Shown here: piece after piece, positions 1 to 64,000 of the stretch
Layout: every line of letters begins with the position of its first letter
Numbering within the stretch: position 1 is the first letter of the stretch
The notes under the pieces: model-generated
The model's input: only the letters and a program-made list of their open reading frames with translations
The model's database searches: none
Told to the model about the DNA's origin: nothing
Translations under genes and position numbers: made by a program
Assembly: GCA_043821705.1 (NCBI GenBank)
Contig: JBDRCN010000051.1
Coordinates: forward strand, 28,007-92,006
Direction of reading: 5' to 3'
Length of the DNA stretch: 64,000 bases
DNA from: Candidatus Omnitrophota bacterium
Lineage (GTDB): Bacteria > Omnitrophota > Gorgyraeia > Gorgyraeales > Gorgyraeaceae

Positions 1-1
1 T

Positions 2-700
2 TATTTTTATGTTAGCGAGAAAAGGGGAAGTATAAAGAATGTAAATTTTGCTACATTTTTACTTATATTTTCTGCGATCGGCCTGACTTTTTCAAGGGGC
101 ACATGGATCTCTTTGATATTGATGCTCACGGTTTGGATGGCATTAAAAAGGAAGTTCAAGTGGATTGTTTTAGTGTGGAGCCTGGCTGTATTGTTTATCT
201 GGTTCTCTTCTTCAAGGTTTTGTTTTATCCCGGGCTTTAGGCATCGCTTTAGGATAGAACTATTGAGGCATTATATTAAATATGCTCACAGGACAGGTGC
301 GTATTTAGTTACTTGGAGCATGTTAAAAGAACACCCTTTTGTAGGTATTGGTCTAGGTCATTTTAGAGTATTATTTAATCTCTATTCAAATACGAAGCGT
401 AGCTATGAAGTCATGATCCCTGACAGCGTTTATCTCATGCATTTGGCAGAGACAGGTATTATCGGATTCGCAGGTTTTATAGCATTTTTAGGGAGTATAT
501 TTAGGAAACTCTTTATATCGTATGGGAAATCTGAAGAAAATAGTAAAAAGCTGATTTTTTATATGTCCATAAGCTTTATAGGCCTGTTGTTTAATATGAA
601 TACTTATGATGTTTTTTTATGGAAGACACCGCTTTATCTGTTTTGGTTGTTTTGTGGAATTTTAATGTCTTTTTCTATGGAAGAGCAAGCTCGTCTATAA
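2..700 (+). CDS. O-antigen ligase / Wzy_C-family membrane protein, 5'-truncated by the window edge. The frame is open from base 2 and the stop is at 698-700.
   Basis: The translation contains FSRGTWISLILML...HPFVGIGLGHF...YLMHLAETGIIGF and multiple TM segments typical of the O-antigen ligase domain. The reading frame runs open to the window start. Confidence 0.55.
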   Translation, partial: YFYVSEKRGSIKNVNFATFLLIFSAIGLTFSRGTWISLILMLTVWMALKRKFKWIVLVWSLAVLFIWFSSSRFCFIPGFRHRFRIELLRHYIKYAHRTGAYLVTWSMLKEHPFVGIGLGHFRVLFNLYSNTKRSYEVMIPDSVYLMHLAETGIIGFAGFIAFLGSIFRKLFISYGKSEENSKKLIFYMSISFIGLLFNMNTYDVFLWKTPLYLFWLFCGILMSFSMEEQARL

Positions 701-1817
701 ACGTATCAAGGTCATCTATAATTTTTTCCCAGTTATATCTTAGCGATGCTTCTCTAGCAGCCTGCCCCATTTTTAATACGATATCTTTATTATCTGCAAG
801 ATAGGCCAATTTTTTAGACATCTCAGTGGAAGATAGCGGGGTAAGAAGCCCGGTGACATTATTATCTATTATCTCTTTTGGGCCGCCTTGATCTATTGCT
901 ATTACAGGTTTTCCATAAGCCATTGCTTCTATAATAGTGATGCCAAAGTCTTCGTTGGGGGTAGTGGAAAGAGTTGCATAGCTATTTTGGAAAAGCTTAC
1001 GGAAAGTGTTTTTATCCGGATCTGGTATAATTTTTATTTTTTTATTGTTTTTAGATAGTTTTACTAGATAGTTATAGTATTTCTCGCTTCTTTTGTCTAA
1101 TTGTCCGGCTATGATAAGTTCAAAATTATTGTTTTTTTTGCAAAATATATTAAATGCTTCTATAGAAAGTTCAATATTTTTCCACCACTTTAGTCTGGCA
1201 GGGTGCAGAAAATAATTGTCATATTTCCATGTAGGAGTTATATTTTTACAATTTACCCCATTTGGCAATATGTGAATATGATTTTTGCTTATAAGATCAG
1301 CATTCAGAATTCTTTTTTTTACTTCTTGGCTTATCGTTATGGCATGTTTATAGTTTTTCCATGCTATCTTATCAATTGCCTTAAAGATATTAGACGCTAA
1401 GAGAAAAATAGGTTTTTTAAGTATATTTTTCTTTAAATAGACACCTTTCATGAAAGGATCATGAATAACTTTAATAGGGGTATGACAGAAGCATAAAATA
1501 GGTAAAGAGTGGTTTCTGAGCGTTATAAGATCTCCAAGCCCTTCGCTGTGTACTATCAATGCATCGTATTTTGAAAGGTTTATTTTTTGGAAGCACACCT
1601 TTAAAGCAGCCAGTAATACTTTTAAATATCCGCGCTCAACAGGTATTTTTGATAGCTCTACAATGTCTAAGTTCCTGAATTCTTTAAATGTTTGATCTTT
1701 ATCATAGTGGCTTGTAAAGATGGTCCAATTATGACGGCTACGCTTCACTGTTTCTAGTATAGTTTTCTCTATGCCACTTTTTAGATATATCCAAGGGTAA
1801 TATAAGGCAATTTTCAT
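675..1817 (-). CDS. Glycosyltransferase family 1 (GT4-type, retaining)
   Basis: 380 aa. The C-terminal GT1 motif EDFGITIIEAMAYGKPVIAIDQGGPKEII...TGLL is present. It is convergent with the upstream ligase gene. Confidence 0.85.
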   Translation of the reverse strand: MKIALYYPWIYLKSGIEKTILETVKRSRHNWTIFTSHYDKDQTFKEFRNLDIVELSKIPVERGYLKVLLAALKVCFQKINLSKYDALIVHSEGLGDLITLRNHSLPILCFCHTPIKVIHDPFMKGVYLKKNILKKPIFLLASNIFKAIDKIAWKNYKHAITISQEVKKRILNADLISKNHIHILPNGVNCKNITPTWKYDNYFLHPARLKWWKNIELSIEAFNIFCKKNNNFELIIAGQLDKRSEKYYNYLVKLSKNNKKIKIIPDPDKNTFRKLFQNSYATLSTTPNEDFGITIIEAMAYGKPVIAIDQGGPKEIIDNNVTGLLTPLSSTEMSKKLAYLADNKDIVLKMGQAAREASLRYNWEKIIDDLDTFIDELALP

Positions 1818-1837
1818 TTCGTTTTCTTTTTTAAAAA

Positions 1838-2923
1838 ATGTGTTATAATGAAGTTATGGAAAATAAAAAAACCAGCTTTGAAGATCGGTTGATATTTTTA
1901 TGTGCTCAGATAAAAACCACAACAGCTCAAATTGATGAGATTAAAGAGGTCTTAGCGCATAATCTGTCATGGGAACATGTTATTGCAGTATCAAGTAAGC
2001 ATGGTGTGTCCCCATTTTTATATTATAATCTAAAAAAGACAGATTTGTCAAACTTGATATCAAAAGATATTTTTGGAAGATTGAAAAATATTTATTATTT
2101 GAATTTAGCTAGAAATTTAAAATTATTAAATGAAGTATATATTTTGATATATTCTTTAAGAAAAAACGGGATCGATGTTATCCCGCTAAAAGGAGCATGT
2201 TTGTTGGAGACAGTCTATAAGGATCCTGGCTTAAGAAGAATAGCTGATATTGATATTTTGGTAAAAGAAAAAGATCTGGATAAATTAAGAGAAAATATGC
2301 CAAATGAGTACATTGAATGGGAATGCGCTGACCTAACTCAAAAGAAAAAACATACAAATTTTACAAGATCAATAACAAAGTTCTTAAAATTACATCTAGA
2401 CGTACATACGAATATATCAAATCTATCTATGCCAAGACCTCATAAAATAGATATTCCGCTATGGGATAGGGCTGAGATATATGATATAAACGGTAAAGAT
2501 ATTTATTTTTTATCAAAAGAAGATACTTTCTTAAATTTAGCCATTCATTTGAGGAGGCATACTCGTGTGGCGACGTTAAAGTTAAAATATTTGCAGGATA
2601 TTGCAGAGCTGCTTAAGGCTTACGGAAAAGACTTTGACTGGAGATATATATTAAGGATGGCAAAGAAGAATAATATTAAGAATGCTGTGTTTTATGCGTT
2701 GTTTATTTGTAAGAAGTTTTTTGGAGTTTCTGTTAATGAGGAAGTTTTTTTTAGTCTTAGACCAAACAGTCTTATAGTCAAAATTATGGATATCTTACTT
2801 AATAAAGAGACATTTTTTAAATTAAAACCATGGCATGGAGTGATATTGAGATTGTTGATGTTTGATAGGTTTTACTATGTTTTTTGTTATCTACATATAA
2901 TAGTTTTTAGAAAATGGGACTAG
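1838..2923 (+). CDS. Uncharacterised nucleotidyltransferase-like protein (NTP_transf_5-like). It is the first gene of the candidate RiPP island.
   Basis: 361 aa with a DxD-type motif RIADIDILV. Its size and composition resemble the nucleotidyltransferases found beside HPr-kinase-like enzymes in RiPP clusters. An extended -10 TGtTATAAT at 1841-1849 overlaps the first ATG, so the true start may be the ATG at 1856. Confidence 0.5.
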   Translation: MCYNEVMENKKTSFEDRLIFLCAQIKTTTAQIDEIKEVLAHNLSWEHVIAVSSKHGVSPFLYYNLKKTDLSNLISKDIFGRLKNIYYLNLARNLKLLNEVYILIYSLRKNGIDVIPLKGACLLETVYKDPGLRRIADIDILVKEKDLDKLRENMPNEYIEWECADLTQKKKHTNFTRSITKFLKLHLDVHTNISNLSMPRPHKIDIPLWDRAEIYDINGKDIYFLSKEDTFLNLAIHLRRHTRVATLKLKYLQDIAELLKAYGKDFDWRYILRMAKKNNIKNAVFYALFICKKFFGVSVNEEVFFSLRPNSLIVKIMDILLNKETFFKLKPWHGVILRLLMFDRFYYVFCYLHIIVFRKWD

Positions 2924-2989
2924 ATACATAAAGTTATTTACCTTAAGAACAAACTATTGTATACTGTGGAGTATGGAGAAGCGTGAAAT

Positions 2990-4957
2990 ATGAAAAGTGA
3001 ATACATGGCTATAAAAAACCAAACAAATCTTCCAAGAATACCACTTGAGGCAAGTATAGATCTTACCTATAGATGTAATAATAACTGCAGGCATTGCTGG
3101 AATCGGATACCTGGAAACTCAAAAAAAGAAAAAGAAGAGCTTTCGTTAGAAGAGATTAAAAATATAGCTTCTGAAGCCAGGAGCCTAGGAACAAGGAAAT
3201 GGCTTATCTCTGGTGGGGAGCCTATGCTGAGGCAGGATTTTATAGATATATTTGATTATTTGACCAGCCATTCCAAAAGCTTTCATCTTAATACAAATGG
3301 CACCCTGATTACTCCCAAGATAGCAAAAGTTTTTAAAAAGAGGCGCGGCGCTATAATGGTGGCTTTATATGGCGGAGATAAAAAGGTGCATGACCATATT
3401 ACCCGCAACCCAGGCTCATTTGAGCAAGCTTTAAGAGGTTTTAGATATCTAAAAGAAGAAGGGGTTAGATTTATAGTTCAGCTGATTCCCATGAAAGATA
3501 ATTTCCATCAGATAGATAAAATGAAAGAATTAGCTAAATCTCTCAGTGATGTTTATAGAATAGGCGCTTCATGGCTATTTGGTTCTGGATGCGCGGAAAG
3601 AAATAAAGAGATATTTAAGCAAAGGCTTCCTGCGGAAGTGGTGGTAGATTTAGACAAACCTGATATGTCATATGATAATAATGGTTTTGATCCGGAAGAA
3701 GAGGTTAAAAAAGAGGAGAGTTGCAGTATTAATACGAAGGGTATTTTTTCATCCTGCATAGACATGAGGCGTAATTTTCACATAGACCCCTGTGGAAAAA
3801 TGAGCTTCTGCAGTTTTGTTATAGGCCCGGAATTACGATACGACTTAAAATCAGGAACATTAAAAGATGCATGGGAGAATTTTATCCCATCTTTAAAAAA
3901 TAAGCTTACTGCTACAGAAAGATACCAGAAAACTTGCGGTTCGTGTGAACTTAGAGGAGATTGTAAGACATGTCCTGCTTATAGTTATTTGGAACATAAA
4001 AATTATTCAGGGAAGATAGGTTATCTTTGCGATGCAGCAAAAGAGACAAAGAAATATAAGGATAACTGGAAAAAGAATCACAGGAGGTTTTACGAAATAG
4101 CTGATATCAGTATACAGGTTGATTCAGATCTTCCTATAACAGATAAGACCTTTGCCAGTAAGTTTAAAGAGTTTGAAATAAAAAGCCCAGAAAAAGACAT
4201 AGTTAAAATAAGGCATCACTTTGGCATACCTGACATAACAAAAAAAGTTCTAGGAGAGGAGGTCTATCGTAAAGCACCATGGGCAATATATAAAAAGAAA
4301 AATTCCTGGATATATTTAGGTATATCTCCGATAGAAGACGATAAGCACCTTGATAGAATCGCTGTCTTTAATAAAGAGCATACTAGGCTAAGAGTGTATA
4401 ATACTAAGAGCAATAAGTTATTAAATAATTGCTCAACATCTTTAACTTTTTTTCCTAATGACCAGATAATGATTTCCAGGGCCTTGGCAGACAGAAATGG
4501 GTGTTATTTTCATTCAAGCGGAGTGGATTTTGAAGGAAAAGGCCTGTTGTTTATAGGACACGCAGAGGCAGGTAAGACTACAATGGCCAAGCTTTTGGAG
4601 GAAAAAGGAGCGGATATATTGTGCGATGAGCGTGTTATAGCCAGGAAAAAAAATGGCCAGTTCAGAATATATGGCACCTGGGATCATAGTGATTGGAATA
4701 AAGTGCTTAATAAAAGCGCTCCCTTAAAAGGAATATTCTTTCTTGAAAAATCAAAGCATAATTACTTAGAAAAAGTAAAGAATAAACAGATAATCATAAA
4801 AAAGCTTCTTTCAAGGGTTGTTAGGCCATTTGTAGATAAAGAATGGTGGGATAAGATAGTTTCAATAATAGAAGCTTTATCAAATGAAGTACCATGTTAT
4901 TTTGTCTATTTTGATAAGACAGGCAGGATAGCAGAGGTATTAAGGAAGTTAAAATGA
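2990..4957 (+). CDS. Radical SAM / SPASM-domain peptide-modifying enzyme fused to a C-terminal HPr-kinase-like P-loop domain
   Basis: 655 aa. It has a CNNNCRHC (Cx3Cx2C) radical-SAM motif and a GGEP glycine-rich SAM motif. A Cys-rich SPASM region CGSCELRGDCKTCPAY follows. The C-terminal HSSGVDFEGKGLLFIGHAEAGKTT...ADILCDERV matches the HprK C-domain pattern H-S-x-V-x-GKG-LL-G-x-GKT...DD/ER-V. Confidence 0.8.
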   Translation: MKSEYMAIKNQTNLPRIPLEASIDLTYRCNNNCRHCWNRIPGNSKKEKEELSLEEIKNIASEARSLGTRKWLISGGEPMLRQDFIDIFDYLTSHSKSFHLNTNGTLITPKIAKVFKKRRGAIMVALYGGDKKVHDHITRNPGSFEQALRGFRYLKEEGVRFIVQLIPMKDNFHQIDKMKELAKSLSDVYRIGASWLFGSGCAERNKEIFKQRLPAEVVVDLDKPDMSYDNNGFDPEEEVKKEESCSINTKGIFSSCIDMRRNFHIDPCGKMSFCSFVIGPELRYDLKSGTLKDAWENFIPSLKNKLTATERYQKTCGSCELRGDCKTCPAYSYLEHKNYSGKIGYLCDAAKETKKYKDNWKKNHRRFYEIADISIQVDSDLPITDKTFASKFKEFEIKSPEKDIVKIRHHFGIPDITKKVLGEEVYRKAPWAIYKKKNSWIYLGISPIEDDKHLDRIAVFNKEHTRLRVYNTKSNKLLNNCSTSLTFFPNDQIMISRALADRNGCYFHSSGVDFEGKGLLFIGHAEAGKTTMAKLLEEKGADILCDERVIARKKNGQFRIYGTWDHSDWNKVLNKSAPLKGIFFLEKSKHNYLEKVKNKQIIIKKLLSRVVRPFVDKEWWDKIVSIIEALSNEVPCYFVYFDKTGRIAEVLRKLK

Positions 4958-5053
4958 AAGTTCAATTTTTAAGAAAATCTTCAATATTTGCAAAAGTGTG
5001 GTATAATATATTAAAGATATATAAGCCATATTGTTAAAATAGGAGGATGTTTT

Positions 5054-5263
5054 ATGAAACAAAAAAAATGGGATAAGCCTGAATTGATTGTATTGTTGAG
5101 AGGAGAACCTGGAGAAGATGTTTTAATAGGGCAGTGCAAAACAGACACCGATGGTACTGACAAAATAGGGCCTATGGATGTAATAACAGGTTGCAGAGTT
5201 AACGCAGGTTGGATGGGCTGTCCGCCGGAGACAGCGTGCAGAGATTTTAGTTATACAACTTAG
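5054..5263 (+). CDS. RiPP precursor peptide A, with a PqqA-like leader (WDKPELIVLLRGEPGE) and a Cys-rich core ending in ...CRDFSYTT
   Basis: 69 aa. A strong RBS AGGAGG lies 8 nt upstream. A TGn-TATAAT promoter is at ~4976-5004. The core has five Cys. It lies between radical-SAM maturase genes. Confidence 0.6.
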   Translation: MKQKKWDKPELIVLLRGEPGEDVLIGQCKTDTDGTDKIGPMDVITGCRVNAGWMGCPPETACRDFSYTT

Positions 5264-5361
5264 CTAGCTCAGGAGGCTGAGAAAGTCTCGTTTTGTGTAT
5301 AATTTTGCTTTAGTAATAGTAGGATTTATAAATTTGTTATGTTAAAAAAGGGGTATTTATT

Positions 5362-5577
5362 ATGAAACAAAAAAAATAGAATAAGCCTGAATTGATTGTA
5401 TTGTTGAGAGGGGAGCCAGGAGAGTCAGTATTAGTCGGTGAATGTCTTACTGTATCAGCCGAGCCAGAGTTAGGTTCTAGTATAGGTGCAGCAGCAGAGG
5501 TAAACAATTGTGCATTGGTAAGATCTGCTGGTTGTGCAGCTATACAATGCAGTGCTATAGGCTATGAAGTCATATAG
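5362..5577 (+). CDS. RiPP precursor peptide B, a paralog of A, with an in-frame TAG at codon 6 (5377-5379) where A has TGG (Trp). It is either a pseudogene or uses the TTG start at 5392.
   Basis: The nucleotide sequence atgaaacaaaaaaaaTAGaataagcctgaattgattgtattgttgagagg parallels precursor A codon for codon. The downstream leader ELIVLLRGEPGESVLVGEC is conserved. The core is Gly/Ala/Cys-rich and sactipeptide-like. Confidence 0.45.
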
Positions 5578-5646
5578 GGGATTTCTGCTTTTATTTGTCT
5601 CGGCCCAAGATGAGATTGCAATCTAAATATTTAAAAGAAGCTAGCT

Positions 5647-6828
5647 ATGCATCAGGTATATGTAAAGAAAAAAAACATAAAACCTTATTTAGGTACTTTA
5701 ACCATAGAGCTTACAGAGAGGTGTAATAATAACTGCACTCACTGCTGTATTAACCTACCTGAACAGGACCTAGAGGCAAAAAGAAAAGAACTTTCCACAG
5801 ATAAGATAAAGTCTATTATTGAAGAGGCGCTTATTCTTGGCTGTAGGAAGATATGGTTTACAGGAGGAGAGCCTCTTCTAAGAGAGGATTTTGAAGACAT
5901 ATACATATTTACGCGTAAACTTGGGTTAAGAGTACTTCTTTTTACTAATGCTATGCTTATTACTCCTCGCATAATAGATGTTTTTAAAAAATATCCACCT
6001 AATGAAAAAATAGAAGTCACAGTATATGGATTAACTAAACAATCCTATGAATCTTCTACCAGGGTTCCTGGTTCTTTTGAAAAATTTAATCAAGGTACAA
6101 ACTTATTAAAAGAAAACAATATCCCATTTGTAATCAAGACAGCTTTATTGCCAGGAAATAAGCATGAAATGGGTAAAATACGAAGTTTTTCAGATTCCCT
6201 TCCTGCTACAGAGCTTGGCCTTCATTATTCTCTGCATTTTGACCTGCGAGGAAGAAGGGATGATGAAAAAAAGAACAACATGATAAAGCAATTAAGGATT
6301 TCTTCAAGAGATTCACTAGAGGTTTTAGCGAAAAATCGCGATGCTTATATTAAAGAGAAAAAGTTATATTGCAATAGATTTAATGGCTTAAAGGGAGATA
6401 GGCTTTTTTCATGCGGCGCAGGAATGCAGGGGGCGACTCTGGATGCTTATGGAAATCTACAACCCTGCGTTCTTCTTCGCCACCCTGATACAGTTTATGA
6501 CATTAAGAAAGGCACATTAAAAGAAGGGCTTAAAAAAATGCTCTATGAGGTGAGGAATATCCGTGCTGCTAACCCTGATTATTTATCCCGTTGTGCAAAA
6601 TGTTTTATAAAAGTATTATGTGAGCAGTGCCCAGGAAAATCATGGGGAGAACACGGTACTCTGGATACGCCGGTTGAATATCTTTGCAGTCTTGCGCATG
6701 GTTCTGCAAGATTTCTTGGCCTTTTAAAAGATAATGAAAGGGCGTGGGAGATTGAAGATGGGATAGAGAGGATGGAGAGGTTCACAGGCAAGAAAATAAA
6801 GGAGGTAGAAAGTGTCAACAAAAGTTAA
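5647..6828 (+). CDS. Radical SAM / SPASM-domain peptide maturase (paralog 2)
   Basis: 393 aa. It has CNNNCTHC, GGEPLL, and a C-terminal Cys cluster CAKCFIKVLCEQCPG. It is highly similar to the enzymes at 2990 and 7603. Confidence 0.8.
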   Translation: MHQVYVKKKNIKPYLGTLTIELTERCNNNCTHCCINLPEQDLEAKRKELSTDKIKSIIEEALILGCRKIWFTGGEPLLREDFEDIYIFTRKLGLRVLLFTNAMLITPRIIDVFKKYPPNEKIEVTVYGLTKQSYESSTRVPGSFEKFNQGTNLLKENNIPFVIKTALLPGNKHEMGKIRSFSDSLPATELGLHYSLHFDLRGRRDDEKKNNMIKQLRISSRDSLEVLAKNRDAYIKEKKLYCNRFNGLKGDRLFSCGAGMQGATLDAYGNLQPCVLLRHPDTVYDIKKGTLKEGLKKMLYEVRNIRAANPDYLSRCAKCFIKVLCEQCPGKSWGEHGTLDTPVEYLCSLAHGSARFLGLLKDNERAWEIEDGIERMERFTGKKIKEVESVNKS

Positions 6829-7120
6829 TCTTGATAAAATTTATAATATCTCTGACGAAGATGTTGTAGCTAGGGAAGTTGCTGGGGAATTTTTAATTAT
6901 TCCTATAACATCAGGCGTAGGAGATATAGAAGATGAGATCTATACTCTAAATGCTACAGGCAAGGCTATATGGGATAAGATAGATGGTAAAAAAACATTA
7001 AAAGAGCTAGCTTCAGAGCTTGCTGCTGAGTTTGAGGGCACTTCTGAAGACATTGAAAGAGATGTCACAGGCATAACAGAGGAGCTTTTAAAAAGAAATA
7101 TAATCTCTGAAAAGAAATAA
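6812..7120 (+). CDS. PqqD-like RiPP recognition element (RRE) protein
   Basis: 102 aa. Its size and pattern (VAREVAGEFLIIP...TLNATGKAIWDKIDGKKTLKEL...) are typical of the PqqD family. It overlaps the upstream radical-SAM gene by 17 nt. Confidence 0.65.
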   Translation: MSTKVNLDKIYNISDEDVVAREVAGEFLIIPITSGVGDIEDEIYTLNATGKAIWDKIDGKKTLKELASELAAEFEGTSEDIERDVTGITEELLKRNIISEKK

Positions 7121-7121
7121 T

Positions 7122-7613
7122 ATGTATCTTAGATATAAGGATGAAGTTGCTTATTTTTATAACGAGGAAATGATTGATTTAATGAAAGAAGCTTTCAAAA
7201 AAGGTAATTCCTTTCGTTTTAAGGCCAAAGGGTTTAGTATGTCGCCTTTCATTAAAGGCGGAGATGTTATTACTATTAAGCCGTTAAAAGAAGTTTCTTT
7301 GATAATAGGCGATATAGTATCTTTTATAAGCCCTAAAACAAATAGCCTTGCAGTGCACAGGATAGTCTCCATAAAAAAAAACGGTTGTGTGTTTAAAGGG
7401 GACAATAGCTTTAATTCTGATGGATTGGTTTTAAATAAGGATATTCTAGGTGTAATAAATAAGATAGAGAGAAATAATAAAGATATTACTTTCGGGCTTG
7501 GTAAGGAAAAAGGTATTATAGTATTTTTAAGTAGGACTAGAATCCTATTTTTATTTTTAAAGGTGTTTAGAGGTGTAAGGCGCTACACCAGGAGATTTTT
7601 TAATGGGAGATGA
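7122..7613 (+). CDS. S24/S26-family (signal-peptidase/LexA-like) serine peptidase, a candidate leader peptidase
   Basis: 163 aa. It has a GFSMSPFIKGGD nucleophile box, GDIVSF, HRIV and a KGDNSFNSDG box E-like motif. It is wedged between RRE and maturase genes. Confidence 0.55.
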   Translation: MYLRYKDEVAYFYNEEMIDLMKEAFKKGNSFRFKAKGFSMSPFIKGGDVITIKPLKEVSLIIGDIVSFISPKTNSLAVHRIVSIKKNGCVFKGDNSFNSDGLVLNKDILGVINKIERNNKDITFGLGKEKGIIVFLSRTRILFLFLKVFRGVRRYTRRFFNGR

Positions 7614-8751
7614 TTTTGTAAAGGTTCAGAAAATAACAGAGTTTAAGTTTAGAGGAAGCTCAAGCTCCACAAATACTCCCAAAGCTTTTAGTTTAGAACT
7701 TACTGCCAGGTGTAATAATAGGTGCGGGCATTGTTACATAGGCTTACCTGCCAATGATAAGGCTGCCAAAGAAAAAGAGTTGTCTTTTGAACAGATTAAA
7801 AGCATAGTTGATCAGGCTGTTTCAATGGGTGTTACAGGATGCCTTTTAACAGGAGGAGAGCCTCTCTTAAGAGATGATTTTTTTGACATCTATTTATACC
7901 TTAAGAAAAAAGGCCTATTTGTGTCTATTTTTACTAATGCCTGCCTTATTACAGAAGAACATGTAAAGCTTTTTAAAAGATATCCGCCGCGTGATGTTGA
8001 AGTAACAGTATATGGCGTTACAAAAGAGACGTATGAAAAAGTCACAAATGTCCCAGGTTCTTTTGATTCTTTTATGAGGGGGCTGAACCTTTTACTAGAT
8101 AATAGTATCAAGGTCAGGTTTAAGGCAATGGCTGTAAGGTCTAATTTAAAAGAACTTGAAGAGATCAAAAAATTCTGTAATGAAAGGACAAAAGATTATT
8201 TTAGATTTGACCCATTGCTTCATTTTAGGTATGACAGAAATGAATTCAGAAACCAGATGATTGCTTCCGAGCGCCTTACGCCTCTAGAAATAGCCCAGAT
8301 AGAAAAAGAGGATTTGAAGAGATTCGAGGTTTTGAAAAAAAACTGTGACAACTATATTATGCCGGAGTTTTTAGATAGAGTTACTAATCGCCTTATCTTA
8401 TGCGGAGCTGGTAATGGGAAATTTGTAGTAACTTATGACGGCTATTTTAAGCTATGCTCATCGCTTCATCATCCAGACTGTATGTATGACCTAAAAAAAG
8501 GCACTTTAAAGGATGCATGGGGAAACTTTATACCTAAAGTGAGGACAATGACCTCAAATAGGAAAGAATTTCTGGAAAAGTGCAGTAAATGCCCTATAAT
8601 AAATCTCTGCCTATGGTGTCCTGCGCATGCGTATCTTGAATCTGGTGAACTGGATAAGCCGATAGATTATTTCTGTGAAGTGGCGCATGCACGTGCGAAA
8701 ATGCTGGAAAGTGCAGTAAAGAAAAAAGAAGATGAAAAATTGCTAAAGTGA
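7603..8751 (+). CDS. Radical SAM / SPASM-domain peptide maturase (paralog 3)
   Basis: 382 aa. It has CNNRCGHC, GGEPLL, and a C-terminal CSKCPIINLCLWCPAHAY. Over its N-terminal ~150 aa it is ~50% identical to the 5647 gene by eye. Confidence 0.8.
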   Translation: MGDDFVKVQKITEFKFRGSSSSTNTPKAFSLELTARCNNRCGHCYIGLPANDKAAKEKELSFEQIKSIVDQAVSMGVTGCLLTGGEPLLRDDFFDIYLYLKKKGLFVSIFTNACLITEEHVKLFKRYPPRDVEVTVYGVTKETYEKVTNVPGSFDSFMRGLNLLLDNSIKVRFKAMAVRSNLKELEEIKKFCNERTKDYFRFDPLLHFRYDRNEFRNQMIASERLTPLEIAQIEKEDLKRFEVLKKNCDNYIMPEFLDRVTNRLILCGAGNGKFVVTYDGYFKLCSSLHHPDCMYDLKKGTLKDAWGNFIPKVRTMTSNRKEFLEKCSKCPIINLCLWCPAHAYLESGELDKPIDYFCEVAHARAKMLESAVKKKEDEKLLK

Positions 8752-8887
8752 TAAATTGCTAAATGGCTAAACTGTTAAATGGCTAAATTGCTAAATTGTT
8801 CAAAATTCAAAAATGATATAAGAAAAAGGACATAAAAATAAGGTAATTTATTTTGTATAAATACTAAAGATAGTATCTTGGGGAAAT

Positions 8888-10678
8888 ATGAGGCTATTCC
8901 AGCCTGATTTTAAGCAAACCAAAAAACAGTTCGAACTTTTTTTAAAATTCGTGAGGCTTATACTGCCTCATAAAGCCAAATGGATATTTATAATCTTATT
9001 AGGGGGTTTCTGGACGCTCTTAAGTGTAGTCAATCCATATATAACAAAGCTGGTTGTGGATGAAGGGATAATGAAGAGTGACCTGAGAAGATTTATAGCG
9101 CTAGCAGCCTTAGGGATCGTGATATTTATTATTCTTGGGGCAATCAATGGATTAAAGGAATATCTGGAGAAAAAAGTAAGCCTAGAGGTAAAATTTAGCT
9201 TAAATAAAATAGTTTTTGATAAGATCAATAAACTTTCTCTCAGCTGGTTTAGGACTAAATCAACAGGAGAGAATATCTATAAGATCAGTAATGACATTGA
9301 TAGGGTAAATAGCCTTATTACGACTATCCCTCCTAAAGCAGTAATGCTTTTTCCAAGAGTGATCTTTATCTTTTTAATAATGTTAAAGCTGAATTACAAA
9401 ATTGCTTTATTTTCATTGCTTTTAGCGCCATTTTTGTATATAGGCCCGTATTACTTTATCAAGAAACGTAGATCGATCTGGGAAAAATTAATAGAGTGCT
9501 CTCAAGGTATATTTAAATTTTTACATGAAAGTTTTTCACATAGCTATCTTATAAAAGCATTTGGCAAGGAGAGAGAAGAAAAGGACAAGTACTTAAAAAT
9601 ACTAAAAGATAATATTGAGATAGAAAAGACCAGCACAAAGCTAAACATTTTTAATAGCTTTGTTGCAAGGATAGCAGATAAGATCATAGTAGGGCTGATC
9701 ACTTTTTATGGCGGATACCATGTTATTAAGGGAGAGATGACTCTAGGGAGCCTGACTGCGATCTTAGTCTATCTAGGGCAACTGGTAGGCATGCAGCACG
9801 GGTTTATAGGATTTTTCCAGAGCACTGTCCTAGGCCTCGTATCATGCGAAAGGATAGCAGGTATCCTGGATGAAAAAGAAGAAATCACTGAAACATGTGA
9901 CGCAAAAGATATTTTAATTAAAAAAGGCGAAATAGAATTTAAAAAAGTAAATTTTGGATATTCTAAAGGTAAAGCTATTTTAAAAGATCTTGATTTCAAA
10001 ATAGAGGGCGGAAGGCATATTAGCTTAGCTGGTTCTTCGGGGCAAGGCAAGACCACAATCTTAAACTTGATCGCAAGGCTTTATGATGCGGATAGCGGTG
10101 AAATAATGATCGATAGGCAGTATATAAAAGACATCACGCTTAACTCCTTAAAAAAACAGATCAGCATGGCATTGCAGGAGACATTTCTTTTTAATACAAG
10201 CGTAAAAGACAATATCCTCTATGGGGACGGGAATGCTAGCTTAGAAGATGTTATAAGAGTGAGCAAGATTTCTTTAGTAGATAGTTTTACTGAAAATCTG
10301 CCAGAGAAGTATGACACAGTTATAGGTGAAAATGCATGTAAGATCTCAGAGGGACAGAAGCAGAAGATCGCTATTGCGAGAGCTTTAATTAAAAATCCTA
10401 AAGTTTTGATCCTAGATGAAGCATTTTCATCTATGGATTCAGCTAGCGAAGATAAGATAATATCGAACATAAAAGAAAATTTTAAGGATATTACAGTAGT
10501 CAGCGTCTCCCACCGCTTATCAACAGTAAAGCAATCAGACCTGGTGTATTTTTTAAATAATTCTGGGGGGATAGAGGTAGGTAAGCCAGAAGAACTTTTA
10601 GAAAAGAACATGGAATTTGAGGAATTGTTCAAGGGACAGAGGGAATTGACCATATCAGACCCGGGGTCTAATACATAA
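8888..10678 (+). CDS. ABC exporter, fused permease and ATPase (no C39 peptidase domain)
   Basis: 596 aa. An N-terminal 6-TM domain is followed by Walker A GSSGQGKTT, an ISEGQKQKIAIARAL signature, and Walker B LILDEA. Confidence 0.85.
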   Translation: MRLFQPDFKQTKKQFELFLKFVRLILPHKAKWIFIILLGGFWTLLSVVNPYITKLVVDEGIMKSDLRRFIALAALGIVIFIILGAINGLKEYLEKKVSLEVKFSLNKIVFDKINKLSLSWFRTKSTGENIYKISNDIDRVNSLITTIPPKAVMLFPRVIFIFLIMLKLNYKIALFSLLLAPFLYIGPYYFIKKRRSIWEKLIECSQGIFKFLHESFSHSYLIKAFGKEREEKDKYLKILKDNIEIEKTSTKLNIFNSFVARIADKIIVGLITFYGGYHVIKGEMTLGSLTAILVYLGQLVGMQHGFIGFFQSTVLGLVSCERIAGILDEKEEITETCDAKDILIKKGEIEFKKVNFGYSKGKAILKDLDFKIEGGRHISLAGSSGQGKTTILNLIARLYDADSGEIMIDRQYIKDITLNSLKKQISMALQETFLFNTSVKDNILYGDGNASLEDVIRVSKISLVDSFTENLPEKYDTVIGENACKISEGQKQKIAIARALIKNPKVLILDEAFSSMDSASEDKIISNIKENFKDITVVSVSHRLSTVKQSDLVYFLNNSGGIEVGKPEELLEKNMEFEELFKGQRELTISDPGSNT

Positions 10679-10712
10679 AAGATACTAGGGCAAGACCCCG
10701 GGTCTTGAATAT

Positions 10713-11606
10713 ATGATATCCGTAATAGTTGTAAATCATAATAGAAGCGCGCTATTGAAGAGGTGTCTTGAGTCTCTTAGGGGCCAGAGCCTTATGGACT
10801 TTGAGGTCATTGTGGTTGATAATGCATCTAGTGATGATAGTGTAGAGATGGTAAAGACCTATTTTCAGGATGCAAAGGTCATACAAAACACAACTAACCT
10901 ATATTTCTCAAAAGCATATAACCAAGGCATGGAAGCATCATACGGAAGTTTCATCCTGTGCTTAAATAATGATGCGTACCTGGAGAAAGATTTTTTAAAA
11001 GAAGCGCTCTTTGCTATAGGAAAAGATGAGAAGATAGGCATGGTAAGCGGAAAGATCCTTCGCGAAGATAAATTGACCATAGATTCAACAGGGCTGTTTT
11101 TAGGGAGAAATCGCAAGCCTATAGAAAGGGGTTACGGGTTACCCTCCTACGCCAAGGCTACGGAGGGCAGGCGGGATACGGGGCTGTATGATAAAGAAGA
11201 ATATATCTTCGGAGTAAGTGGCTCATGCGCATTTTACAGGAAAAAGATGCTCGAAGACATAAAAGATAAACATGGGTATTTCGACGAGAGGTTCGAGATG
11301 TATTATGAAGACTTGGACCTTTCCTGGAGAGCGCAGAAGAAGGGATGGAAAGCGTATTATACGCCTAAGGCGATAGCATATCATAAAAGGAGTTCAGGTT
11401 TTTTCACGATCCCAGATGACTTAAAGAAAAAATATATAAGGAATCGCTATTTATGCATGAAGAAAAACGATTCATTAAAAGATGTCATATGGAATATACC
11501 CTTTATATTAATATATGAAATTAAACTTTGGGGCTATATGATGTATAACTATTTTAGATCCCGGATCTTAAACATAGAAAAAACTCCGGCAAGATCCGGG
11601 ATCTGA
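10713..11606 (+). CDS. Glycosyltransferase family 2
   Basis: It has an N-terminal MISVIVVNHNRSALLKRCLESL...VVDNASSDDS DxD-type GT-A fold signature. Confidence 0.8.
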   Translation: MISVIVVNHNRSALLKRCLESLRGQSLMDFEVIVVDNASSDDSVEMVKTYFQDAKVIQNTTNLYFSKAYNQGMEASYGSFILCLNNDAYLEKDFLKEALFAIGKDEKIGMVSGKILREDKLTIDSTGLFLGRNRKPIERGYGLPSYAKATEGRRDTGLYDKEEYIFGVSGSCAFYRKKMLEDIKDKHGYFDERFEMYYEDLDLSWRAQKKGWKAYYTPKAIAYHKRSSGFFTIPDDLKKKYIRNRYLCMKKNDSLKDVIWNIPFILIYEIKLWGYMMYNYFRSRILNIEKTPARSGI

Positions 11607-11655
11607 AATATAGGATCTGAAACATAGAAAAACTCCGGCAAGATCCGGGATCTGA
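11546..11655. repeat. Tandem direct repeat (~40-bp unit, 2 copies) containing GATCCCGGATC/GATCCGGGATC hairpins. It overlaps the 3' end of the GT2 gene.
   Basis: aacatagaaaaa(a)ctccggcaagatccgggatctga occurs twice. The inverted motif gatcccggatc pairs with gatccgggatc. Confidence 0.7.
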
Positions 11656-11674
11656 TGATAAGTAAAAGAAGTGC

Positions 11675-11703
11675 TTGACGAAATAAATAATACATAGTAT
11701 AAT
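11675..11703 (+). promoter_or_regulatory. Sigma-70-like promoter of rpsO (TTGACG-17-TATAAT)
   Basis: -35 at 11675-11680 and -10 at 11698-11703, 24 nt upstream of the rpsO ATG. Confidence 0.6.
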
Positions 11704-11726
11704 TACTGCTCGGAGGTAAGAAAGAG

Positions 11727-11996
11727 ATGGCATTAGAAGCAAAGAGAAAATTAGAACTAGTAAAGGATTTTTCAGAGCACGAAAAAGATACAGGTTCTTG
11801 CAGTGTTCAGGTAGCGCTTTTGACTGAAAGAATTAATACTCTTACAGTGCACTTTAAAGAGCACAGGAAAGATTTTAATTCCAGGGTGGGGCTTTTACGC
11901 CTAGTAAGTCAGAGGAAGAGATTGCTAGAATATCTAAAAAGAGAAAACACTGAAAAATATCGCGAGCTCACAGAAAAACTCAATCTAAAAAAGTAA
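11727..11996 (+). CDS. rpsO: 30S ribosomal protein S15
   Basis: 89 aa with conserved S15 sequence ([39 protein letters not shown]). Confidence 0.95.
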
Positions 11997-12001
11997 TTTA
12001 G

Positions 12002-12066
12002 GGGCGGATTGCTTAGAGGTCTATTTAGTGTCTAACTAAAAAAGACCCTTGAAATCCGCCTTTTTA
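12002..12066 (+). terminator. Stem-loop with T-run between rpsO and pnp (attenuator or RNase III-type processing hairpin)
   Basis: ggcggatt...aatccgcc followed by ttttt. Confidence 0.5.
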
Positions 12067-12085
12067 ATAAAAAAAAGAGGGCAAT

Positions 12086-14158
12086 ATGAAAGTAGAGAAA
12101 ATAATAGGCAGAGAGAATCTCGTAATAGAAACAGGTAAGATGGCTAAGCAGGCGAATGGCGCTGTGTGCGTTCAATATGGGGGCACAGTAGTGCTAGTGA
12201 CAGCTGTCTCTAGCAAAGAGGTAAAGAAGGGGATAGATTTCTTCCCTTTAATGGTGGAATATAAAGAAAAGACATATGCTGCTGGTAAGATCCCAGGAGG
12301 GTATTTTAAAAGAGAAGGACGTCCTACAGAAAAAGAGATATTAACAGCTCGTCTTATAGATAGGCCTATCAGGCCGCTTTTTCCAGAAGGATATATAAAT
12401 GATGTGCAAGTATTTGCAACAGTGCTTTCAAGCGACGGGGAGAATGATTCTGACATCCCTTCCTTAATAGGGGCATCGTGCGCGCTGCATATATCAAATA
12501 TTCCTTTTTTAGGGCCAATAGGGGCTGTAAAGATAGGCATGATAAATGATGAGTTTATAGTCAATCCTACTTTTAAGGAGACAGAAGAGAGTAAGCTCAC
12601 TTTATTGGCAGTAGGACTTAAAGATAAAATAGTCATGATAGAATCCGAAGCTAATGAGGCATCAGAAGAAAAGATGCTTGAAGCTCTGGAATTTGCGCAA
12701 AAATATATAAAAGAGAGCATAGCTATCCAGGAAGACCTAAGAAAACAGTGCGGGATAGAAAAAGTAACACCAGTATTAGCAACTATCGATCAAGGGCTTT
12801 ATGAAAAAGTAAAGTCGCTCGCTCTAAAAGAGCTTCAAAAAGCAGTCAGTCTTTCCAAGAAAGAAGAAAGAAATGAAAAGAAAGACCAGCTAGTCAAGGA
12901 AGTGGTCGAGAAGCTAAAGGCAGAGGATGAGGAATTATCAGAAGTAGAGATAAAAAATGCCCTGCACAAGCTGGAAAAAGAAGAGATAAGAGCTTTTATC
13001 TTAAAAAATAATAAGAGGATCGATGGAAGAGGTTTTGAAGAGGTAAGGGCAATAACATGTGAAGTAGGGGTTCTTCCCAGGACACATGGTTCAGGGCTTT
13101 TTACCAGAGGAGAGACCCAGAGTCTTTCCGTTACTACCTTAGGCACTGGCCAGGATGAACAGAGGATCGATTCGCTAGAGGGCGAACAGTTCAAGACCTT
13201 TATGCTTCATTATAATTTCCCGTCTTTTAGCGTGGGAGAAGTAAGGCCAGCTAGAGGGCCAGGAAGACGCGAGATAGGCCATGGCGCATTAGCTGAAAAA
13301 GCTTTTAAAGCAGTTATACCCCCAGCTGAAGAATTCCCATATACAATAAGGGTAGTCTCAGAGATATTGGAATCAAATGGCTCTAGCTCTATGGCAACAG
13401 TCTGCGCTAGCACGCTTTCTCTGATGGATGCAGGGGTGCCTATTAAAAAACCTGTAGTGGGGATCGCGATGGGATTAGTAAAAGAAGGAGATAAAGCAGC
13501 TATTCTTACTGATATAGCAGGAGAAGAAGACCATTTTGGGGATATGGATTTTAAGGTCACTGGGACTGAGAGCGGTATAACAGCAGTTCAGATGGACTTA
13601 AAGATAGATGGTATAGGCCTGGCTTTAATAAAGAAGATCATGGCTCAGACCAAACCTGCGAGAGAATCTATAATGGCAAAGGTATTGGAAGTCATACAGA
13701 ACCCTAGAAAAGAACTTTCTACATATGCTCCTAAGATAGAGACCCTTACAATTGACAAAGACAAGATAAGGGATCTTATCGGCCCTGGTGGAAAAATAAT
13801 AAAAAAGATCATTGCTGATACTGGAGCGACCATTGAAGTGGATGATGACGGTAAAGTAGCAATATCATCTGACAATCAAGAGGCTATAAATAAGGCGATG
13901 GAGATCGTAAGAGGTATCGCAGGAGAGCTCGAGATAGGTGCAGTGTTTAACGGCACCGTGACGAAGATAATGAATTTCGGGGCATTTGTCGCGTTATTCC
14001 CAGGCAGAGAAGGCCTAGTGCATGTATCTGAATTAGCAGGCGGATTCGTGAAGAATGTCGAGGATGTAGTAAAAGTCGGAGATAAAGTAAAGGTTAAGCT
14101 CGTTAAAATAGACGAGATGGGCAGGCTGAATCTCAGCATGAAACAGGCAAAAGAATAG
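12086..14158 (+). CDS. pnp: Polynucleotide phosphorylase
   Basis: 690 aa with RNase PH, KH and S1 domains. The order is the canonical rpsO-pnp. Confidence 0.95.
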   Translation: MKVEKIIGRENLVIETGKMAKQANGAVCVQYGGTVVLVTAVSSKEVKKGIDFFPLMVEYKEKTYAAGKIPGGYFKREGRPTEKEILTARLIDRPIRPLFPEGYINDVQVFATVLSSDGENDSDIPSLIGASCALHISNIPFLGPIGAVKIGMINDEFIVNPTFKETEESKLTLLAVGLKDKIVMIESEANEASEEKMLEALEFAQKYIKESIAIQEDLRKQCGIEKVTPVLATIDQGLYEKVKSLALKELQKAVSLSKKEERNEKKDQLVKEVVEKLKAEDEELSEVEIKNALHKLEKEEIRAFILKNNKRIDGRGFEEVRAITCEVGVLPRTHGSGLFTRGETQSLSVTTLGTGQDEQRIDSLEGEQFKTFMLHYNFPSFSVGEVRPARGPGRREIGHGALAEKAFKAVIPPAEEFPYTIRVVSEILESNGSSSMATVCASTLSLMDAGVPIKKPVVGIAMGLVKEGDKAAILTDIAGEEDHFGDMDFKVTGTESGITAVQMDLKIDGIGLALIKKIMAQTKPARESIMAKVLEVIQNPRKELSTYAPKIETLTIDKDKIRDLIGPGGKIIKKIIADTGATIEVDDDGKVAISSDNQEAINKAMEIVRGIAGELEIGAVFNGTVTKIMNFGAFVALFPGREGLVHVSELAGGFVKNVEDVVKVGDKVKVKLVKIDEMGRLNLSMKQAKE

Positions 14159-14170
14159 GGGTAACCTCCT

Positions 14171-14911
14171 ATGACCTTTTTTGAAGCCGTCATATCAGGT
14201 ATTGTCCAAGGCATAACAGAATTCCTTCCAGTGTCCAGCTCAGGACATCTCGTAATCTTACATCATATGTTCGGGGTCAATGAGCCGCAGGTATTTTTTG
14301 ACATATTTCTGCATCTAGGCACTCTTATTGCGATATTTATCGTCTTTTGGAGAGATATCGTAGACCTCTTTTATTCCAAAAAGAAAAACCTCATCCCTCT
14401 ACTTATAGGGACTATAGTCACAGTAGGATTTGTCCTTATATTTAAAGACAGTATAGAGAATATTTTTGCAAGTACTAAGATAGTAGGCTTTATGCTTATT
14501 GTAACAGGAGCTTGGCTTATAGTAGGAAGCTTTATAAGGTTCGGAGGCGAGACGTTATCAGGCTTTAAAGCAGCTATTGTGGGGCTTGCCCAAGGCATAG
14601 CTAGTATCCCCGGGATCTCAAGGAGTGGGGCTACTATTTCTACTGGCATGTTTTTAGGCCTTTCCAGTAAAGCTGCTGCTAGATTTTCATTTTTACTCTG
14701 TATCCCTGCTATAATAGGCGCTTTTATACTCAAGGCAAAAAGCGGGTCAATGGAAGGTTTTAATATTAATTATATAGTAGGGCTCATTACTTCTTGCATT
14801 ATAGGTGTTTTATCATTAAAATTATTATTAAGGATGCTTTTTAAAGACAGGCTCTGGATATTTAGTTTTTACTGTATTATATTAGGAGTAGTTGTAATAT
14901 TTTTCTTATGA
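14171..14911 (+). CDS. uppP: Undecaprenyl-diphosphatase
   Basis: The GITEFLPVSSSGHL motif is present and the protein is polytopic. Confidence 0.9.
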   Translation: MTFFEAVISGIVQGITEFLPVSSSGHLVILHHMFGVNEPQVFFDIFLHLGTLIAIFIVFWRDIVDLFYSKKKNLIPLLIGTIVTVGFVLIFKDSIENIFASTKIVGFMLIVTGAWLIVGSFIRFGGETLSGFKAAIVGLAQGIASIPGISRSGATISTGMFLGLSSKAAARFSFLLCIPAIIGAFILKAKSGSMEGFNINYIVGLITSCIIGVLSLKLLLRMLFKDRLWIFSFYCIILGVVVIFFL

Positions 14912-17127
14912 GCAGAGACAAGATAGATCTGATAAAGGGTATAGGACTTTTTGCATTGATGCTATTTTTATTAGCAGCGATGTTCTCTTATTCGCCTTAT
15001 GATATAAAGTTCGAGACATCCACGCCGAATCTCCACATCAGGAATTACGCAGGTATCACAGGCGCTTATATCTCATGGTCGCTTTTCAGGATGGTCGGGT
15101 ATAGCGGGTTCTTCATACCGTTTCTTTTCCTTATCTGGGGCATTGGGATATTAGCAGAGAGGTTAAAACAAGGATATGTTATAAGGTTTTTAGGACTAGT
15201 GCTTTTCTTTTCGTCCATATCTACGTTTTTCTGCTTGAGCGCTATGGGGGACAGTGTAGCGATGGTAGAAAGAGGAGGCCTTGTAGGTTATTTCTTTTCA
15301 AATCTTCTGCTCGGGTATTTTGGCAGGATAGGAAGCTTCATAATCACTGGAGCCTTAAGTGTCCTTGCGCTCTTGGTAATAACAGAGTTTTTAGTAATAC
15401 CCCTGATCTCATTTTTATTTTTAAGGATATGGAACCTGATAAGAGAGCTAAAGCTTAGAAGAGCAGAAAGAGCTATGCTAAAGAAGGTAAGTCCTAGACG
15501 AGAAAGGCCTAGGTTAAAGCCAGCGATAAGGGTGCAGAGGAAACTCCCAAAAGTAAAAGACGAGAAAGAGGATGAAGAAGAAGAGGAGGAGGAAGAAGAG
15601 GATGAGATAGCCCCAAGATCATTACCAAAGATAAGCCTACCAAAACCCAAGCCTCCTAAAAAATCAATAAAGATAGAGCCTAGGATAGTAGGAGATTATA
15701 AAATGCCTCCTTTAGACCTTTTATCCGTAGGAGATATAAAAACAGTAAATATCTTAGAAGAAGACCTAGAAACTTCTTCCAGGATATTGGAAGATACATT
15801 ACGCGATTTTAATATAGAAGTAAAGGTGGTCAATGTAAGTAAAGGCCCAGTCATCACTAGATATGAGCTTCAGCCAGCTCCAGGCGTAAAGGTACACAGG
15901 ATCACATCTTTAAGCGATGACATTGCTCTTACCATGAAAGCAACCACTGTGAGGATCGTAGCGCCTATACCTGGCAAATCTGCAGTGGGCATAGAAGTGC
16001 CTAATCAGAGCTCCTCTTTAGTATATCTAAGAGAGGTCTTGGAGTCATCAGAGTTTCAGAAAAAAGCAAAGACCTCGAAGCTTACTATGGCTCTCGGAAA
16101 AGATATTTCAGGCAGGAGTGTAGTAGCGGAGCTGGGAGATATGCCGCATCTTTTGATAGCAGGCACTACTGGGAGCGGAAAGACAGTTTGCGTGAACTCT
16201 ATTATAATGAGCATGATATATAATGCGACCCCTGACGAGCTTAAATTTATAATGGTAGACCCGAAGATGGTGGAGTTAGCCATATATAATGGCCTGCCGC
16301 ATCTATTGTGCCCAGTGGTCACAGATTCTAAGAAAGCATCTGGAGCGCTTCTTTGGGTGGTAAATGAGATGGAAGATAGATATAAAAAACTTGCTAAGGT
16401 AGCTGCCAGGAACATAGATGCATTTAATAAAAAAGTAGAAACGCAAGACGAGAAACTGCCTTTTATAGTAGTTATTATAGATGAGTTGGCAGACCTGATG
16501 ATGATAGCTCAGCATGAGGTAGAGAATACTATCACTAGACTGGCTCAACTTTCAAGAGCTGTAGGCATACACATTATACTTGCTACACAGAGGCCTTCTG
16601 TAGATGTAGTGACTGGCGTTATAAAAGCGAATTTCCCTGCAAGGATATCTTTTAAAGTAGCTTCAAAGGTAGATTCAAGGACAGTGCTGGACATGAATGG
16701 AGCTGATAAGTTATTAGGAAAAGGCGATATGCTATTTCTGCAGCCCGGGAATGCAAAGCCGATCCGCGCCCAGGGAACGCTTCTATCAGATAATGAGATA
16801 GAAAAAGTAGTCGGATTTATAAAAGAGCAGAGAGAGCCTTTCTATGATGATGAGATATTGGAGCAGCAGAAAAAAAGTTTATCTAGCAGGGGTGGGTTTG
16901 ACAAAGATGAGTTTTTTGATGAAGCAGTACAGATGGTGCTGGAGACAGGCCAGGCATCAGTATCAATGATCCAGCGCAGGCTCAGGCTGGGGTATACCAG
17001 GGCTGCCAGGCTCATAGATTCCATGGAAGAAGAGGGCATTGTAGGTTCTTATAGAGGTAGCAAACCAAGAGAGATACTTATTAAAGAATATAAACCTAAA
17101 GAAGAGATCGAAGCAGGGGAAGCTTAA
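14908..17127 (+). CDS. ftsK: DNA translocase FtsK
   Basis: It has N-terminal TM segments, an acidic low-complexity linker, a Walker A GTTGSGKT motor domain and a C-terminal gamma winged-helix domain. Confidence 0.9.
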   Translation: MSRDKIDLIKGIGLFALMLFLLAAMFSYSPYDIKFETSTPNLHIRNYAGITGAYISWSLFRMVGYSGFFIPFLFLIWGIGILAERLKQGYVIRFLGLVLFFSSISTFFCLSAMGDSVAMVERGGLVGYFFSNLLLGYFGRIGSFIITGALSVLALLVITEFLVIPLISFLFLRIWNLIRELKLRRAERAMLKKVSPRRERPRLKPAIRVQRKLPKVKDEKEDEEEEEEEEEDEIAPRSLPKISLPKPKPPKKSIKIEPRIVGDYKMPPLDLLSVGDIKTVNILEEDLETSSRILEDTLRDFNIEVKVVNVSKGPVITRYELQPAPGVKVHRITSLSDDIALTMKATTVRIVAPIPGKSAVGIEVPNQSSSLVYLREVLESSEFQKKAKTSKLTMALGKDISGRSVVAELGDMPHLLIAGTTGSGKTVCVNSIIMSMIYNATPDELKFIMVDPKMVELAIYNGLPHLLCPVVTDSKKASGALLWVVNEMEDRYKKLAKVAARNIDAFNKKVETQDEKLPFIVVIIDELADLMMIAQHEVENTITRLAQLSRAVGIHIILATQRPSVDVVTGVIKANFPARISFKVASKVDSRTVLDMNGADKLLGKGDMLFLQPGNAKPIRAQGTLLSDNEIEKVVGFIKEQREPFYDDEILEQQKKSLSSRGGFDKDEFFDEAVQMVLETGQASVSMIQRRLRLGYTRAARLIDSMEEEGIVGSYRGSKPREILIKEYKPKEEIEAGEA

Positions 17128-17136
17128 GACAGGTCT

Positions 17137-17928
17137 ATGTCCCATTCATTAGGCACAACATTAAAAAAACTACGAGAAGCGAAGGATCTATCAATAAAAG
17201 AGGTCTCCGAGAGGACCCGCATACCTAAGTCAATAATATCGAATATAGAAGAGGACAAGGTAGAAGCCATCTCTTCAAGTTTTTATGCAAGAAGCTTTGT
17301 CAGATCCTATTCTGAGTTTTTAAATGCTACAGAAGAAAAATCAGTTAAGGATTTCCTCAGTAGAGCGCCCAAGAAAGACACGCCATCCTTAGAACTAAAA
17401 CCACAGACACCCGTAGAGACAAAAATATCTTTTGATTGGCTGGTAAGGCATAAAACACATATCATCCAGGGAGTAGCTACAGTAGTAGGGATATGGATAT
17501 TATTTTTAGGGGTCCTGGGCGTAAAGAATCTAGCAAAAAATGCTATGACTCGACATAGAGAAAAGGTCAAGCTTGTAGAAGTTGTGAAAAAAGCTGAAGC
17601 GCCAAAACCTGCGCCACTCCCTAAAGAAGAACCAAAAGTAGAGCCAGTAGTAGAAGAAAAAAAGATAGAGGCGAGTTTTGAGCTGGAGATCTTAGCGCGT
17701 TACAATGTATGGCTTGAAGTTGTGAGCGATGGGGGGTTGAAATTTAGAGGTATCCTTAAAAAAGGCGAGAAGGATATCTGGCATGCTGAAGAAGCAATAA
17801 ATCTGAAGATAGGGAATGCAGGAGCAACGCTCTTTAAATTAGATGGGAAAAGCCTGGGCTCTCCCGGCGGAAAAGGGGAGAAGGTAATGGCTGTAGTGAC
17901 AAAAGACGGATTTAAAAAACAGCAGTGA
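17137..17928 (+). CDS. RodZ-like HTH (XRE) domain membrane protein
   Basis: It has an N-terminal HTH (LKKLREAKDLSIKEVSERTRI), a single TM segment, a Lys/Pro/Glu-rich linker and a C-terminal DUF4115-like domain. Confidence 0.6.
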   Translation: MSHSLGTTLKKLREAKDLSIKEVSERTRIPKSIISNIEEDKVEAISSSFYARSFVRSYSEFLNATEEKSVKDFLSRAPKKDTPSLELKPQTPVETKISFDWLVRHKTHIIQGVATVVGIWILFLGVLGVKNLAKNAMTRHREKVKLVEVVKKAEAPKPAPLPKEEPKVEPVVEEKKIEASFELEILARYNVWLEVVSDGGLKFRGILKKGEKDIWHAEEAINLKIGNAGATLFKLDGKSLGSPGGKGEKVMAVVTKDGFKKQQ

Positions 17929-19193
17929 AAAAGACGTTTTCTATTATTAGCCTGGGATGTCCTAGAAATCTTGTAGATTCAGAGTATATTGCGAATGAAT
18001 TTAAAGAAAAAGGATTTGATCTAAAGGACGAAGCTGGCAAGGCTCATACAGTGATCATAAATACCTGTAGTTTTATAGAAGACGCAAAAGTAGAGTCTAT
18101 AGATACTATATTAAAGGTGATCGATGCTAAGAAAAAAGGCGATGTAAAGCGGATCATCGTAGCGGGATGCCTTCCTGAAAGATACAGCAAAAAGCTAAAA
18201 AAAGAATTTAAAGAGATAGATGAGTTTAGAGGTGTTTTAGACTTTAAAGCTACGTTTAAGGATAAAGACAGGACCACGCTCACCCCGAGTTACTATTCCT
18301 ATTTAAAGATATCAGAAGGTTGTAAAAATAGATGTACATACTGCATCATCCCTTACCTTAAAGGCCCATACACGAGCAGGCCTATTGGACCAGCAGTAGA
18401 AGAGGCCAGAGGACTTTTTAAAAAAAATATCAAAGAGATCATCTTGGTAGGCCAGGATACTTCTTTATACGGTAGTGACCTGTATGGTAAGAAGAGGCTG
18501 GCTGAGCTTCTTAAGAAAATAGATGATATTACTGACGGAAAATGGGTAAGGCTTTTATATTGCCACCCAAAGAATCTAGGCAGAGATGTTCTCCAGATCA
18601 TAAAGAACAGCAAGAATATCTGTAAATATATTGATCTTCCGATAGAGCATATAAGCAGTAATATATTGAAGAGAATGGGGAGGAAGATAAAAAAGAGCAA
18701 AATAGTGGCTTTGATCAAACGCATACGGGATATTATCCCAGGCGTAGCACTAAGGACCTCTTTTATCGTGGGATTTCCAGGAGAGACTGGAGAGGATTTT
18801 AGGGAGTTAGTGGAATTTATGAAAGATGTGAAGTTCGAGAGGCTGGGGATCTTTAAATATTCCAGAGAAGAAGGGACACCTGCGTATAAATATAAAGGCC
18901 AGATATCTGAAAAAATAAAAGAAGAGCGTTTTAAGGAAGCTATGCTCATCCAGCAAGAGGTCTCCAGAGAAGTGAATAGAGGTTTTATGGGTAGAGTAAT
19001 GGATGTACTCATAGAAGAAGAGAAGGATGGGGCTTTTGTGGGCAGGACTGAGTATGATGCGCCAGAAGTGGATGGGGTTGTTTATATTAATTCTAAGGAT
19101 AAAAAATTAGATATTGGAAATTTTTACAAAGCACGTATAATAGATACATACGAGTATGATCTAGTGGGAGAACTATATGAACCTACCGAATAA
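17925..19193 (+). CDS. rimO: Ribosomal protein S12 methylthiotransferase RimO (MiaB-family radical SAM)
   Basis: It has an N-terminal SLGCPRNLVDSE motif, a CxxxCxxC radical-SAM motif (CKNRCTYC) and a C-terminal TRAM domain. Confidence 0.8.
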   Translation: MKKTFSIISLGCPRNLVDSEYIANEFKEKGFDLKDEAGKAHTVIINTCSFIEDAKVESIDTILKVIDAKKKGDVKRIIVAGCLPERYSKKLKKEFKEIDEFRGVLDFKATFKDKDRTTLTPSYYSYLKISEGCKNRCTYCIIPYLKGPYTSRPIGPAVEEARGLFKKNIKEIILVGQDTSLYGSDLYGKKRLAELLKKIDDITDGKWVRLLYCHPKNLGRDVLQIIKNSKNICKYIDLPIEHISSNILKRMGRKIKKSKIVALIKRIRDIIPGVALRTSFIVGFPGETGEDFRELVEFMKDVKFERLGIFKYSREEGTPAYKYKGQISEKIKEERFKEAMLIQQEVSREVNRGFMGRVMDVLIEEEKDGAFVGRTEYDAPEVDGVVYINSKDKKLDIGNFYKARIIDTYEYDLVGELYEPTE

Positions 19194-19743
19194 ATTAACT
19201 GTGTCTAGAATAGTAATGGCAGTATTTTTTATATTTTTCTTGTTTGTGAGAGGTGTCGGCGCTAAATTTACTGCATTAGCGCTTTTTACAGCAGCGTGCA
19301 TCACTGATTATTATGACGGATTTATAGCCAGGAAATACAATCTGGTCACAAGCTTCGGTAAACTTATGGACCCTATTGCGGACAAGATACTTATCCTGGG
19401 AGCGTTTCTCTCGTTCGTCGAGATGAAGATCGTTCCTGCATGGATGGTTATAATAATCATCTCAAGAGAACTGGTCATCACAGGTATAAGGATCTTGGCT
19501 CTCAGCCAGAAAAAAGTGCTTCAGGCTGAAGTAGCAGGTAAGCATAAGACTATATCACAGATGGCAGCAGTGATATCAATATTGATATTTTTGGTCATAA
19601 GGGATTCTGGTTTTGCATTTCGCTATATTATGCTGTACACAAAGGCTGTATATTTATTGATGCTCATAACAGTGGGGATGACGCTTGCTTCAGGTATGGC
19701 ATTTATGATCAGGAATAAGTCAATATTCCTAGGAGAGAAATGA
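19177..19743 (+). CDS. pgsA: CDP-diacylglycerol--glycerol-3-phosphate 3-phosphatidyltransferase
   Basis: CDP-alcohol phosphatidyltransferase motif DYYDGFIARKYN...GKLMDPIADK. Confidence 0.85.
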   Translation: MNLPNKLTVSRIVMAVFFIFFLFVRGVGAKFTALALFTAACITDYYDGFIARKYNLVTSFGKLMDPIADKILILGAFLSFVEMKIVPAWMVIIIISRELVITGIRILALSQKKVLQAEVAGKHKTISQMAAVISILIFLVIRDSGFAFRYIMLYTKAVYLLMLITVGMTLASGMAFMIRNKSIFLGEK

Positions 19744-20186
19744 AGAGATTCTCGAAGGCGATCACTACAGTGTTTGGTATCGGATATACTCCTATTGCCT
19801 CTGGCACTGTTGGGAGTTTCGCAGCATTAATTTTATACTATTTTGTTAAAGAGAATATTTTTATTCAAGTAAGTATCATAGTCATAGGTATATTTTTAGG
19901 TTTTTTGACCATACCTCAGGTAGAAAAGGAGACAGGAAGAAAAGACCCGAGCATAATCGTGCTTGATGAAGTCATAGGCATGTTTATAGCGCTGTTCTTA
20001 TTGCCAGGGACATTTGGTTATATGATAGCTGGTTTTTTCTTATTCCGCTTATTTGATATCTTAAAACCCTTCCCAGGCCGCAGATTAGAAAAGATCCCAG
20101 GGACTATAGGCGTAATAGGAGATGACGTGATAGCTGGTATATACGCTAATCTTATTCTCCACCTCTTCCACTACCTATTTAAGTAG
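19740..20186 (+). CDS. pgpA: Phosphatidylglycerophosphatase A
   Basis: FGIGYTPIASGTVGS motif. It overlaps pgsA by 4 nt. Confidence 0.8.
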   Translation: MKRFSKAITTVFGIGYTPIASGTVGSFAALILYYFVKENIFIQVSIIVIGIFLGFLTIPQVEKETGRKDPSIIVLDEVIGMFIALFLLPGTFGYMIAGFFLFRLFDILKPFPGRRLEKIPGTIGVIGDDVIAGIYANLILHLFHYLFK

Positions 20187-20741
20187 ATGAGTAGAGAGCG
20201 GTGTGTATACTGCGCCTTTTTGAGTGAGAGTGCTTTGGTAGAGGATGATCTTATCCATTCTAACAGGTGTTTCCAGGCCTAACTTTAATCCTTCAATTAA
20301 ATTTTGAAGTTCTTCAATGTTTTTAAGGGATCTTACTCTGCCTAAGGTAAGGTGAGGCCTGAAATCGCGATTTTCTTTTTGAAACCCCAGCCTAACCAGC
20401 CTTTCTTCAATGGCCAGAGCAAGAGATATTAAACAATCCCCGCCTTCTTTTAAACCTATCCATATTACCCTGGGTTTGCTTAGATCAGGGAAACCACCTA
20501 TAGCGGATAATCTAATATTAAAGCAAGATGGATCTCTCAAGATATCGTTAAGCTCGCTGGATATATGTTTTATTTCATCCCGCTCCACGTTACCCAGAAA
20601 CTTCAATGTAAAGTGGATGTTTTCTGTAGGGATCCATTTTACATCAGCATTGGATTTTTTTAAATGCGTCACGAGAAGAGAAAGTCTTTCTTTTGTGAGT
20701 GGGTCGAGCTCGCAGGCAATAAAACTTCTTATAGCGTTCAT
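20175..20741 (-). CDS. thpR: RNA 2',3'-cyclic phosphodiesterase (2H family, LigT/ThpR)
   Basis: Two H-x-T-x motifs (HFTLKF, HLTLGR). 188 aa. Confidence 0.75.
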   Translation of the reverse strand: MNAIRSFIACELDPLTKERLSLLVTHLKKSNADVKWIPTENIHFTLKFLGNVERDEIKHISSELNDILRDPSCFNIRLSAIGGFPDLSKPRVIWIGLKEGGDCLISLALAIEERLVRLGFQKENRDFRPHLTLGRVRSLKNIEELQNLIEGLKLGLETPVRMDKIILYQSTLTQKGAVYTPLSTHLLK

Positions 20742-21976
20742 AGAGCTTTTCTTATCAAATCAAGCGCTACTTGGCTGGCTTTATGCTTTATGATCTCTCG
20801 CTGGCCAAGAAAGCCATATTTTTTACATATAGTCTTATTTTTAGTAGATAGAGTAATGTAAACCAATCCTACTGGTTTCTTCTTAGTGCCTCCTCCAGGA
20901 CCAGCAATGCCGCTTATTCCTATGCCAATATCAGCTCCAGAGATCTTGCGTATGTTTTTTGCCATAAGAGAGGCCACTTCTTTTGAAACAGCGCCGTGTT
21001 TATCTATAATAGAGAGAGGAATACCTAAGACCTTGCTCTTTGAAGCATTGCTATAGGTAACTGTACCAAGTATAAAATATTTAGAGCTACCAGGGACGTT
21101 GGTGATCCTGTTGGCCAATAGCCCACCTGTACAAGATTCAGCTAAAGAGATAGTTTTTTTCTTTTTTAAAAGGAGATTACCCGCTACTTCTTCAAGCAAT
21201 TCACTGTCATAACCAAATATGTAGTTTCCCATGCGCTTATTTATCTTTTTTTCTATTCTTTTGATAAGCTTATTGGCTAAGGTTGGGTTTTTTTCAGTTG
21301 CAGTGATCTTTACGATGATCTCTTCCGGGTGAGGGTATATGCCCATCTCCACTTTCCCAGAAAGCTTTAATATATCCTCTAATTTTTCATTTACTCTTGA
21401 CTCTGGAAGGCCTGTCATCTTTATAGCGCGAGATTTAATGATGTGGCCAGTCTTGAAATTCTTTTTTATATAGGTACTGACGGGCCCTTCCATCATAGAT
21501 ATCATCTCAAATGGTACGCCAGGTAGGGCTATGACTACTTTTTTATCCATAGGGACTATTAGGCCAGGGGCAGTTCCTATGTTATTTAGTATATATTTTG
21601 CACCTTTTGGTACGAGGGCCTGACGCATATTGTTTTTAGGCATTTTTAAATATCGTTTTTTAAAATGCTTCTCTATATGTCTTGTGACTCTGACATTAAA
21701 TATAAGTTCTTTATCTAATGCTTTTGAAAGAGCTTCGACAGTTATATCATCTACAGTAGGACCAAGGCCACCAGTGATTATTACAATATCAGAATGGTAC
21801 AAGGACCTGACTATTGAAATAGCTATGGTTTCAGTGTTGTCAGGTATAGATAGATGCTTTATGGTTTTGATCCCTATCTTAGAAAGGGAGCTTGAGATAA
21901 ACTGGGCATTAGTGTTAGCAATGTGGCCCAACATTATCTCATTGCCTATGCATATAACAGTAGCCTTATTATCCAT
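20738..21976 (-). CDS. cinA: Competence/damage-inducible protein CinA (MoCF-binding + CinA C-terminal domains)
   Basis: 412 aa. N-terminal ATVICIGNEIMLGHIANTN and a C-terminal CinA domain. Confidence 0.85.
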   Translation of the reverse strand: MDNKATVICIGNEIMLGHIANTNAQFISSSLSKIGIKTIKHLSIPDNTETIAISIVRSLYHSDIVIITGGLGPTVDDITVEALSKALDKELIFNVRVTRHIEKHFKKRYLKMPKNNMRQALVPKGAKYILNNIGTAPGLIVPMDKKVVIALPGVPFEMISMMEGPVSTYIKKNFKTGHIIKSRAIKMTGLPESRVNEKLEDILKLSGKVEMGIYPHPEEIIVKITATEKNPTLANKLIKRIEKKINKRMGNYIFGYDSELLEEVAGNLLLKKKKTISLAESCTGGLLANRITNVPGSSKYFILGTVTYSNASKSKVLGIPLSIIDKHGAVSKEVASLMAKNIRKISGADIGIGISGIAGPGGGTKKKPVGLVYITLSTKNKTICKKYGFLGQREIIKHKASQVALDLIRKAL

Positions 21977-22027
21977 AACTCCTATTATAAGTAAGTTTCA
22001 TAATTTTGGCAAGCTTTTCTAGCGCCA

Positions 22028-22055
22028 CCTCCGCAGACCCCGGGTCTGCGGAAGG
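22028..22055. repeat. REP-like GC-rich palindrome CCTCCGCAGACCCCGGGTCTGCGGAAGG (copy 1)
   Basis: Near-perfect palindrome. The same sequence recurs at 22141, 22862 and 40956. Confidence 0.85.
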
Positions 22056-22140
22056 GCAGCCTATTTGTATTTTTTTAAAGATTTTTTGAAAGAAATTGAC
22101 CCCCTCCTGTGTCTAATATAGTGTAAAAGCTTTCTAAAGA

Positions 22141-22169
22141 CCTCCGCAGACCCCGGGTCTGCGGAAGGG
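22141..22169. repeat. REP-like palindrome (copy 2)
   Basis: cctccgcagaccccgggtctgcggaaggg. Confidence 0.85.
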
Positions 22170-22204
22170 TTAAGTGTTTTTAATTCATAAAAAAGGAGGA
22201 TAAA

Positions 22205-22855
22205 ATGTTGCGTAATCCCATTATTCAAACAGGTGCTACTTATCATATTTATAGCAAGAGCATAGCGGGTTATAAAATATTTAATAGTGAGTCTGAATAT
22301 TTGCGAATGAAGGAGCTTATGGTATATTACCTGGCAGATAAAAGACAGATTAGTTTTTCTAAGTTTAAAGAAAAAAATGCAGAGATTTTATTAGGAAATG
22401 TGTCGAGCAAAGGAAATCTTGTGCAAATAATATGTTATTGCCTTATGCCTACGCATATCCACTTAACACTTACCCAGTTAGCGGATAAAGGTATATCCAA
22501 ATTTATTGGCAATATTCTTAGCAGCTACTCCCACTATTTTAATTTAAAACACAACAGGAAAGGGCCATTGTGGGAAGGGAGGTTTAAAGGTGGCTTAGTA
22601 AAAACTGATGAACAGCTTCTTCATCTAACGCGTTATATTCACTTAAATCCTGTTTCCGCATATCTAGTTGACAAGCCAGGAGATTGGAAATACTCTTCCT
22701 ACAAGGAATATATTTCGAAAGAACATTGCAAAAGCAGTTTATGTAACTATGATAATGTGTTAGACATCCAGCCTATTTTATATAAAAAATTTGTAGAAGA
22801 TAGGATTTCCTATCAAAGAGAGTTAGTCAAGATAAAGGCTTTAATATTTGACTAG
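22205..22855 (+). mobile_element. REP-associated tyrosine transposase (RAYT; IS200/IS605-like HUH Y1 transposase)
   Basis: 216 aa with an HIHL HUH motif (CYCLMPTHIHLTL) and a YHIY region. It is flanked upstream and downstream by the REP palindromes. Confidence 0.8.
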
Positions 22856-22861
22856 GCATTG

Positions 22862-22888
22862 CCTCCGCAGACCCCGGGTCTGCGGAGG
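22862..22888. repeat. REP-like palindrome (copy 3)
   Basis: cctccgcagaccccgggtctgcggagg, immediately 3' of the RAYT gene. Confidence 0.85.
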
Positions 22889-23031
22889 TGGTGTGGAGCT
22901 AGGTGGGTTAAGAAAGGGGGTATTATGGATATATATAGCATTTATATATAAATTACTTTACATTATATAGGGCGGGATGTATAATCTAAAAATAATCTAC
23001 TTGCCTAGCAGCAAGCAAAAAGGAGGAAGCC

Positions 23032-24069
23032 ATGGTAAAGAAACAGGAGAAGATGACCCAATCAATGAGTGATGAAAAATTAAAAGCATTAAACACAGCA
23101 GTAACGCAAATAGAAAAGCAATTCGGAAAAGGCTCTATAATGAAACTCGGGAAAGACACGAACTTTGATGTAGATGCCATATCTACGGGCTCACTCTCAT
23201 TAGACATAGCCTTAGGCGTAGGAGGAGTGCCTAGAGGCAGGGTGGTAGAGATATTTGGCCCTGAATCTGGAGGAAAGACCACGCTTACGCTCAGTATTAT
23301 TTCACAAGTTCAAAAGCTAGGTGGTGTAGCAGCATTTATAGATGCCGAACATGCATTAGATCCTTCGTATGCTAAAAAACTTGGCGTAGAACTCGATGAT
23401 CTTCTGATCTCCCAGCCAGACACAGGAGAACAGGCGCTTGATATAGCAGAGATGCTCGTTAGAAGCAATGCAGTGGACCTGATAGTGATAGATTCTGTTG
23501 CAGCGCTCGTTCCTAAAGCTGAAATAGAAGGAGATATGGGCGATAGGCACATAGGGCTTCAGGCCAGACTTATGTCACAGGCACTTAGGAAGCTGACGGC
23601 TATCATATCTAAGACAAATACCTGTGTTATTTTTATCAATCAGATAAGAGAGAAGATAGGTGTTATGTTCGGCAGCCCTGAGACCACCACAGGCGGAAGA
23701 GCCTTGAAATTCTATGCATCAGTAAGAATAGATCTAAGGAGGATAGGCTCTTTGAAGGCAGGCGAGAATGTGATCGGCGCTAGATGCAGGGCAAAGGTCG
23801 TGAAGAACAAGGTCGCGCCTCCTTTTAAAAAAGCTGAATTTGATATCATGCATGATGAAGGTATATCAAAGGCAGGCAGTATCCTGGACCTAGGCGTTGA
23901 AACAGGCATATTGGAAAAAACTGGCTCATGGCTGACTTATAACAGTGATAAGCTTGGCCAAGGGAGAGAGTCAGCAAGGGAGTTCCTAAGGAACAATGCC
24001 CAGGTAAGCAATGAGATAGTAAAAAAGATCAAGGATACTTTATTATCGAAATCCCCGGCTAAAAAATAA
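23032..24069 (+). CDS. recA: Recombinase RecA
   Basis: 345 aa. Walker [13 protein letters not shown] and conserved RecA sequence throughout. A TTACAT-16-TATAAT promoter is at ~22959-22986. Confidence 0.95.
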
Positions 24070-24108
24070 AATATTTTACAATAGCCTTACAGCATATCTT
24101 ATCCAACT

Positions 24109-26694
24109 ATGAGAGTTGACAAAATACGCGATAGATTTTTAAGATTTTTTAAGGAACGTAGGCATACTATCCATCCAAGCGATTCCCTAGTCCCCTCTAA
24201 TGATCCGACTCTGCTTTTTACCGGAGCTGGCATGAACCAGTTCAAGGATGAATTTTTAGGCAGGGTAAAGGGTTCTAGAAGAGCTGCTACTTGCCAGAAG
24301 TGTATCCGCACAGGAGATCTTGAAAATGTCGGGAAGACAGCAGGGCACCATACGTTTTTTGAGATGCTTGGGAATTTTTCATTTGGGGATTATTTTAAGA
24401 AAGAAGCGATCGAGTGGGCATGGGAATTTCTTACCAAGGACCTTGGCCTAAAAGAAAAAGATCTTTGGGTCTCAGTATACAAAGATGATAAAGAAGCATA
24501 TGATATATGGAAAAATGCCATCAAGGTCCCAGAGGAAAAGATATTAAAGCTAGGCCCAAAGGATAATTTTTGGCCTGCGAATGCACCAGAAGATGGTCCG
24601 AACGGCCCATGCGGCCCTTGTAGCGAGATATTTTACGGCGGTGAAGACGGAGTCGAGATATGGAACCTGGTATTTACTCAATTCGATAGAAAAGATGACG
24701 GTAAGCTAGACCCTCTACTGAATAAAAACATAGATACTGGTATGGGGCTTGAGAGGATCGCCCGAGTGATGCAAGGCAAGAAGAATAATTTCGAGATAGA
24801 TTCATTCGCGCCTATCGTAAACATAATAAAAGATCTTTCAATAGAAGCTAGCAAAAAAGCGCCAAAAGAAAACCTTACTCCTCACATCAATGCAATAGCT
24901 GATCACATAAGAGCATCGACTTTTGCAATAAGTGATGGGGTCCTGCCTTCGAACGAAGGAAGAGGTTATGTGATAAGAAAGCTGATACGAAGGGCGTTTT
25001 GGTATGGGAGAGGGCTAGGACTGGAAGAACCATTTTTATACAGGACAGTTCCAGTGATCGCTAATGTAATGGAAAAGCCGTATCCTGAGATAAAAAAACA
25101 CAGAGAAGATATCTCTCAGGTAGTACAGGCTGAGGAAGATAGGTTTAAAGCTACTCTTGAGGAAGGCCTTGATAATCTCGAGGATATTATAAAAAGAGCA
25201 AAGTCTTCTAAAAAGTTTTCAGGAAGAGATGCATTCAAGTTATATGACACTTATGGATTTCCACTGGAGCTTACTAAGGAGATCATATTAGAAAGAGGCA
25301 TGAAGCTTGATGAAAAAGAGTTTGAGGCTTGCATGGAAGAGCAGAGGGAAAAATCCCGCGAGTCCAGCAAGATAAAAGAAGCTATCTTTGATTCTATAAA
25401 TGTTACAGATAAGATAAAGATCGCTGTAAGCAAATTCCACAAAGACAATCATGAACTGGAATCCAAGATAGTCGCTATCATATCCAAGGACAAGGAAGTA
25501 AAGGAACTTAAAAAAGGTGAAAAAGGAAGCTTGTTCTTTGAAGAGACGCCTTTTTATGGTGAAAAAGGAGGCCAGGTAGGAGACAGCGGCACTATATTAA
25601 AAGCTAATAAGACAGTAGCAGAGGTCAAGCTCGCATTAGATATAGTAGGTCGAACCAAGCATGAGATATTAGTAAAAGAAGGCGATTTGAAGCTCGGGGA
25701 AAAGGTTGTTCTCAAAGTGGACTTAGAAAGGCGCGAGAAGATAAAGAAAAATCACACTGCCACGCATCTTCTTCATCATGCATTAAGAAAGGTACTGGGA
25801 GAACATGTAAAACAAGCTGGCTCATTAGTAGCGCCAGATAGATTGAGATTTGATTTCACTCATTTTAAAGCTCTTTCAAATGAGGAGCTTGTGAGGATAG
25901 AAGAGCTCGTTAATGAGAATATTAAAAAGAAATCCCCTGTAGAGACCAATGTGATGGCCATAGACAAAGCTAAAAAAGAAGGCGCGATCGCCTTGTTCGG
26001 AGAAAAATATAGCGATGAAGTAAGGATGGTGAATGTCGGAGGCTACAGTAAGGAGCTATGTGGTGGTACTCATGTAAAAGATACAAGGGAGATAAAGTGC
26101 TTTAAGATCCTATCAGAGTCATCCATTGCAAGTGGCGTAAGGAGGATAGAAGCTGTTACTAGCGATGAAGCACTGGAGAAGATAAAAGAGAAGAACGCTA
26201 TAATAGAAGAGATCGCTAGCATCTTAGATGTTAAGCCAGAATATATTGAAGAGACAATAGAAAAATATTCTGATGGGATGAAAAAAATAGAAAAAGAGCT
26301 GGAGACCGTAAGTCAAAGGTTGGTCCAGGTCAATATAGATGATATATTAAAACACAAAAAAGACATCTCAGGACATGCAGTTATTATTTCAGAGATAAAA
26401 AATGCTGACATGAATCTTTTAAGAAAGACAGGAGATGTAATAAAATCCAGAGTAAAGGACCCGGTCTTCATACTGGTCTCAGAAAAAGATGAGAAGATCT
26501 CTTTGATAGTAGGGCTTTCATCAAAGGACATAAAAGCAGGTGATATATTAAATAAGATCGGTTCAGATTTTGGGATAAGAGGTGGCGGCAGGCCAGACCT
26601 GGCTCAGGCTGGAGGCAAGTCCGGACCAGATATAAATAAGATATTAAAAAAAGCAGAAGAGGTAATCCATGAAAATCTTAAGACTATCAAGTAA
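24109..26694 (+). CDS. alaS: Alanine--tRNA ligase
   Basis: 861 aa with the class II AlaRS catalytic core, the editing-domain HxxxH (HTATHLLHHAL) and a C-terminal DHHA1. Confidence 0.95.
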   Translation: MRVDKIRDRFLRFFKERRHTIHPSDSLVPSNDPTLLFTGAGMNQFKDEFLGRVKGSRRAATCQKCIRTGDLENVGKTAGHHTFFEMLGNFSFGDYFKKEAIEWAWEFLTKDLGLKEKDLWVSVYKDDKEAYDIWKNAIKVPEEKILKLGPKDNFWPANAPEDGPNGPCGPCSEIFYGGEDGVEIWNLVFTQFDRKDDGKLDPLLNKNIDTGMGLERIARVMQGKKNNFEIDSFAPIVNIIKDLSIEASKKAPKENLTPHINAIADHIRASTFAISDGVLPSNEGRGYVIRKLIRRAFWYGRGLGLEEPFLYRTVPVIANVMEKPYPEIKKHREDISQVVQAEEDRFKATLEEGLDNLEDIIKRAKSSKKFSGRDAFKLYDTYGFPLELTKEIILERGMKLDEKEFEACMEEQREKSRESSKIKEAIFDSINVTDKIKIAVSKFHKDNHELESKIVAIISKDKEVKELKKGEKGSLFFEETPFYGEKGGQVGDSGTILKANKTVAEVKLALDIVGRTKHEILVKEGDLKLGEKVVLKVDLERREKIKKNHTATHLLHHALRKVLGEHVKQAGSLVAPDRLRFDFTHFKALSNEELVRIEELVNENIKKKSPVETNVMAIDKAKKEGAIALFGEKYSDEVRMVNVGGYSKELCGGTHVKDTREIKCFKILSESSIASGVRRIEAVTSDEALEKIKEKNAIIEEIASILDVKPEYIEETIEKYSDGMKKIEKELETVSQRLVQVNIDDILKHKKDISGHAVIISEIKNADMNLLRKTGDVIKSRVKDPVFILVSEKDEKISLIVGLSSKDIKAGDILNKIGSDFGIRGGGRPDLAQAGGKSGPDINKILKKAEEVIHENLKTIK

Positions 26695-27889
26695 AGAAAT
26701 ACAAAAACTATGCGAGAGGTACTATTCCAACAAGAAGCGCCTGACAAATAAAGTGCAGAACATTGTCTCTGATGTCAGGGATAATGGGGATAAGGCGCTT
26801 TTAAGGTATACGCGTAAATTCGATAAAGTAAAACTTGCTCCTAAGGACTTAAAGGTGAGCGCGAATGAGATAAATGGTTCTTACCAGAACATTGACACTG
26901 ATTTTATAGCCAGCTTAAAGAATATCATCGATAATATAGAAAAATTCCACAAGAAACAACTGCCAAAAGCCTGGAAAATAAAACAATCTGAAGGAGTGGT
27001 GCTCGGTGAGATATTCAGGCCTATAGAGACTGTGGGCGTCTATGTACCAGCAGGCACAGCTCCTCTAGTGTCCAGTGTGTATATGTCAGTCCTCCCAGCA
27101 AAGATAGCTGGTGTAAAAAGGATAGTGCTTGCAACACCTCCAAATAAGCAAGGCTATGTAGACCCTCATATCTTAGCAGTAGCAAACTTGCTAAAAGTAG
27201 ATGAGGTGTACAAGATGGGTGGCGCCCAGGCAATAGCAGCTCTTGCATTTGGCACTAAGACTGTTCCTAAAGTGGATAAGATAGTTGGCCCAGGCAATGA
27301 CTATGTGACAGAGGCTAAGAGGCAGGTATTTGGTTATGTAGATATTGATATGCTGGCTGGCCCGAGCGAGGTCGTGGTGCTGGCAAATAACATCTCTGAT
27401 AAAGAATATGTAAAACAAGACCTATTGGCGCAGAGAGAACATCTAAAAGGTACTGGGATATTGGTCACAACATCCAAAAAATTCGCCAAGGCAATGAAAA
27501 AAGAAATAGATAAAGGCTACATTGTCTTAGCCAAGAACCTGAGTCAAGCAGCAGAGGTCATAAACAGGATCGCTCCAGAACATCTTGAGATATTTATCAA
27601 TAGGCCAGACAGGGCTATTAAGCTCATAAATAATGCAGGCGCTATTTTTATAGGGCCTTATTCACCAGTCTGCGTAGGAGATTATGTGGCAGGGCCATCA
27701 CACGTGCTTCCTACAGGAGGAACAGCAAGGTTTTTCTCAGGTCTCAATGTAAGGAGTTTTCTTAAGAGCTCTCACACCATAACATATTCTAAGAAAGCGC
27801 TTGAAAAAGAAAAAAAGGCCATTGAAAAGATGACGAAGATAGAAGGCCTTACAAAACATTTAGAATCGTATCACGTTAGGTTTAAGTAA
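26669..27889 (+). CDS. hisD: Histidinol dehydrogenase
   Basis: 406 aa with the AGPSEVVVLAN motif. It overlaps the alaS 3' end by 26 nt. Confidence 0.75.
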   Translation: MKILRLSSKEIQKLCERYYSNKKRLTNKVQNIVSDVRDNGDKALLRYTRKFDKVKLAPKDLKVSANEINGSYQNIDTDFIASLKNIIDNIEKFHKKQLPKAWKIKQSEGVVLGEIFRPIETVGVYVPAGTAPLVSSVYMSVLPAKIAGVKRIVLATPPNKQGYVDPHILAVANLLKVDEVYKMGGAQAIAALAFGTKTVPKVDKIVGPGNDYVTEAKRQVFGYVDIDMLAGPSEVVVLANNISDKEYVKQDLLAQREHLKGTGILVTTSKKFAKAMKKEIDKGYIVLAKNLSQAAEVINRIAPEHLEIFINRPDRAIKLINNAGAIFIGPYSPVCVGDYVAGPSHVLPTGGTARFFSGLNVRSFLKSSHTITYSKKALEKEKKAIEKMTKIEGLTKHLESYHVRFK

Positions 27890-27912
27890 CCGTAAATCGT
27901 GATCCGTAATTC

Positions 27913-28572
27913 GTGATCCGTAAGATGAAAATAATAGATATTGGATTGAAAAAATATAGAGAAGCATATGAATTTCAACTTGAGCTAGTGGAAAAGGTGT
28001 CAAGGGGCCTAGAGCCGGATACGCTGATAATAACAGAGCATTACCCAATTATAACTTTAGGTCGACGCAGCAAGCTAGAGAATATTTTAGCATCAGAAGA
28101 AGAGTTGAATAATTTGGGGATAGAAGTGTTAAAGATCGATAGAGGCGGAGATGTCACGTATCACGGGCCAGGGCAGCTCGTAGCATATCCGATCATGAAG
28201 CTGGAGAATGAAGCGAAGGACATACATATATTCTTGGATTACCTAGAAGAAGTAGGGCTGGATTTTTTATCCAGATACAATGTGTCTGGTAGCAAGAAGT
28301 CAGGTTATAGAGGTGTTTGGGTAGGAGAACAGAAGATCGCTTCTATAGGAATAGGCGTGAAAAAATGGGTCACTTATCATGGTATAGCAATAAACATAAA
28401 TACCAGGCTAAAAGATTTTTCACTTATAACACCTTGCGGCATAAAAGATATTGGGATGACCAGCCTAGAAAAAGTGCTGGGCAAAAGGATCGACATTGAT
28501 CATGCAAAAGACAGACTCGTCTCCTCGTTCAAAGAGGTTTCCTTATTGGCTAAGGCAGACGCTTATAAATAA
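27913..28572 (+). CDS. lipB: Octanoyltransferase (lipoyl(octanoyl) transferase)
   Basis: RGGDVTYHGPGQLVAYPI motif. Confidence 0.85.
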   Translation: MIRKMKIIDIGLKKYREAYEFQLELVEKVSRGLEPDTLIITEHYPIITLGRRSKLENILASEEELNNLGIEVLKIDRGGDVTYHGPGQLVAYPIMKLENEAKDIHIFLDYLEEVGLDFLSRYNVSGSKKSGYRGVWVGEQKIASIGIGVKKWVTYHGIAININTRLKDFSLITPCGIKDIGMTSLEKVLGKRIDIDHAKDRLVSSFKEVSLLAKADAYK

Positions 28573-29362
28573 TAAGGATGAAGAGGATGTAAGGCAACTA
28601 TTAAAAGAACTTGGCCTTAACACAGTCTGTCAGAGCGCAGTATGCCCTAATATATATGAATGTTTTTCAAAAAAGATCTGCACTTTTTTAATATTAGGGG
28701 AATATTGCACTAGAAGCTGCAGGTTCTGCGCTGTTAAGACAAAGAAAAAATATCTAGAGAGACCTGGCGAAAAAGAGATCTTAAATATAATAGAAGCTAT
28801 TAAAAAGCTTAACCTAGAAAGAATAGTGATAACATCTGTTACTAGGGATGATCTGGAGGATGGGGGCGCAGGACACTTTGCACTGTGCATTCAGAGATTG
28901 AAAAACGCATTCAGAGATCTAGAAATAGAAGTGCTGGTGCCGGATTTTCTTGGGGATAAAGGATCTATAGAGACAGTTGTTAATTCAGGGCCAGATGTAT
29001 TTGCCCATAATATAGAGACAGTCCCAAGACTCTATGAACAAGTAAGACCAGAGGCAGATTACAAGAGGTCGCTACGGGTCTTGGAAGAAGCTAAGAACAT
29101 AAGGCTAGAAATAGTGATAAAAAGTGGGTTGATGTTAGGTCTGAGGGAAAAGAAAGAAGAAGTCCTCGAAGTGATGAATGATCTAAAAAGCATAGGATGT
29201 GACAATATAGTATTAGGCCAATATTTAAGGCCTAATAAAGATTGCATAGAAGTAGATAGGTTTTTAGAGCCTAAAGAATTTGAAGATCTGAAGCTGATCG
29301 CAGAACAGTTTGGTTTTAAAAAAGTTACATCAAGGCCTTTTGCCAGGTCTTCGATTGAATAA
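28496..29362 (+). CDS. lipA: Lipoyl synthase
   Basis: CPNIYEC and CTRSCRFC radical-SAM motifs. The start is uncertain (28496 or 28502). It overlaps the lipB 3' end. Confidence 0.9.
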   Translation: MIMQKTDSSPRSKRFPYWLRQTLINNKDEEDVRQLLKELGLNTVCQSAVCPNIYECFSKKICTFLILGEYCTRSCRFCAVKTKKKYLERPGEKEILNIIEAIKKLNLERIVITSVTRDDLEDGGAGHFALCIQRLKNAFRDLEIEVLVPDFLGDKGSIETVVNSGPDVFAHNIETVPRLYEQVRPEADYKRSLRVLEEAKNIRLEIVIKSGLMLGLREKKEEVLEVMNDLKSIGCDNIVLGQYLRPNKDCIEVDRFLEPKEFEDLKLIAEQFGFKKVTSRPFARSSIE

Positions 29363-29373
29363 AGGGAGGGGAT

Positions 29374-29604
29374 ATGGTAGAATTTAAATTACCTGAACTC
29401 ACAGAAGGGGTCAATGAAGCAGTAGTATCATTCTGGCACTTCAAAGTAGGAGATAGTGTCAAAGAAGGAGATGAGCTAGTAGAGATGGCTACTGATAAAG
29501 CAGCTTTCAATGTGCCTTGTAAGGCTTCGGGCACTCTAAAAGAGATAAAGGCTAATGAAGGGGATACTGTTAAAGTAGGCCAAGTTCTTGCGATAATAGA
29601 ATAA
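29374..29604 (+). CDS. Stand-alone lipoyl/biotin-attachment domain protein (76 aa)
   Basis: The E(M)ATDKA lipoyl-lysine motif (VEMATDKAAFNVP) sits in a single hybrid-barrel-sized domain. An RBS GGGAGGGG lies upstream. Confidence 0.6.
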   Translation: MVEFKLPELTEGVNEAVVSFWHFKVGDSVKEGDELVEMATDKAAFNVPCKASGTLKEIKANEGDTVKVGQVLAIIE

Positions 29605-29740
29605 ATTACTCTAATGACAAATGTCGAATTTCAAATGTCAAATCAATTACTTAAATCCCAATACCAAATTGGAAAATTGGTGATTTGGAATTTATTTGGA
29701 TTTTGTCATTAGTCATTCGGCATTATACGAGGAGGTAAAA

Positions 29741-30226
29741 ATGAAAGAGATTTTAGAGATCCTAAAAAAGGATGCCAGGACTACACCAGAAGAGATCGCA
29801 AAACTCACTAAGAAAAAAATAGCGTCAGTAAAGACCACGATAAAAAAACTAGAAAAAGACGGGGTGATACTTAAATACAAGACTGTCATAAACAATGAAC
29901 TTATAAAAGATGACACTAAGAGTGTGAGAGCTCTTATAGAGGTAAGGATAGCTCCTCAGAGAGGCCATGGATTTGACCAGATAGCTGAGAGGATATATAA
30001 GTTCCCGGAGGTAGTCAGCTGTTACCTTCTTTCAGGGACATATGACCTTCTCTTGGTAGTAGAAGGAAAAGATATACAGGAAGTATCAAGCTTTGTGTCT
30101 GGCAAACTCTCTACATTGGACAATGTAAGGGGAACAGTCACGCACTTCTTGTTAAAAAAATACAAAGAGGACGGGGATATATTGAAAAGAGCTGATAGAG
30201 ATAAAAGGATCGCAATATCGTTTTAG
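29741..30226 (+). CDS. Lrp/AsnC-family transcriptional regulator
   Basis: It has an N-terminal HTH (ILEILKKDARTTPEEIAKLT) and a C-terminal RAM domain. An RBS GAGGAGG is 6 nt upstream of this ATG. The ORF-track start at 29696 is probably too long. Confidence 0.85.
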   Translation: MKEILEILKKDARTTPEEIAKLTKKKIASVKTTIKKLEKDGVILKYKTVINNELIKDDTKSVRALIEVRIAPQRGHGFDQIAERIYKFPEVVSCYLLSGTYDLLLVVEGKDIQEVSSFVSGKLSTLDNVRGTVTHFLLKKYKEDGDILKRADRDKRIAISF

Positions 30227-30265
30227 TTTATCCCTCGACTTCGCTCGGGACAAGAAAGTTTAAAA

Positions 30266-31429
30266 ATGAAAAAAAATATTAAAATTTCAGAAAAAGTTGA
30301 AAAGATGCCACCATCAGGGATAAGGGAGTTCTTTGAGCTTGTTATAGGCATGAAGGATGTCATATCTCTTGGCGTAGGAGAGCCTGATTTTGTTACTCCT
30401 TGGAATATATGCGAGACCAGTATTTTCTCTATAGAAAAAGGCCATACTTCTTACACTTCCAATAAGGGGCTTTTTGAACTCAGGCACGAGATCGCTAGGT
30501 ATATTAAGCAAAAATTCAGCGTTACTTATAGTCCAGAAGACGAGATATTGATCACTACGGGGGTCAGTGAAGCGCTTGATCTGGTCCTAAGGTCTATTAT
30601 TAATCCAGGAGATAAGGTATTGATCCAAGATCCTTGTTATGTTTCGTATTATCCAGTTATTTATCTAGCAGGCGGCAAGGCAGTATCTATGCCTACAAAG
30701 TCTACTGGTTTTAAATTGACCCCTGAGATATTGAAGAAACATATTTCAAAAGGCGTAAAAGCAGTGCTCCTCAACTATCCAGCTAATCCAACAGGCGTGA
30801 CTTATACTAAAAAAGAACTTATAGAACTCTCGAAGGTATTCATAAAGCACGATCTTATCGTGATAAGTGATGAGATATATGATGAATTAACCTATGATTT
30901 CGATCACACGCCACTGAACGCATTGAAGGGGATGAAGGAAAGGACTGTCTATTTAAATGGCTTCTCCAAGAGCTTTGCTATGACTGGGTGGCGCATAGGT
31001 TATGCATGCGGACCTGAAAAAATAATCAGCGCTATGACCAAGATACACCAGTACACTATGCTTTGCTCTCCTATAATGGGCCAGATAGGCGCAATAGAGG
31101 CTTTAAAGAACTCTGAAAAATCTGTATTAGAGATGAAGCGTGAATATAAAAGGAGACGAGAATTTATTTCTGAGGAGCTGAATAGCATGGGGCTTAGCTG
31201 TCCAAAGCCCGAGGGCGCATTCTATATATTTCCATCTATTAAAAAGACCGGTATGAGATCAATGGAATTTTCTAAACAGTTATTAAAAAAAGAAAAAGTT
31301 GCAGTGGTTCCAGGAACTGCTTTTGGCAGAGAGGGTGAAGGGTATGTCAGGATTTGTTATGCTTTGGAGCTCGTAAAGCTGAAAGAGGCAAGTTCTCGCA
31401 TAAGACATTTCCTAAAGAAATATGCATAA
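30266..31429 (+). CDS. Class I/II PLP-dependent aminotransferase (aspartate/alanine aminotransferase-like)
   Basis: 387 aa with the PLP-lysine motif SFSKSFAMTGWRIGY. Confidence 0.85.
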   Translation: MKKNIKISEKVEKMPPSGIREFFELVIGMKDVISLGVGEPDFVTPWNICETSIFSIEKGHTSYTSNKGLFELRHEIARYIKQKFSVTYSPEDEILITTGVSEALDLVLRSIINPGDKVLIQDPCYVSYYPVIYLAGGKAVSMPTKSTGFKLTPEILKKHISKGVKAVLLNYPANPTGVTYTKKELIELSKVFIKHDLIVISDEIYDELTYDFDHTPLNALKGMKERTVYLNGFSKSFAMTGWRIGYACGPEKIISAMTKIHQYTMLCSPIMGQIGAIEALKNSEKSVLEMKREYKRRREFISEELNSMGLSCPKPEGAFYIFPSIKKTGMRSMEFSKQLLKKEKVAVVPGTAFGREGEGYVRICYALELVKLKEASSRIRHFLKKYA

Positions 31430-32540
31430 AAATAAAAAAATACTTCTCTTGTATATCACATTGAACTCTGGGCATCACAGAGCTAGCTGCGCGATAGAGA
31501 ACGCACTGAAGGATATCTCCCCCTCAATAGAGACCTTAAACATCAATGCCTTTGTTTATACAAATCCTATCTTCGAGAAGATAATCAACCGGACTTACAT
31601 GACAGTTATAAAAAATAGACCAGAGGTCTGGGATTATCTTTACGATAACCCGAAAGTGTTAAAAAGCGTGCAGGGTTTAAGGGATGTGATACATAAGCAT
31701 AATTCGAAGAAACTTAAAAATCTTTTAGAGGATTTCAAACCTGATGTTTGTGTGTGCACTCAGGCATTTCCATGTGGCATGATAGCTGACTACAAAAAGA
31801 ACCTTAAGCTGGACCTGCCACTTTTAGGCGTACTTACTGACAATGCTCCTCATTCTTACTGGATATTTGAAGATGTTGATTATTACATTGTCCCATCAGA
31901 TAGAAGTAAAAAACAATTCGTGAAGAACGGGGTCCCAGAAAAAAAGATAAAAGACTTTGGTATTCCTATTGATCCACGATTTAAGATAGGCCACAATAAA
32001 GACGAGATATGCAAGACTTTAGGCTTAAACCCAATGCTCCCGACAGTTTTGATCATGGGGGGTAGTCAGGGGCTTGGGCCAGTAGAGAGCGTGTTGGATA
32101 TATTAGAGTACCTTGAGGTTAGTTTCCAGATAGCTGTAGTATGCGGTAGCAATGATAAGTTAAAAAACACCCTTATTAAAAAAAGTCAGAGATACAAGAG
32201 GCGGCTTTGCGTCTTTGGCCTTATAAATAATATTGATGAATTAATGGAGGTCTCGAGCATTGTCATTACTAAGCCAGGAGGCCTTACTACAAGTGAAGCG
32301 CTGAGTAAAGGCCTTCCCATGATGATAGTAAATCCTCTTCCAGGACAGGAACAGAAGAACACACAGTATCTTTTAGATGCAGGTGTTGCTGTGAAGGCAG
32401 ATGACAGGGAGGATATTGCAACCCTCTTACAAGAGCTTCTCCTAAGCACTACTAAACTTGAAGAGATGAAGACCCAGACCGAAAAACTTAAAAAACCTAA
32501 TTCAGCGATCGATACAGCTAACCTTATAATTAGTCTATAG
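31422..32540 (+). CDS. MGDG-synthase-like glycosyltransferase (GT28; diacylglycerol glycosyltransferase family)
   Basis: It has N-terminal ILLLYITLNSGHHRASCAIENAL and a C-terminal GT-B nucleotide-binding half. Confidence 0.7.
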   Translation: MHKNKKILLLYITLNSGHHRASCAIENALKDISPSIETLNINAFVYTNPIFEKIINRTYMTVIKNRPEVWDYLYDNPKVLKSVQGLRDVIHKHNSKKLKNLLEDFKPDVCVCTQAFPCGMIADYKKNLKLDLPLLGVLTDNAPHSYWIFEDVDYYIVPSDRSKKQFVKNGVPEKKIKDFGIPIDPRFKIGHNKDEICKTLGLNPMLPTVLIMGGSQGLGPVESVLDILEYLEVSFQIAVVCGSNDKLKNTLIKKSQRYKRRLCVFGLINNIDELMEVSSIVITKPGGLTTSEALSKGLPMMIVNPLPGQEQKNTQYLLDAGVAVKADDREDIATLLQELLLSTTKLEEMKTQTEKLKKPNSAIDTANLIISL

Positions 32541-32543
32541 CTA

Positions 32544-33425
32544 ATGATATTCTATCTTTTATATAAATTTGGACATTTCCTGGCAAATACCCTGTCGATT
32601 AAGCACGCTTACTTTGTAGCAGAGAGATTTTCTGATGTGCAATGTTTCCTGTCAAGAAAAGATAGGAGAGCTGTGCAGGAGAATCTAAGCAAGGTCCTTA
32701 ATAAGAAGCCAGAGGAGTGTTTAGGTTTGGCTCGCAAGGCATTTAGGAATTTTGGGCTATATCTGGTGGATTTTTTCAGGGTTACGCAGTACACAAAAGA
32801 GGACTTTAAGAAAAGAGTAAAGATAGTCGGCCTTGAAAATGTAGATAATGTCTTAAAACAAGGTCGAGGCGTAATAGTCCTATCAGCTCATCTAGGGAAT
32901 TGGGAGATAGCAGGGATCGCCATGGGTGCGAGAGGTTATGATATAAGTGCTGTAACTTTGAACCACAAGCATAAGAATATAGATGATTTTTTTATTGACC
33001 AGAGAGAGAAAAAAGGCATGAAGGTCATAACCATGAACTCTGCTATGAAAAAATGCGTATCATGCTTACGTAAGGCAGGACTTCTAGCTCTTTTAGGGGA
33101 CAGGGATTTTACAGATTCAGGAGTGATGTTAAAGTTTTTTGGGAAAGAGACCAGCATACCCAAAGGGCCTGTGCTTCTCAGCCTTAAGACGAATGCTGCG
33201 ATCATCCCAGGATTCGGTATAAGGACGAGCAGGTTTGACTACACGCTCTTTTTTGAAGAACCTCTAGATATCAAGGTTGATGAAAGTTTAGATAAAAGAG
33301 AAGCTATAAAAGAAGCAGTAAAAGCTACTATACCTATAATGGAAAAATATATAAAAAAATACCCTGAACAATGGTTGGTCTTTAGAAGATTCTGGGAAAA
33401 GATAGAGGACCCGATGGCATTATGA
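32544..33425 (+). CDS. Lysophospholipid/lipid A-type acyltransferase (LpxL/HtrB family)
   Basis: AHLGNWE HX4E/D motif. 293 aa. Confidence 0.7.
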   Translation: MIFYLLYKFGHFLANTLSIKHAYFVAERFSDVQCFLSRKDRRAVQENLSKVLNKKPEECLGLARKAFRNFGLYLVDFFRVTQYTKEDFKKRVKIVGLENVDNVLKQGRGVIVLSAHLGNWEIAGIAMGARGYDISAVTLNHKHKNIDDFFIDQREKKGMKVITMNSAMKKCVSCLRKAGLLALLGDRDFTDSGVMLKFFGKETSIPKGPVLLSLKTNAAIIPGFGIRTSRFDYTLFFEEPLDIKVDESLDKREAIKEAVKATIPIMEKYIKKYPEQWLVFRRFWEKIEDPMAL

Positions 33426-34090
33426 ATGTATTTATTGTGATCCCTACATATAATGAATCAAGGACAATAGGCTATATTGTCAGTAGGCTCATTGAAAAAG
33501 GCTTTAGGGTCGTGGTGATAGATGACGGCTCAAAAGACCATACCATAGTAGATGCGAATAGATATGGAGCTGACCTGATAGTACATGAAAAAAATGTCGG
33601 AAAAGGCAGGTGTTTAAGAGAGGGCCTAGAATACGCTATTGAGAATGGCTGTGACGTAGCTATTACTATGGATGGAGATGGTCAACACGATCTAAGAGAG
33701 ATAAATAAGTTTATTGAAAAACATAGAGAGACAGGGGCTGATATTGTAATAGGGGACAGGATGCATGATCCTAAGAAGATGCCTCTAGTGCGGCGTTGGA
33801 CAAATAGATTTATGTCGTTTTTGGTCTCCAGTATGCTTGGGCAGAAGATAAGTGATTCGCAGTGTGGCTACAGGCTGATCTCTAGAAAGGCCATAGAAAA
33901 GATGAATCTCAAGACCAGTAAGTACGAGATAGATTCTGAAATACTCCTGGAGGCAAAACGCCATGGCCTCAAGATAACATCCGTGGACATCGCCTCGATA
34001 TATGGGGAAGAGTACAGCCAGATCCACCCATTTTTTGATACCATAAGGTTTATAAGGTTTATCATCTATGCTTCAAGAAAAAATATTTAA
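33422..34090 (+). CDS. Glycosyltransferase family 2 (polyprenol-phosphate glycosyltransferase-like)
   Basis: VFIVIPTYNESRTIGYIV...VVIDDGSKD...TMDGDGQHD. Confidence 0.8.
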   Translation: MNVFIVIPTYNESRTIGYIVSRLIEKGFRVVVIDDGSKDHTIVDANRYGADLIVHEKNVGKGRCLREGLEYAIENGCDVAITMDGDGQHDLREINKFIEKHRETGADIVIGDRMHDPKKMPLVRRWTNRFMSFLVSSMLGQKISDSQCGYRLISRKAIEKMNLKTSKYEIDSEILLEAKRHGLKITSVDIASIYGEEYSQIHPFFDTIRFIRFIIYASRKNI

Positions 34091-34562
34091 TTTTTTATAT
34101 TCATTTGGCTGGGATACGAGAGTCTTGATCACGTTTTTAGGGACTTTGCCTGTGACTGAGCTCAGGGCATCTATCCCTATAGGCATTCTAGTGTTGAAAG
34201 AAAATGTTAAGTTTGTGGTATTTTATTCTATACTGGGAAACCTTATACCTATTGCGCCTATCTATTTTTTATTAGACCCGATCTCAAAGAAACTATCAAA
34301 GACCCCTATAATGAAGAGATTTTTTGACTGGCTTTTTGCGAGGGCCAAGAAAAGAGCTGGACTGATCGAAAAGTATGAAGCCATTGGTTTAGCGCTTTTT
34401 GTAGGCATTCCTTTGCCAGGAACAGGTGTGTGGACAGGATGCTTGATCGCTTCTCTTCTACGGATGAGGTTTTTGCCGACATTCATCGCAGCGACTATAG
34501 GTGTATTCATCGCAGCGACTATTGTGACCTTGCTTACACTATTAGGCAAGCTGGCTTTTTAA
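34068..34562 (+). CDS. Small multi-TM membrane protein (putative small multidrug-export-like family)
   Basis: 164 aa and hydrophobic, with an IPLPGTGVWTG motif. Confidence 0.45.
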   Translation: MLQEKIFNFLYSFGWDTRVLITFLGTLPVTELRASIPIGILVLKENVKFVVFYSILGNLIPIAPIYFLLDPISKKLSKTPIMKRFFDWLFARAKKRAGLIEKYEAIGLALFVGIPLPGTGVWTGCLIASLLRMRFLPTFIAATIGVFIAATIVTLLTLLGKLAF

Positions 34563-34563
34563 T

Positions 34564-35082
34564 ATGATCCATATCTATACTGGCAATGCAAAAGGTAAGA
34601 CTACATGTGCGATAGGCCTTGCAGTAAGGGCTAGAGGCCAAGGACTAAAGGTCGCGATCTTCCAATTCTTAAAGCCAAAGGCTATCCAGTCCGGCGAAGA
34701 AAAACTCTTAAAAAAAATAAAAGGCATAGAGCTTGTTAAATTTGACCAGATGCACCCTATGTTTCACTCTGGTGATGTGAATTTTTTAAAGCTTAAAGAA
34801 GGTATAGAGAAAGACTTTAAAAAAATAGAAAAAACTGTCTTGAGTAAAAAATATGACATGGTTATATTGGATGAAGTTATAAATGCAGTGGATCAAAACT
34901 TTATTGATATAGAAAAATTTATAAAATTACTTAAAAAAGCTCCTAAGGATGTAGAGATCGTCCTAACTGGCCGCGGTGATATTTCAAACCTGGAGCTATT
35001 TGCAGATTACATAACAGTAATGGTGGAGAAAAAGCATCCTTTCAGAAAACAAAAACTTGCAAGAAAAGGGATCGAATATTGA
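34564..35082 (+). CDS. cobO: Corrinoid adenosyltransferase (CobA/CobO/BtuR family)
   Basis: IHIYTGNAKGKTTCAIGLAVRA P-loop and VILDEV. Confidence 0.8.
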   Translation: MIHIYTGNAKGKTTCAIGLAVRARGQGLKVAIFQFLKPKAIQSGEEKLLKKIKGIELVKFDQMHPMFHSGDVNFLKLKEGIEKDFKKIEKTVLSKKYDMVILDEVINAVDQNFIDIEKFIKLLKKAPKDVEIVLTGRGDISNLELFADYITVMVEKKHPFRKQKLARKGIEY

Positions 35083-35083
35083 G

Positions 35084-35152
35084 AAACAAGGGACACATCC
35101 CATTTTTTAGGGTTTTTGAAAGGTATAAAAAAATGGGATGTGTCCCTTGTTT
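35084..35152 (+). promoter_or_regulatory. Perfect 19-bp inverted repeat (AAACAAGGGACACATCCCA / TGGGATGTGTCCCTTGTTT) with a 31-nt loop. The 3' arm contains the start codon of the btuF-like gene.
   Basis: The arms at 35084-35102 and 35134-35152 are exact reverse complements. The ATG is at 35133. Confidence 0.7.
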
Positions 35153-35930
35153 AGTGTTACTTTTATGTACACTATTTTTTTTTCCAGTCCCCTCCCAAGC
35201 AGGGCAATATAAAATAGTTTCTCTTGCTCCTAATGTGACTGAGATCTTATTTAAGCTTGGCTTAGGAGAAAATGTTATAGGTGCAGATGATTTTTCAGAT
35301 TTTCCAGAAGAAGCCAAGGACATCGAGAAATTAGGAGCCTTTAATAACCCAAACATAGAAAGAATGATACTTTTAAGGCCTGATTATATTTTTATAAGTG
35401 CCAGTTTTGACAGTGAGAAGAAGAGATTCTTAGAGTCATTGGGAATAAAGGTTGTTAGAGTATCCCCCATGTCATTCGATGAACTAAAAAAAGATATAGG
35501 TATGCTTGGGGATATATTTAATAGAGGAGAAGAAGCAGGTTCTATATTGGAAGATATTGATAAAAGGTTGCGAAGCCTACCAATAAATGCTGATGGTAAC
35601 AGGCCAAAAATATTTATAGCGCTTTCAATGGACCCTCTTATAACTGTATCAAGTTTTGTAGGGGATCTGATAGATCTTGCAGGTGGGGAAAACATCGCAG
35701 ATGACATGAAAAAAGATAGTGGCATTTTTAGCATAGAGGCTCTCATCGATAGAGATCCTGACATAATAATTGCTTCGGGTTTCATAGAAGATCTAAACCT
35801 ACCAAGATCTATAAGCGCTATTAAGAATAATAGAGTATATAAGGATCTTCCAGCTGATATTCTCCTTAGGCCTGGACCGAGATCCATAGATGCCATTGAA
35901 ATATTAAATAAGGTATTTTATGAGAATTAA
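35133..35930 (+). CDS. ABC transporter periplasmic substrate-binding protein (cobalamin/siderophore type, BtuF-like)
   Basis: Signal peptide MGCVPCLVLLLCTLFFFPVPSQA, then YKIVSLAPNVTEILFKLGLGENVIGAD. The ORF-track start at 35079 is likely too far upstream. Confidence 0.8.
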   Translation: MGCVPCLVLLLCTLFFFPVPSQAGQYKIVSLAPNVTEILFKLGLGENVIGADDFSDFPEEAKDIEKLGAFNNPNIERMILLRPDYIFISASFDSEKKRFLESLGIKVVRVSPMSFDELKKDIGMLGDIFNRGEEAGSILEDIDKRLRSLPINADGNRPKIFIALSMDPLITVSSFVGDLIDLAGGENIADDMKKDSGIFSIEALIDRDPDIIIASGFIEDLNLPRSISAIKNNRVYKDLPADILLRPGPRSIDAIEILNKVFYEN

Positions 35931-36867
35931 GATCAGTACTTTTTTAATCATCTGTGTTTTAATCTTGATAGTAGTTAGTGTTTTAAGCCTGGTCCTCGGG
36001 AGCGTAAATTTCACTCTTAATAAAGAAATACTGAAACTAAGGTTTTTCAGGATAGTCTTAGCTATTATTGCTGGAGGCGGCCTTGCATTGGCAGGACTGA
36101 TCTTGCAAGCTCTTTTAAGAAATCCTCTCGCAGAGCCATATGTATTAGGTGTCTCATCTGGTTCAGGTCTGGGAGCTGTAATAGGGCTACTTTTTTTTGA
36201 AAGAATGATCTTTGCTAATAGCTTCGGTTTTATAGGAGGTATTTTAACTATAATTCTGGTGTCAGAACTCGCAAAGGTCAATAAAAGGACAAGTTCTGAA
36301 AACATGATCATCGCTGGGATCATAGTGAATGCATTATTTTCAAGCATTCTCATGTTTTTTGTATCAAATTCATTCAGCCCGAAGATACATTCAGTGATCT
36401 GGTGGCTTCTTGGGAATCTACAAGTTTATAAACTGAGCAATGTGATTATTCCTGGGATAATTTTACTAGCAGGTTTATTTATAACACAGTTTTATTCAAA
36501 AGAGCTAAATGCCATGAGTCTAGGAGAAGAAGAAGCGCTTCACTTAGGGGTAAATGTCGAAGTAGTTAAAAAGATCCTTCTGATCACTGCAACCTTGGTT
36601 ACGAGCATAATCGTTTCAATGTGCGGGATAATAGGATTCGTAGGGCTAATGATACCTCATATGGCAAGGCGTTTAATAGGGCCAGACCATAGAAAGCTCG
36701 TTCCAGCTTCAGTTTTAATGGGAGGAATATTTCTTTTAATATGCGATCTTATTTCTAGAACTATTATTTCCCCTAGAGAGATACCAGTAGGTGTGATCAC
36801 AGCATTTATTGGCGTCCCATTTTTTATCTATATCTTGAGAAGGACCAGAAAGGTGTATTTTAAGTAG
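35920..36867 (+). CDS. ABC transporter permease (FecCD/BtuC family)
   Basis: 315 aa and polytopic, with the FecCD family motif region. Confidence 0.85.
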   Translation: MRIKISTFLIICVLILIVVSVLSLVLGSVNFTLNKEILKLRFFRIVLAIIAGGGLALAGLILQALLRNPLAEPYVLGVSSGSGLGAVIGLLFFERMIFANSFGFIGGILTIILVSELAKVNKRTSSENMIIAGIIVNALFSSILMFFVSNSFSPKIHSVIWWLLGNLQVYKLSNVIIPGIILLAGLFITQFYSKELNAMSLGEEEALHLGVNVEVVKKILLITATLVTSIIVSMCGIIGFVGLMIPHMARRLIGPDHRKLVPASVLMGGIFLLICDLISRTIISPREIPVGVITAFIGVPFFIYILRRTRKVYFK

Positions 36868-36890
36868 CAATAAGCTCCCGCATCTAGAAA

Positions 36891-37736
36891 GTGTTTAAAT
36901 ATTCCGGCAAGATGCAGGAGCTGGGACGGTTAACATATATGTTAGAATTTCGTAATGTTACAAGCGGATATCACGATACAGAGATATTAAAAGGCATCTC
37001 TTTTAATATAGAGAAGGGGGATTTTGTCGGTATTATCGGGCCAAATGGTTCAGGAAAATCCACGCTTTTAAAAACAGCTACAAAGATAATAAAAATATCT
37101 AAAGGAGAGGTGTTGTTAGAAGGGAAACCAATAAATGAGATCTCATTAAGAGAAATGTCTACGCGCATAGCCATAGTTCCGCAAGACACTCTTTTTATGT
37201 TCCCCTTTAAGGTAATGGATATAGTTTTGATGGGCAGGATCCCTTTTATTAATGATAGATTTGGGAAAGAATCTAAAAAAGACCTAGAAATAGCAGAAGG
37301 GTCTTTAAGATCAGTAGATGCGCTTCACTTAAGAGACAGGTATTTGGATGAGCTTAGTGGTGGAGAGAGGCAACGCGTAATAATCGCCAAAGCATTAGCG
37401 CAGGAACCTGCAGTTTTATTTTTAGATGAGCCTACTACACACCTAGATATTCAACACCAGGTTGACATATTCAGTTTATTAAGCAATCTTAATAGGGAAA
37501 AGAATATTACAGTTATTGCGATAATGCATGATTTAAATCTAGCATCGAGTTATTGCAATGATCTGATATTATTAAGTGAAGGCAGAGTAAAGAAGCAAGG
37601 AACACCTCAAGAAGTTTTGGATTATAAGATAATAGAAGAAGTTTATAAGACGGTAGTGATCGTAAAAGATAACCCCATAAGCAAAAGGCCGCATGTATTT
37701 TTAGTAAAACAAGAAAGGAAACTGTTTCCAAACTAA
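36891..37736 (+). CDS. ABC transporter ATP-binding protein (BtuD/FecE-like)
   Basis: Walker A GPNGSGKSTLL, LSGGERQRV, Walker B LFLDEPT. Confidence 0.85.
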   Translation: MFKYSGKMQELGRLTYMLEFRNVTSGYHDTEILKGISFNIEKGDFVGIIGPNGSGKSTLLKTATKIIKISKGEVLLEGKPINEISLREMSTRIAIVPQDTLFMFPFKVMDIVLMGRIPFINDRFGKESKKDLEIAEGSLRSVDALHLRDRYLDELSGGERQRVIIAKALAQEPAVLFLDEPTTHLDIQHQVDIFSLLSNLNREKNITVIAIMHDLNLASSYCNDLILLSEGRVKKQGTPQEVLDYKIIEEVYKTVVIVKDNPISKRPHVFLVKQERKLFPN

Positions 37737-37834
37737 TCGGGAAAGTGGGTTCGGAAAAAGTTGCAGGTTAATAAAAGCTTGACAGGTTTTTAGAACTGTA
37801 GTATAAAGAAGTTAATTGAATATTTATTTTTATA

Positions 37835-37985
37835 TTGTCTAAGGGAAGCTGGTGAGATGCCAGCGCAGCCCCGCTGCTGTAATAGGGTACGAAAGCTAAC
37901 ACTAAGCCATTATCTGCTCACGAAGCGGACGAGAAGGCGTTAGCAAGTAGAGAGATCCTTAAGTCAGAAAACCTTACAGTATATT
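37835..37985 (+). ncRNA. Cobalamin (B12) riboswitch
   Basis: GGGAAGCTGGTGAGATGCCAGCGCAGCCCCGCTGCTGTAA matches the conserved core (GGGAA-GGTG-CC...CCCGC-CTGTAA). It is followed by GTCAGAAAACC, and then by expression-platform hairpins and a terminator. Confidence 0.7.
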
Positions 37986-38078
37986 TTTCTTAAAAACCTC
38001 CGCGAAGGACGGAGATTTAAGAGTTCTATGATTATAAAGGTAATCATAGAGCGATAGAGGCTGATAAAACGTGGGATC

Positions 38079-38114
38079 AACCCTATACCATACAAGGTAT
38101 AGGGTTATTTTTTT
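38079..38114 (+). terminator. Rho-independent terminator, the likely riboswitch attenuator, immediately before the btuB-like gene
   Basis: aaccctatacc-atacaa-ggtatagggtt followed by tattttttt. Confidence 0.75.
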
Positions 38115-38129
38115 GGGAGGAGAGATCAA

Positions 38130-40133
38130 ATGAAAAAAATAATATTGATCGGTATTGCGGCTGTAACATTATCTTCTTTTGCTTACGCAGAAGACAGCGC
38201 AATAGATTTGGAAAAGATAGTTATAACCCCGGCGCGTATGTGTCAATATATGAACGAGGTTGTCTCAAATGTGGATGTAATCACTAGCGATGATATTGCT
38301 GGCTCTAATGCGCTGTATGTAAAGGATATTTTAGAGCAGAAACTAGGCCTGAACATATACAGCAATAGCACCCCCAAGACAGTCAAGGTAGACATCAGAG
38401 GCTTTGCAGATACATCTGTAAGCAATGTATTAGTATTGATCGATGGCAGAAAAGTAAATTCCATAGACATGTCAGGCGCAGACTGGGTACAGGTACCTGT
38501 GGAGACAATAGAAAGGATAGAGGTCATAAAAGGCGCTGGGTCAGTCCTATATGGGGATAATGCAGTAGGAGGTGTAATTAATATAGTTACAAAAAAAGGC
38601 AGAGGCGATAAGGCCTCTGGGAGCGCAGGCGTTAAATATGGAAGCTATAACTTGATCAAGGAAGATGTTGAGTTGAAAGGGGAGTTTAAAAAAGTGTCTT
38701 ACTATTTCCATTCTGATTACAGTGAATCAGATGGTTACAGGGATAATAGCGATCTATTGGTAAAGGATTATAATACTAGGATATGTTTTGATGCCACAGA
38801 TGTTCTTAGTTTGGATTTTGCAGCTGGCTGGCATGAGGATGACTACGGCATGCCAGGAGGGCTTAATGACTCTGAATTGGCACAATATGGAAGACGAGGA
38901 TCAGTGGATAATAGAGATTTTGCCACTACTAAGGACAGATACATAAGACTATCTCCTGATTACAAGGCTGAATTGTTTGGCGTGGATTTTGGGGATATTA
39001 TAATAGACTTATTTTACAGGAACAGGGATTCTTACTCATGGTTCTATTATGGGGGCTTTCCAACAGCTACTAAGTATATGATAGACACGAAAGGTGTGAC
39101 ATTGAAGCACGTTTATAAGGGGGACCTTAAGGGCACCAGGCTTAACGTTGTGACAGGCGTAGATTATTATGATGTCGAGCATATTATCAAGCAGAGCGAA
39201 TGGGGAACAGATGATCTGACCATTTACAAGGATGAGCTAGGTGTTTATTCATATCTTGACTACGAACTATTTGACAAGTTTTTTATAAATACTGGAGGAA
39301 GGTACCAGACTGCAGAATATACTTTTGACCAAAGGGCTTCAAGCGTTAATTATGTAAAGAGAGAACCGAGAGAAAGTGTTTTTATGGGCGGCGCCAAATA
39401 CGAATACAGAAAAAACTCTTTTATACATTGTAGCGTTCATGAGACTTTCAGGTTTTTGGCGACTGATGAGTGGTATTCAACATGGACAGGATTAAATACT
39501 AATATCGATCATCAAACAGGAATTCAATATGAAGCAGGCATAAAACATGATTTTGACAATAAAGCCAAAATTAAATTGACCCCTTATTTAATAGATATAA
39601 AGAATGAGATATATCTCAATCCGAGCGTATGGCCCGGGAACAATGATAATTATGATAAGACAAGAAGAAAAGGGCTTGAAGTAGGCGTGGAAGCCAACAT
39701 AAAAGACATATTGGAGATAGATTTTCTGGATAAATTGTCTTTATCAGCAAACTACAATTACCAGGAACCAAAATTCAAGGATGGCTCTTTTAGCGGCAAA
39801 TATATACCTTTTGTCCCAAAGCATTCTTTTAACACAGTGCTGGAAGTGGGTGTTTTTGACGGTTTAAATATTTCAGCATCAGGCAGGTTCATTGGGGATA
39901 GGTACGCTATAAATGATACGAGCAATGTGGCATCCAAAGTGAAGAATAGCTTCGTATGCGATACAAGATTATACTTCATTAAGAAATACTATGAGATCTA
40001 CGCAGGAATTAATAATATATTTAATGAGAAATACTTTGATTACGCTGTTAAACCTACTGGAGCAGGTACTGCAAAAGATTACTATCCTGCACCAGAACGC
40101 AATTTCGAAGTCGGAGTAAAGTGTAAATTTTAG
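38130..40133 (+). CDS. TonB-dependent outer-membrane receptor (BtuB-like cobalamin receptor)
   Basis: It has a signal peptide, a TonB-box/plug region (EKIVITPAR), a 22-strand barrel-sized C-terminal part and a terminal aromatic residue (…KCKF). Confidence 0.85.
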   Translation: MKKIILIGIAAVTLSSFAYAEDSAIDLEKIVITPARMCQYMNEVVSNVDVITSDDIAGSNALYVKDILEQKLGLNIYSNSTPKTVKVDIRGFADTSVSNVLVLIDGRKVNSIDMSGADWVQVPVETIERIEVIKGAGSVLYGDNAVGGVINIVTKKGRGDKASGSAGVKYGSYNLIKEDVELKGEFKKVSYYFHSDYSESDGYRDNSDLLVKDYNTRICFDATDVLSLDFAAGWHEDDYGMPGGLNDSELAQYGRRGSVDNRDFATTKDRYIRLSPDYKAELFGVDFGDIIIDLFYRNRDSYSWFYYGGFPTATKYMIDTKGVTLKHVYKGDLKGTRLNVVTGVDYYDVEHIIKQSEWGTDDLTIYKDELGVYSYLDYELFDKFFINTGGRYQTAEYTFDQRASSVNYVKREPRESVFMGGAKYEYRKNSFIHCSVHETFRFLATDEWYSTWTGLNTNIDHQTGIQYEAGIKHDFDNKAKIKLTPYLIDIKNEIYLNPSVWPGNNDNYDKTRRKGLEVGVEANIKDILEIDFLDKLSLSANYNYQEPKFKDGSFSGKYIPFVPKHSFNTVLEVGVFDGLNISASGRFIGDRYAINDTSNVASKVKNSFVCDTRLYFIKKYYEIYAGINNIFNEKYFDYAVKPTGAGTAKDYYPAPERNFEVGVKCKF

Positions 40134-40226
40134 TTTTAGAAGCAGGGACGGTTCTTGAGCTAATCGGAAGAGTGTCCCCAGGCGGGACATTCTTTGCTTT
40201 ATCTGGAGAACCGTTCCCACAGCTGT

Positions 40227-40255
40227 TGACAATTTAGCCTACACTTGCTATTATA
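40227..40255 (+). promoter_or_regulatory. Sigma-70-like promoter (TTGACA-17-TATTATAAT) for the tonB-like gene
   Basis: ttgacaatttagcctacacttgctattataat. Confidence 0.5.
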
Positions 40256-40262
40256 ATTACAA

Positions 40263-40952
40263 ATGTCAGAGAACAAACCTTTTAAGATCGCACTTCTTGT
40301 ATCAGCGCTTATACACTCGATCTTTTTTATCTCCTATCCTGGTATTAGGCTTTTAGCGCCTAAGTATACACCTAGAGACCTAAAGATCACATACTGCAAA
40401 GTAAAGGAAGTCCCTGAGAAAAAATTAATAGGTATAAAGCCAACAGAAAAAAAGATCCCTCTAAAAGGTATTAAACCTACCCAACCAGAAAAAATGCCTG
40501 AAGTAAAAAAAGAAGATATCCTTAAGAAGTCAGAGCCTGTAGAAGCAAAAAAAGAAATACCTAAGCCAAAAGTCAAACCTGTAAGCAAAGTAGAGGTCGT
40601 TAAAGAAGTAAAGTTTGAGGAAGTGATAGAAGAAGAGAAGGACGATGCTAAGAAAGCTACTTATATTAGTTATTATCGCTCAGTAAGAGAGAGGATAAGT
40701 TATTTTGCAACTATAAATTACCCAAGTTATAACCTAATACATGATGGGGAGGTTTTTTTAACATTTGTTGTAGCTTCAAATGGCGAGCTATTAAGAGTGA
40801 GCGTTGTAGATGAGAGATCCACTGATAACCAATATTTAAGAAAAATAGCTCTTGATAGCATAAGAGATGCCTCTCCATTTCCCATCTTCCCAGAAGGCCT
40901 TAATCAATACCAGATCACCTTTAATGTAATAATCTCTTTCGAAGAAAATTAA
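40263..40952 (+). CDS. TonB-family energy transducer (Pro/Lys-rich linker + TonB C-terminal domain)
   Basis: It has an N-terminal TM segment, a KP/EK-rich spacer and a C-terminal YPSYNLIHDGEVFLTFVVASNGEL...FPIFPEG. Confidence 0.7.
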   Translation: MSENKPFKIALLVSALIHSIFFISYPGIRLLAPKYTPRDLKITYCKVKEVPEKKLIGIKPTEKKIPLKGIKPTQPEKMPEVKKEDILKKSEPVEAKKEIPKPKVKPVSKVEVVKEVKFEEVIEEEKDDAKKATYISYYRSVRERISYFATINYPSYNLIHDGEVFLTFVVASNGELLRVSVVDERSTDNQYLRKIALDSIRDASPFPIFPEGLNQYQITFNVIISFEEN

Positions 40953-40955
40953 TAT

Positions 40956-40983
40956 CCTCCGCAGACCCTGGGTCTGCGGAGGG
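40956..40983. repeat. Solitary REP-like palindrome (variant centre CCCTGGG)
   Basis: cctccgcagaccctgggtctgcggaggggg, the same family as the REPs at 22.0-22.9 kb. Confidence 0.8.
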
Positions 40984-40996
40984 GGTAAAAAAGTGC

Positions 40997-41067
40997 TTGA
41001 CAGAGAAAAGCAATACGTGTAATATATAGACCTCTTTAATAGCACTCCTCGAGTGAGAGTGCTGATA
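40997..41067 (+). promoter_or_regulatory. groESL promoter (TTGACA-17-TAATAT) followed by a CIRCE/HrcA operator (TAGCACTC-N9-GAGTGCTGA)
   Basis: -35 at 40997-41002 and -10 at 41020-41025. The inverted repeat is at 41037-41067. Confidence 0.75.
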
Positions 41068-41122
41068 ATTAAAATTCATTAGGTTGCCAATAAAAACCGA
41101 ATAAAAACAGGGAGGTGTAAGT

Positions 41123-43067
<1,945 letters not shown>

Positions 43068-43093
43068 TCCGACCTAGTTCTAAATAAACATCA

Positions 43094-43130
43094 CCCGCGA
43101 GTGATATTATGTTGCTCGCGGGTTTTTTTA
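43094..43130 (+). terminator. Rho-independent terminator after groEL
   Basis: cccgcgag-tgatattatgttg-ctcgcggg followed by ttttttta. Confidence 0.8.
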
Positions 43131-43429
43131 TACCCATAACAGCAAATATGTCAAAGCTAAAAGGAACCCTGTTTGCTCATATGAAAATTTCCCCTTCGGG
43201 TCACCTTTTATTCAGCATTTTTCGGGGCTCGAAGAACTTGCCACCACAAAATCTGGTGTGGTGGCTTCGGACAGCTTCGAGCCTTTTCGCCTCATAGAAT
43301 GTGGCATAAAAACCGAAAAATGCTTCATAAAAGTCTAAATTTCAAATTCGCAAACGAGGGTATCCGTTTTAGTTTTGACCATATAGGCCTATTGTCAGGT
43401 TGCTTCTAACCTGGTTAGAAGTGGCAGAT

Positions 43430-43519
43430 CAGCAGCGGGTGGCCGCGATTGGGGTCCCTGCAAGCGCGCAGCGTTTGGCGAGCACTTGCGGGGTGAATCG
43501 CGGACAGGACCCGCTGCTG
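43430..43519 (+). repeat. GC-rich structured repeat element, copy 1 (nested stems: CAGCAGCGGGT...ACCCGCTGCTG outer, CCGCGATT...AATCGCGG middle, CCTGCAAG...CTTGCGGG inner)
   Basis: It is ~90% identical to 47368-47464. The differences are compensatory on both strands of each stem. It is immediately upstream of a TTGACA -35 box. Confidence 0.7.
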
Positions 43520-43592
43520 ATAAGTTACGGAGATTGCTTTGACAATGAACACGCCCTATGATATATTAATATAATAAAGATAGGGGGTATAG

Positions 43593-44531
43593 ATGGCGAT
43601 CCTTCAGGAGCTTCCAAAAAAACTTATCGATAATATTTCAAAAGTAATAATCGGGAAATTAGATGCCATTGAACTGGTAGTGATAGGGCTATTAAGCAAT
43701 GGACATATATTGCTGGAAGATGTTCCGGGTTTGGGCAAGACTATGCTTTCAAGAGCTCTTGCAAGATCCATTGAAGGAGATTTTAAGAGGATACAATTTA
43801 CACCTGATCTTTTACCATCCGATGTAACAGGTGTCTCTATATATAATCAGAAAAAATGCGAATTCGAATTTAAAGAAGGCCCTATCTTTGCAAATATACT
43901 TTTGGCGGATGAGATAAACAGGACCACGCCCAGGACGCAATCAGCACTTCTTGAAGCTATGCAGGAGTTTAGCGTTACAATGGATGGAGAATTGAAAAAG
44001 CTTCCTAAACCATTTTTTGTCATAGCTACAGAAAATCCTATAGAATTTCATGGTACATATCCTCTTCCAGAATCTCAAATAGATAGATTCTTGATGCAGA
44101 TAAAAGTCGGTTACCCTACGAACGAAGAAGAAGTAAAGATACTGGTAAAAAACTTGAAAGAACCCCCGATTGATAAACTAACCAGCGTAATAGACATAAA
44201 AGATATATTAGCTTTGCAAGAAGCAGTAAAGACAGTGCACTTAGACACTCATGTAAGTCAATATATCGTTAAAATAGTATCAGAGACTAGAAACCTTCCT
44301 GGAGACATAAAGCTCGGGGCTAGTCCTCGTGCTACCCTAGCTCTTATGAATACTTCCAGGGCTTTAGCATATCTGAATAAAAGAGATTATGTCATACCTG
44401 ATGATGTTAAAAAACTTTCTTATCACGTGCTTAACCATAGGATCATTCTTCAGCCGCGCTCGATCGTTAGAGGGCTTACACCAGAACATATCATCTCTCA
44501 TATACTGAAAAATATGGCTGTTCCTGCATAA
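43593..44531 (+). CDS. MoxR-family AAA+ ATPase
   Basis: Walker A GVPGLGKT, Walker B LLADEINR, and the MoxR C-terminal region. Confidence 0.9.
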   Translation: MAILQELPKKLIDNISKVIIGKLDAIELVVIGLLSNGHILLEDVPGLGKTMLSRALARSIEGDFKRIQFTPDLLPSDVTGVSIYNQKKCEFEFKEGPIFANILLADEINRTTPRTQSALLEAMQEFSVTMDGELKKLPKPFFVIATENPIEFHGTYPLPESQIDRFLMQIKVGYPTNEEEVKILVKNLKEPPIDKLTSVIDIKDILALQEAVKTVHLDTHVSQYIVKIVSETRNLPGDIKLGASPRATLALMNTSRALAYLNKRDYVIPDDVKKLSYHVLNHRIILQPRSIVRGLTPEHIISHILKNMAVPA

Positions 44532-44534
44532 AAG

Positions 44535-45755
44535 ATGCCGAAGATCAAATGTATATCCCTTGCCTTCACTACCATTCTTACGTTAGCCTTTGCCTGGAAC
44601 ACAAGCGTTGAGCTTTTTTATACTTTATTCATATTAGGTTCCAGCATACTTATACTTTCTTTCCTGAGCTTTGTAACATTTAAAGCTAAACTCAAACTCG
44701 CAAGAACTGTCCAGGACATAGCATACGAAGATGACCTTATAAACGTAGGCATTGACATATCGAGCAAAAAGATACTTCCGTCTTATTCAGTGGAGATAAT
44801 AGATCATTTTAAAGGCGAGTCACCAGGGCAGACAGAAAAATCCATGTTCCTTTCAAAGTTAAAAGGAATGGGATCCAGGAAGATCAGTTATGTCACAGAG
44901 TGTTATAAAAGAGGGCTATGGGATTTTGGTCCCATCGTAGTGTCTTCGCAGGACTTTTTAGGGTTCTTTGAATCCAAAAAGAAACACAAGGTCTTTTCAA
45001 AGATCCTAGTGTACCCAAAGCTATTCAATGTACTTACTTTTCCAGAACCTAAAAGCTCGTCTTTATCCTGGATGGGAGTTGAGACAGCTAAGATAAGCGG
45101 TGATAGTCACGAATTTTTTGGTGTAAGAGAATACCAGAGAGGGGACCTGAAATCCAGGATCCATTGGCCATTGACCGCGAAACACAACAAGCTTATAACA
45201 AAAGAATTCCAAAGAAGCGCAGCGCAGGAAGTCACTATAATCTTGGACCTCGAAAAAGATCATGATATCGGGATAGGAAGGGATTCTACCTTAGAATATT
45301 CTGTCAAGATAGCTGGCTCTATAGCAAAGTATCTTTTGGATAAAGGGGTCTTTATACAGCTAATAGGGCACAGCAAGGAAAGAGATATCCTTCCGTTTGG
45401 AAAAGGTGAATCTCATATGCATAGGATATTGGAATATCTTGCGATGGTCACTTCAGCAGAAGGCCTAAAACTCAGCCATGTCCTAGATGAGGCGATATTT
45501 TTTACACCGAACCAATCTACACTTGTCACAATGGTCTTAGATAATGACTTAGAGGCGATATCCAATCTCTTCCAATATAAGATAAAAGGCATCAAATTAA
45601 TATTATTCGTATTTTCTGTAGAGACCTTTGGGGTTATCCATGAAACAGAAAAAAAACATGTTACTGAGTTTGAAGATACATTGGTAAACCTAGAAGCAGA
45701 GACCTATAGGATATCAAAAGATGACAATCTAGAGGAGAAATTACAGGCTAAATGA
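44535..45755 (+). CDS. DUF58-domain protein (VWA-like partner of MoxR)
   Basis: It has N-terminal TM segments and REYQRGDLKSRIHWPLTAKHNKLITKEF, the DUF58 signature. Confidence 0.8.
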   Translation: MPKIKCISLAFTTILTLAFAWNTSVELFYTLFILGSSILILSFLSFVTFKAKLKLARTVQDIAYEDDLINVGIDISSKKILPSYSVEIIDHFKGESPGQTEKSMFLSKLKGMGSRKISYVTECYKRGLWDFGPIVVSSQDFLGFFESKKKHKVFSKILVYPKLFNVLTFPEPKSSSLSWMGVETAKISGDSHEFFGVREYQRGDLKSRIHWPLTAKHNKLITKEFQRSAAQEVTIILDLEKDHDIGIGRDSTLEYSVKIAGSIAKYLLDKGVFIQLIGHSKERDILPFGKGESHMHRILEYLAMVTSAEGLKLSHVLDEAIFFTPNQSTLVTMVLDNDLEAISNLFQYKIKGIKLILFVFSVETFGVIHETEKKHVTEFEDTLVNLEAETYRISKDDNLEEKLQAK

Positions 45756-47308
45756 GAGATACCACGGAGAATTCTTTTTATCATTGGTCAAACCTAGCGC
45801 TTATTTTGTTAGTTATATTTTCTATCAGAAGTCTTACAGGTGTCTTTATTTCATACGTACTCTTCTTGGGCTTGATAGTAGGGTTCTTCGTAAGTTGGCA
45901 TATAAAAGACATAAAGATACGTTATATAGGTGCTGTGATAAATATATTATCAGTAGTCATGTTTATATTCATAATGGGAGAGATGTTAAGACCTGGCCTG
46001 ACGTTTTTTGACATCATCAGGACACTCTCTCTAATGCTTGCTTGGTTTGCATTCCTTAAAAGTTTTAACATAAAAGGCTTAAGGGACTATGGAACATTAC
46101 AGATCATGTCTGTGACGATGCTAATACTATTTGCTTCTCTCAAGATGGAGAGAGATATAGAACACCTACATATCGTCCTATTGTTCTTTTTCATATTTAT
46201 TTTTACGATGAGAATGAACCTGCGCTGTGAAAAAGTGGAAAAAGATTCTTTTATGGCTGACAGAAAAGATAGGTCATCCATTGTGTATAATGACCTAGGC
46301 CTGGCAGTCATACTTTTTTTATCAGTCATCTTAATAGCGACATTGTTATACCCTTTTATCCCTAAAAAGGATAATTTTTCAGTGGATTTTTTACCTAAGA
46401 TGATCCCAAGCGCCTTTATTCAAAAGATCTCAGAGAACTTAATGGAGAAGATAGACTTTGACGATATGATGCAAAAAAAGTTGCCTAGGGATAAGTCGCC
46501 TCAGTCATCTTCTGAGCCATCAACTGCTTCATCGTCTGATCTCGTATTAGAGTCAACACCTCTTTCATCATCAAGCGTTTCGTCGTCATCTATTTCTGCG
46601 TCAGAATCACCTGCGTCTTCATCATCGAGCTTATCTTCCGCGCCATCTATCTCCGTAGATGCTATATCGCCATCATCTTCTGCATCGTCAAGCTCGTCAT
46701 CTTCTGAGTCGTCTTCACCATCTTCTTCAGTAGCGCCAGAGACAGTCAAGATCGAGGAAGAAGAGGAAGAATATGAACCTGAGTTATTGAGGAAAATAAA
46801 TTGGTGGCTTATTCTATTGCTTTTATTATTACTACCTTTTTTAATATGGCTTGTCCTCCTGATCTTAGTACCGCTACTTATTATGTTTTTGCCTTATATC
46901 TTAGTGGCTATCTATCTCATTAGAACTTATATCCGTAGATATGTACTGAGCAAAAAAGCTAAAGACAATCCAAAAGAGTTTGTAATGGATATATACAGGT
47001 CTTTACGTAACAGCTTGAGGTTTTATGGGCTGAGCATAACTACCCACCAAAGTCATATGGAGCTTTACGATGAATTAAAAAAACATAAGGCTGCTTCATC
47101 CGAATATATGCATAAACTGACGACTAATGCATTAGAAGCTAGTTTTTCAAATCATCTGATCACTAAAGAACACTCAAAAGAAGCTTTGACCTTATTTAAG
47201 ATCATAAGATACAATCTTCTGAATAATAGAGAAAGTACGCCTTTATGGAGGAGAATATTTTTTAAGTTAGCTGTCCTGGATATTACACTGGTTTCGGAGG
47301 AGTTTTGA
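45752..47308 (+). CDS. Membrane protein with a Ser-rich/acidic low-complexity region and a C-terminal DUF4129-like domain (third gene of the MoxR operon)
   Basis: It has multiple N-terminal TM segments, a ~90-aa S/A/E/D-rich tract (46500-46790) and a C-terminal TM followed by a DUF4129-like region. Confidence 0.55.
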   Translation: MRDTTENSFYHWSNLALILLVIFSIRSLTGVFISYVLFLGLIVGFFVSWHIKDIKIRYIGAVINILSVVMFIFIMGEMLRPGLTFFDIIRTLSLMLAWFAFLKSFNIKGLRDYGTLQIMSVTMLILFASLKMERDIEHLHIVLLFFFIFIFTMRMNLRCEKVEKDSFMADRKDRSSIVYNDLGLAVILFLSVILIATLLYPFIPKKDNFSVDFLPKMIPSAFIQKISENLMEKIDFDDMMQKKLPRDKSPQSSSEPSTASSSDLVLESTPLSSSSVSSSSISASESPASSSSSLSSAPSISVDAISPSSSASSSSSSSESSSPSSSVAPETVKIEEEEEEYEPELLRKINWWLILLLLLLLPFLIWLVLLILVPLLIMFLPYILVAIYLIRTYIRRYVLSKKAKDNPKEFVMDIYRSLRNSLRFYGLSITTHQSHMELYDELKKHKAASSEYMHKLTTNALEASFSNHLITKEHSKEALTLFKIIRYNLLNNRESTPLWRRIFFKLAVLDITLVSEEF

Positions 47309-47367
47309 AATATTGCTCTTTCATCTGACAGCCTGTTTGGCATTCGAAAAATCGTAAGATTACTATA

Positions 47368-47464
47368 CCAGCGGGTGGCCGGGATTGGGGCTCCCCGTAA
47401 GCGCGCAGCTTTTCGCGAGCACTTACGGGGTGAATCCCGGACAGGACCCGCTGGCACAACAGCC
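47368..47464 (+). repeat. GC-rich structured repeat element, copy 2
   Basis: The same nested-stem architecture as 43430-43519, with covarying stem bases (CCGGGATT/AATCCCGG, CCCCGTAAG/CTTACGGGG). It is immediately upstream of a TTGACT-17-TATCAT promoter. Confidence 0.7.
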
Positions 47465-47531
47465 TTGACTTTTTACAAGTTTTACTGTATCATAAAAAAA
47501 TTAACTATTAAATCAAACGGAGGTACATAAA

Positions 47532-48692
47532 ATGGGGATGTGGATTGGAAGAGGCAAGCAAGCACGTATGTGTTATGGCTTTGATGAAGTAGCCCTAGTC
47601 CCAGGGTCTTTAACAATAAACCCTAATGAAACAGACACTAGTTGGACGCTCGGTAAAAAAACCTATAAAGTTCCTATATTAGCAGCTGCTATGGATGGGG
47701 TAGTGGATGTAAGATTTGCTATTGGGATGAGTAAGCTTGGCGGAGTTGCAGTGCTGAACTTAGATGGCGTGCAGACTAGATACGAAAACCCTGAAGAGAT
47801 ACTAAGTAGGATCGAGAAAGCTACTTCCGAAGAAGCTACCAAGCTAGTGCAATCTCTTTATTTAAAACCTGTTAAGGAAAAGCTTATAATCAAGAGGATC
47901 GAGGAGATAAAAAAAGCTAAGCAAACTGCAGCAGTATCTACTATCCCTCAGAATGCAGAACATTATGGGAAGATCGCTCAGGAAGCAGGTGCAGATATAT
48001 TTGTGGTCCAATCTACAGTTATCAGCATAAAACATGTTTCCAAAGAATACAAGGTGGTGGATTTTGAGAAATTCATAAAGTCTATGAAAATACCAGTTAT
48101 CCTTGGGAATTGCGTGACTTATTCTGTAGCTTTAGAACTGATGGAAGCAGGAGCAAGTGCTATTTTAGTAGGTATTGGGCCAGGCGCAGCTTGTACCACT
48201 AGAGGGGTTTTAGGTATAGGGGTTCCTCAGGTAACTGCTACAATAGACGTGGCTCAGGCAAGAGATTTTCACTTAAAGAAAACAGGCAAATATGTGCCTG
48301 TAATAACTGATGGAGGCATGGATTCAGGAGGAGATATCTGTAAAGCTTTTGCTAGTGGCGCAGATGCTGTAATGGTAGGCTCAGCTTTTGCTAGAGCAAA
48401 GGAAGCTCCAGGAAGAGGCTATCATTGGGGTATGGCAACTCTGCATGCAAATCTACCAAGAGGCACTAGGATACGCGTAAATACGACAGGTACTCTCGAA
48501 GAGATACTTTTTGGGCCAGCTAAGCTAGATGATGGGTCACAAAATCTTGTCGGAGCTCTGATGACATCTATGGGTAACGTGGGTGCAAAGAATTTAAAAG
48601 AGATGCAATTGACAGAACTTATAATAGCCCCATCGATAAAGACCGAAGGGAAATTAATGCAGAGGGTCCAAAGAGTCGGCATGGGAAAATAA
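47532..48692 (+). CDS. IMP dehydrogenase/GMP reductase-family protein lacking CBS domains (GuaB-like)
   Basis: TIM-barrel IMPDH-family sequence with a GIGPGAACTTR catalytic-loop equivalent. 386 aa. Confidence 0.7.
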   Translation: MGMWIGRGKQARMCYGFDEVALVPGSLTINPNETDTSWTLGKKTYKVPILAAAMDGVVDVRFAIGMSKLGGVAVLNLDGVQTRYENPEEILSRIEKATSEEATKLVQSLYLKPVKEKLIIKRIEEIKKAKQTAAVSTIPQNAEHYGKIAQEAGADIFVVQSTVISIKHVSKEYKVVDFEKFIKSMKIPVILGNCVTYSVALELMEAGASAILVGIGPGAACTTRGVLGIGVPQVTATIDVAQARDFHLKKTGKYVPVITDGGMDSGGDICKAFASGADAVMVGSAFARAKEAPGRGYHWGMATLHANLPRGTRIRVNTTGTLEEILFGPAKLDDGSQNLVGALMTSMGNVGAKNLKEMQLTELIIAPSIKTEGKLMQRVQRVGMGK

Positions 48693-48693
48693 G

Positions 48694-51600
48694 ATGTTCC
48701 ACTCAGATTTTGTACATCTACATGTACATACGCAATACAGTTTATTGGACGGCGCCTGCCTGATAAATAAACTGGTTGAGAGCGCTAGGCGAATGAAAAT
48801 GCCTGGTCTGGCTATCACTGACCACGGCAACATGTTTGGCGCAATAGAATTCTATCAAACCTGTATAAAAAACGGCGTAAAACCTATAATAGGCTGCGAG
48901 ATATACATTGCCCCTAATAGTAGATTAGACAAGACCATCTATGCAGGGGGCGAGACATCCAACCATCTTATCCTTCTTGTAAGAGATGAAGCTGGCTATC
49001 AAAATCTGATGAAGCTAGTGTCCATAGGTTATATGGAAGGGTTTTATTACAAACCCAGGATAGACAAGGAAGTCCTGTCTAAATATTCAGAAGGTTTGAT
49101 AGGCCTGTCAAGCTGCTTAAAGGGAGAGATCGCTAGGCTGGCTATGGAAGGCAAGATAGACAAGATAAAAGCCCTTACTTCTACTTACCAAGATATATTA
49201 GGAAAAGATAATTTCTACTTTGAGATCCAAGACAACCTCATCCCAGAACAAAAAAAAGTAAGCAAGATCCTCATAAAAGAGAGTAAAGACCTGGGCGTAA
49301 AGCTTGTAGCGACCAATGACGTGCATTATCTTACAAAAGAAAGCGCTAAGGCGCACGAGGCTCTTTTATGCATCCAGACACAGACCACGCTTCAAGATCC
49401 CAAAAGGATGAAGCTCCAGACAGAAGAATTTTATTTTAAATCACCCGAAGAGATGAAGGCGCTTTTTAAAGAAACCCCCGAAGCAATATCGAACACTATA
49501 GAGATAACTGAAAGATGTAATCTGGAACTGGATTTTTCAAAGACATACCTCCCTCATTATGCTGTCCCGAAAGAGATCAAACATGAAAAATATTTAAAGG
49601 ACCTATGCGAAGAAGGATTAAAGAAGAGATACCCCAATGCACCTAAAGAAGTAAGGGAGAGATTTGAGCACGAGCTCAGTGTCATCAACAAGGCAGGATA
49701 TACTAGTTATTTTTTAATAACATGGGATTTTGTGCATTATGCAAAAGACAATGGTATTGCAGTAGGCCCTGGCAGAGGATCGGCAGCTGGCAGCATAATA
49801 AGTTATTGTCTGGGCATAACAGATATAGACCCATTAAAGTATAATTTACTCTTCGAAAGATTTTTGAACGAAGAGAGGGTTACTATGCCTGATATCGACA
49901 TAGACTTCTGCTATGAGAACAGGGGCAAGGTAATAGAGTATGTCATAAACAAATATGGCCAGGAAAATGTAGCGCAGATCATAACATTTGGGACCATGGC
50001 AGCTAGAGGTGTCATCAGAGATGTGGGAAGAGTGATGAACGTGCCCTATGCAGATGTTGACAAAATAGCAAAATTAGTCCCAATGGACCTTAATATTACC
50101 CTCGATCTTGCGTTAGAACAAGAACCCGAATTAAAGGCGCTATACAAACAAGACCCTATCATAAAAGAATTGATCGACACATCAAAACATCTGGAAGGGC
50201 TCACAAGGCACGCTTCTACACACGCAGCAGGAGTTGTGATAAGCGAAGACCCTCTGGCAAACCATGTGCCGTTATTCAGGACCAGCGATGGTCAGGTCTC
50301 CACTGGATATGCAATGACATCGCTAGAAAAGATTGGCCTTTTGAAAATGGATTTTCTCGGGCTTAGGACTCTTACAGTCATACAGGAAGCGATCAAGATC
50401 ATCAAGAAAATAAAAGGTGTAGACCTCAACGAGACAGGCATTCCTATAGACGATGAAAAGACATATAAACTATTTAGCCGCGCAGAGACTACAGGAGTGT
50501 TCCAGCTGGAATCGTCAGGCATGAGAGATCTTCTAAAAAAATTAAAATCTGAAAGGTTTGAAGACATTGTAGCGCTCCTTGCTCTATATAGGCCTGGGCC
50601 TATTGGAAGTGGCATGTTGGATGATTTCATGAAGAGAAAACACGGCGAAGTAGAGGTGCAATATGACCACCCTCTTCTAGCATCAATACTTAAAGAGACT
50701 TACGGGATCATAGTATATCAGGAACAGGTGATGATGATCGTATCCAGTCTCGCTGGTTTTTCTCTCAGCCAAGCAGATATTTTAAGAAGGGCTATAGGAA
50801 AAAAGACCCCAGAGATAATGGACCAGCAGAGAAAGGCTTTTATAGACGGAGCTGTTAAAAATAAAATAGACAAAAGAATAGCTGAAAAAATATTTAATCT
50901 CATAGAGCATTTCGCAGGATATGGATTTAACAAAAGCCATTCAGCAGCGTACGCTATGATATCTTATAGGACAGCTTATCTTAAAGCGAATTATCCTGTG
51001 GAATTTATGACAGCGTTGCTGACCAGTGAAAAAGATAACACTGATAAGATCGTGCAGTATATAAATGAAGCTGAGAGGATGCATATAAAGATATTGCCTC
51101 CAGATGTAAATGAAAGTTTCGCAAATTTTACTATCACGAGCAATAATGCTATAAGATTCGGGTTGGGCGCGGTCAAGAATGTAGGGCTGGGTGCTATTGA
51201 AAGTATTGTAGCATCAAGACTCGAACAAGGGCTGTTCAAATCCCTTACTGAATTCTGCGAGAGAACAGATTCGAGGACAGTCAATAAAAAGATATTGGAG
51301 AGTTTGATCAAGTGCGGTGCCTATGATACGTTTGGTTTAAAGAGGGCGCAGCTTATGGCCATGCTCGCAGGTGCTATGGAAAAAGCAAATTCTATGCAAA
51401 AAGAAAAGTCCCTAGGCCAGATGACGCTTTTTAGTAATGATGATTACGAAGAAAAAGTGCCGGATATTAAAGAATGGCCAGAGGGACAGCTTTTAAATTT
51501 TGAAAAAGATATGCTTGGCTTTTATATCACAGGACATCCTTTGGCAAGATACAGCAAGATGCTCGGAGAATATTCTAGTGCAAATACTAAACAGTTAAAA

Positions 51601-52122
51601 AATCTAAAAGACGGTGCTAAAGTACGCTTCGGAGGGATAATATATAAGGTAAAACACACGATAACTAAAAGGACTGGCGAAAAGATGGCTATAATGATGA
51701 TGGAAGACCTCGAAGGACTAGTAGAGGCACTTGTATTCCCAGCTGCGTATAAAAAAGTCTCGAAGTTCGTTGTGGTAAACTTTGCAGCTTTTATCGAAGG
51801 CCGGTTGAGTCTAAAAGAAGAGAGGCCAAAGATCATAGTGGAAGAGATCATCCCTATTGACGAAGCAAGAGAACGTTTTACCAAATCTGTAGCTATAAAT
51901 CTAGTGTCATTAGGCATGGAAAATGATATTTTAGAACAATTAAAATCCCTGCTCAAAAGACACAGAGGCAATATACCTGTATATTTAAATGTTTCGACAA
52001 AAAGAAATGGCTCTTACCGTATCCAGATCGACAAGGACCTTTTTGTAACTCCCTCGAGTAAAATGGTTTCAGAGATAGAAGAACTCATCGGACAAGAACA
52101 CATCGCCTTCGAAAAAAACTAA
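48694..52122 (+). CDS. dnaE: DNA polymerase III alpha subunit
   Basis: 1142 aa with an N-terminal PHP domain (HLHVHTQYSLLDGA), a polymerase core and an OB-fold. Confidence 0.95.
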   Translation: MFHSDFVHLHVHTQYSLLDGACLINKLVESARRMKMPGLAITDHGNMFGAIEFYQTCIKNGVKPIIGCEIYIAPNSRLDKTIYAGGETSNHLILLVRDEAGYQNLMKLVSIGYMEGFYYKPRIDKEVLSKYSEGLIGLSSCLKGEIARLAMEGKIDKIKALTSTYQDILGKDNFYFEIQDNLIPEQKKVSKILIKESKDLGVKLVATNDVHYLTKESAKAHEALLCIQTQTTLQDPKRMKLQTEEFYFKSPEEMKALFKETPEAISNTIEITERCNLELDFSKTYLPHYAVPKEIKHEKYLKDLCEEGLKKRYPNAPKEVRERFEHELSVINKAGYTSYFLITWDFVHYAKDNGIAVGPGRGSAAGSIISYCLGITDIDPLKYNLLFERFLNEERVTMPDIDIDFCYENRGKVIEYVINKYGQENVAQIITFGTMAARGVIRDVGRVMNVPYADVDKIAKLVPMDLNITLDLALEQEPELKALYKQDPIIKELIDTSKHLEGLTRHASTHAAGVVISEDPLANHVPLFRTSDGQVSTGYAMTSLEKIGLLKMDFLGLRTLTVIQEAIKIIKKIKGVDLNETGIPIDDEKTYKLFSRAETTGVFQLESSGMRDLLKKLKSERFEDIVALLALYRPGPIGSGMLDDFMKRKHGEVEVQYDHPLLASILKETYGIIVYQEQVMMIVSSLAGFSLSQADILRRAIGKKTPEIMDQQRKAFIDGAVKNKIDKRIAEKIFNLIEHFAGYGFNKSHSAAYAMISYRTAYLKANYPVEFMTALLTSEKDNTDKIVQYINEAERMHIKILPPDVNESFANFTITSNNAIRFGLGAVKNVGLGAIESIVASRLEQGLFKSLTEFCERTDSRTVNKKILESLIKCGAYDTFGLKRAQLMAMLAGAMEKANSMQKEKSLGQMTLFSNDDYEEKVPDIKEWPEGQLLNFEKDMLGFYITGHPLARYSKMLGEYSSANTKQLKNLKDGAKVRFGGIIYKVKHTITKRTGEKMAIMMMEDLEGLVEALVFPAAYKKVSKFVVVNFAAFIEGRLSLKEERPKIIVEEIIPIDEARERFTKSVAINLVSLGMENDILEQLKSLLKRHRGNIPVYLNVSTKRNGSYRIQIDKDLFVTPSSKMVSEIEELIGQEHIAFEKN

Positions 52123-52399
52123 TCATATGAAAATTTCCTACATCTATCTGACAGTCCACCAGGCTGTCAGTAAGACTTAAATCTTCATATATCAAACCTA
52201 GACTGGGATCCTTTGGCGCATCAGGAACATAGCGGCATCCCGCAGTATTTAAGTGTGAAGTGTTCAAGGCTTTTAGAGCGAGATCGAGCCTGATTAAAGG
52301 CGAAAGCTCTATTCGGAGAACGAGCTCTAAACCGTAGAACACGGCGCGGTGTTCCAGCGCCAAAGGTTACAGGCTAGGGTTGGTTAATGTAGCAATGTA

Positions 52400-52415
52400 G
52401 GGACAGGACCCGCTG
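52400..52415 (+). repeat. Third occurrence of the GGGACAGGACCCGCTG motif (the 3' end of the GC-rich repeat family), again ~30 nt upstream of a TTGACA -35 box
   Basis: The sequence is identical to the 3' outer-stem arm of the elements at 43430 and 47368. The 5' partner arm was not found nearby. Confidence 0.5.
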
Positions 52416-52445
52416 ATAATAAAAAATTTTGGCCTACAAAAACTC

Positions 52446-52474
52446 TTGACATTAAAATCCCATCGTGTTACACT
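52446..52474 (+). promoter_or_regulatory. Sigma-70-like promoter for the hup gene (TTGACA-17-TACACT)
   Basis: ttgacattaaaatcccatcgtgttacact. Confidence 0.45.
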
Positions 52475-52518
52475 ACCCCTTGAAATTCAACTAGATAGGA
52501 AAAAACAAGGAGGAGCGT

Positions 52519-52791
52519 ATGACAAAAAAAGATATAGTGATCAAGATCGCCAATGAATCTGCTATAAAACAGATAGATGTCAAAAAGGTAGTACAGATGA
52601 CATTTGATTCTATAGTGGAAGCGCTTGAAAAAGGCGAGACAATAGAACTTCGTAATTTCGGCGTGTTCAAGACAAAATCCAGAAAAGGCCGCATGGGAAG
52701 AAACCCTAGAACTGGCGAGCAAGTGCCTGTTCAACCAAAACGAGTAGCTATATTTAAGCCAGGGCTTATCATGAAAGCCAAGGTTAAATAG
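52519..52791 (+). CDS. hup: Histone-like DNA-binding protein HU
   Basis: 90 aa with the HU/IHF fold sequence (GFGKFEV-like NFGVFKTKSRKGRMGRNPRTGE). Confidence 0.9.
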   Translation: MTKKDIVIKIANESAIKQIDVKKVVQMTFDSIVEALEKGETIELRNFGVFKTKSRKGRMGRNPRTGEQVPVQPKRVAIFKPGLIMKAKVK

Positions 52792-52848
52792 TTTTTAGTT
52801 GCTAGTTTTTAGTTGTTAGATGGTAGCTTGTAATCTGGAGAAAAGTGT

Positions 52849-54138
52849 ATGTTAAAAGCATTAAGAGGAACCAAGGATATCCTTCCGCAGGAAACTAAAC
52901 TGTGGCAATTCATAGAACAATCTGCCAGAGATATATTCTCTATATATAACTATAAGGAGATAAGGACCCCAGTTATAGAAGAGGCATCTCTTTTTATAAG
53001 AAGCATAGGAGATGCTACAGACATTGTACAAAAAGAGATGTATGTCTTTACAGACAGGGGTGAAAGGACCATTGCCTTAAGACCTGAAGCAACTGCGTCT
53101 ATAGTAAGAGCGTATATTGAAAATTCATTAGGCCAAGATCAATTTATTTCCAAATTATTCTATATCGGCCCTATGTTTAGAAGCGAGAGGCCGCAGAAAG
53201 GCCGTCAGAGACAGTTCCATCAGTTAGGAGCTGAGGTCATTGGATCCGATAATCCGTATGTCGATGTAGAGGTCATTACCTTGGCTGTGAAGTTCTTGGA
53301 AAGATTGAACATAAAAGATATAGAACTGAAGATAAATAGTCTCGGATGCAAAAAAGACAAGGCCGACCTTATTGAAAAATACCGCACTGCAGTTAAGCCT
53401 TACCTGGGTTCATTGTGTAGCGAGTGCAATAGCCGTTTTAAGAAAAATGTCCTTAGGGTATTTGACTGCAAAAATCCTGATTGTAAAAAGATAGTAGAGA
53501 AAGTCAAGTCCGTAGAGGTGCTATGTCCTGACTGCAAGGATCATTTTGATGTAGTGAAGGCCAAACTAAAAGAAAACAACATTGCATTTAGTGTGGAAAA
53601 AAAAATAGTCAGAGGTCTGGATTATTACACTAAAACTGTGTTTGAGATCTCACAAAAGGATCTGGGCGCAAAAGATGCCATATGTGCGGGAGGTAGGTAT
53701 AATGATCTAGTGAAGGAGATGGGAGGAAAAGATGTTCCTGCCATAGGTTTTGCTTTTGGCATAGAAAGGCTCATAATGGCCATGAAAGATATTTCAGTAA
53801 AAGCGAAAGATGGCTTAGATTTTTTTATCGTGACTACAGCTGACACTTTATTTGAAGAGGCATTTAAGCTAGTCTCCAACCTAAGAGATTCTGAACTTTC
53901 AAAAGATAACGCCATTTCTTATGAAATAGATTTTGAAAACAGGCCTTTAAAGTCGCAGATGAAAAAAGCCCAGAAACAAAACGCAAGATTTGTCATTCTT
54001 CTAGGAGAAGATGAGATAAAAAGGAACAAGATCATATTCAAGAACATGACTTCTGGAGAACAGGAAGAAGTAGGGTACGACGAAAAAACTATTCTAGATA
54101 AAATACAGGCATTACAAAAAGAAGGATCATTAAAATGA
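52849..54138 (+). CDS. hisS: Histidine--tRNA ligase
   Basis: 429 aa with class II motifs and HisRS-specific sequence. Confidence 0.95.
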   Translation: MLKALRGTKDILPQETKLWQFIEQSARDIFSIYNYKEIRTPVIEEASLFIRSIGDATDIVQKEMYVFTDRGERTIALRPEATASIVRAYIENSLGQDQFISKLFYIGPMFRSERPQKGRQRQFHQLGAEVIGSDNPYVDVEVITLAVKFLERLNIKDIELKINSLGCKKDKADLIEKYRTAVKPYLGSLCSECNSRFKKNVLRVFDCKNPDCKKIVEKVKSVEVLCPDCKDHFDVVKAKLKENNIAFSVEKKIVRGLDYYTKTVFEISQKDLGAKDAICAGGRYNDLVKEMGGKDVPAIGFAFGIERLIMAMKDISVKAKDGLDFFIVTTADTLFEEAFKLVSNLRDSELSKDNAISYEIDFENRPLKSQMKKAQKQNARFVILLGEDEIKRNKIIFKNMTSGEQEEVGYDEKTILDKIQALQKEGSLK

Positions 54139-55505
54139 TGACCAAGCGTACGCATACATGTGGGGAATTGACTTTGAGTGATATTGGAAAAAAAGCTATC
54201 CTTATTGGCTGGGTGCATAAAAGGCGCGATCATGGAAAGCTTATTTTTATTGATATAAGAGATAGATGTGGGATCACGCAGATAGTATTCTTTAAGATGA
54301 AAGAAGCCGAGGTCCTTAGGAGTGAATATGTCATAAGAGCAACAGGTGTTGTGCAAAAGAGGCCTAAGGGAACAGAAAATTTAAAGATCGTGACAGGTGA
54401 GGTAGAATTGGGAGTAGAAAGCTTCGAGATATTGAATGCTTCCAAGACGCCTCCGTTCGAGCTGGATAATATGACAGAGGTCTCTGAAGAGTTAAGGCTT
54501 AAATATAGATATATAGATCTACGAAGGCCTGAGGTCCAGCAGAGGATAATGTTTCGTCACAAGGTATGTAAAGCCATGAGGGACTTCCTTGATAAGGAGA
54601 ATTTTATAGAAGTTGAAACACCTATACTTACAAAGTCCACTCCGGAAGGCGCAAGAGATTTTTTAGTACCTTCGCGTTTAAACTGGGGCAAGTTCTTCGC
54701 TCTCCCGCAATCTCCACAGCTTTTCAAGCAGCTTTTAATGGTAGCTGGTTTTGAAAGGTATTTTCAGATAGCCAAGTGTTTTAGAGATGAGGACCTACGC
54801 TCTGACAGACAGCCTGAATTTACCCAACTGGACATGGAGCTTTCTTTTATAGATGAAGAAGATATCTTTAACATAACAGAGGGGCTTTTTTCATATGTAT
54901 TCAAGGAGACTCTAGGAATAGAACTCAAGACGCCTTTTCCAAGACTGAGCCATAAAGAGGCAATGGAAAAATATAAATCTGACAAACCTGACCTAAGAAA
55001 AGACAAGGAAGGTTTTGAGTTTTTATGGGTGTACCATTTTCCATTATTTAAATTCAATAAGGATGAAAAGAGATGGGATATGGAGCACCATCCTTTTACC
55101 TCTCCTGTAAAAGAAGATATCCCATTGATAGATTCTTCGCCTAAGAAGGTTCGGTCCCTTGCATATGACCTAGTGATAAACGGCGTCGAGATAGCAAGTG
55201 GAAGCATAAGGATACACCAGAGAGAACTTCAGGAGAAGATCTTCGAGAAAATAGGCCTAGACATGGAACACGCAAAAGAACGATTTGGTTTTTTATTAGA
55301 GGCTTTTAGTTATGGTGCACCACCTCATGGAGGCATAGCATTTGGATTAGACAGGCTTTTATCTTTAATGTGTAAAGTAGAAAGCATAAGAGAGGTCATT
55401 GCTTTTCCTAAAACACAGAGAGCATCTTCTCCTATGACAGAAGCGCCGTCTAGCGTAGACCCAAAACAATTAAAAGAATTAGGAATAAAATTAGAAAAAA
55501 AATAA
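54135..55505 (+). CDS. aspS: Aspartate--tRNA ligase, short form (no GAD insertion domain)
   Basis: It has an N-terminal OB anticodon-binding domain and a class II core. The C-terminal GAPPHGGIAFGLDRLLSLMCKVESIREVIAFPKT ends in AFPK, which is Asp-type rather than the Asn-type PFPR. Confidence 0.8.
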   Translation: MMTKRTHTCGELTLSDIGKKAILIGWVHKRRDHGKLIFIDIRDRCGITQIVFFKMKEAEVLRSEYVIRATGVVQKRPKGTENLKIVTGEVELGVESFEILNASKTPPFELDNMTEVSEELRLKYRYIDLRRPEVQQRIMFRHKVCKAMRDFLDKENFIEVETPILTKSTPEGARDFLVPSRLNWGKFFALPQSPQLFKQLLMVAGFERYFQIAKCFRDEDLRSDRQPEFTQLDMELSFIDEEDIFNITEGLFSYVFKETLGIELKTPFPRLSHKEAMEKYKSDKPDLRKDKEGFEFLWVYHFPLFKFNKDEKRWDMEHHPFTSPVKEDIPLIDSSPKKVRSLAYDLVINGVEIASGSIRIHQRELQEKIFEKIGLDMEHAKERFGFLLEAFSYGAPPHGGIAFGLDRLLSLMCKVESIREVIAFPKTQRASSPMTEAPSSVDPKQLKELGIKLEKK

Positions 55506-55515
55506 GGGAGGATAT

Positions 55516-56070
55516 ATGAAAAAATGTTTTTCAGTAACTTTGTTGTGCATGGTATTTTGTATTACGGGATGCGCTGTCAGGACCATCCCTTATGAGGCTG
55601 AAAGAGTAGACCAGGAACTGACTGGGAACCGCGGGGTAGTCGGAGGAGACCCTAGCAGCCTACCTCAGACAGAGAGAAAAAAGACGAAACGCATGTATAA
55701 TATCGAGATAGAACTCCCATCAAGATTCGATAGGAATAAAAGAGGAGAAAAACTAAACAAAGGTTATATCTCAAGTAAAGATGTGCTAGAGGCCAAAGAT
55801 AGGCCTGCCAGTGCAGTGGCTGTAGAGGCTCCTTCTAAAACAACTTCTATTGTAGAAGTCAAAACAGGAACCTCTAAGACAAGTATTGAAAATAAGAAAT
55901 ACATTGTCCAGAATGGTGATACATTGCAAAAGATATCAGACAAGTTTTATGGCACTGTAAAACAATGGAACAAGATATACGAAGCTAATAGAGCTGTCAT
56001 GGATAGCCCTGACAATATTAAACCAGGTATGGAATTAATAATACCAGGCGAGACGCAATGGAAAAAGTAA
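55516..56070 (+). CDS. LysM-domain lipoprotein
   Basis: It has a lipobox LLCMVFCITGC and a C-terminal LysM (YIVQNGDTLQKISDKFYG...IKPGMELIIP). Confidence 0.7.
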   Translation: MKKCFSVTLLCMVFCITGCAVRTIPYEAERVDQELTGNRGVVGGDPSSLPQTERKKTKRMYNIEIELPSRFDRNKRGEKLNKGYISSKDVLEAKDRPASAVAVEAPSKTTSIVEVKTGTSKTSIENKKYIVQNGDTLQKISDKFYGTVKQWNKIYEANRAVMDSPDNIKPGMELIIPGETQWKK

Positions 56071-57011
56071 TACCTGTAAATAATACCGAGGAAGTAAAAG
56101 TTCTATTTGGAAAATGTGACGAGAATCTGAGGCTTGTTGAATCGAGTTTCGATGTAAAGGTGAATTATAGAAATGATAGCATAGTCATAAAAGGAGATAA
56201 GGGCGCTGCTAGTAAATGCTCAAGGCTCTTCGAAGAACTTCTGCAGGTCTTGCGTAGAGGAGGCACTATAAAAAGGGATGAGATATCTTATTCTATCAAG
56301 TCTTTTAAGAACGACCCAACTATGGACATAAAGGATATTTATCTTGATAAGATAGAGGTCTCTTCTAAGAGACAGTTCATCACTCCCAAGACCGAGGGGC
56401 AAAAAAGATATATTGATGCAATAAGACAGTATGACATAGTCTTTGGAAGCGGCCCAGCAGGAACTGGCAAGACCTATCTTGCTATGGCAATGGCTGTGAA
56501 CGCCCTAAAGAAACAATTGGTCTCGAGGATAATACTGACCAGGCCTGCGATAGAGGCAGGCGAGAGCCTTGGTTTTTTACCAGGAGATCTGTACGAAAAG
56601 GTAACGCCTTACCTTAGACCTCTTTACGATGCATTGTACGATATGATGGAGCCAAGCAGGATACAGGATTACATAGAAAGAGGGGTAATAGAGGTCGCAC
56701 CCCTTGCTTACATGCGAGGCAGGACATTAAATGATTCTTTTATAATACTAGACGAGGCGCAGAACTCTACAAAAGACCAGATGAAGATGTTCCTTACGAG
56801 GCTGGGTTTTGATTCAAAGACTGTGATAACAGGAGATGCTACTCAGAGCGATCTGCCTCTAAAAGAGAATTCAGGACTTACCCATGCCTACACTATACTT
56901 AATGGGATAAAGGATATAAAGTTTATTGATTTTAGCGGCAAAGATGTTGTCAGGCACCCATTGGTGATGGCAATAATAGAAGCATACGAAAAAGACAAGG
57001 ACGTGTCATGA
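56058..57011 (+). CDS. phoH: PhoH-family ATPase
   Basis: Walker A GPAGTGKTYLA and the PhoH signature region. Confidence 0.9.
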   Translation: MEKVIPVNNTEEVKVLFGKCDENLRLVESSFDVKVNYRNDSIVIKGDKGAASKCSRLFEELLQVLRRGGTIKRDEISYSIKSFKNDPTMDIKDIYLDKIEVSSKRQFITPKTEGQKRYIDAIRQYDIVFGSGPAGTGKTYLAMAMAVNALKKQLVSRIILTRPAIEAGESLGFLPGDLYEKVTPYLRPLYDALYDMMEPSRIQDYIERGVIEVAPLAYMRGRTLNDSFIILDEAQNSTKDQMKMFLTRLGFDSKTVITGDATQSDLPLKENSGLTHAYTILNGIKDIKFIDFSGKDVVRHPLVMAIIEAYEKDKDVS

Positions 57012-59227
57012 GAAAAAATCTTAACAAGAAAAAGAGGGCTCCTAACCCAAACCTCTTATCGCATATTTTAATAGCTTTTATAACATGCCTGCTTTTAGTG
57101 GGTATAATGCAGTGGGACAAAGGGCTTTTTGAAGCTGGTTTTCGCGAAGGTGATATAGCGCTTAGGGACGTATACGCGCCATATAAATTTAGTGTAAAAG
57201 GGGACATTGATATACTGAAGACCGAGGAGAAAAAAAAAGAGGCCATAAGTGAATTGCTGCCAGTTTTTATATACGACGCGACATTAAAGGTCAAGCCGCT
57301 CGAGAAGATAACCTCTTTTATAAAAGAGATCGAAGCTCTACAAAAGATAGATGAAACCCTCGAAGAACCAAAGAGAGAGGTCAGTAAATCAGAAGAACTG
57401 GAAAGAATAGCAACTATCTATAATTTTCCATTACCTTTAGCCAAGAATATAATGGAAGCAAAGGACGTCAAAGTACTTGTTGATAAGGCTTCTATCGTGA
57501 TGGATGAGGTAATGGGGAAAAATATAATATCTAACAAGGATCTTACTTATCTTGATAGAGAAAAAACAGAAAGTATAGCTATCGTGAACACTGATTCAAA
57601 AGAGAGGAATATTGTGAAAATAAGTAACCTGCTCTTACTGGATCAGATGAAGGAAGAAATAGAAAAAAGCATGTCTCTTATTAAGGAAAAGAAAGACCGC
57701 CAGATCGCTAGAGACCTGATCAGCGCTACACTAATAGCAAACACCAGGTATAGCAAAGAGACTACAGATGCAGAAAAGAAATCCATTGTCAATGAGATAG
57801 AACCTGTTTACAAGACCATAGAGGTCAAGAAGAACGAGCTCATCATAAACAAAGGAGAGCGTATAGGTAAGGAGCATATAGCCAAACTAAAAGGTATACA
57901 GCAGAATGTCTCACAGGCCACGAGGCTTGGCGGAATACTTGCTGTAATTATCCTGGTAGGTCTTTTTATGTTGCTCCTTTCAATGTACATAAATATCTAT
58001 GATCCAGAGATCATCAAAGGCAATAAGGAGATGGTGCTTTTAGCCACAGTCTGCATATTGACCATAATGGCAGCTAAAGTAATAGTAATATCCCCTTGGC
58101 CTAGCAATCTTATCCCAGTAGCTGTCGCATCCATGTTAATAGCAATACTTTTAAATAGCCGCCTTGCATTAATAACCACGTGTTTCTTAAGTATTATCGT
58201 GGGTATCATATCTGGAAGCAGACTTGATATCACAGGGGTTTCTCTTGTGGGAGGCGTAATAGGTATATTTGCAATGAAGGGAGTAAGAAGGCGTTCACAG
58301 GTCTTGCAAGCTGGGCTTTCAGTAGGGTGTGCGAACATGAGTTATTTTATAGCTATGGGGCTTATAAGGGCACTTGATTTTAATACCTATATAGTAGAAA
58401 GCTTATTTGGTCTGGCGAATGGTATTATGTCTGCCATTATAGTGACAGGTGTCTTGCCGTTTTTTGAGAATGCTTTCAAGATATCGACTGATATCAGCCT
58501 GTTGGAATTATCAGACCTAAACCATCCTCTGTTAAAAGAAATGGTCATAAAAGCACCTGGGACGTACCACCATAGTCTAGTGGTGGGGAATCTTGCTGAG
58601 GCAGCATGTGAAGCAATAGGAGCAAATTCTCTATTAGCTCGAGTGGGCTCCTATTTTCATGATATAGGCAAAATAGATAAGTCTTCATACTTCAGCGAAA
58701 ACCAGGGGATGGGTTCTTCAAATCACGATAAACTATCACCTACGATGAGCAGCCTCATCATCACTAAGCACGTCAAGAACGGCGTAGAATTAGCAAGCGA
58801 ATATAAATTAAATAGAAAGATAAAAGATATAATAAACCAGCATCATGGCACAGGGCTTGTGTTTTATTTCTTCAAGAGGGCATTGGAGAAAAAAGGGGAC
58901 GAAGACATAGGAGAAGAATCTTTTAGGTATCCAGGTCCAAAGCCTCAGACAAAAGAAGCTGCATGCGTGCTATTGGCTGACTCAGTAGAGGCAGCGTCTA
59001 GGACATTGGACGAGCCTACGCCTTCCAGAATAAAAGGCTTGGTAAGAAAGATCATAAACAATAAATTCATCGACGGACAGCTGGATGAATGCGATCTTAC
59101 GCTTAGCGATCTGGAAAGAATAGCAGAAGTCTTTACTCATATATTAACTGGGATATTCCATACAAGAGTAGAATATCCTGATGATACAGAGATGAACACT
59201 AACTCAAAAAATAATTCTAAGAAATGA
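57008..59227 (+). CDS. 7TM receptor with intracellular HD-family phosphohydrolase domain (7TMR-HD)
   Basis: An N-terminal extracytoplasmic domain is followed by 7 TM helices and an HD domain (HSLVVGNLAEAA...YFHDIGK). Confidence 0.8.
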   Translation: MRKNLNKKKRAPNPNLLSHILIAFITCLLLVGIMQWDKGLFEAGFREGDIALRDVYAPYKFSVKGDIDILKTEEKKKEAISELLPVFIYDATLKVKPLEKITSFIKEIEALQKIDETLEEPKREVSKSEELERIATIYNFPLPLAKNIMEAKDVKVLVDKASIVMDEVMGKNIISNKDLTYLDREKTESIAIVNTDSKERNIVKISNLLLLDQMKEEIEKSMSLIKEKKDRQIARDLISATLIANTRYSKETTDAEKKSIVNEIEPVYKTIEVKKNELIINKGERIGKEHIAKLKGIQQNVSQATRLGGILAVIILVGLFMLLLSMYINIYDPEIIKGNKEMVLLATVCILTIMAAKVIVISPWPSNLIPVAVASMLIAILLNSRLALITTCFLSIIVGIISGSRLDITGVSLVGGVIGIFAMKGVRRRSQVLQAGLSVGCANMSYFIAMGLIRALDFNTYIVESLFGLANGIMSAIIVTGVLPFFENAFKISTDISLLELSDLNHPLLKEMVIKAPGTYHHSLVVGNLAEAACEAIGANSLLARVGSYFHDIGKIDKSSYFSENQGMGSSNHDKLSPTMSSLIITKHVKNGVELASEYKLNRKIKDIINQHHGTGLVFYFFKRALEKKGDEDIGEESFRYPGPKPQTKEAACVLLADSVEAASRTLDEPTPSRIKGLVRKIINNKFIDGQLDECDLTLSDLERIAEVFTHILTGIFHTRVEYPDDTEMNTNSKNNSKK

Positions 59228-59652
59228 AAGTAGCTATCAGGGACCTGCAGGACAAGGTAAAGATAGATAAAAGAAGGGCGACGAAGCTTACAGAAGCTGT
59301 ATTAAAGAAAATGGGAGAGGGTCTTACAGAAGTGAGCCTGATGTTCGTGGATGATCTTTATATCAGGCGGCTAAACCAAAAATATCTAGGCATTGATTCT
59401 TCTACGGATGTATTGGCTTTTTCCATGAGAGAAGGCGAGGGGCTCTCAGATGCTAGCCCGATATTAGGGGATGTAGTGATATCTACTGAAACTGCAAAAC
59501 GAGAGGCTATTAAAAGAAAAAAGAATGTCCAGGATGAGACAGATCTATACTTAGTCCATGGTTTGCTGCACTTATTGGGATATGATGATAGGACCAAAAA
59601 AGATAAAAAGAAGATGAGGCTTAAAGAAAAAGAACTTATGGAGGAAAGGTGA
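59224..59652 (+). CDS. ybeY: Endoribonuclease YbeY (rRNA maturation)
   Basis: HGLLHLLGYDD zinc-binding motif. Confidence 0.9.
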   Translation: MKVAIRDLQDKVKIDKRRATKLTEAVLKKMGEGLTEVSLMFVDDLYIRRLNQKYLGIDSSTDVLAFSMREGEGLSDASPILGDVVISTETAKREAIKRKKNVQDETDLYLVHGLLHLLGYDDRTKKDKKKMRLKEKELMEER

Positions 59653-60350
59653 AGCAGGGAAGGTTGGTCGATAGTTTTAATTCAGCTATAGAGGGTTTTA
59701 TATATGTCTTTAAGACCCAGCGCAACATGAGGCTTCATTTCTTAGTAGGGCTTTTGGCAGTCCTCTTAGGAGTGTTCTTGGATCTTTCAAACATTGAAAT
59801 AGTCGTACTCTGTCTTACAATAGCCTTCGTGCTGTTTGCAGAGATGTTGAATACTGCGATCGAGCATACGATCGACCTGATAAAAGATGAATTTCACCCA
59901 TTAGCTAGGATAATAAAAGATATATGTGCAGGCGCAGTGCTCTTAAGCGCAGCAGCATCTCTACTAATAGGCTACATATTGTTTGTGAGCAGAATGGGTT
60001 TTAGGATAGAACAGAATATCCTAAAGATAAGAGAATCAAGTTGGCATATCACATTTATAATCCTTCTTGCAATTTTAGCATTAGTAGTTTTAAGCAAGAT
60101 ATTTCTTCATAGCGGTACTCCTTTTAGAGGGGGTATGCCAAGCGGACATAGTGCAGTAGCATTCTCTATATGGGTAATAATGTCGCTTTTATACCCATAT
60201 AGACTGGTGATCTTTCTTGTGTTCATCTTAGCATTTTTAATAGCTAGAAGCAGGATAAGGGACAAAGTCCATTCTCCGCTAGAAGTCTTTATAGGAGCAG
60301 TTTTAGGCGTGACAGTGACCATCTTTCTTTATCAATTATTAAGGAGTTAG
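59649..60350 (+). CDS. dgkA: Diacylglycerol/undecaprenol kinase (DgkA) fused to a C-terminal PAP2-like phosphatase domain
   Basis: The N-terminal ~120 aa is DgkA (AIEGFIYVFKTQRNMRLHF...EMLNTAIEHTID). The C-terminal part has a PSGHS motif in TM context. Confidence 0.65.
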   Translation: MKQGRLVDSFNSAIEGFIYVFKTQRNMRLHFLVGLLAVLLGVFLDLSNIEIVVLCLTIAFVLFAEMLNTAIEHTIDLIKDEFHPLARIIKDICAGAVLLSAAASLLIGYILFVSRMGFRIEQNILKIRESSWHITFIILLAILALVVLSKIFLHSGTPFRGGMPSGHSAVAFSIWVIMSLLYPYRLVIFLVFILAFLIARSRIRDKVHSPLEVFIGAVLGVTVTIFLYQLLRS

Positions 60351-60391
60351 ATATGTAATCTAAACTAAGGGCAAATTTTTTAACAGGTTCT

Positions 60392-61003
60392 TTGATAGTC
60401 ATACCAGCAGTGCTTACCTTCTGGGTGTTTTATTTTATTATTCAAAAACTAAATTTTTTATTATTAGACCCTATTGCAGGCTTTCTAAATAGATGGCTGC
60501 CCATAGAGAACATAGAAGTGCTTAGCAAGATAGCAATATTCTTCTTAGTACTTATTCTTTTAGTGCTGATAGGGTTTGCTGCCAGAATAATACTTATCAG
60601 GAACATATTTGGATTTGGTGAAAAGATCCTCTATAGAGTACCTATGATAAGTACTGTCTATAGGACCATAAAAGAGATATCATTAGCGTTTTTTATACAG
60701 AAGAACACTATATTTAAACGAGCAGTATTGATAGAATATCCAAGAAAAGGCCTTTATCAGCTAGGATTTGTAGTATCAGAGCCTATGGGAGAGGTCCAGG
60801 AAAAGACAAAAGAGAATATCATAAATGTATTTGTCCCGACAACCCCAAACCCTACTTCAGGTATGCTGGTCCTCGTGCCTAAGGAAGAAGTTATGTCCTT
60901 AGGCATGTCTATTCCAGAGGCTATGAAGATGATCATTTCAGGAGGAGCTGTATTCCCAAAGAATCACAATGGCTATTCAAAAGACAGAGGCGCTACTGCT
61001 TAA
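60392..61003 (+). CDS. DUF502-family membrane protein
   Basis: Two N-terminal TM segments and a YRVPMISTVY...VLIEYPRKGLYQLGFV motif region. Confidence 0.6.
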   Translation: MIVIPAVLTFWVFYFIIQKLNFLLLDPIAGFLNRWLPIENIEVLSKIAIFFLVLILLVLIGFAARIILIRNIFGFGEKILYRVPMISTVYRTIKEISLAFFIQKNTIFKRAVLIEYPRKGLYQLGFVVSEPMGEVQEKTKENIINVFVPTTPNPTSGMLVLVPKEEVMSLGMSIPEAMKMIISGGAVFPKNHNGYSKDRGATA

Positions 61004-61607
61004 AAAAAGGGACCTGAGGGAAACGAGCCTTATCCTGAGTTTTTATACAAGGGATTTTGGTAAGATACATGGTATATTAAAGGGCGCAAGAGGATCCAGG
61101 GCTAGAAATACTACCAAGCCGCTTTTCTTTAGCCTGGATAACGTGGTATTTTATGAAAGCAAAAGAGATATTTTTACAATATCACAGTGCGAGGCTGAGA
61201 AGCTCTTTTTAAATATACTGAAAGATTGGGATAGGCTATCCATCGCGTACTATATATTAGAGTTGGTGGATATGTTTACTGAGCCTGGGGAAAAGGACGA
61301 AGCTATCTTTGAAAGCTTGCTAAAAGCCATAACATCTTTGGATGAAAAAAAAGAGCCCAGGTCCATTGCAAGGCTTTTTGAGATAAATCTTTTAAAATGT
61401 ATCGGGCTTTGGGCTGGCAGCGAAGATAAAAATGTCTCAAAAGGAGCAATGTCCACGCTTCTCTGCTATGAGAACGAGTCTTGGCTTACATCAGCAAAGA
61501 TAAAATTGAGCCGTGACATTGAAAAAGAGATAAGCACGATCACTAAGGAGATAATAACGAATAATATTCATAGGCCACTTAAAACCCTAAAGATGATAGA
61601 GGGGTAA
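60969..61607 (+). CDS. recO: DNA repair protein RecO
   Basis: An N-terminal OB-fold (TEALLLKKRDLRETSLILSFYTRDFGKIHGILKGAR) and a C-terminal helical domain. Confidence 0.8.
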   Translation: MAIQKTEALLLKKRDLRETSLILSFYTRDFGKIHGILKGARGSRARNTTKPLFFSLDNVVFYESKRDIFTISQCEAEKLFLNILKDWDRLSIAYYILELVDMFTEPGEKDEAIFESLLKAITSLDEKKEPRSIARLFEINLLKCIGLWAGSEDKNVSKGAMSTLLCYENESWLTSAKIKLSRDIEKEISTITKEIITNNIHRPLKTLKMIEG

Positions 61608-61611
61608 TGTC

Positions 61612-62472
61612 ATGAAAAAACTTTCCTTTATTGATGTAGTAGATAAGCTAAATGATTTTTGGAAGAAAAAAGGATGCGTGCTTTTGGAAGGCCTTGATAC
61701 TGAGGTAGGTGCTGGCACGTTTCATCCAGCAACATTTTTTAAATCCCTTGGAACTGATAAGTGGAGGACAGCTTATGTGCAGGCCTCTAGGCGTCCGACA
61801 GACGGGAGATATGCTGATAATCCTTTAAGAATGCAGTATTATTACCAATATCAGGTCCTTATCAAACCAAGCCCTAGAGATATTAAAAATATATATTTGG
61901 ATAGCTTGAAGGCATTGGGCGTAGACATAGATAAACATGAGATAAGATTTGTTGAAGATGACTGGGAATCCCCGACATTAGGAGCTTCTGGCTTAGGATG
62001 GGAAGTATGGTTGGATAGCCTAGAGATAACGCAGTTTACATATTTTCAAGCTATAGGAGGCATAGAACTAGACTTTGTTCCCTGTGAGATAACTTATGGT
62101 CTTGAACGTATATGTATGTTCATCCAGAAAAAGTTTAACATATACGACCTTGATTGGCAGTCGGAGTCAAAGCCAAGATTTAGTTATGGGGACCTGCATA
62201 AAGAGCAAGAGATACAGGGCTCTAGATATAATTTCGAAGAAGCAAACATTGACATGTATCTTAATCTTTTTGAGTCTTTTGAAAAAGAAGCAAAGGCGCT
62301 TTTAGCCAAGGACCTTCTTTACCCAGCATATAGCTTTGTATTAAAAGCATCGCATGCATTTAATGTGCTTGATGCAAGGGGTGCTGTCAGTCAAAGCGAA
62401 AGGCCGCGCTATATAGGAAGGATCAGGTCCCTTGCTAAAAAATGTGCTGAAAATTATTTAAACAAATTATGA
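61612..62472 (+). CDS. glyQ: Glycine--tRNA ligase alpha subunit
   Basis: Highly conserved GlyQ sequence (FHPATFF...YYQYQV). Confidence 0.95.
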   Translation: MKKLSFIDVVDKLNDFWKKKGCVLLEGLDTEVGAGTFHPATFFKSLGTDKWRTAYVQASRRPTDGRYADNPLRMQYYYQYQVLIKPSPRDIKNIYLDSLKALGVDIDKHEIRFVEDDWESPTLGASGLGWEVWLDSLEITQFTYFQAIGGIELDFVPCEITYGLERICMFIQKKFNIYDLDWQSESKPRFSYGDLHKEQEIQGSRYNFEEANIDMYLNLFESFEKEAKALLAKDLLYPAYSFVLKASHAFNVLDARGAVSQSERPRYIGRIRSLAKKCAENYLNKL

Positions 62473-64000
62473 AAAGATTCCTACTAGAGATCATTACTGA
62501 AGAGCTTCCTGCTAGCTATGTAGTACCAGCCTTAGAAAGCATGAAAGCTAGTTTTATGAAAGAATTTGAGAGATTCTCTATAGATAATGATCCTGCAAGC
62601 ATCATAGGGGACTTAGGCACCAAGAATAACTTATCTTTTAGCATAGAACTTGCTGTTAAACAAAAAGAAGCCCAGGAAGAGATATTAGGCCCGCCCAAGA
62701 GGATCGCATTTGATGATTCTGGAAAATTTACCAAGCAGGCACTGGGATTCGCAAATAAATTAGGAGTAAGGCCAGATGACCTAAAAATAAAAAACACCCC
62801 AAGGGGTGAGTATATAGTAGTAGAGAAGAAAGAAAAAGCCCGCAACACGAAAGACATCTTAAAAGAGATCATACCTAATATAATAAAGAATCTACATTTT
62901 CCAAAGACCATGAAGTGGGATGATTCTGGAGTGAGATTTGCTCGTCCAATAGAATCGATCGTGGTCTTGTTTGGCAGTGAAAATGTTTCTGTGAAAATAG
63001 GGGATATTCCTCAATCAAAAAAGCCAGCCAAGAGGAACTGCATCGCTAATATTTCCAAGAGAAAAGAAAAGATATCAAAAGAGATAGAAAAGTGCCTTTT
63101 AAAATTAAAAGCGGACATGGCCATAGATCAGGCCCTTTTAAAAGAAGTGAATTTTTTAGTGAATTCTCCAAAAGTCTTCACAGGGGAGTTCAGTAAAAAG
63201 TTTTTGGAGTTGCCTCAGGATGTTCTTAGGGCGAGTATGGCAAAACACCAGAGGATATTTCCGGTGTTGAAAAAAGGAAAACTCATAAATAAATTCATCG
63301 CAGTAATAGAAGATGGAAAAAAACGTGATCTAAACGCAATAAAAAGAAACTATGAATTTATTTTGGAAGCAAAATTAAAAGATTCACTCTTTTTCTTCGT
63401 CGAGGATGCTAAAAAACTTCTTATTGATAAGAAGACCCAATTAAAAGACTTGATTTTTCAAAAAGGATTAGGTAATATGTTCGAAAAAACAGAACGCCTG
63501 AAGAATATCTCTTTATTTATCTCCAGCGAAATAGGCCTGGAGGGTTCTTTGAAAAAAAATATTACTAGAGCAGCGGATATCTGTAAAGTAGACCTAGTCA
63601 CTCATATGGTAGGAGAATTTCCAAGTCTTCAGGGAATAATGGGCAGTGTTTATGCCCTTAAAGATAAGGAGAAAAAAGAAGTCTCCTTAGCTATAAGAGA
63701 CCATTACCTGCCTCAAGGTGCGGATGACAGTTTGCCGTCTACTCTAGAAGGATCCATCTTAGCGCTGAGCGACAAGATGGATAATATAGTAGGTTTTTTG
63801 GGAATGGCTATAAAAAACATCAGCGGGAGCTTTGATCCTTATGGAGTAAGAAGGAACTCCCTGGGTATTATAAAGATCTTAAAAGAAAAATCCATCAATA
63901 TCGACCTGGAAAAGCTGCTTGATAAGTCAATAGAACTTTACGGAGACAAATTAAGAGTTGAGACATCAGAATTCAAGAAACAGGTCTTAGATTATCTCAA
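62469..64000 (+). CDS. glyS: Glycine--tRNA ligase beta subunit, 3'-truncated by the window edge
   Basis: The frame stays open from the ATG at 62469 (MKRFLLEIITEELPASYVVPA...) to the window end. It overlaps the glyQ stop by 4 nt. Confidence 0.85.
   Translation, partial: MKRFLLEIITEELPASYVVPALESMKASFMKEFERFSIDNDPASIIGDLGTKNNLSFSIELAVKQKEAQEEILGPPKRIAFDDSGKFTKQALGFANKLGVRPDDLKIKNTPRGEYIVVEKKEKARNTKDILKEIIPNIIKNLHFPKTMKWDDSGVRFARPIESIVVLFGSENVSVKIGDIPQSKKPAKRNCIANISKRKEKISKEIEKCLLKLKADMAIDQALLKEVNFLVNSPKVFTGEFSKKFLELPQDVLRASMAKHQRIFPVLKKGKLINKFIAVIEDGKKRDLNAIKRNYEFILEAKLKDSLFFFVEDAKKLLIDKKTQLKDLIFQKGLGNMFEKTERLKNISLFISSEIGLEGSLKKNITRAADICKVDLVTHMVGEFPSLQGIMGSVYALKDKEKKEVSLAIRDHYLPQGADDSLPSTLEGSILALSDKMDNIVGFLGMAIKNISGSFDPYGVRRNSLGIIKILKEKSINIDLEKLLDKSIELYGDKLRVETSEFKKQVLDYL

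Follow-up and report, generated by a model that had tools for sequence, protein, structure and literature searches.

The window, by which we mean the whole stretch of 64,000 nucleotides analyzed here, contains a 655-aa open reading frame (ORF) that raises two questions. Is this protein, as an earlier note had proposed from the sequence, a radical SAM (rSAM)/SPASM enzyme joined to an HprK-like kinase domain, and could such a kinase modify the C terminus of a peptide encoded beside it? The first question can be answered directly: the 655-aa ORF encodes a fusion of an rSAM/SPASM maturase and an HprK-like domain, and it lies in a probable RiPP cluster whose host is related to Omnitrophota (Table 1). 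The fusion proved genuine and is conserved in relatives, among them a 633-aa Omnitrophota protein with both PF04055 and PF27840 that is 53% identical to it over the full length. The assembly index held no record of the exact 655-aa protein. The rSAM/SPASM part covers residues 1 to 365 and the ScmC part residues 366 to 655, and an AF2 model of the whole protein reached pLDDT 84 and pTM 0.79. In this model, the C-terminal SPASM helix (residues 344 to 364) runs into the first strand of ScmC (residues 365 to 370), with no flexible linker between them.

Table 1. Features of the fusion gene and of its cluster, in window coordinates
Feature	Position (nt)	Strand	Remarks
NTP_transf_5 nucleotidyltransferase (PsmN/LppN-like)	1838..2923	+	Pfam PF14907, 3.5e-56; candidate glycosylating enzyme for phosphorylated peptide
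Fusion protein, rSAM/SPASM maturase (rSAM1) + ScmC/HprK-like domain	2990..4957	+	655 aa
Radical SAM/SPASM domain, residues 1-365	2990..4084	+	Pfam Radical_SAM over residues 25-181
CX3CX2C radical SAM motif, C29/C33/C36	3074-3097	+	
SPASM cysteines C256, G269-X4-C274, C316-X2-C319-X5-C325-X2-C328, C347	3755-4030	+	
ScmC-family domain, residues 366-655	4085..4954	+	Beta-rich N-subdomain ~366-490; HprK-like kinase subdomain ~491-655
His508	4511..4513	+	In line with conserved His before P-loop in HprK/P; aligned to His of Coxiella HprK 3tqf
Walker A P-loop GHAEAGKTT, G523-T531	4556..4582	+	Family consensus GHSEAGKST
D546-E547-R548	4625..4633	+	Family consensus D-D-R (CDDR); counterpart of PsmK metal-binding D158/D159
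Precursor peptide A	5054..5263	+	69 aa; leader W6-D-K-P-E-L, ...VLIGQCK junction, four Cys, ends ...CRDFSYTT
Precursor paralogue B	5362..5577	+	In-frame TAG at codon 6 (5377-5379) in place of leader Trp; ends ...GYEVI
rSAM/SPASM maturase 2 (orthologous group rSAM2)	5647..6828	+	Orthologues of 46-57% identity in all related loci
Discrete PqqD-family RRE (leader-binding chaperone)	6812..7120	+	Pfam PqqD 2.4e-15; NCBIfam ScmD 7e-8, lasso PqqD 3e-7
Archaeal-type signal peptidase I-like (SpI/SipW-like), candidate leader peptidase	7122..7613	+	Pfam Peptidase_S24 4.9e-6, over threshold
rSAM/SPASM maturase 3 (orthologous group rSAM3)	7603..8751	+	Orthologues of 47-61% identity
MsbA-like ABC exporter	8888..10678	+	Pfam ABC_membrane, ABC_tran; NCBIfam MsbA 5e-91

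The N-terminal part displays both the CX3CX2C motif and a seven-cysteine SPASM motif. These cysteines are invariant in 30 fusions, and the protein scores 92 bits against PF04055 (cut-off 29.5). The last SPASM spacing is X2 instead of the textbook X3, as it is in both rSAM paralogues of the cluster. The best Foldseek matches of this part were SkfB, CteB, SuiB, anSME, and PqqE. With CteB, SuiB, SkfB, and PqqE, the window enzyme shares the fold and the cluster-binding motifs in its N-terminal 365 residues; however, none of the solved examples of these four carries a kinase-like domain. They are also RRE-dependent, while no N-terminal RRE was found in residues 1 to 365 of the window protein, so that rSAM1 would rely on the discrete PqqD protein.

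For the C-terminal part, assignment to an unrelated P-loop family had been set beforehand as the outcome that would speak against an HprK-like domain, and this outcome was not obtained. Sequence profiles, profile-profile alignment, and fold comparison all pointed to the HprK superfamily, with RiPP serine kinases as the nearest members, and the fold was of the HprK/PEPCK type rather than that of a generic P-loop NTPase. In hhalign, the ScmC family profile was aligned to an LppK-like kinase of Paenibacillus cremeus with a probability of 98.2% (E 4.5e-14, 144 columns) and to a lasso-type kinase of the same species with one of 96.4% (E 1e-9, 96 columns). The window domain scored 17.7 bits against PF07475 (Hpr_kinase_C) and 20.5 bits against TIGR00679, under the respective cut-offs of 33.3 and 240; judged by sequence, it is a relative within the HprK/P superfamily and not an HprK/P orthologue. 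HprK/P itself acts on a protein substrate (HPr Ser46) and has a different N-terminal domain, and its window relative harbors GHAEAGKTT and a D-E pair. The ScmC family corresponds to Pfam PF27840, with TIGR04249 as its NCBIfam relative. PF27840 was precomputed on 120/120 of the best homologues (39 to 57% identity, nearly all with >90% query coverage), and TIGR04249 was matched by all 35 relatives tested (best E 2.4e-12). The window domain matched TIGR04249 at 28.7 bits (E 8e-7), below the equivalog cut-off of 125 bits, and these scores place it on a branch of its own within the ScmC family. Taken by profile and fold, residues 366 to 655 belong to the P-loop kinases of HprK/PEPCK fold, LppK, PsmK, and PadeK being the closest characterized relatives. 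We infer kinase activity for ScmC.

The motif arrangement of the HprK C-domain, which the earlier note had read in this region, was recovered with two substitutions in the window copy, where Ala takes the place of the motif Ser and Glu that of the second Asp. The His, the Walker A, and the acidic pair follow each other in this order, and H508, G523-HAEAGKT-T531, and D546-E547 align residue for residue with Coxiella HprK. Throughout the family, the His, GxSxxGK[ST]T, C-D-D-R, and G-T-W-S-H-G are kept. The position of His508 is occupied by His in 259/264 members; G, G, K, and T of the Walker A are near-invariant, and Ala replaces the Ser in 7/262. Glu stands at the second acidic position in 16/260 members, and the P. 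cremeus LppK-like kinase has D-E there too. In PsmK, the D158A/D159A mutant is inactive (PMC6993621). Altogether, minority residues occupy four near-invariant positions of the window domain (S525A, D547E, S565D, and G567S), and the window copy is atypical in showing GHAEAGKTT, CDER, and WDHS along with a Thr-ended precursor. The combination of GKT, DE, and W-x-H-S is seen again in five independent sequences (P0197, P0232, P0190, P0165, and P0200) and therefore looks like a subtype, which could reflect adaptation to Thr as the acceptor. The contigs of P0165, P0197, P0200, and P0232, which are short or have a different cluster context, yielded no WxKPEL-type precursors.

As to the peptide substrate, the leader of precursor A matches the [Y/W]xxPx[L/V/I..] motif, which is bound by discrete RREs (PMC13381572), and the precursors of the cluster share the WxKPEL leader type. 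Precursor B, judged by its nonsense codon, is probably a pseudogene; recoding of its TAG was rejected because TAG terminates 11/52 ORFs in the window. The suggestion of the earlier note that precursor A offers a hydroxyl acceptor at its C terminus gained comparative support. The last residue of 39 related precursors is Ser in 35 and Thr in 2, with the Ser spaced from the last Cys as C-x5-S in 20 and C-x4-S in 11. Compared to a Ser content of 11.6%, this enrichment has a binomial probability of ~1e-28, calculated on sequences that are not fully independent. Precursor A of the window ends in Thr-Thr with a C-x6/7 spacing, as opposed to the C-x5-Ser rule. PsmK puts a phosphate on the C-terminal Ser of pseudomycoidin (PMC6993621), and an S3T variant was not accepted by LppK as a substrate for phosphorylation (PMC13381572). 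The precursors also differ in their cysteines: four are present in 14/20 precursors from fused loci and three in loci without rSAM1, and rSAM1 loci mainly have precursors with an extra Cys 2 to 5 residues before the last one. The association of rSAM1 with the extra Cys is a tendency, to which L007a and L084 are exceptions.

The genomic context is that of a ScmC cassette, with rSAM2, PqqD, and rSAM3 encoded downstream of the fusion, in an order that is also found in at least 12 related loci; three rSAM/SPASM enzymes are thus present in the cluster. It is equally the context of RiPP serine kinases, with a discrete RRE, a [Y/W]xxPx[L/V/I] leader, an NTP_transf_5 enzyme, and an ABC exporter. By BLASTP, the nucleotidyltransferase matched an LppN-like gene of the P. 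cremeus LPP cluster (5e-13), and its D-I-D motif is kept. PsmN is required for hexose addition to phospho-pseudomycoidin (PMC6993621). NCBIfam models assigned the SpI-like protein to sigpep_I_arch (1.5e-11) and SipW (4e-6), and the LPP leader is removed by the SpI-like LppS (PMC13381572). By homology, the cluster has the tailoring set of phosphorylated RiPPs such as paeninodin, pseudomycoidin, and the LPPs, namely RRE, SpI, MsbA-like, and PsmN-like proteins.

We compared the cluster with the known systems. The LPP pathway of Bacillota consists of the HprK-like kinase LppK, the RRE LppB, the SpI LppS, the MsbA-like exporter LppD, and the NTP transferase LppN (PMC13381572). All five LPP accessory functions were found in the window, as was a related [Y/W]xxPx[L/V/I] leader motif, and both clusters lie amid polysaccharide genes. 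The kinase subdomains are homologous, with GHSxAGKST and the D-E pair in common. However, LPP clusters encode no radical SAM enzyme and yield linear products, whereas the window cluster has three rSAM/SPASM enzymes; LppK targets core Ser3 and not the C terminus; the LPP kinase is a stand-alone protein of 260 aa, while the window domain is of another family, ScmC, and forms one polypeptide with an rSAM/SPASM enzyme; and an Omnitrophota-like host replaces the Bacillota. In the PadeK/PsmK lasso systems, the precursor is bound by an RRE and phosphorylated at its C-terminal Ser by an HprK-family kinase, after which an NTP_transf_5-type enzyme adds hexose (PMC6993621). Like these substrates, the precursors of ScmC clusters almost always end in Ser. 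The scaffold of paeninodin and pseudomycoidin is nevertheless made by a lasso cyclase with B1/B2 proteins and not by rSAM/SPASM enzymes, and the PadeK/PsmK kinases are unfused and more distant from ScmC than the LppK-like ones. The SCM (SynChlorMet) cassette comprises ScmC, the PqqD-like ScmD, and the rSAM/SPASM proteins ScmE and ScmF (TIGR04248 to TIGR04251, PF27840). Its gene content, a ScmC-type protein, PqqD, and two rSAM/SPASM enzymes, is found in the window, but there a third rSAM is joined to ScmC, genes for SpI, ABC, and NTP_transf_5 proteins are added, and the rSAM/SPASM proteins reach only 77 to 98 bits against the ScmE/F equivalog threshold of 400. To our knowledge, no function has been reported so far for the SCM cassette, and searches of the paper library used here returned neither such a function nor a paper on the ScmC family.

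Together, the Ser at fixed spacing in relatives, the kinase homology, and the accessory set make phosphorylation of a C-terminal hydroxyl well supported by comparison, and the conserved Ser/Thr at the C terminus of the precursor peptide is the most likely target of the ScmC domain. On this basis, we inferred a pathway step by step. The discrete PqqD RRE would bind the W-x-K-P-E-L leader of precursor A and hand the peptide on to the three rSAM/SPASM enzymes for crosslinking of its Cys-rich core. The ScmC domain, through its P-loop (G523-T531), His508, and D546/E547, would use ATP to phosphorylate the C-terminal residue, a Thr here, at its hydroxyl. Afterwards, the PsmN-like nucleotidyltransferase may add a sugar onto the phosphate, the SpI-like peptidase would cut off the leader, and the MsbA-like ABC transporter would export the product. 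Because the fusion is linker-free and rSAM1 is associated with the extra Cys, the fused enzyme probably acts on the last ~10 residues of the peptide, where it would probably introduce crosslink and phosphate in one binding event. We consider this whole explanation, an rSAM/SPASM-ScmC fusion that receives an RRE-presented precursor for C-terminal phosphorylation in a RiPP pathway, to be probable.

Other readings of the C-terminal domain have to be weighed against it. The domain might be a docking scaffold, ATP-binding or non-catalytic, that keeps the precursor tail in place for rSAM1, with no phosphorylation of the product. This seems unlikely, since >92% of ~260 members keep the His, the Gly/Lys/Thr of the P-loop, the first Asp, and the Arg, a pattern typical of catalytic sites; ScmC persists as a stand-alone gene in loci without rSAM1, including one from which rSAM1 was deleted and ScmC retained; and a PsmN-like enzyme co-occurs in at least seven loci, PsmN being an enzyme that acts on phosphorylated pseudomycoidin (PMC6993621). 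The kinase could also be decaying in the window genome, with an inactive domain in a partly pseudogenized locus. All 5/5 scored motif positions are indeed non-consensus, the leader of precursor B is interrupted by a nonsense codon, and precursor A deviates from the C-x5-S rule. On the other hand, the eight enzyme and transport ORFs of the cluster are all intact, GKT/DE/W-x-H-S recurs in five independent sequences, and D-E is also found in the LppK-like kinase. Moreover, the divergence of the ScmC domain, measured against that of its rSAM partner, does not exceed what other fusions show: the ratio of C- to N-terminal identity is 0.894 for the 655-aa protein and 0.894 for the family mean. This equal relative divergence gives no sign of relaxed constraint on the kinase domain; we therefore rejected relaxed selection and hold decay to be quite improbable.

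Even if the kinase is active, the phosphate could be transient, either as a leaving group on the way to a dehydro residue or as a handle for a glycan or lipid acceptor, so that the product would be no phosphopeptide. In class III/IV lanthipeptide synthetases, phospho-Ser/Thr is eliminated to a dehydro residue by kinase-lyase chemistry. The cores are Cys-rich, and Wzy_C, GT1, and GT2 genes surround the cluster here and at its Omnitrophota counterpart, which would fit such a fate. However, Pfam and NCBIfam profiles found no lyase or elimination domain among the cluster proteins, the C-terminal position is unusual for lanthionine-type chemistry, and the nearest characterized systems keep the phosphate or a glycosyl-phosphate (PMC6993621, PMC13381572); we regard a transient phosphate as very unlikely. 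Finally, the C-terminal region could be an unrelated P-loop fragment (ABC/AAA) or the fusion an artifact of assembly or frameshift. When compared to PDB sequences, the family profile did match ABC transporters, over the 24-residue Walker A only and in a weakly informative search (HprK 0.008). Fold comparison rejected the unrelated P-loop reading, and the many PF04055+PF27840 proteins on record, the relatives of fusion length, and the cysteines invariant in 30 fusions rejected the artifact; the probability of either is negligible.

The fusion itself is widespread. The search for further rSAM-HprK fusions, as suggested in the earlier note, returned dozens of orthologues of ~620 to 680 aa in Omnitrophota, Desulfobacterota, Victivallaceae, Methanoregula, and others, publicly annotated as "radical SAM protein" only. 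Among the best 150 representatives at 50% identity, 16 are ~635 to 680 aa long with a match starting near residue 330 to 373, and rSAM1 and ScmC are adjacent in frame at L005, L007, L009, L033-L036, and L085. Stand-alone ScmC genes are likewise common. While the fusion is real, it is thus less singular than had been implied, since it is common in public data and lies within a catalogued family (PF27840): the architecture is common in uncultured bacteria, without a characterized member.

Tentatively, such clusters may define a widespread RiPP class combining rSAM/SPASM crosslinking with ScmC phosphorylation, and often glycosylation, in which rSAM1-ScmC would be a rigid bifunctional enzyme. This class would span Omnitrophota, Desulfobacterota, Acidobacteriota, Chloroflexota, Methanoregula, and other groups, with a near-invariant C-terminal Ser five residues past the last Cys as acceptor, and the kinase site would anchor or mark the peptide C terminus while the rSAM site crosslinks the adjacent extra Cys. 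So far, ScmC has appeared in family databases as a conserved protein of rSAM peptide cassettes annotated without a function. Fold and profile now tie it to experimentally proven RiPP serine kinases, and this link, along with the near-invariant C-terminal Ser, provides a concrete and testable function for several hundred uncharacterized genes from phyla that are mostly uncultured. If this is true, the phosphorylation and glycosylation toolkit of the lasso peptides and LPPs of Bacillota would also serve rSAM-crosslinked peptides across many phyla, and the fused enzyme, a compact catalyst with two functions, would interest RiPP engineering and be the first in which radical and phosphoryl-transfer RiPP chemistry are joined in one polypeptide.

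The reading frame of 655 amino acids claimed in the earlier note was open throughout, and the identity of its N-terminal part (residues 1 to 365) as a radical SAM (rSAM)/SPASM enzyme was borne out by Pfam Radical_SAM (5e-26, over threshold), by cysteine motifs, and by fold matches. C29, C33, and C36 form the CX3CX2C motif, and the seven-cysteine SPASM pattern is complete (C256-X12-G-X4-C274, C316-X2-C-X5-C-X2-C328, and C347); the cysteines of both motifs are invariant across 30 full-length homologues of the fusion. In Foldseek searches with the full-length AF2 model (pLDDT 84, pTM 0.79), the rSAM half matched SkfB, CteB, SuiB, anSME, and PqqE. Since the radical SAM core begins at about residue 20, the enzyme lacks a fused RRE, the PqqD-type leader binder. 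In the model, the final SPASM helix (residues 344 to 364) continues straight into the first strand of the C-terminal domain (residues 365 to 370), a disordered linker being absent.

For this C-terminal domain, both sequence strings quoted previously were found, at residues 508 to 531 and 541 to 549. The domain measures about 290 amino acids rather than the 220 first estimated, with a beta-rich N-subdomain (about 366 to 490) and a kinase-like subdomain (about 491 to 655). When residues 365 to 655 were scanned separately, four HprK-type NCBIfam models matched, namely, HprK-related kinase B (4.4e-7), SynChlorMet cassette protein ScmC (8e-7), HPr(Ser) kinase/phosphatase (2e-4), and HprK-related kinase A (0.03), as did Pfam Hpr_kinase_C (0.003). 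All these scores lie under the curated cut-offs, indicating a superfamily relationship rather than orthology. Of 5.8 billion proteins searched, 153 matched; the best 120 of these showed 39 to 57% identity, nearly all with more than 90% query coverage, and each carried the precomputed family PF27840, named ScmC; by homology to these relatives, the window domain would itself belong to PF27840. Among 35 aligned members, the ScmC and HprK-related kinase B models matched all and the HPr(Ser) kinase model 19 (best E value, 9e-8). The profiles were thus HprK-type, with no assignment to an unrelated AAA or ABC P-loop family, and the HprK-like assignment is near certain.

The domain also resembles kinases of characterized peptide pathways. 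In Paenibacillus cremeus (locus L029, 7015 to 17846), a linear polyphosphorylated peptide (LPP)-type cluster adjoins a paeninodin-type lasso cluster, in agreement with the reported co-localization (PMC13381572), and each has its own HprK-like kinase and its own RRE. The LPP-type cluster encodes a YxxPxVLxHQ...FETxxS precursor, the kinase, the RRE, an ABC transporter, and an NTP transferase. Its kinase, in which the stretch HSSCV..GKAHIFAGHSGAGKST...LLSDE comes close to the ScmC consensus, aligned with the ScmC family profile over 144 columns, to the C terminus (hhalign probability, 98.2%; E value, 4.5e-14); the lasso-type kinase aligned with a probability of 96.4% (E value, 1e-9). LppK polyphosphorylates Ser3 of LPP precursors, and discrete RREs recognize [Y/W]xxPx[L/V/I/A/F/Y] leaders (PMC13381572). 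In pseudomycoidin, the kinase PsmK adds one to three phosphates to the C-terminal serine, its D158A/D159A mutant has no activity, and PsmN, an "uncharacterised nucleotidyltransferase," puts a hexose on the phosphorylated peptide (PMC6993621).

Other rSAM-HprK-like fusions, whose existence the earlier note had left to a database search, proved to be many. Sixteen of the best 150 cluster representatives (50% identity) have about 635 to 680 amino acids, the match starting near residues 330 to 373, while most of the others are stand-alone proteins of about 300 amino acids. With the rSAM half as the sole query, many PF04055+PF27840 proteins were recovered, labelled just "radical SAM protein"; their hosts include Omnitrophota, Desulfobacterota, Victivallaceae, Aminicenantes, and Methanoregula. 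The rSAM-ScmC fusion is therefore real and common, and this architecture is already in public records. Also catalogued are the ScmC family and the SynChlorMet (SCM) cassette (NCBIfam TIGR04248 to TIGR04251, Pfam PF27840). To our knowledge, no member of the ScmC family has been characterized, and the literature searched contained no mention of ScmC or of HprK-like enzymes within radical SAM peptide pathways.

By tblastn over the fetched loci, three orthologous rSAM groups were resolved. rSAM1 joins ScmC directly, in the same reading frame, in L005, L007, L009, L033 to L036, and L085, while the stand-alone-ScmC loci L001 and L003 have rSAM2 and rSAM3 only. In L001 (GCA_032942435.1, 9650 to 10909), a 116-amino-acid frame abutting ScmC corresponds to rSAM1 residues 1 to 79 (47% identity), CX3CX2C included. 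This remnant suggests that the "stand-alone" ScmC of L001 arose from a fusion by an internal deletion that removed the greater part of the rSAM half and left ScmC intact. A fusion of the variant subtype to which the window copy belongs (GKT/D-E/W-x-H-S) occurs in another cluster type (L088, 6880 to 15804, and L089), with two B12-binding radical SAM enzymes, an FlmR_OhkR_N protein, and PqqD. These two clusters yielded no WxKPEL-type precursor, and the fused enzyme may thus serve more than one peptide family.

Features of the window around the fusion gene
Feature	Window position	Detail
Wzy_C (O-antigen ligase-like), GT1, GT2 genes	113-1817, 10713-11606	both sides of cluster
NTP_transf_5	1838-2923	Pfam 3.5e-56; homologue of LppN-like gene, 5e-13
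rSAM-ScmC fusion	2990-4957 (+)	655 aa
First quoted string	4511-4582	residues 508-531
GKT/D-E/W-x-H-S residues	4556-4693	
Second quoted string	4610-4636	residues 541-549
Precursor A	5054-5263	
Precursor paralogue B	5362-5577	
TAG in B	5377-5379	TGG in A
Alternative TTG start of B	5392	
rSAM/SPASM 2	5647-6828	
rSAM2 end/PqqD start overlap	6812-6828	
PqqD RRE	6812-7120	
Archaeal-type signal-peptidase-like protein	7122-7613	
rSAM/SPASM 3	7603-8751	
Peptidase end/rSAM3 start overlap	7603-7613	
MsbA-like ABC exporter	8888-10678	
PNPase	12086-14158	
Cobalamin riboswitch	37799-37995 (+)	Rfam RF00174, 79 bits; upstream of TonB-dependent receptor gene
TonB-dependent receptor gene	38130-40133	

With this gene content, all LPP/paeninodin accessory functions are represented, three radical SAM enzymes standing where the lasso cluster has a lasso cyclase. 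Compared with the SCM cassette, the window adds a third rSAM enzyme, an SpI peptidase, an exporter, and a nucleotidyltransferase, and its proteins score far under the SCM equivalog cut-offs, indicating a distinct branch. The leader of precursor A, W6-D-K-P-E-L, matches the RRE motif. The two gene overlaps are consistent with a translationally coupled operon. In the Omnitrophota MAG GCA_043814965.1 (L085), gene order matches the window from Wzy_C through rpsO-pnp, flanking glycan genes included. PNPase is 78% identical between the two (L085, 19877 to 21901) and the fusion protein 53%, so the window belongs to a related Omnitrophota bacterium, and the peptide cluster evolves much faster than the adjoining housekeeping genes. 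LPP clusters have likewise been reported from within capsule loci (PMC13381572), and the bracketing by glycan genes is a hint that the peptide may be connected with surface glycan chemistry.

The family conserves His508 (259/264 members) and D546 (242/260), as well as the P-loop Gly, Lys, and Thr, R548, W564, and H566. The window copy carries non-consensus residues at four near-invariant sites: Ala for the GHS Ser (Ala in 7/262), Glu for the second Asp (16/260), and, in W-S-H-G, Asp for Ser (4/258) and Ser for Gly (16/258). Decay of the kinase domain could be invoked here, but the ScmC/rSAM identity ratio (0.894) equals the mean for other fusions (0.894), the combination GKT/D-E/W-x-H-S recurs in the independent family proteins P0197, P0232, P0190, P0165, and P0200, and the D-E pair is present in an LppK-like kinase too. 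The pattern suggests a coherent kinase subtype, not random decay. No precursors were found beside the genes of these variant proteins. Precursor A ends in ...CRDFSYTT, as noted earlier, with a terminal Thr and one or two residues more than usual. Precursor B has a nearly identical leader, in which TAG replaces the codon for Trp of the WxxPxL RRE motif, and ends in ...GYEVI, neither Ser nor Thr. Given this end, and as TAG is an ordinary stop in the window (11/52 ORFs), precursor B is probably a pseudogene; alternatively, translation would start at the TTG, and the recognition motif would be absent.

We compiled 39 distinct precursors from more than 25 loci and several phyla, comprising those with WxKPEL-type leaders in all fetched loci and more distant YEPPRLTTISLRPEEAVLGHCK-type precursors, which adjoin ScmC-like genes of 25 to 33% identity in Acidobacteriota. 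The C-terminal residue was Ser in 35, Thr in 2, and Ile in 2, and the last Cys was spaced as C-x5-S in 20/39 and as C-x4-S in 11/39, the Acidobacteriota branch. Against 11.6% Ser in the cores, this excess has a binomial probability of about 1e-28, a figure in which kinship among the sequences inflates independence. The fixed terminal Ser beside HprK-like and PsmN-like enzymes speaks more strongly than any other finding for phosphorylation at the C-terminal hydroxyl, and, judging from sequence comparison, we rather favor the view that the HprK-like domain is the kinase acting there. Precursors from rSAM1 loci have four Cys in 14/20 cases, the extra one lying 2 to 5 residues ahead of the last, while those from loci without rSAM1 have three, suggesting that the fused enzyme acts on the C-terminal segment. 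It is plausible that the fusion would couple crosslinking with phosphorylation.

Follow-up and report, generated by a model that had tools for sequence, protein, structure and literature searches.

Precursors A and B, which lie one behind the other in a 64,000-nt stretch of an Omnitrophota MAG (hereafter the window, in whose coordinates all positions are given, every feature described being on the + strand), are tandem paralogous genes and, judged by their sequences, encode RiPP precursors of a pathway that resembles the SynChlorMet (SCM) cassette without being a member of it. Precursor B is probably a recently inactivated and decaying paralog, because an early stop codon takes the place of a conserved Trp codon and the remainder of the frame lacks the conserved Lys and the C-terminal Ser/Thr. 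A freshly inactivated paralog was already among the options offered in a preliminary description of the locus and is the one that fits best: the Shine-Dalgarno sequence of B is intact, its 5' 48 nt are near-identical to those of A and, beyond them, dN is far below dS.

Precursor A (5054-5263; NCBI locus tag ABH848_05350) is a canonical family member of 69 aa (MKQKKWDKPELIVLLRGEPGEDVLIGQCKT...SYTT), the frame of which is closed by TAG. Its leader spans approximately residues 1 to 29 (KKW-D-K-P-E-L-I-V-L-L-R-G ... C28-K29) and all the family features are present, namely W6, C28-K29, and a C-terminal Thr. The core had been described as containing five Cys, a count that has to be corrected to Cys28 plus three core Cys, four in all, and B likewise contains four, one in the leader and three in the core. 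Upstream of A, a Shine-Dalgarno AGGAGG (5041..5046; -10.2 kcal/mol against the anti-SD sequence) is preceded by an extended -10-like element, TGGTATAAT (4999..5007), which is a consensus match only and is absent from the output of the promoter scanner because its -35 element is weak. Downstream, a sequence scan found a terminator-like hairpin followed by a T-run (5273..5289), which may act as a partial terminator. As regards structured RNA between A and B, the whole intergenic region folds no better than shuffled sequence (z 0.10).

Precursor B (5362-5577) is the tandem paralog of A, and its frame reads MKQKK, stop, NKPELIVLLRGEPGESVLVGECLT...GYEVI, stop. It begins with an ATG and four further codons (5362..5379), the last triplet of this segment being a TAG (5377-5379) at the invariant Trp position of the family, exactly aligned with TGG 5069-5071 of A, which bears out the change at codon 6 reported previously. 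A Shine-Dalgarno-like AAGGGG (5348..5353; -8.1 kcal/mol at ATG 5362) and a -10-like TATAAT are retained, and translation from this good ribosome-binding site ends after five residues. The in-frame remainder (5380..5577; NKPELIVLLRG...ECLT..., three Cys, ...GYEVI and stop) carries the NCBI locus tag ABH848_05355, which is annotated from TTG 5392 as a 61-aa protein. Although the backbone of the leader and all three Cys of the core are retained, B differs from the family at three positions that are nearly invariant, with a stop codon for Trp, CL for CK, and a C-terminal Ile for Ser/Thr.

The standard code applies here, since 12 of the 48 long ORFs of the window, including pnp, end in TAG and the window lacks tRNA genes; in this Omnitrophota MAG, TAG acts as an ordinary stop codon, and its genuine use as a stop had already been pointed out. 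Full-length B would be made if its amber codon were decoded as pyrrolysine or by a suppressor tRNA, or if read-through were programmed, a possibility so slight as to be nearly nil: TAG closes those 12 ORFs at their expected ends, as it closes A itself, and the window contains neither a tRNA gene nor, among its ~48 annotated proteins, any Pyl-related family. On these grounds, the pyrrolysine and suppressor readings were rejected. There is also very little likelihood that the amber codon of B is a programmed or switchable feature.

The paralogy of A and B, also proposed in the preliminary description along with an aromatic-x-x-P-x-hydrophobic leader, is borne out by a direct repeat of 99 nt with 83% identity (5032-5130 versus 5340-5438), an identity far beyond chance. 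However, the parallelism between both leaders, which had been taken as complete at the nucleotide level, holds only for codons 1-16, where 46 of 48 nt are identical and the two differences are G-to-A changes in B, two bases apart, at 5378 (TGG to TAG) and 5380 (Asp to Asn); in codons 17-28, identity falls to 22 of 36 nt. Third positions differ at 0 of 16 sites in the first segment versus 10 of 12 in the second (Fisher p 5e-6), while first and second positions of codons 17-28 differ at just 4 of 24 sites. Beyond codon 16, dN is much below dS, and the leader of B has been under selection during most of its history. The cores, which had been regarded as completely different, can be aligned through their Cys scaffold and a Tyr close to the C-terminus.

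Silent differences are absent from codons 1-16 and reach 10 of 12 third positions in codons 17-28, a pattern which suggests that gene conversion acted recently on the 5' tract and that two G-to-A changes came later. Constraint at the nucleotide level was considered as the cause of the identical first 16 codons and rejected, because paralogs in six other loci show no 5' excess of silent-site identity. Thus, the first ~48 nt of the B frame would recently have been homogenised with A through gene conversion, and G-to-A changes at 5378 and 5380 would then have produced the TAG and the Asp-to-Asn replacement. The A at 5378 would accordingly be a real mutation in this scenario. It is unlikely, although this reading keeps some weight, that this base instead arose as an error of sequencing or assembly or is a minority allele that became fixed in the consensus of the MAG; the real B would then have TGG and be a second, intact precursor whose core has diverged. 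Such an error would involve a single transition adjoining an A8 homopolymer, and the conserved ribosome-binding site of B, the purifying selection on the second half of its leader, and the presence of several precursors in related clusters (3 in locus L001 and 11-12 in locus L002) would all suit an intact gene. Nevertheless, the rest of the window shows no base-call trouble, with ~40 full-length housekeeping genes that match Pfam models end to end and no split genes, and the assembly looks clean. Moreover, the second G-to-A change makes two differences from A instead of one, and the CL junction and C-terminal Ile of B fit relaxed constraint.

Recent inactivation of B, the preferred reading, has points against it as well. 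B is not an old pseudogene, as it keeps its ribosome-binding site, the -10-like TATAAT, and a well-conserved leader, and its CL junction and C-terminal Ile may mark a diverged but working variant. In addition, loss of the Trp segment may not be fully disabling: in one lasso system, processing still took place after one or two residues of the Y-x-x-P-x-L motif had been replaced by Ala (PMC10368454), and some radical SAM enzymes hold the leader through their SPASM domain and not through an RRE (PMC10906245).

The weight of the missing Trp can be judged from the precursor family. When 1.84 billion representatives were searched with a profile built from A and B, 84 proteins were retrieved (E <= 1e-3), and the family statistics rest on the 81 usable ones. 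The consensus is KKKW-x-K-P-x-L-I-V-L-V-R-G ... C-K, usually followed by three more Cys and a terminal Ser/Thr. The W-x-x-P motif was found in all 81 usable members (W in 81/81, P in 80/81, and L at +5 in 79/81), C-K and the terminal Ser/Thr in 78/81 each, and three Cys after the leader Cys in 59/81. No intact member without W-x-x-P was found among these representatives and the intact ORFs of related loci, and the lone truncated entry among the 1.84 billion representatives is the ORF of B itself. When loci were anchored on the radical SAM genes instead of on the peptides, 39 of 45 leader-bearing ORFs were canonical and the Trp was absent in just two, B and L035:4548, both with in-frame stops; loci L037 and L040 were too frameshifted to serve as references.

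These data also bear on the TTG at 5392, from which, directly or by re-initiation after the five-codon mini-ORF, a leader-truncated product (M-IVLLRGEPGE...) might be made and still matured. This in-frame TTG lies 13 nt past the stop and is the NCBI start site, the leader would retain its second half (VL..C), and the Ala replacements tolerated in the lasso leader (PMC10368454) would favour a functional product. However, the TTG has no ribosome-binding site, its Shine-Dalgarno strength being +0.2 kcal/mol versus -8.1 at ATG 5362, no natural member is devoid of W-x-x-P, and neither the conserved CK nor the C-terminal Ser/Thr would be present in the product. The start at 5392 put forward in the preliminary description therefore stands as an annotation and is quite improbable as a site of synthesis, and the public start of ABH848_05355 is probably an artefact of longest-ORF calling.

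A and B belong to a large, widespread precursor family without a Pfam or NCBIfam model, in which 80 or more clusters are distinguished at 50% identity. Neither A, nor B with its Trp restored, nor six relatives matched any Pfam or NCBIfam model at E <= 10, the PqqA model included, and hence the PqqA-like leader formerly described holds as a resemblance of motif and not as a database match. The sole database match of family members is a faint one to the paeninodin (lasso-peptide) leader model (E 0.1-0.35). Regarding close relatives, the contig index has no record of the exact sequence of A or of that of the PqqD protein, A was its own sole match in a word-index protein search, and the 90% clusters of A and of B have one member each. 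A scan of JGI metagenomes with B (Trp restored) gave 600 pattern matches, none of them confirmed as a relative, and when the 5' leader common to A and B was sought as an exact DNA string, both variable sites being set to N, there were zero matches; neither a sister strain nor a B-like core was found in any collection searched.

The genes around A and B include, as had been noted, a PqqD-like gene and three radical SAM genes. The first gene encodes a protein of the NTP_transf_5 family (1838..2923; Pfam PF14907, E 3.5e-56), a putative tailoring enzyme also present in L001 and L002. It is followed by radical SAM enzyme 1 (2990..4957; Radical_SAM E 5.3e-26), which carries, from ~4100, a C-terminal HPr-kinase-like (ScmC-type) P-loop domain. 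The C-terminal half of this enzyme has sub-cutoff matches to ScmC (E 7.6e-7) and HprK_rel_B (E 1.1e-6), PF27840 ScmC is found on all homologs of the domain, and a Walker A motif, GHAEAGKT, is present in the sequence. An HprK/PEPCK fold for this domain is supported by its AF2 model (pLDDT 91.5): in a Foldseek comparison of the predicted structure with the PDB, the 50 best matches listed were all to HprK/P or PEP carboxykinase (E 2e-6 to 2e-4; TM-scores on the HprK domain were modest, 0.41-0.55), and profile matches were to HprK/P 2qmh and 1jb1 (E 0.003).

Downstream of both precursors, radical SAM/SPASM enzyme 2 (5647..6828; Radical_SAM E 6.5e-22) has thousands of homologs with 53-59% identity across phyla, and its SPASM residues C256, G269, C274, C316, C319, C325, and C328 are invariant in 27 homologs (alignment A3). 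A stand-alone PqqD-family protein, the presumed RRE, is encoded at 6812..7120 (Pfam PqqD E 2.4e-15; 57.1 bits versus a gathering score of 23.4) and has weak PDB sequence matches to PqqD 3g2b, the lasso PqqD chaperone 9x90, and TbiB1 5v1u. Such a gene next to precursors and modifying enzymes, as expected of an RRE-dependent RiPP, is kept in L001, L002, and L018. Next come an S24/S26-type (signal-peptidase-I-like) peptidase, the presumed leader peptidase (7122..7613; Peptidase_S24 E 4.9e-6, sigpep_I_arch E 1.5e-11, just below cutoff, and a GFSMSP motif), radical SAM/SPASM enzyme 3 (7603..8751; Radical_SAM E 2e-25, with a weak SPASM match, E 0.0031, below gathering score), and an ABC exporter with fused permease and ATPase (8888..10678; ABC_membrane E 6.2e-36, ABC_tran E 2.6e-31), which has a counterpart in L002. 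It is uncertain whether a GT2 glycosyltransferase gene (10713..11606; Glycos_transf_2 E 7e-29) is part of the cluster, an adjacent GT2 being found in L001 and not in L002. None of the radical SAM enzymes has an N-terminal fused RRE, and their CxxxCxxC motif starts at residues 26-37.

This gene set is kept in related loci. L001 and L002 contain the radical SAM-ScmC fusion, a second radical SAM enzyme, PqqD, a third radical SAM enzyme, and NTP_transf_5, and L002 additionally encodes a small peptidase-sized protein and an ABC exporter. The precursor family always occurs with three orthologous radical SAM/SPASM enzymes, one of them fused to ScmC, and with PqqD, its usual extra partners being an S24/S26-type peptidase, an ABC exporter, and an NTP_transf_5 protein. 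The set is found in Omnitrophota, Chloroflexota, Aminicenantes, Desulfobacterota, Chlorobiaceae, and methanogenic archaea, and the cultured organisms that carry it include Desulfosediminicola flagellatus IMCC35005 and Methanogenium sp. S4BF. Clusters with several precursors are usual in the family; other loci often have one precursor in the stretch fetched, some of these being short contigs.

The presence in the window of two precursors and three radical SAM genes had been taken as a hint of dedicated substrate-enzyme pairs, an arrangement that the related loci contradict and that is highly improbable. In L001 and L002, all three radical SAM enzymes have 1:1 orthologs (52-60% identity), whereas the paralogs within the window are 31-41% identical, and the same three enzymes occur with 3 precursors in L001, 11-12 in L002, and often one elsewhere. 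Moreover, the three Cys that follow the leader Cys in 59/81 members suggest that three enzymes could act on each peptide. The three radical SAM enzymes form an ancient, fixed set.

From these genes we infer every biochemical step of a possible maturation route. The stand-alone PqqD protein would hold the leader motif K-K-W-x-K-P-x-L-I-V-L-x-R-G, and the Cys-containing core would be cross-linked by the three radical SAM/SPASM enzymes. The C-terminal Ser/Thr would then be modified by the HPr-kinase-like domain and the NTP_transf_5 protein, the leader would be removed by the S24/S26-type peptidase, and the product would be exported by the ABC transporter. Binding of the leader to the RRE through W-x-x-P-x-L is suggested by the conservation of the motif and by analogy with PqqA/PqqD and with lasso leaders, and phosphorylation of the C-terminal Ser/Thr by the kinase-like domain is suggested by analogy with the lasso K proteins and by the occurrence of these residues in 78/81 members. 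A would fit this scheme at every conserved position, and B, as encoded, would not.

The stop codon of B is an ordinary event, the loss of one redundant precursor copy, and the family around A and B is moderately interesting and more useful than that stop. Its consensus names residues that can be probed, namely the Trp-x-x-Pro-x-Leu anchor, the Cys-Lys junction, and the C-terminal Ser/Thr. The pathway is widespread but poorly described, and literature on SynChlorMet, ScmC, the LIVLVRG leader, PF14907, and radical SAM with HPr kinase yielded nothing describing the A/B system, nor was a report of a radical SAM system paired with a kinase and a nucleotidyltransferase found in the literature searched. 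As a tentative proposal, the chances of which fall somewhat short of even, A and B could represent a phylum-spanning RiPP class absent from the literature and from curated libraries, in which three radical SAM/SPASM enzymes cross-link a three-Cys core, the kinase-like domain, possibly with NTP_transf_5, decorates the C-terminal Ser/Thr, and the W-x-x-P-x-L leader is held by a stand-alone PqqD, with B showing the turnover of members of multi-copy precursor arrays by gene conversion and decay.

Among known systems, SCM (TIGR04248-TIGR04251 for ScmC, ScmD, ScmE, and ScmF; Pfam PF27840) has the same architecture of a PqqD-family protein, PqqE-like radical SAM/SPASM enzymes, and an HprK-like ScmC domain, all of which are present in the cluster, and the same broad taxonomic range, the relatives of the cluster including Desulfobacterota, Chlorobiaceae, and methanogens. 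However, membership was rejected, since all the scores lie far below the equivalog cutoffs (ScmC 28.7 versus 125, ScmD 32.6 versus 100, ScmE 84.0 versus 400, and ScmF 97.6 versus 400), and the Chlorobiaceae relative L018 likewise falls below them. In addition, the cluster has three radical SAM enzymes instead of two, with ScmC fused to one of the three, and further contains the S24/S26 peptidase, the ABC exporter, and NTP_transf_5.

The PqqA/PqqD/PqqE system of PQQ biosynthesis shares with the cluster a stand-alone PqqD beside radical SAM/SPASM enzymes. The PqqA leader has an aromatic-x-x-P-x-hydrophobic motif near its N-terminus, as does that of the A/B family. This N-terminal leader is bound by PqqD (PMC10906245). 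Nevertheless, the cluster scores 63.6-72.9 bits for PqqE versus a cutoff of 381 and 38.5 versus 46 for the PqqD equivalog, PqqB and PqqC are absent among its ORFs, and the core of the family is Cys-rich and of 40 residues, whereas that of PqqA is Glu-X3-Tyr. Membership was rejected on the lack of a match to the PqqA model, the PqqE score, and the absence of PqqB and PqqC.

Ranthipeptides and sactipeptides (SCIFF/CteB, PapB, AlbA, and StsB) likewise combine Cys-containing cores with radical SAM/SPASM enzymes, and enzyme 2, as in these systems, has a full SPASM Cys motif and lies next to a Cys-containing precursor. The cluster enzymes match the StsB, PapB, and AlbA models partially, but their scores are far under the curated cutoffs (PapB 60 versus 340, StsB 86 versus 625, and AlbA 65 versus 850), on which basis membership was rejected, and they differ also in lacking a fused RRE at the N-terminus.

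Finally, lasso clusters of the paeninodin/pseudomycoidin type (B1 RRE, K kinase, and N nucleotidyltransferase) have in common with the cluster the Y/W-x-x-P-x-L leader motif, a PqqD-type RRE, an HPr-kinase homolog, a nucleotidyltransferase, and precursors ending in Ser (PMC8498205). In these lasso systems, the HPr-kinase homologs phosphorylate the C-terminal Ser of the precursor and the N-type nucleotidyltransferase glycosylates that phosphate (PMC8498205). However, the lasso cyclase (Asn-synthetase-like) and the B2 transglutaminase-type protease are absent among the cluster ORFs, which led to the rejection of lasso membership, and three radical SAM/SPASM enzymes and a Cys-rich core are found instead. 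Thus, the A/B system would join radical-SAM cross-linking with the kinase and nucleotidyltransferase pair of phosphorylated lasso peptides.

Precursor A (ABH848_05350, 5054-5263) and precursor B (ABH848_05355, 5362-5577 in the frame parallel to A) lie in tandem on the forward strand of the window, which derives from a Candidatus Omnitrophota MAG and has a G+C content of 38.6%, and have in common a 99-nt direct repeat with 83% identity and a spacing of 308 nt. A translates as MKQKKWDKPELIVLLRGEPGEDVLIGQCKTDTDGTDKIGPMDVITGCRVNAGWMGCPPETACRDFSYTT up to its stop codon, and B as MKQKK, a stop, and then NKPELIVLLRGEPGESVLVGECLTVSAEPELGSSIGAAAEVNNCALVRSAGCAAIQCSAIGYEVI up to a second stop. As the preliminary description stated, the aligned codons place TAG in B (5377-5379) opposite TGG in A (5069-5071), and TAG is an ordinary stop here, since the long ORFs of the window terminate in TAA (22), TGA (14), or TAG (12), and no tRNA gene was found there. 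That description needs amendment as to the cores: A contains four Cys in total rather than a five-Cys core, and the two cores, held to be completely different, align on a Cys scaffold and a Tyr near the C-terminus.

A family profile built from A and the post-stop part of B, searched against 1.84 billion representatives, retrieved 84 proteins at E <= 1e-3. With one spurious 537-aa protein and B as called by NCBI left out of the statistics, the remaining 81 members, for the most part peptides 50-90 aa long, share the consensus K-K-K-W-x-K-P-x-L-I-V-L-V-R-G, in which the W (81/81), the P (80/81), the L at +5 (79/81), and the R at +10 (75/81) are conserved. A leader Cys lies 21-22 residues past the Trp, the next residue being Lys (78/81) or Arg (3/81). 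The core is variable, with three more Cys in 59/81, and the C-terminal residue is Ser in 65 and Thr in 13 (together 78/81, 96%). No Pfam or NCBIfam model matched these peptides even at E <= 10, except for one faint match of the paeninodin lasso-leader model, covering the KKxWxKPxL stretch; the proposed PqqA-like leader thus stands as a resemblance of W-x-x-P-x-L to the PqqA motif and not as a match to a PqqA model. The precursor family is without any curated model, and no description of it or its system was found in the full-text literature on SynChlorMet, ScmC, the leader string, PF14907, and radical SAM with HPr kinase.

B is off-consensus at three near-invariant positions, with TAG for the Trp, C-L for C-K, and a C-terminal Ile. 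Its ATG at 5362 retains a Shine-Dalgarno sequence (-8.1 kcal/mol; A, -10.2), whereas TTG 5392 has none (+0.2), which speaks against a product beginning there. The NCBI start of B is this TTG, giving a 61-aa protein (5392-5577), and is probably an artefact of longest-ORF calling over a disrupted gene. Moreover, third positions of A and B do not differ in codons 1-16 (5054-5101 in A, 5362-5409 in B) but differ at 10/12 in codons 17-28 (Fisher p 5e-6), so that the nucleotide parallelism claimed through the leader is near-perfect up to codon 16 and not beyond. General nucleotide-level constraint is ruled out as the cause, since paralog sets of six other loci show no 5' excess of silent-site identity; with silent sites near-saturated in codons 17-28, the pattern looks like a recent gene-conversion tract of ~50 nt between A and B in this genome. 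Within the tract, A and B differ only by G-to-A transitions at 5378 and 5380, two bases from each other, which yield TAG and Asp-to-Asn. In codons 17-28, only 4/24 first and second positions differ, so the B leader was under purifying selection through most of its history. Shine-Dalgarno, silent-site, and selection evidence together show that B is no old wreck, and its nonsense change is therefore very recent, or an error.

The A at 5378 could be a sequencing or assembly artefact in an otherwise intact B. However, ~40 housekeeping genes of the window match their families over the full length and none is split, so the assembly is not error-prone; in addition, the site departs from A at two close positions rather than one, and B shows further signs of relaxed constraint. 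No sister strain of this genome was found in any collection searched. On this sequence evidence, a real mutation appears several times as probable as an artefact. Where a precursor gene is present in several copies, a nonsense mutation in one of them is an ordinary event.

The middle radical SAM/SPASM enzyme (5647-6828) has thousands of homologs with 53-59% identity, in Omnitrophota, Aerophobetes, Eremiobacterota, Poribacteria, Syntrophorhabdales, and Methanogenium; the same gene set surrounds two of them (loci L001 and L002) and occurs in ~35 genomes whose enzymes are 43-56% identical. Six-frame translations of related loci, in which stops were masked, were scanned with a leader HMM. The scan yielded 45 distinct ORFs bearing a leader, of which 39/45 are canonical, and could pick up N-terminally truncated leaders (B, 32.6 bits; L035:4548, an ORF of another related locus, 32.3 bits). 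The Trp is absent only in these two, and both contain in-frame stops. The L035 remnant has stops before LIVLIRN and within the core, and the radical SAM match of that locus takes ~1470 nt (1214-2680) for 366 query residues, which suggests insertion or disruption; L035 looks like a whole system in decay or a frameshift-prone long-read assembly. L002 (JGI Ga0309772_1000557; L003 is identical) carries at 4321-11956 a tandem array of 11-12 precursor genes, several with GTG starts missed by the gene finder, and one degenerate copy (L002:4699, 4699-4836) with a good leader and no Cys core. Thus, decaying paralogs exist in the family as an exception. Cultured carriers with complete genomes are Desulfosediminicola flagellatus IMCC35005 (L029, NZ_CP050698.1), whose precursor is a 'CS' variant with Cys at the C-terminus, and Methanogenium sp. 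S4BF (P0121), and both are possible experimental hosts.

All cluster genes are on the forward strand. An NTP_transf_5 protein (1838-2923) and a 655-aa radical SAM enzyme (2990-4957) whose C-terminal half is of the P-loop kind are encoded before the precursors; the middle enzyme is followed by a stand-alone PqqD protein (6812-7120), the PqqD-like gene noted earlier, an S24/S26-type peptidase (7122-7613), a third radical SAM/SPASM enzyme (7603-8751), an ABC exporter (8888-10678), and a GT2 glycosyltransferase (10713-11606). Wzy_C (O-antigen-ligase-like), GT4, and GT2 genes flank the cluster in the window (113-1817, 10713-11606) and in L001 (1-4413, 10982-15104), which may be coincidence or a link of the peptide to envelope glycan functions. 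Farther away are an IS200-type Y1 transposase (22184-22855, between cinA and recA) and a lone 297-aa radical SAM protein downstream of hisD (28469-29362), unrelated to the cluster. In the 655-aa enzyme, the C-terminal half gives weak matches to ScmC and HprK-related kinase B, and PF27840 (ScmC) is found on all its homologs; its AF2 model is confident (mean pLDDT 91.5), and of 58 solved-structure matches (E <= 0.001) the best 50 consist solely of HPr kinase/phosphorylase and PEP carboxykinase structures, with modest TM-scores.

The CxxxCxxC motifs of the three radical SAM enzymes begin at residues 26-37 and none has an N-terminal recognition domain, so the PqqD protein is the sole candidate recognition element. 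It would hold the W-x-x-P-x-L segment and present the core to the three enzymes, each probably installing one cross-link, since most cores have three Cys past the leader Cys. That the C-terminal residue is almost always Ser/Thr, and that the cluster encodes an HprK-like domain and NTP_transf_5, suggests lasso-type tailoring of this residue; the peptidase would cut off the leader and the ABC transporter export the product. B would fail at recognition, as the Trp segment is missing and translation stops, and probably also at C-terminal tailoring. Nevertheless, loss of the Trp segment may be less disabling, since one lasso system tolerated alanine replacements in its leader motif (PMC10368454) and some radical SAM enzymes bind the leader via the SPASM domain (PMC10906245).

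The three radical SAM enzymes of the cluster are matched 1:1 by orthologs in both L001 and L002 (52-60% identity), whereas the paralogs inside the window are just 31-41% identical. The same trio accompanies two precursors in the window, three in L001, and 11-12 in L002, which argues against the suggested one-to-one pairing of enzymes and precursors.

B belongs with the PqqD-dependent, SCM-like radical SAM RiPP systems. The cluster resembles the SynChlorMet (SCM) cassette in architecture, yet all NCBIfam equivalog matches (ScmC/D/E/F, PqqE, PapB, StsB, AlbA, MftC) score far under the curated cutoffs, so it is a member of no curated family. The PqqA leader segment, W-K-K-P-A-F, resembles the W-x-x-P-x-L of the family. 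The N-terminal leader of PqqA is bound by PqqD (PMC10906245). Lasso leaders carry a motif of the same kind, Y-x-x-P-x-L (PMC10368454), and more distant loci come closer still, with Y-x-x-P-x-[IV] (YVKPEI, YKRPKV) in L037 (~10091), L040 (~10063), and L041 (~6786); radical SAM identity is only 36-37% in L037 and L040 and 54% over a weaker, partial match in L041. Lasso clusters contain HPr-kinase homologs that phosphorylate the linear precursor at its C-terminal Ser, and an N-type nucleotidyltransferase that puts sugars on the phosphate (PMC8498205). No report of radical SAM enzymes paired with such K and N genes was found in the literature searched. The K and N pair that phosphorylates and phosphoglycosylates the C-terminal Ser of the paeninodin and pseudomycoidin lasso peptides has its counterpart here in the HPr-kinase-like domain and NTP_transf_5, and the family would unite radical SAM cross-linking with lasso-type kinase/nucleotidyltransferase tailoring.

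Follow-up and report, generated by a model that had tools for sequence, protein, structure and literature searches.

The 64-kb window analysed here, from an Omnitrophota bacterium, probably contains a REPtron-like unit, in which a gene for a class-2 Y1 HUH protein is bracketed by its own cognate palindromes. The predicted fold and motifs of the protein, the pairing of gene and palindrome throughout its family, a dispersed copy of the palindrome and the long residence of the gene at this locus carry this reading. The unit is ordered REP1, a conserved 37-nt element, REP2, a ribosome-binding site (RBS), the gene and REP3. The features of the window are the following.

10657..10705, no strand assigned: inverted doublet of short hairpins with the exact 13-nt REP tip (AGACCCGGGGTCT at 10657, AGACCCCGGGTCT at 10693)
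11556..11653, no strand assigned: three compensatory-variant hairpins, AGATCC-N-GGATCT (AGATCCNGGATCT), at 11556, 11592 and 11641
22025..22057, plus strand: REP1, distal upstream palindrome (core 22028-22054, CCTCCGCAGACCCCGGGTCTGCGGAAG), with a 5' ACC head at 22027-22029
22086..22122, plus strand: conserved 37-nt upstream element, TTGAAAGAAA-N14-TGTCTAATATAGT, present once in the window
22140..22169, plus strand: REP2, proximal upstream palindrome (core 22141-22167), oriented as REP1, between the conserved element and the RBS
22193..22199, plus strand: RBS AAGGAGG, 5 nt ahead of the ATG, read from the sequence; family loci have an AGGAGG equivalent
22205..22855, plus strand: gene for the 216-aa class-2 Y1 HUH protein (RAYT-like), with H84-I-H86, Y144 in RYIHLNP and the tail W161..S164-S165-Y166
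22859..22891, minus strand: REP3, downstream palindrome (core 22862-22888), perfect 13+1+13, beginning 7 nt past the stop codon
40956..40982, minus strand: REP4, solitary dispersed copy with centre T, in REP3 orientation as judged by flanks

On its sequence and predicted structure, the 216-aa protein is a class-2 Y1 HUH enzyme, a RAYT or TnpA-REP in the broad sense, and as such a putative endonuclease/ligase of single-stranded DNA. The first-pass annotation had described a 216-aa HUH protein in a canonical REP-RAYT arrangement. The open reading frame at 22205-22855 (+) indeed contains MPTHIHL, and alignment places both the HUH motif (H84-I-H86) and the catalytic tyrosine (Y144). Pfam Y1_Tnp is matched at 33.8 bits against a cut-off of 23. 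The best sequence match in the PDB is 4ER8, TnpA-REP on a REP hairpin (E 2.2e-4), while ISDra2 TnpA is found at E 0.4. The AF2 model (pLDDT 78) also has 4ER8 as its top Foldseek match (E 6.8e-7, TM 0.52/0.67), ahead of IS608 and ISDra2 (E about 2e-4). An alignment of 31 family members shows no variation at H84, H86, Y144 and N148 and at least 90% conservation of P149. The full-length frame keeps all 39 residues that are invariant in the family, HUH and catalytic Tyr included. The tyrosine motif, Y144-I-H-L-N148-P149, corresponds to Y-x3-NP, which marks TnpA-Y1 class 2, whereas IS200 (class 1) has Y-x3-Q (PMC6006769).

The word canonical did not survive. The NCBIfam RAYT model NF047646 scores 64.9 bits (E 6.9e-18, residues 54-164), below its equivalog cut-off of 80. 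The motif NP(L/V)(R/K)xG after the tyrosine, a criterion of canonical RAYTs (Nunvar 2010, PMC2817692), is absent; the sequence here is NPVSAY and the family consensus NPVTAY. The lack of a GT[AG]G head, the near-perfect palindromes, their ambiguous orientation and their low dispersal also depart from the canonical type. What stands of the earlier reading is that the frame encodes a Y1 HUH enzyme, of RAYT and not IS200 type, and that the flanking repeats are cognate to it. No HTH or DnaA_C-like domain is detected by Pfam at the C-terminus, where the model has a single long helix. No tnpB partner was found in the window, and the neighbours of the gene are cinA and recA.

Palindrome copies lie at 22028, 22141, 22862 and 40956, as the earlier annotation had placed them; the 27-mer that it quoted for both upstream copies matches them at 26/27 positions. 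Those at 22028 and 22141 read CCTCCGCAGACCCCGGGTCTGCGGAAG, with the perfect palindrome limited to the inner 23 nt, and the copy at 22862 is a perfect 27-mer (13+1+13). The core sequence is TCCGCAGACCCNGGGTCTGCGGA, and the positions relative to the open reading frame are -177, -64 and +7. The copies were correctly described as richer in GC than their surroundings (74-78% against 33-42% for the window). No palindrome match appeared in 100 dinucleotide-preserving shuffles. As single-stranded DNA the copies have folding energies between -12.9 and -16.4 kcal/mol (z-scores -4.2 to -7.4), and a search of Rfam with the palindromes gave no matching family. REP1 lies 16 nt beyond the -35 box of the divergent cinA promoter.

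The lone fourth copy with an altered centre is present as reported, and the palindrome thus occurs apart from the gene. REP4 closes an operon of B12-riboswitch, TonB-dependent receptor and tonB, in an intergenic spacer 18 kb from the gene. It begins 4 nt past the tonB-like stop codon, and the -35 box of the groES promoter follows at 15 nt. The earlier suggestion that it doubles as a terminator was not borne out. No T tract follows the hairpin on the coding strand, so REP4 is not a coding-strand terminator; the scan calls it terminator-like on the minus strand only. In the plus-strand scan no REP copy was called, no coding-strand T tract stands behind any of them, and intrinsic termination by the REPs on that strand was rejected.

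The orientation of the flanking copies is ambiguous. Judged by its flanks, REP3 is inverted relative to REP1 and REP2, with the ACC head on the minus strand (GGT at 22887-22889); the flanks of REP1 and REP3 agree at 13/26 positions inverted and 8/26 direct, and the 39-nt inverted repeat I1 makes REP3 85% complementary to REP1. The asymmetric centre base, however, is C on the plus strand in REP1, REP2 and REP3, which indicates direct orientation. No GT(A/G)G head was found at any REP copy in the window, and an ACC/GGT foot is present instead. The 7-nt pair ACCCCCT (22103) and AGGGGGT (22919) was considered as a TIRYT-like terminal repeat and dropped, since the match was not reproduced in relatives.

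The gene belongs to a large family, with 2664 database matches at 50-66% identity, the closest being 65-66% identical. All members with a name are from Omnitrophota. In 65/77 homologous loci one identical stretch of 13 nt or more (median 20 nt) recurs in both flanks, compared with 3/89 at shifted control positions (median 9, maximum 14). This paired arrangement recurs in a lineage-specific manner, and the palindromes are therefore regarded as the cognate repeats of the gene. Their sequence is specific to each lineage, frequently with REPIN-like inverted doublets, and their build across the family is ACC-stem-ACC-loop-GGT-stem-GGT, to which the REP of the window conforms. ACC/GGT ranks first of 64 trimers at the hairpin foot (77/116 hairpins) and at the tip is second (60/116) to the overlapping CAC (62). 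Some relatives have GTAG in the loop (CCTCGTAGG) and not at the foot. Direct and inverted orientations of the flanking copies both occur, and the distances from hairpins to start and stop codons are short and fixed across the family. In the syntenic orthologues L129, L140 and L207 the palindromes differ, and L140 retains a remnant of the L207 type: the REPs have turned over alongside the gene. The window has a single copy of the gene, and none of 87 loci has a further full copy within 10 kb; L177 and L178 have a duplicated 3' fragment of the gene. P0017 and P0019, considered as two paralogues on one contig, proved in look-ups to be on different contigs.

Nine further loci also have the 37-nt element ahead of their Y1 gene (L118, L120, L125, L126, L129, L133, L140, L207 and L208), and a remnant of it persists in the cinA-recA spacers of L204 and L205, which lack the gene. 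It resembles a promoter or operator, and its position suggests a promoter role. As a sigma-70 promoter it was rejected: TTGAAA-TATAGT is at 25 nt, the window-specific TTGACC-TATAGT at 15 nt, and the promoter scan was silent.

Important information on the history of the locus is found in relatives whose RecA is 87% and 77% identical. These have the same gene order and no Y1 gene, and their cinA-recA spacer keeps the family-specific upstream element together with a remnant of the RBS and ATG. Such remnants indicate that the gene was an old resident here and was later deleted in the relatives; it has been lost at this same locus in L204, L205 and L206. Comparison with L204 had at first been read as an insertion of REP2, gene and REP3 (breakpoints near 22124 and 22883) in a cinA-recA spacer that was otherwise empty; this reading was withdrawn. 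L204 and L205 are deletion remnants and not empty sites, because the TTGAAAGAAA...TGTCTAATATAGT block is specific to the Y1 family and recurs in the nine other loci. In other genomes the cassette has unrelated contexts, which counts against the REPtron-like reading. It follows the 23S-5S rRNA genes in L118, L130 and L133, and in L207 it lies between an Alginate_exp gene and a PIN/PhoH gene, a region common to L129 and L140. In L184 and L203, nucleotide identity of 87% stops at the hairpins and the flanks are unrelated; this pattern fits movement of the whole unit and also counts against the REPtron-like reading.

Measured against classical REP genomes, dispersed copies are few, at about one per 50-60 kb examined. 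The window has one full copy in 63 kb (REP4), in addition to five related short hairpins at 10.6-11.7 kb, and the relatives have 9 distant palindrome copies in ~427 kb of flanking sequence (~1 per 47 kb). Mobilisation of REPs must thus be weak at best, a further point against the REPtron-like reading. A loose pattern, CCGCAGACCNNNGGTCTGCGG, retrieved at least 117 generic GC-rich hairpins from genome contigs, mostly terminators of unrelated bacteria, and stricter REP patterns gave no match in metagenome and viral contigs. Both short hairpins with the 13-nt tip AGACCCCGGGTCT had been overlooked in the first-pass annotation. The copy at 10657 is its reverse complement, and the doublet spans the stop codon of an ABC-transporter gene and the spacer ahead of a GT2 gene; it may be a REPIN-like pair or represent a short subfamily of the REP. 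Two of the three hairpins at 11556..11653 are inside a tandemly duplicated 49-nt segment from the 3' end of the GT2 gene, and their kinship to the REP is uncertain. The pattern AGAYCCNGGRTCT, which was defined post hoc, has 9 exact matches in the window against 0.35 expected at no more than 1 mismatch.

By analogy with E. coli TnpA-REP and IS608 TnpA, the palindromes may extrude as hairpins in single-stranded DNA, for example in the lagging-strand template. The 216-aa protein would then recognise a hairpin together with its ACC/GGT foot; H84 and H86 would bind a divalent metal, and cleavage by Y144 would leave a 5'-phosphotyrosyl link. Rejoining could excise, move or multiply REP units, here at a low rate. 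DNA binding, cleavage and REP mobilisation are thus activities that known relatives lead us to expect of this protein. At the RNA level, a secondary role is conceivable: REP2 would give the 5' UTR a stem-loop, and REP3 or REP4 would place one at the 3' end, where the likely outcome would be stabilised rather than terminated transcripts.

The same arrangement could be an autonomous or semi-autonomous IS200-like cassette, in which the hairpins are left and right ends, the whole unit moves by peel-and-paste and REP4 is a solo end or footprint. Like the IS200/IS605 TnpA proteins (IS608, ISDra2, IS200), the protein has the HUH/Tyr fold, with subterminal hairpins on each side of its gene, and IS200 also has a 5' hairpin pair. 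The compact layout, whose hairpins keep constant short distances to the start and stop codons, the different genomic contexts, the agreement of L184 and L203 from hairpin to hairpin, the small number of solitary palindromes and the duplicated 3' fragments in L177 and L178 all suit such a cassette. The enzyme, however, has Y-x3-NP and not the Y-x3-Q of IS200, and 216 aa instead of the core-only ~150 aa. The same palindrome stands at both ends where distinct left and right ends would be expected, the conserved upstream element is external to the proximal hairpin, and no tnpB accompanies the gene. A multi-copy signature is missing from the window and the locus flanks: near-identical second copies are absent in the window and the 87 loci, and the closest relative is only 65-66% identical. 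The remnants in syntenic relatives speak against recent insertion and for long vertical residence followed by deletion. An active insertion sequence is disfavoured by the single gene copy in the window, by these remnants and by a search of viral contigs that did not find the family, and we consider the IS200-like cassette unlikely.

Less probable still is that the palindromes are mainly RNA or transcription signals of the gene, for 5'-UTR stability or autoregulation and as a 3' terminator or stabiliser, with the substrate of the enzyme elsewhere. REP2 is suitably placed between the upstream element and the RBS, REP3 and REP4 begin 7 nt and 4 nt past stop codons, hairpin spacing is conserved across the family, and REPs of E. 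coli stabilise mRNA 3' ends. RNA signals alone would not need the palindromes on both sides to change together in every lineage, nor does such a role agree with an identical sequence shared by the two flanks of the gene and a distant locus, with the terminator scan and missing T tracts, or with a closest solved relative crystallised on just such a DNA hairpin. The gene and its palindromes might also be inactive fossils of a past invasion, as the losses in L204, L205 and L206, the mismatch in the outer stems of REP1 and REP2 and the low REP copy number would allow. A full-length frame with every family-invariant residue, HUH and catalytic Tyr among them, an intact RBS, a perfect REP3 and a large family conserved phylum-wide, with its 2664 matches at 50-66% identity, make decay very improbable, the least likely of these explanations.

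The REPtron-like reading is best compared with E. coli TnpA-REP (YafM, RAYT subclass 2.2; 4ER8), the best match in both sequence and structure. Both have the Y1 HUH fold, HuH, Y-x3-NP, W-x-x-RF and the W..SS tail motif, and in both a single gene is bracketed by its own palindromes (REPtron) with further copies elsewhere. Identity is only 17%, and the protein here has 216 aa instead of 165 aa. It contains an additional insert towards the N-terminus, at residues 45-70 where pLDDT is low, and a long helix at the C-terminus (190-215); it has T-H-I-H where E. coli has D-H-L-H. The GTAG-reading E100 and H101 of E. coli (PMC6006769) align with G129 and G130 and are not conserved. The palindrome is near-perfect, with an ACC/GGT foot and without the GTAG head or bulge of E. 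coli REPs. Dispersed copies are far fewer than in E. coli, where REPs have a high copy number; usually more than 100 are found per genome (PMC2817692).

By diagnostic motifs (Y[IV]HLNP, WE, SS tail; Table 1, PMC6006769), the closest group is TIRYT/TIRtron, TnpA-Y1 subclass 2.1 (Di Nocera 2013, PMC3733652; Quentin 2018, PMC6006769). The two also have in common a length above 200 aa, an apparently low copy number and flanking repeats that are at most moderately abundant. Subclass 2.1 is defined by NH[VYF]H, W[EQ], Y[IV]HLNP, SS and a C-terminal HTH-like domain (PMC6006769). In contrast, the HuH prefix here is T (THIH) and not N, Pfam finds no HTH domain, and the flanks are self-complementary hairpins, often doublets, instead of GGGGWSAS terminal inverted repeats. 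With the REPIN-RAYT systems of Pseudomonas (Bertels and Rainey; groups 2 and 3), the family shares one cognate palindrome family per gene, inverted-doublet flanks forming long hairpins (L120, L126, L133, L207 and L208) and an apparently single-copy, vertically inherited and occasionally lost gene. The REPIN-RAYT flanking 16-mer occurs 57 times in group 2 and 140 times in group 3 (PMC5581495). Pseudomonas REPINs number tens to hundreds per genome, whereas the repeats here are sparse and nearer to Bertels' groups 1, 4 and 5 (12-31 occurrences).

Among domesticated bacterial transposases that coexist with a population of miniature repeats, REP/RAYT systems are the principal example. To our knowledge, their study has been almost confined to Proteobacteria and a few other phyla. 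Omnitrophota is an uncultured phylum of very small cells with small genomes. REP/RAYT systems as such are already known; the phylum-wide variant of Omnitrophota is not known to have been described. It follows the same logic with another recognition architecture, an ACC/GGT foot and tip without GTAG, and is further distinguished by its upstream element, by a very low dispersal of the repeats, by palindromes seen to turn over and by repeated loss of the gene. The 80-plus loci offer matched pairs of enzyme and hairpin, a natural series from which the Y1 recognition code could be worked out, and may also be used to ask why REP populations expand or not. Tentatively, and as a doubtful extension, the Omnitrophota enzymes may be a new phylum-wide subclass of class-2 Y1 with a self-contained cassette (element-palindrome-gene-palindrome) of ACC/GGT build that barely spreads, a 'proto-REPtron' between an IS200-like element and a domesticated RAYT. 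If this were true, the main substrates of the enzyme would still be its own flanks, and the origin and decay of REP/RAYT systems could be seen here. The public annotation of the gene also needs attention: its start is misplaced (178 aa against 216 aa) and its label is just 'transposase', the NCBI protein records from the 102,618-bp contig of the source MAG being MFH1783040.1 and MFH1783041.1.

The cassette formed by an upstream element, GC-rich palindromes and a RAYT-like gene (the Y1 gene) probably works like a REPtron and is a member of TnpA-Y1 class 2. To this extent the first-pass annotation, which had called it a canonical REP-RAYT arrangement, holds; it is not, however, a canonical GTAG-REP RAYT. 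All four palindrome copies claimed there were found (22028, 22141, 22862, 40956), and their reported GC richness is evident, with 74-78% GC in the copies and 33-42% GC in the window. REP3 matches the 27-mer quoted for them perfectly, but REP1 and REP2 differ from it by one mismatch in the outer stem, which limits their perfect palindrome to the inner 23 nt.

Features of the cassette and related hairpins in the window
10657 and 10693: short-hairpin inverted doublet, carries the exact 13-nt tip
11556, 11592 and 11641: compensatory-variant hairpins (AGATCC-N-GGATCT)
22028 and 22141: REP1 and REP2, CCTCCGCAGACCCCGGGTCTGCGGAAG, one mismatch to the quoted 27-mer
22086-22122: conserved upstream element, TTGAAAGAAA-N14/15-TGTCTAATATAGT, single occurrence in the window, common to the syntenic loci L204 and L205
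22205-22855, plus strand: Y1 gene, 216 aa
22862: REP3, perfect palindrome, 13+1+13
40956: REP4, solitary, centre base T

Palindrome matches occurred in 0 of 100 dinucleotide-preserving shuffles, and the copies fold as ssDNA at -12.9 to -16.4 kcal/mol (z-scores -4.2 to -7.4). The flanks beyond the invariant core, as well as an inverted-repeat match joining REP1 and REP3, split the copies into two orientation classes, REP1 and REP2 versus REP3 and REP4, and every copy oriented by flank class starts with an ACC head. By this flank criterion, the Y1 gene would lie between inverted copies with their heads outward. The asymmetric centre base is at odds with this orientation, being C on the plus strand in REP1, REP2 and REP3 alike.

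The window derives from a Candidatus Omnitrophota MAG. A search with the Y1 protein returned 2664 relatives, for which every source-supplied name was Omnitrophota or Omnitrophica; the nearest one other than the protein itself shares just 65-66% identity, and no family member was found in viral contigs. The family sample comprised 80 metagenomic loci and several from exact look-ups. For each locus whose flanks were long enough, 300 nt on the 5' side of the gene were compared with 250 nt on its 3' side; 65 of 77 loci had an identical run of 13 nt or more in common (median 20 nt), against 3 of 89 control pseudo-genes placed 3 or 6 kb away within those loci (median 9, maximum 14). The shared stretch is always a hairpin, usually located 30-100 nt 5' of the start codon and 1-40 nt 3' of the stop, and each lineage has its own hairpin sequence. 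That each gene is strictly paired with palindromes of its own is demonstrated here.

These diverse hairpins have a common build: ACC, stem, (C)ACC, loop, GGT(G), stem, GGT. The window palindrome, ACC-TCCGCAG-ACC-CCG-GGT-CTGCGGA-GGT, matches it. At the hairpin foot, ACC/GGT is the commonest of the 64 trimers (77/116 hairpins); at the tip it comes second (60/116), after the overlapping CAC (62/116). We infer that this build is what the conserved protein reads instead of GTAG. Inverted doublets form long hairpins (REPIN architecture) in many loci, such as L120, L126, L133, L207 and L208, and asymmetric loops reveal direct as well as inverted arrangements within the family. In L177 (3820-3942) and L178 (4650-4772), the intact gene is followed, after about 140 nt, by a duplicated 41-aa C-terminal Y1 fragment, which suggests rearrangement at the downstream hairpin.

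The 216-aa product with an HUH motif was confirmed; the open reading frame contains MPTHIHL. It scores 33.8 bits against Pfam Y1_Tnp (threshold 23). Its sole meaningful NCBIfam match, the RAYT equivalog NF047646, reaches 64.9, below the cut-off of 80; two further features of canonical RAYTs, the GT(A/G)G head and the NP(L/V)(R/K)xG motif, were looked for and are absent from the window unit. Among solved structures, the top sequence match is 4ER8, E. coli TnpA-REP with a REP hairpin (E 2.2e-4), and ISDra2 TnpA scores E 0.4. Modelling with AlphaFold on 31 family sequences gave pLDDT 78 and pTM 0.78, and the best Foldseek match of the model was again 4ER8 (E 6.8e-7), with the IS608, ISDra2 and IS200 transposases at about 2e-4 or weaker. 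The family alignment shows no variation at H84, H86, Y144 and N148 or in the tail W161..S164-S165-Y166. Quentin et al. separate class 2, the RAYT side, from IS200 by the tyrosine motif, which is Y-x3-NP in the former and Y-x3-Q in the latter (PMC6006769). By its motifs the Y1 protein is assigned to TnpA-Y1 class 2 and is not an IS200 TnpA; the catalytic set is intact on a class-2 Y1 HUH fold. Judged by Table 1 of Quentin et al., subclass 2.1 (TIRYT) appears nearest (WE, YIHLNP, SS, more than 200 aa), although the HuH prefix is T, not N or D. Pfam detected no HTH tail. E100 and H101, reported as readers of the GTAG head in E. coli TnpA-REP (PMC6006769), align with G129 and G130, in keeping with palindromes that lack GTAG. 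The public annotation MFH1783040.1 (178 aa) begins at Met39 and drops 38 N-terminal residues (22205-22318); the family-invariant Y13, H14, S19, I20 and R34 all lie in this omitted part, and the true start is therefore 22205.

The gene order of the window (ftsK to pgpA; ligT and cinA, minus; recA, alaS and hisD, plus) also occurs in three relatives, whose RecA proteins are 87%, 86% and 77% identical. The Y1 gene is absent between cinA and recA in all three, and their spacers measure 380, 194 and 436 nt versus 1055 nt in the window. Insertion of the cassette in the window was considered and rejected, because the 22086-22122 block common to L204 and L205 is specific to the Y1 family. This element is confined to the closest Y1 subclade (L118, L120, L125, L126, L129, L133, L140, L207, L208), where it follows an upstream terminator or hairpin and precedes the proximal palindrome. 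L204 and L205 also retain RBS/ATG-like remnants directly before the recA promoter. The simplest reading of these alignments is that the cassette was ancestral at cinA-recA in the clade; deletion would then have removed it from L204 and L205, and from L206 entirely. The comparison supports long residence at this locus, with losses in relatives. Near-consensus sigma-70-like promoters precede cinA (TTGCCA-17-TATAAT, 21984-22012, minus) and recA (TTTACA-17-TATAAT, 22957-22985, plus). L204 and L206 conserve both the recA promoter and the -10 block of cinA, so the cassette is flanked by two divergent housekeeping promoters. L205 (ERZ27250635 k141_2428046) contains an inverted duplication at 8001-17053, recA-alaS-hisD then hisD-alaS-recA, which is probably an assembly chimera, and a family-type palindrome with an 18-bp stem (AACCGCGTAAGTCACCCTTAAGGGTGACTTACGCGGTT) at 6202-6239, adjoining a ligT truncated to 80 aa.

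Elsewhere, the cassette lies immediately 3' of 23S-5S rRNA genes in three related genomes (L118 1-370, L130 1-618, L133 1-1246); the 3' part of the L133 23S gene is interrupted by about 700 nt that the other two lack. In L207 its neighbours are an Alginate_exp gene on one side and a PIN/PhoH gene on the other, in a region common to L129 and L140. The palindromes differ among these three orthologues, L140 keeping an L207-type remnant; here palindromes turn over beside a vertically inherited gene. L184 and L203 share 87% identity that starts at one hairpin and stops at the other, and their flanks are unrelated; therefore, the whole unit occasionally relocates.

The window has one Y1 gene copy and one full solitary palindrome, REP4. 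Exact matches to AGAYCCNGGRTCT number 9, versus 0.35 expected at up to one mismatch, for a pattern defined post hoc. As to a location at gene 3' ends, REP4 and the short hairpins all lie in spacers or overlap gene 3' ends. Nine distant palindrome copies were found in about 427 kb of relatives' flanking sequence. Dispersal, at about 1 per 50 kb across the window and these flanks, is far below that of classical REP genomes; strict REP patterns had no match in the metagenome or viral contigs scanned. Bertels' groups 1, 4 and 5 have 'moderately abundant' repeats (PMC5581495), and their density, like that of TIRtrons, is similar (PMC5581495; PMC3733652). A 49-nt tandem duplication (11570-11655) repeats the last 28 nt and stop codon of a GT2 glycosyltransferase gene (10713-11606); each copy carries a AGATCCGGGATCT hairpin, and AAAAGAAGTGCTTGAC after the second copy resembles AAAAAAGTGCTTGAC after REP4.

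A self-mobile, IS200-like cassette would account for the compact layout, the varied genomic contexts and the L184/L203 pair. It is nevertheless unlikely given the Y-x3-NP motif, identical sequences at both ends, the lack of duplicates in the window and in 87 loci, the remnants in syntenic relatives and a conserved element outside the proximal hairpin. That the unit is a dead relic is the most improbable alternative, as the invariant residues and the RBS are intact. A purely RNA-level role of the hairpins, itself very improbable, would leave unexplained both the identical sequences on the two gene sides and at a distant locus, and the concerted palindrome change in every lineage.

Secondary RNA stem-loop roles alongside the REPtron-like function are suggested by the positions of three copies: REP2 is preceded by the conserved element and followed by the RBS, and REP3 and REP4 start 7 and 4 nt after stop codons. 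On the coding strand no T tract lies 3' of any of the three, and the scan for terminators makes no plus-strand call there. The proposal that REP4 terminates the tonB-like gene was not upheld, the scan qualifying it on the minus strand only. REP4 closes an operon of a cobalamin riboswitch (37799-37995; Rfam RF00174, 79 bits), a TonB-dependent receptor (38130-40133) and a tonB-like gene (40263-40952), 15 nt 5' of the groES -35 box.

By analogy with E. coli TnpA-REP and IS608 (PMC3479197, PMC6006769), the palindromes would extrude as ssDNA hairpins and the Y1 protein would bind hairpin and foot. H84 and H86 would place the metal, Y144 would form a 5'-phosphotyrosyl intermediate, and resealing would move or multiply REP units, though infrequently in this lineage. 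No paper linking Omnitrophota with RAYT, REP or IS200 was found in the literature searched. The unit is an ordinary element type; its value lies in a large natural enzyme-hairpin series, whose recognition architecture differs and whose repeats have proliferated unusually little.

Other features were observed in the window. A GC-rich repeat of about 85 nt (43433-43517, 47371-47454; 66-nt core 89% identical) folds as a long hairpin, and its copies differ by two compensatory base-pair changes. Both copies are followed closely by a TTGAC promoter-like box, the first ahead of a MoxR-like AAA ATPase gene (43593) and the second ahead of an IMPDH/GMP-reductase-like gene (47532). The repeat has no Rfam match; it may be a structured RNA of unknown kind or form a second family of repeats. 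A RiPP-like cluster (2990-8751) contains three radical-SAM paralogues (655, 393 and 382 aa) and two segments of about 100 nt, 83% identical, which begin small precursor-like ORFs. One (5054-5263) codes for 69 aa, of which the C-terminal half is rich in Cys (MKQKKWDKPELIVLLRGEPGEDVLIG...); a TAG at codon 6 interrupts the ATG frame of the other copy (5362). A tandem array (8729-8800) of about 9 copies of the 8-nt unit AAATTGCT/AAATGGCT lies in the spacer that separates the third radical-SAM gene from an ABC transporter gene.
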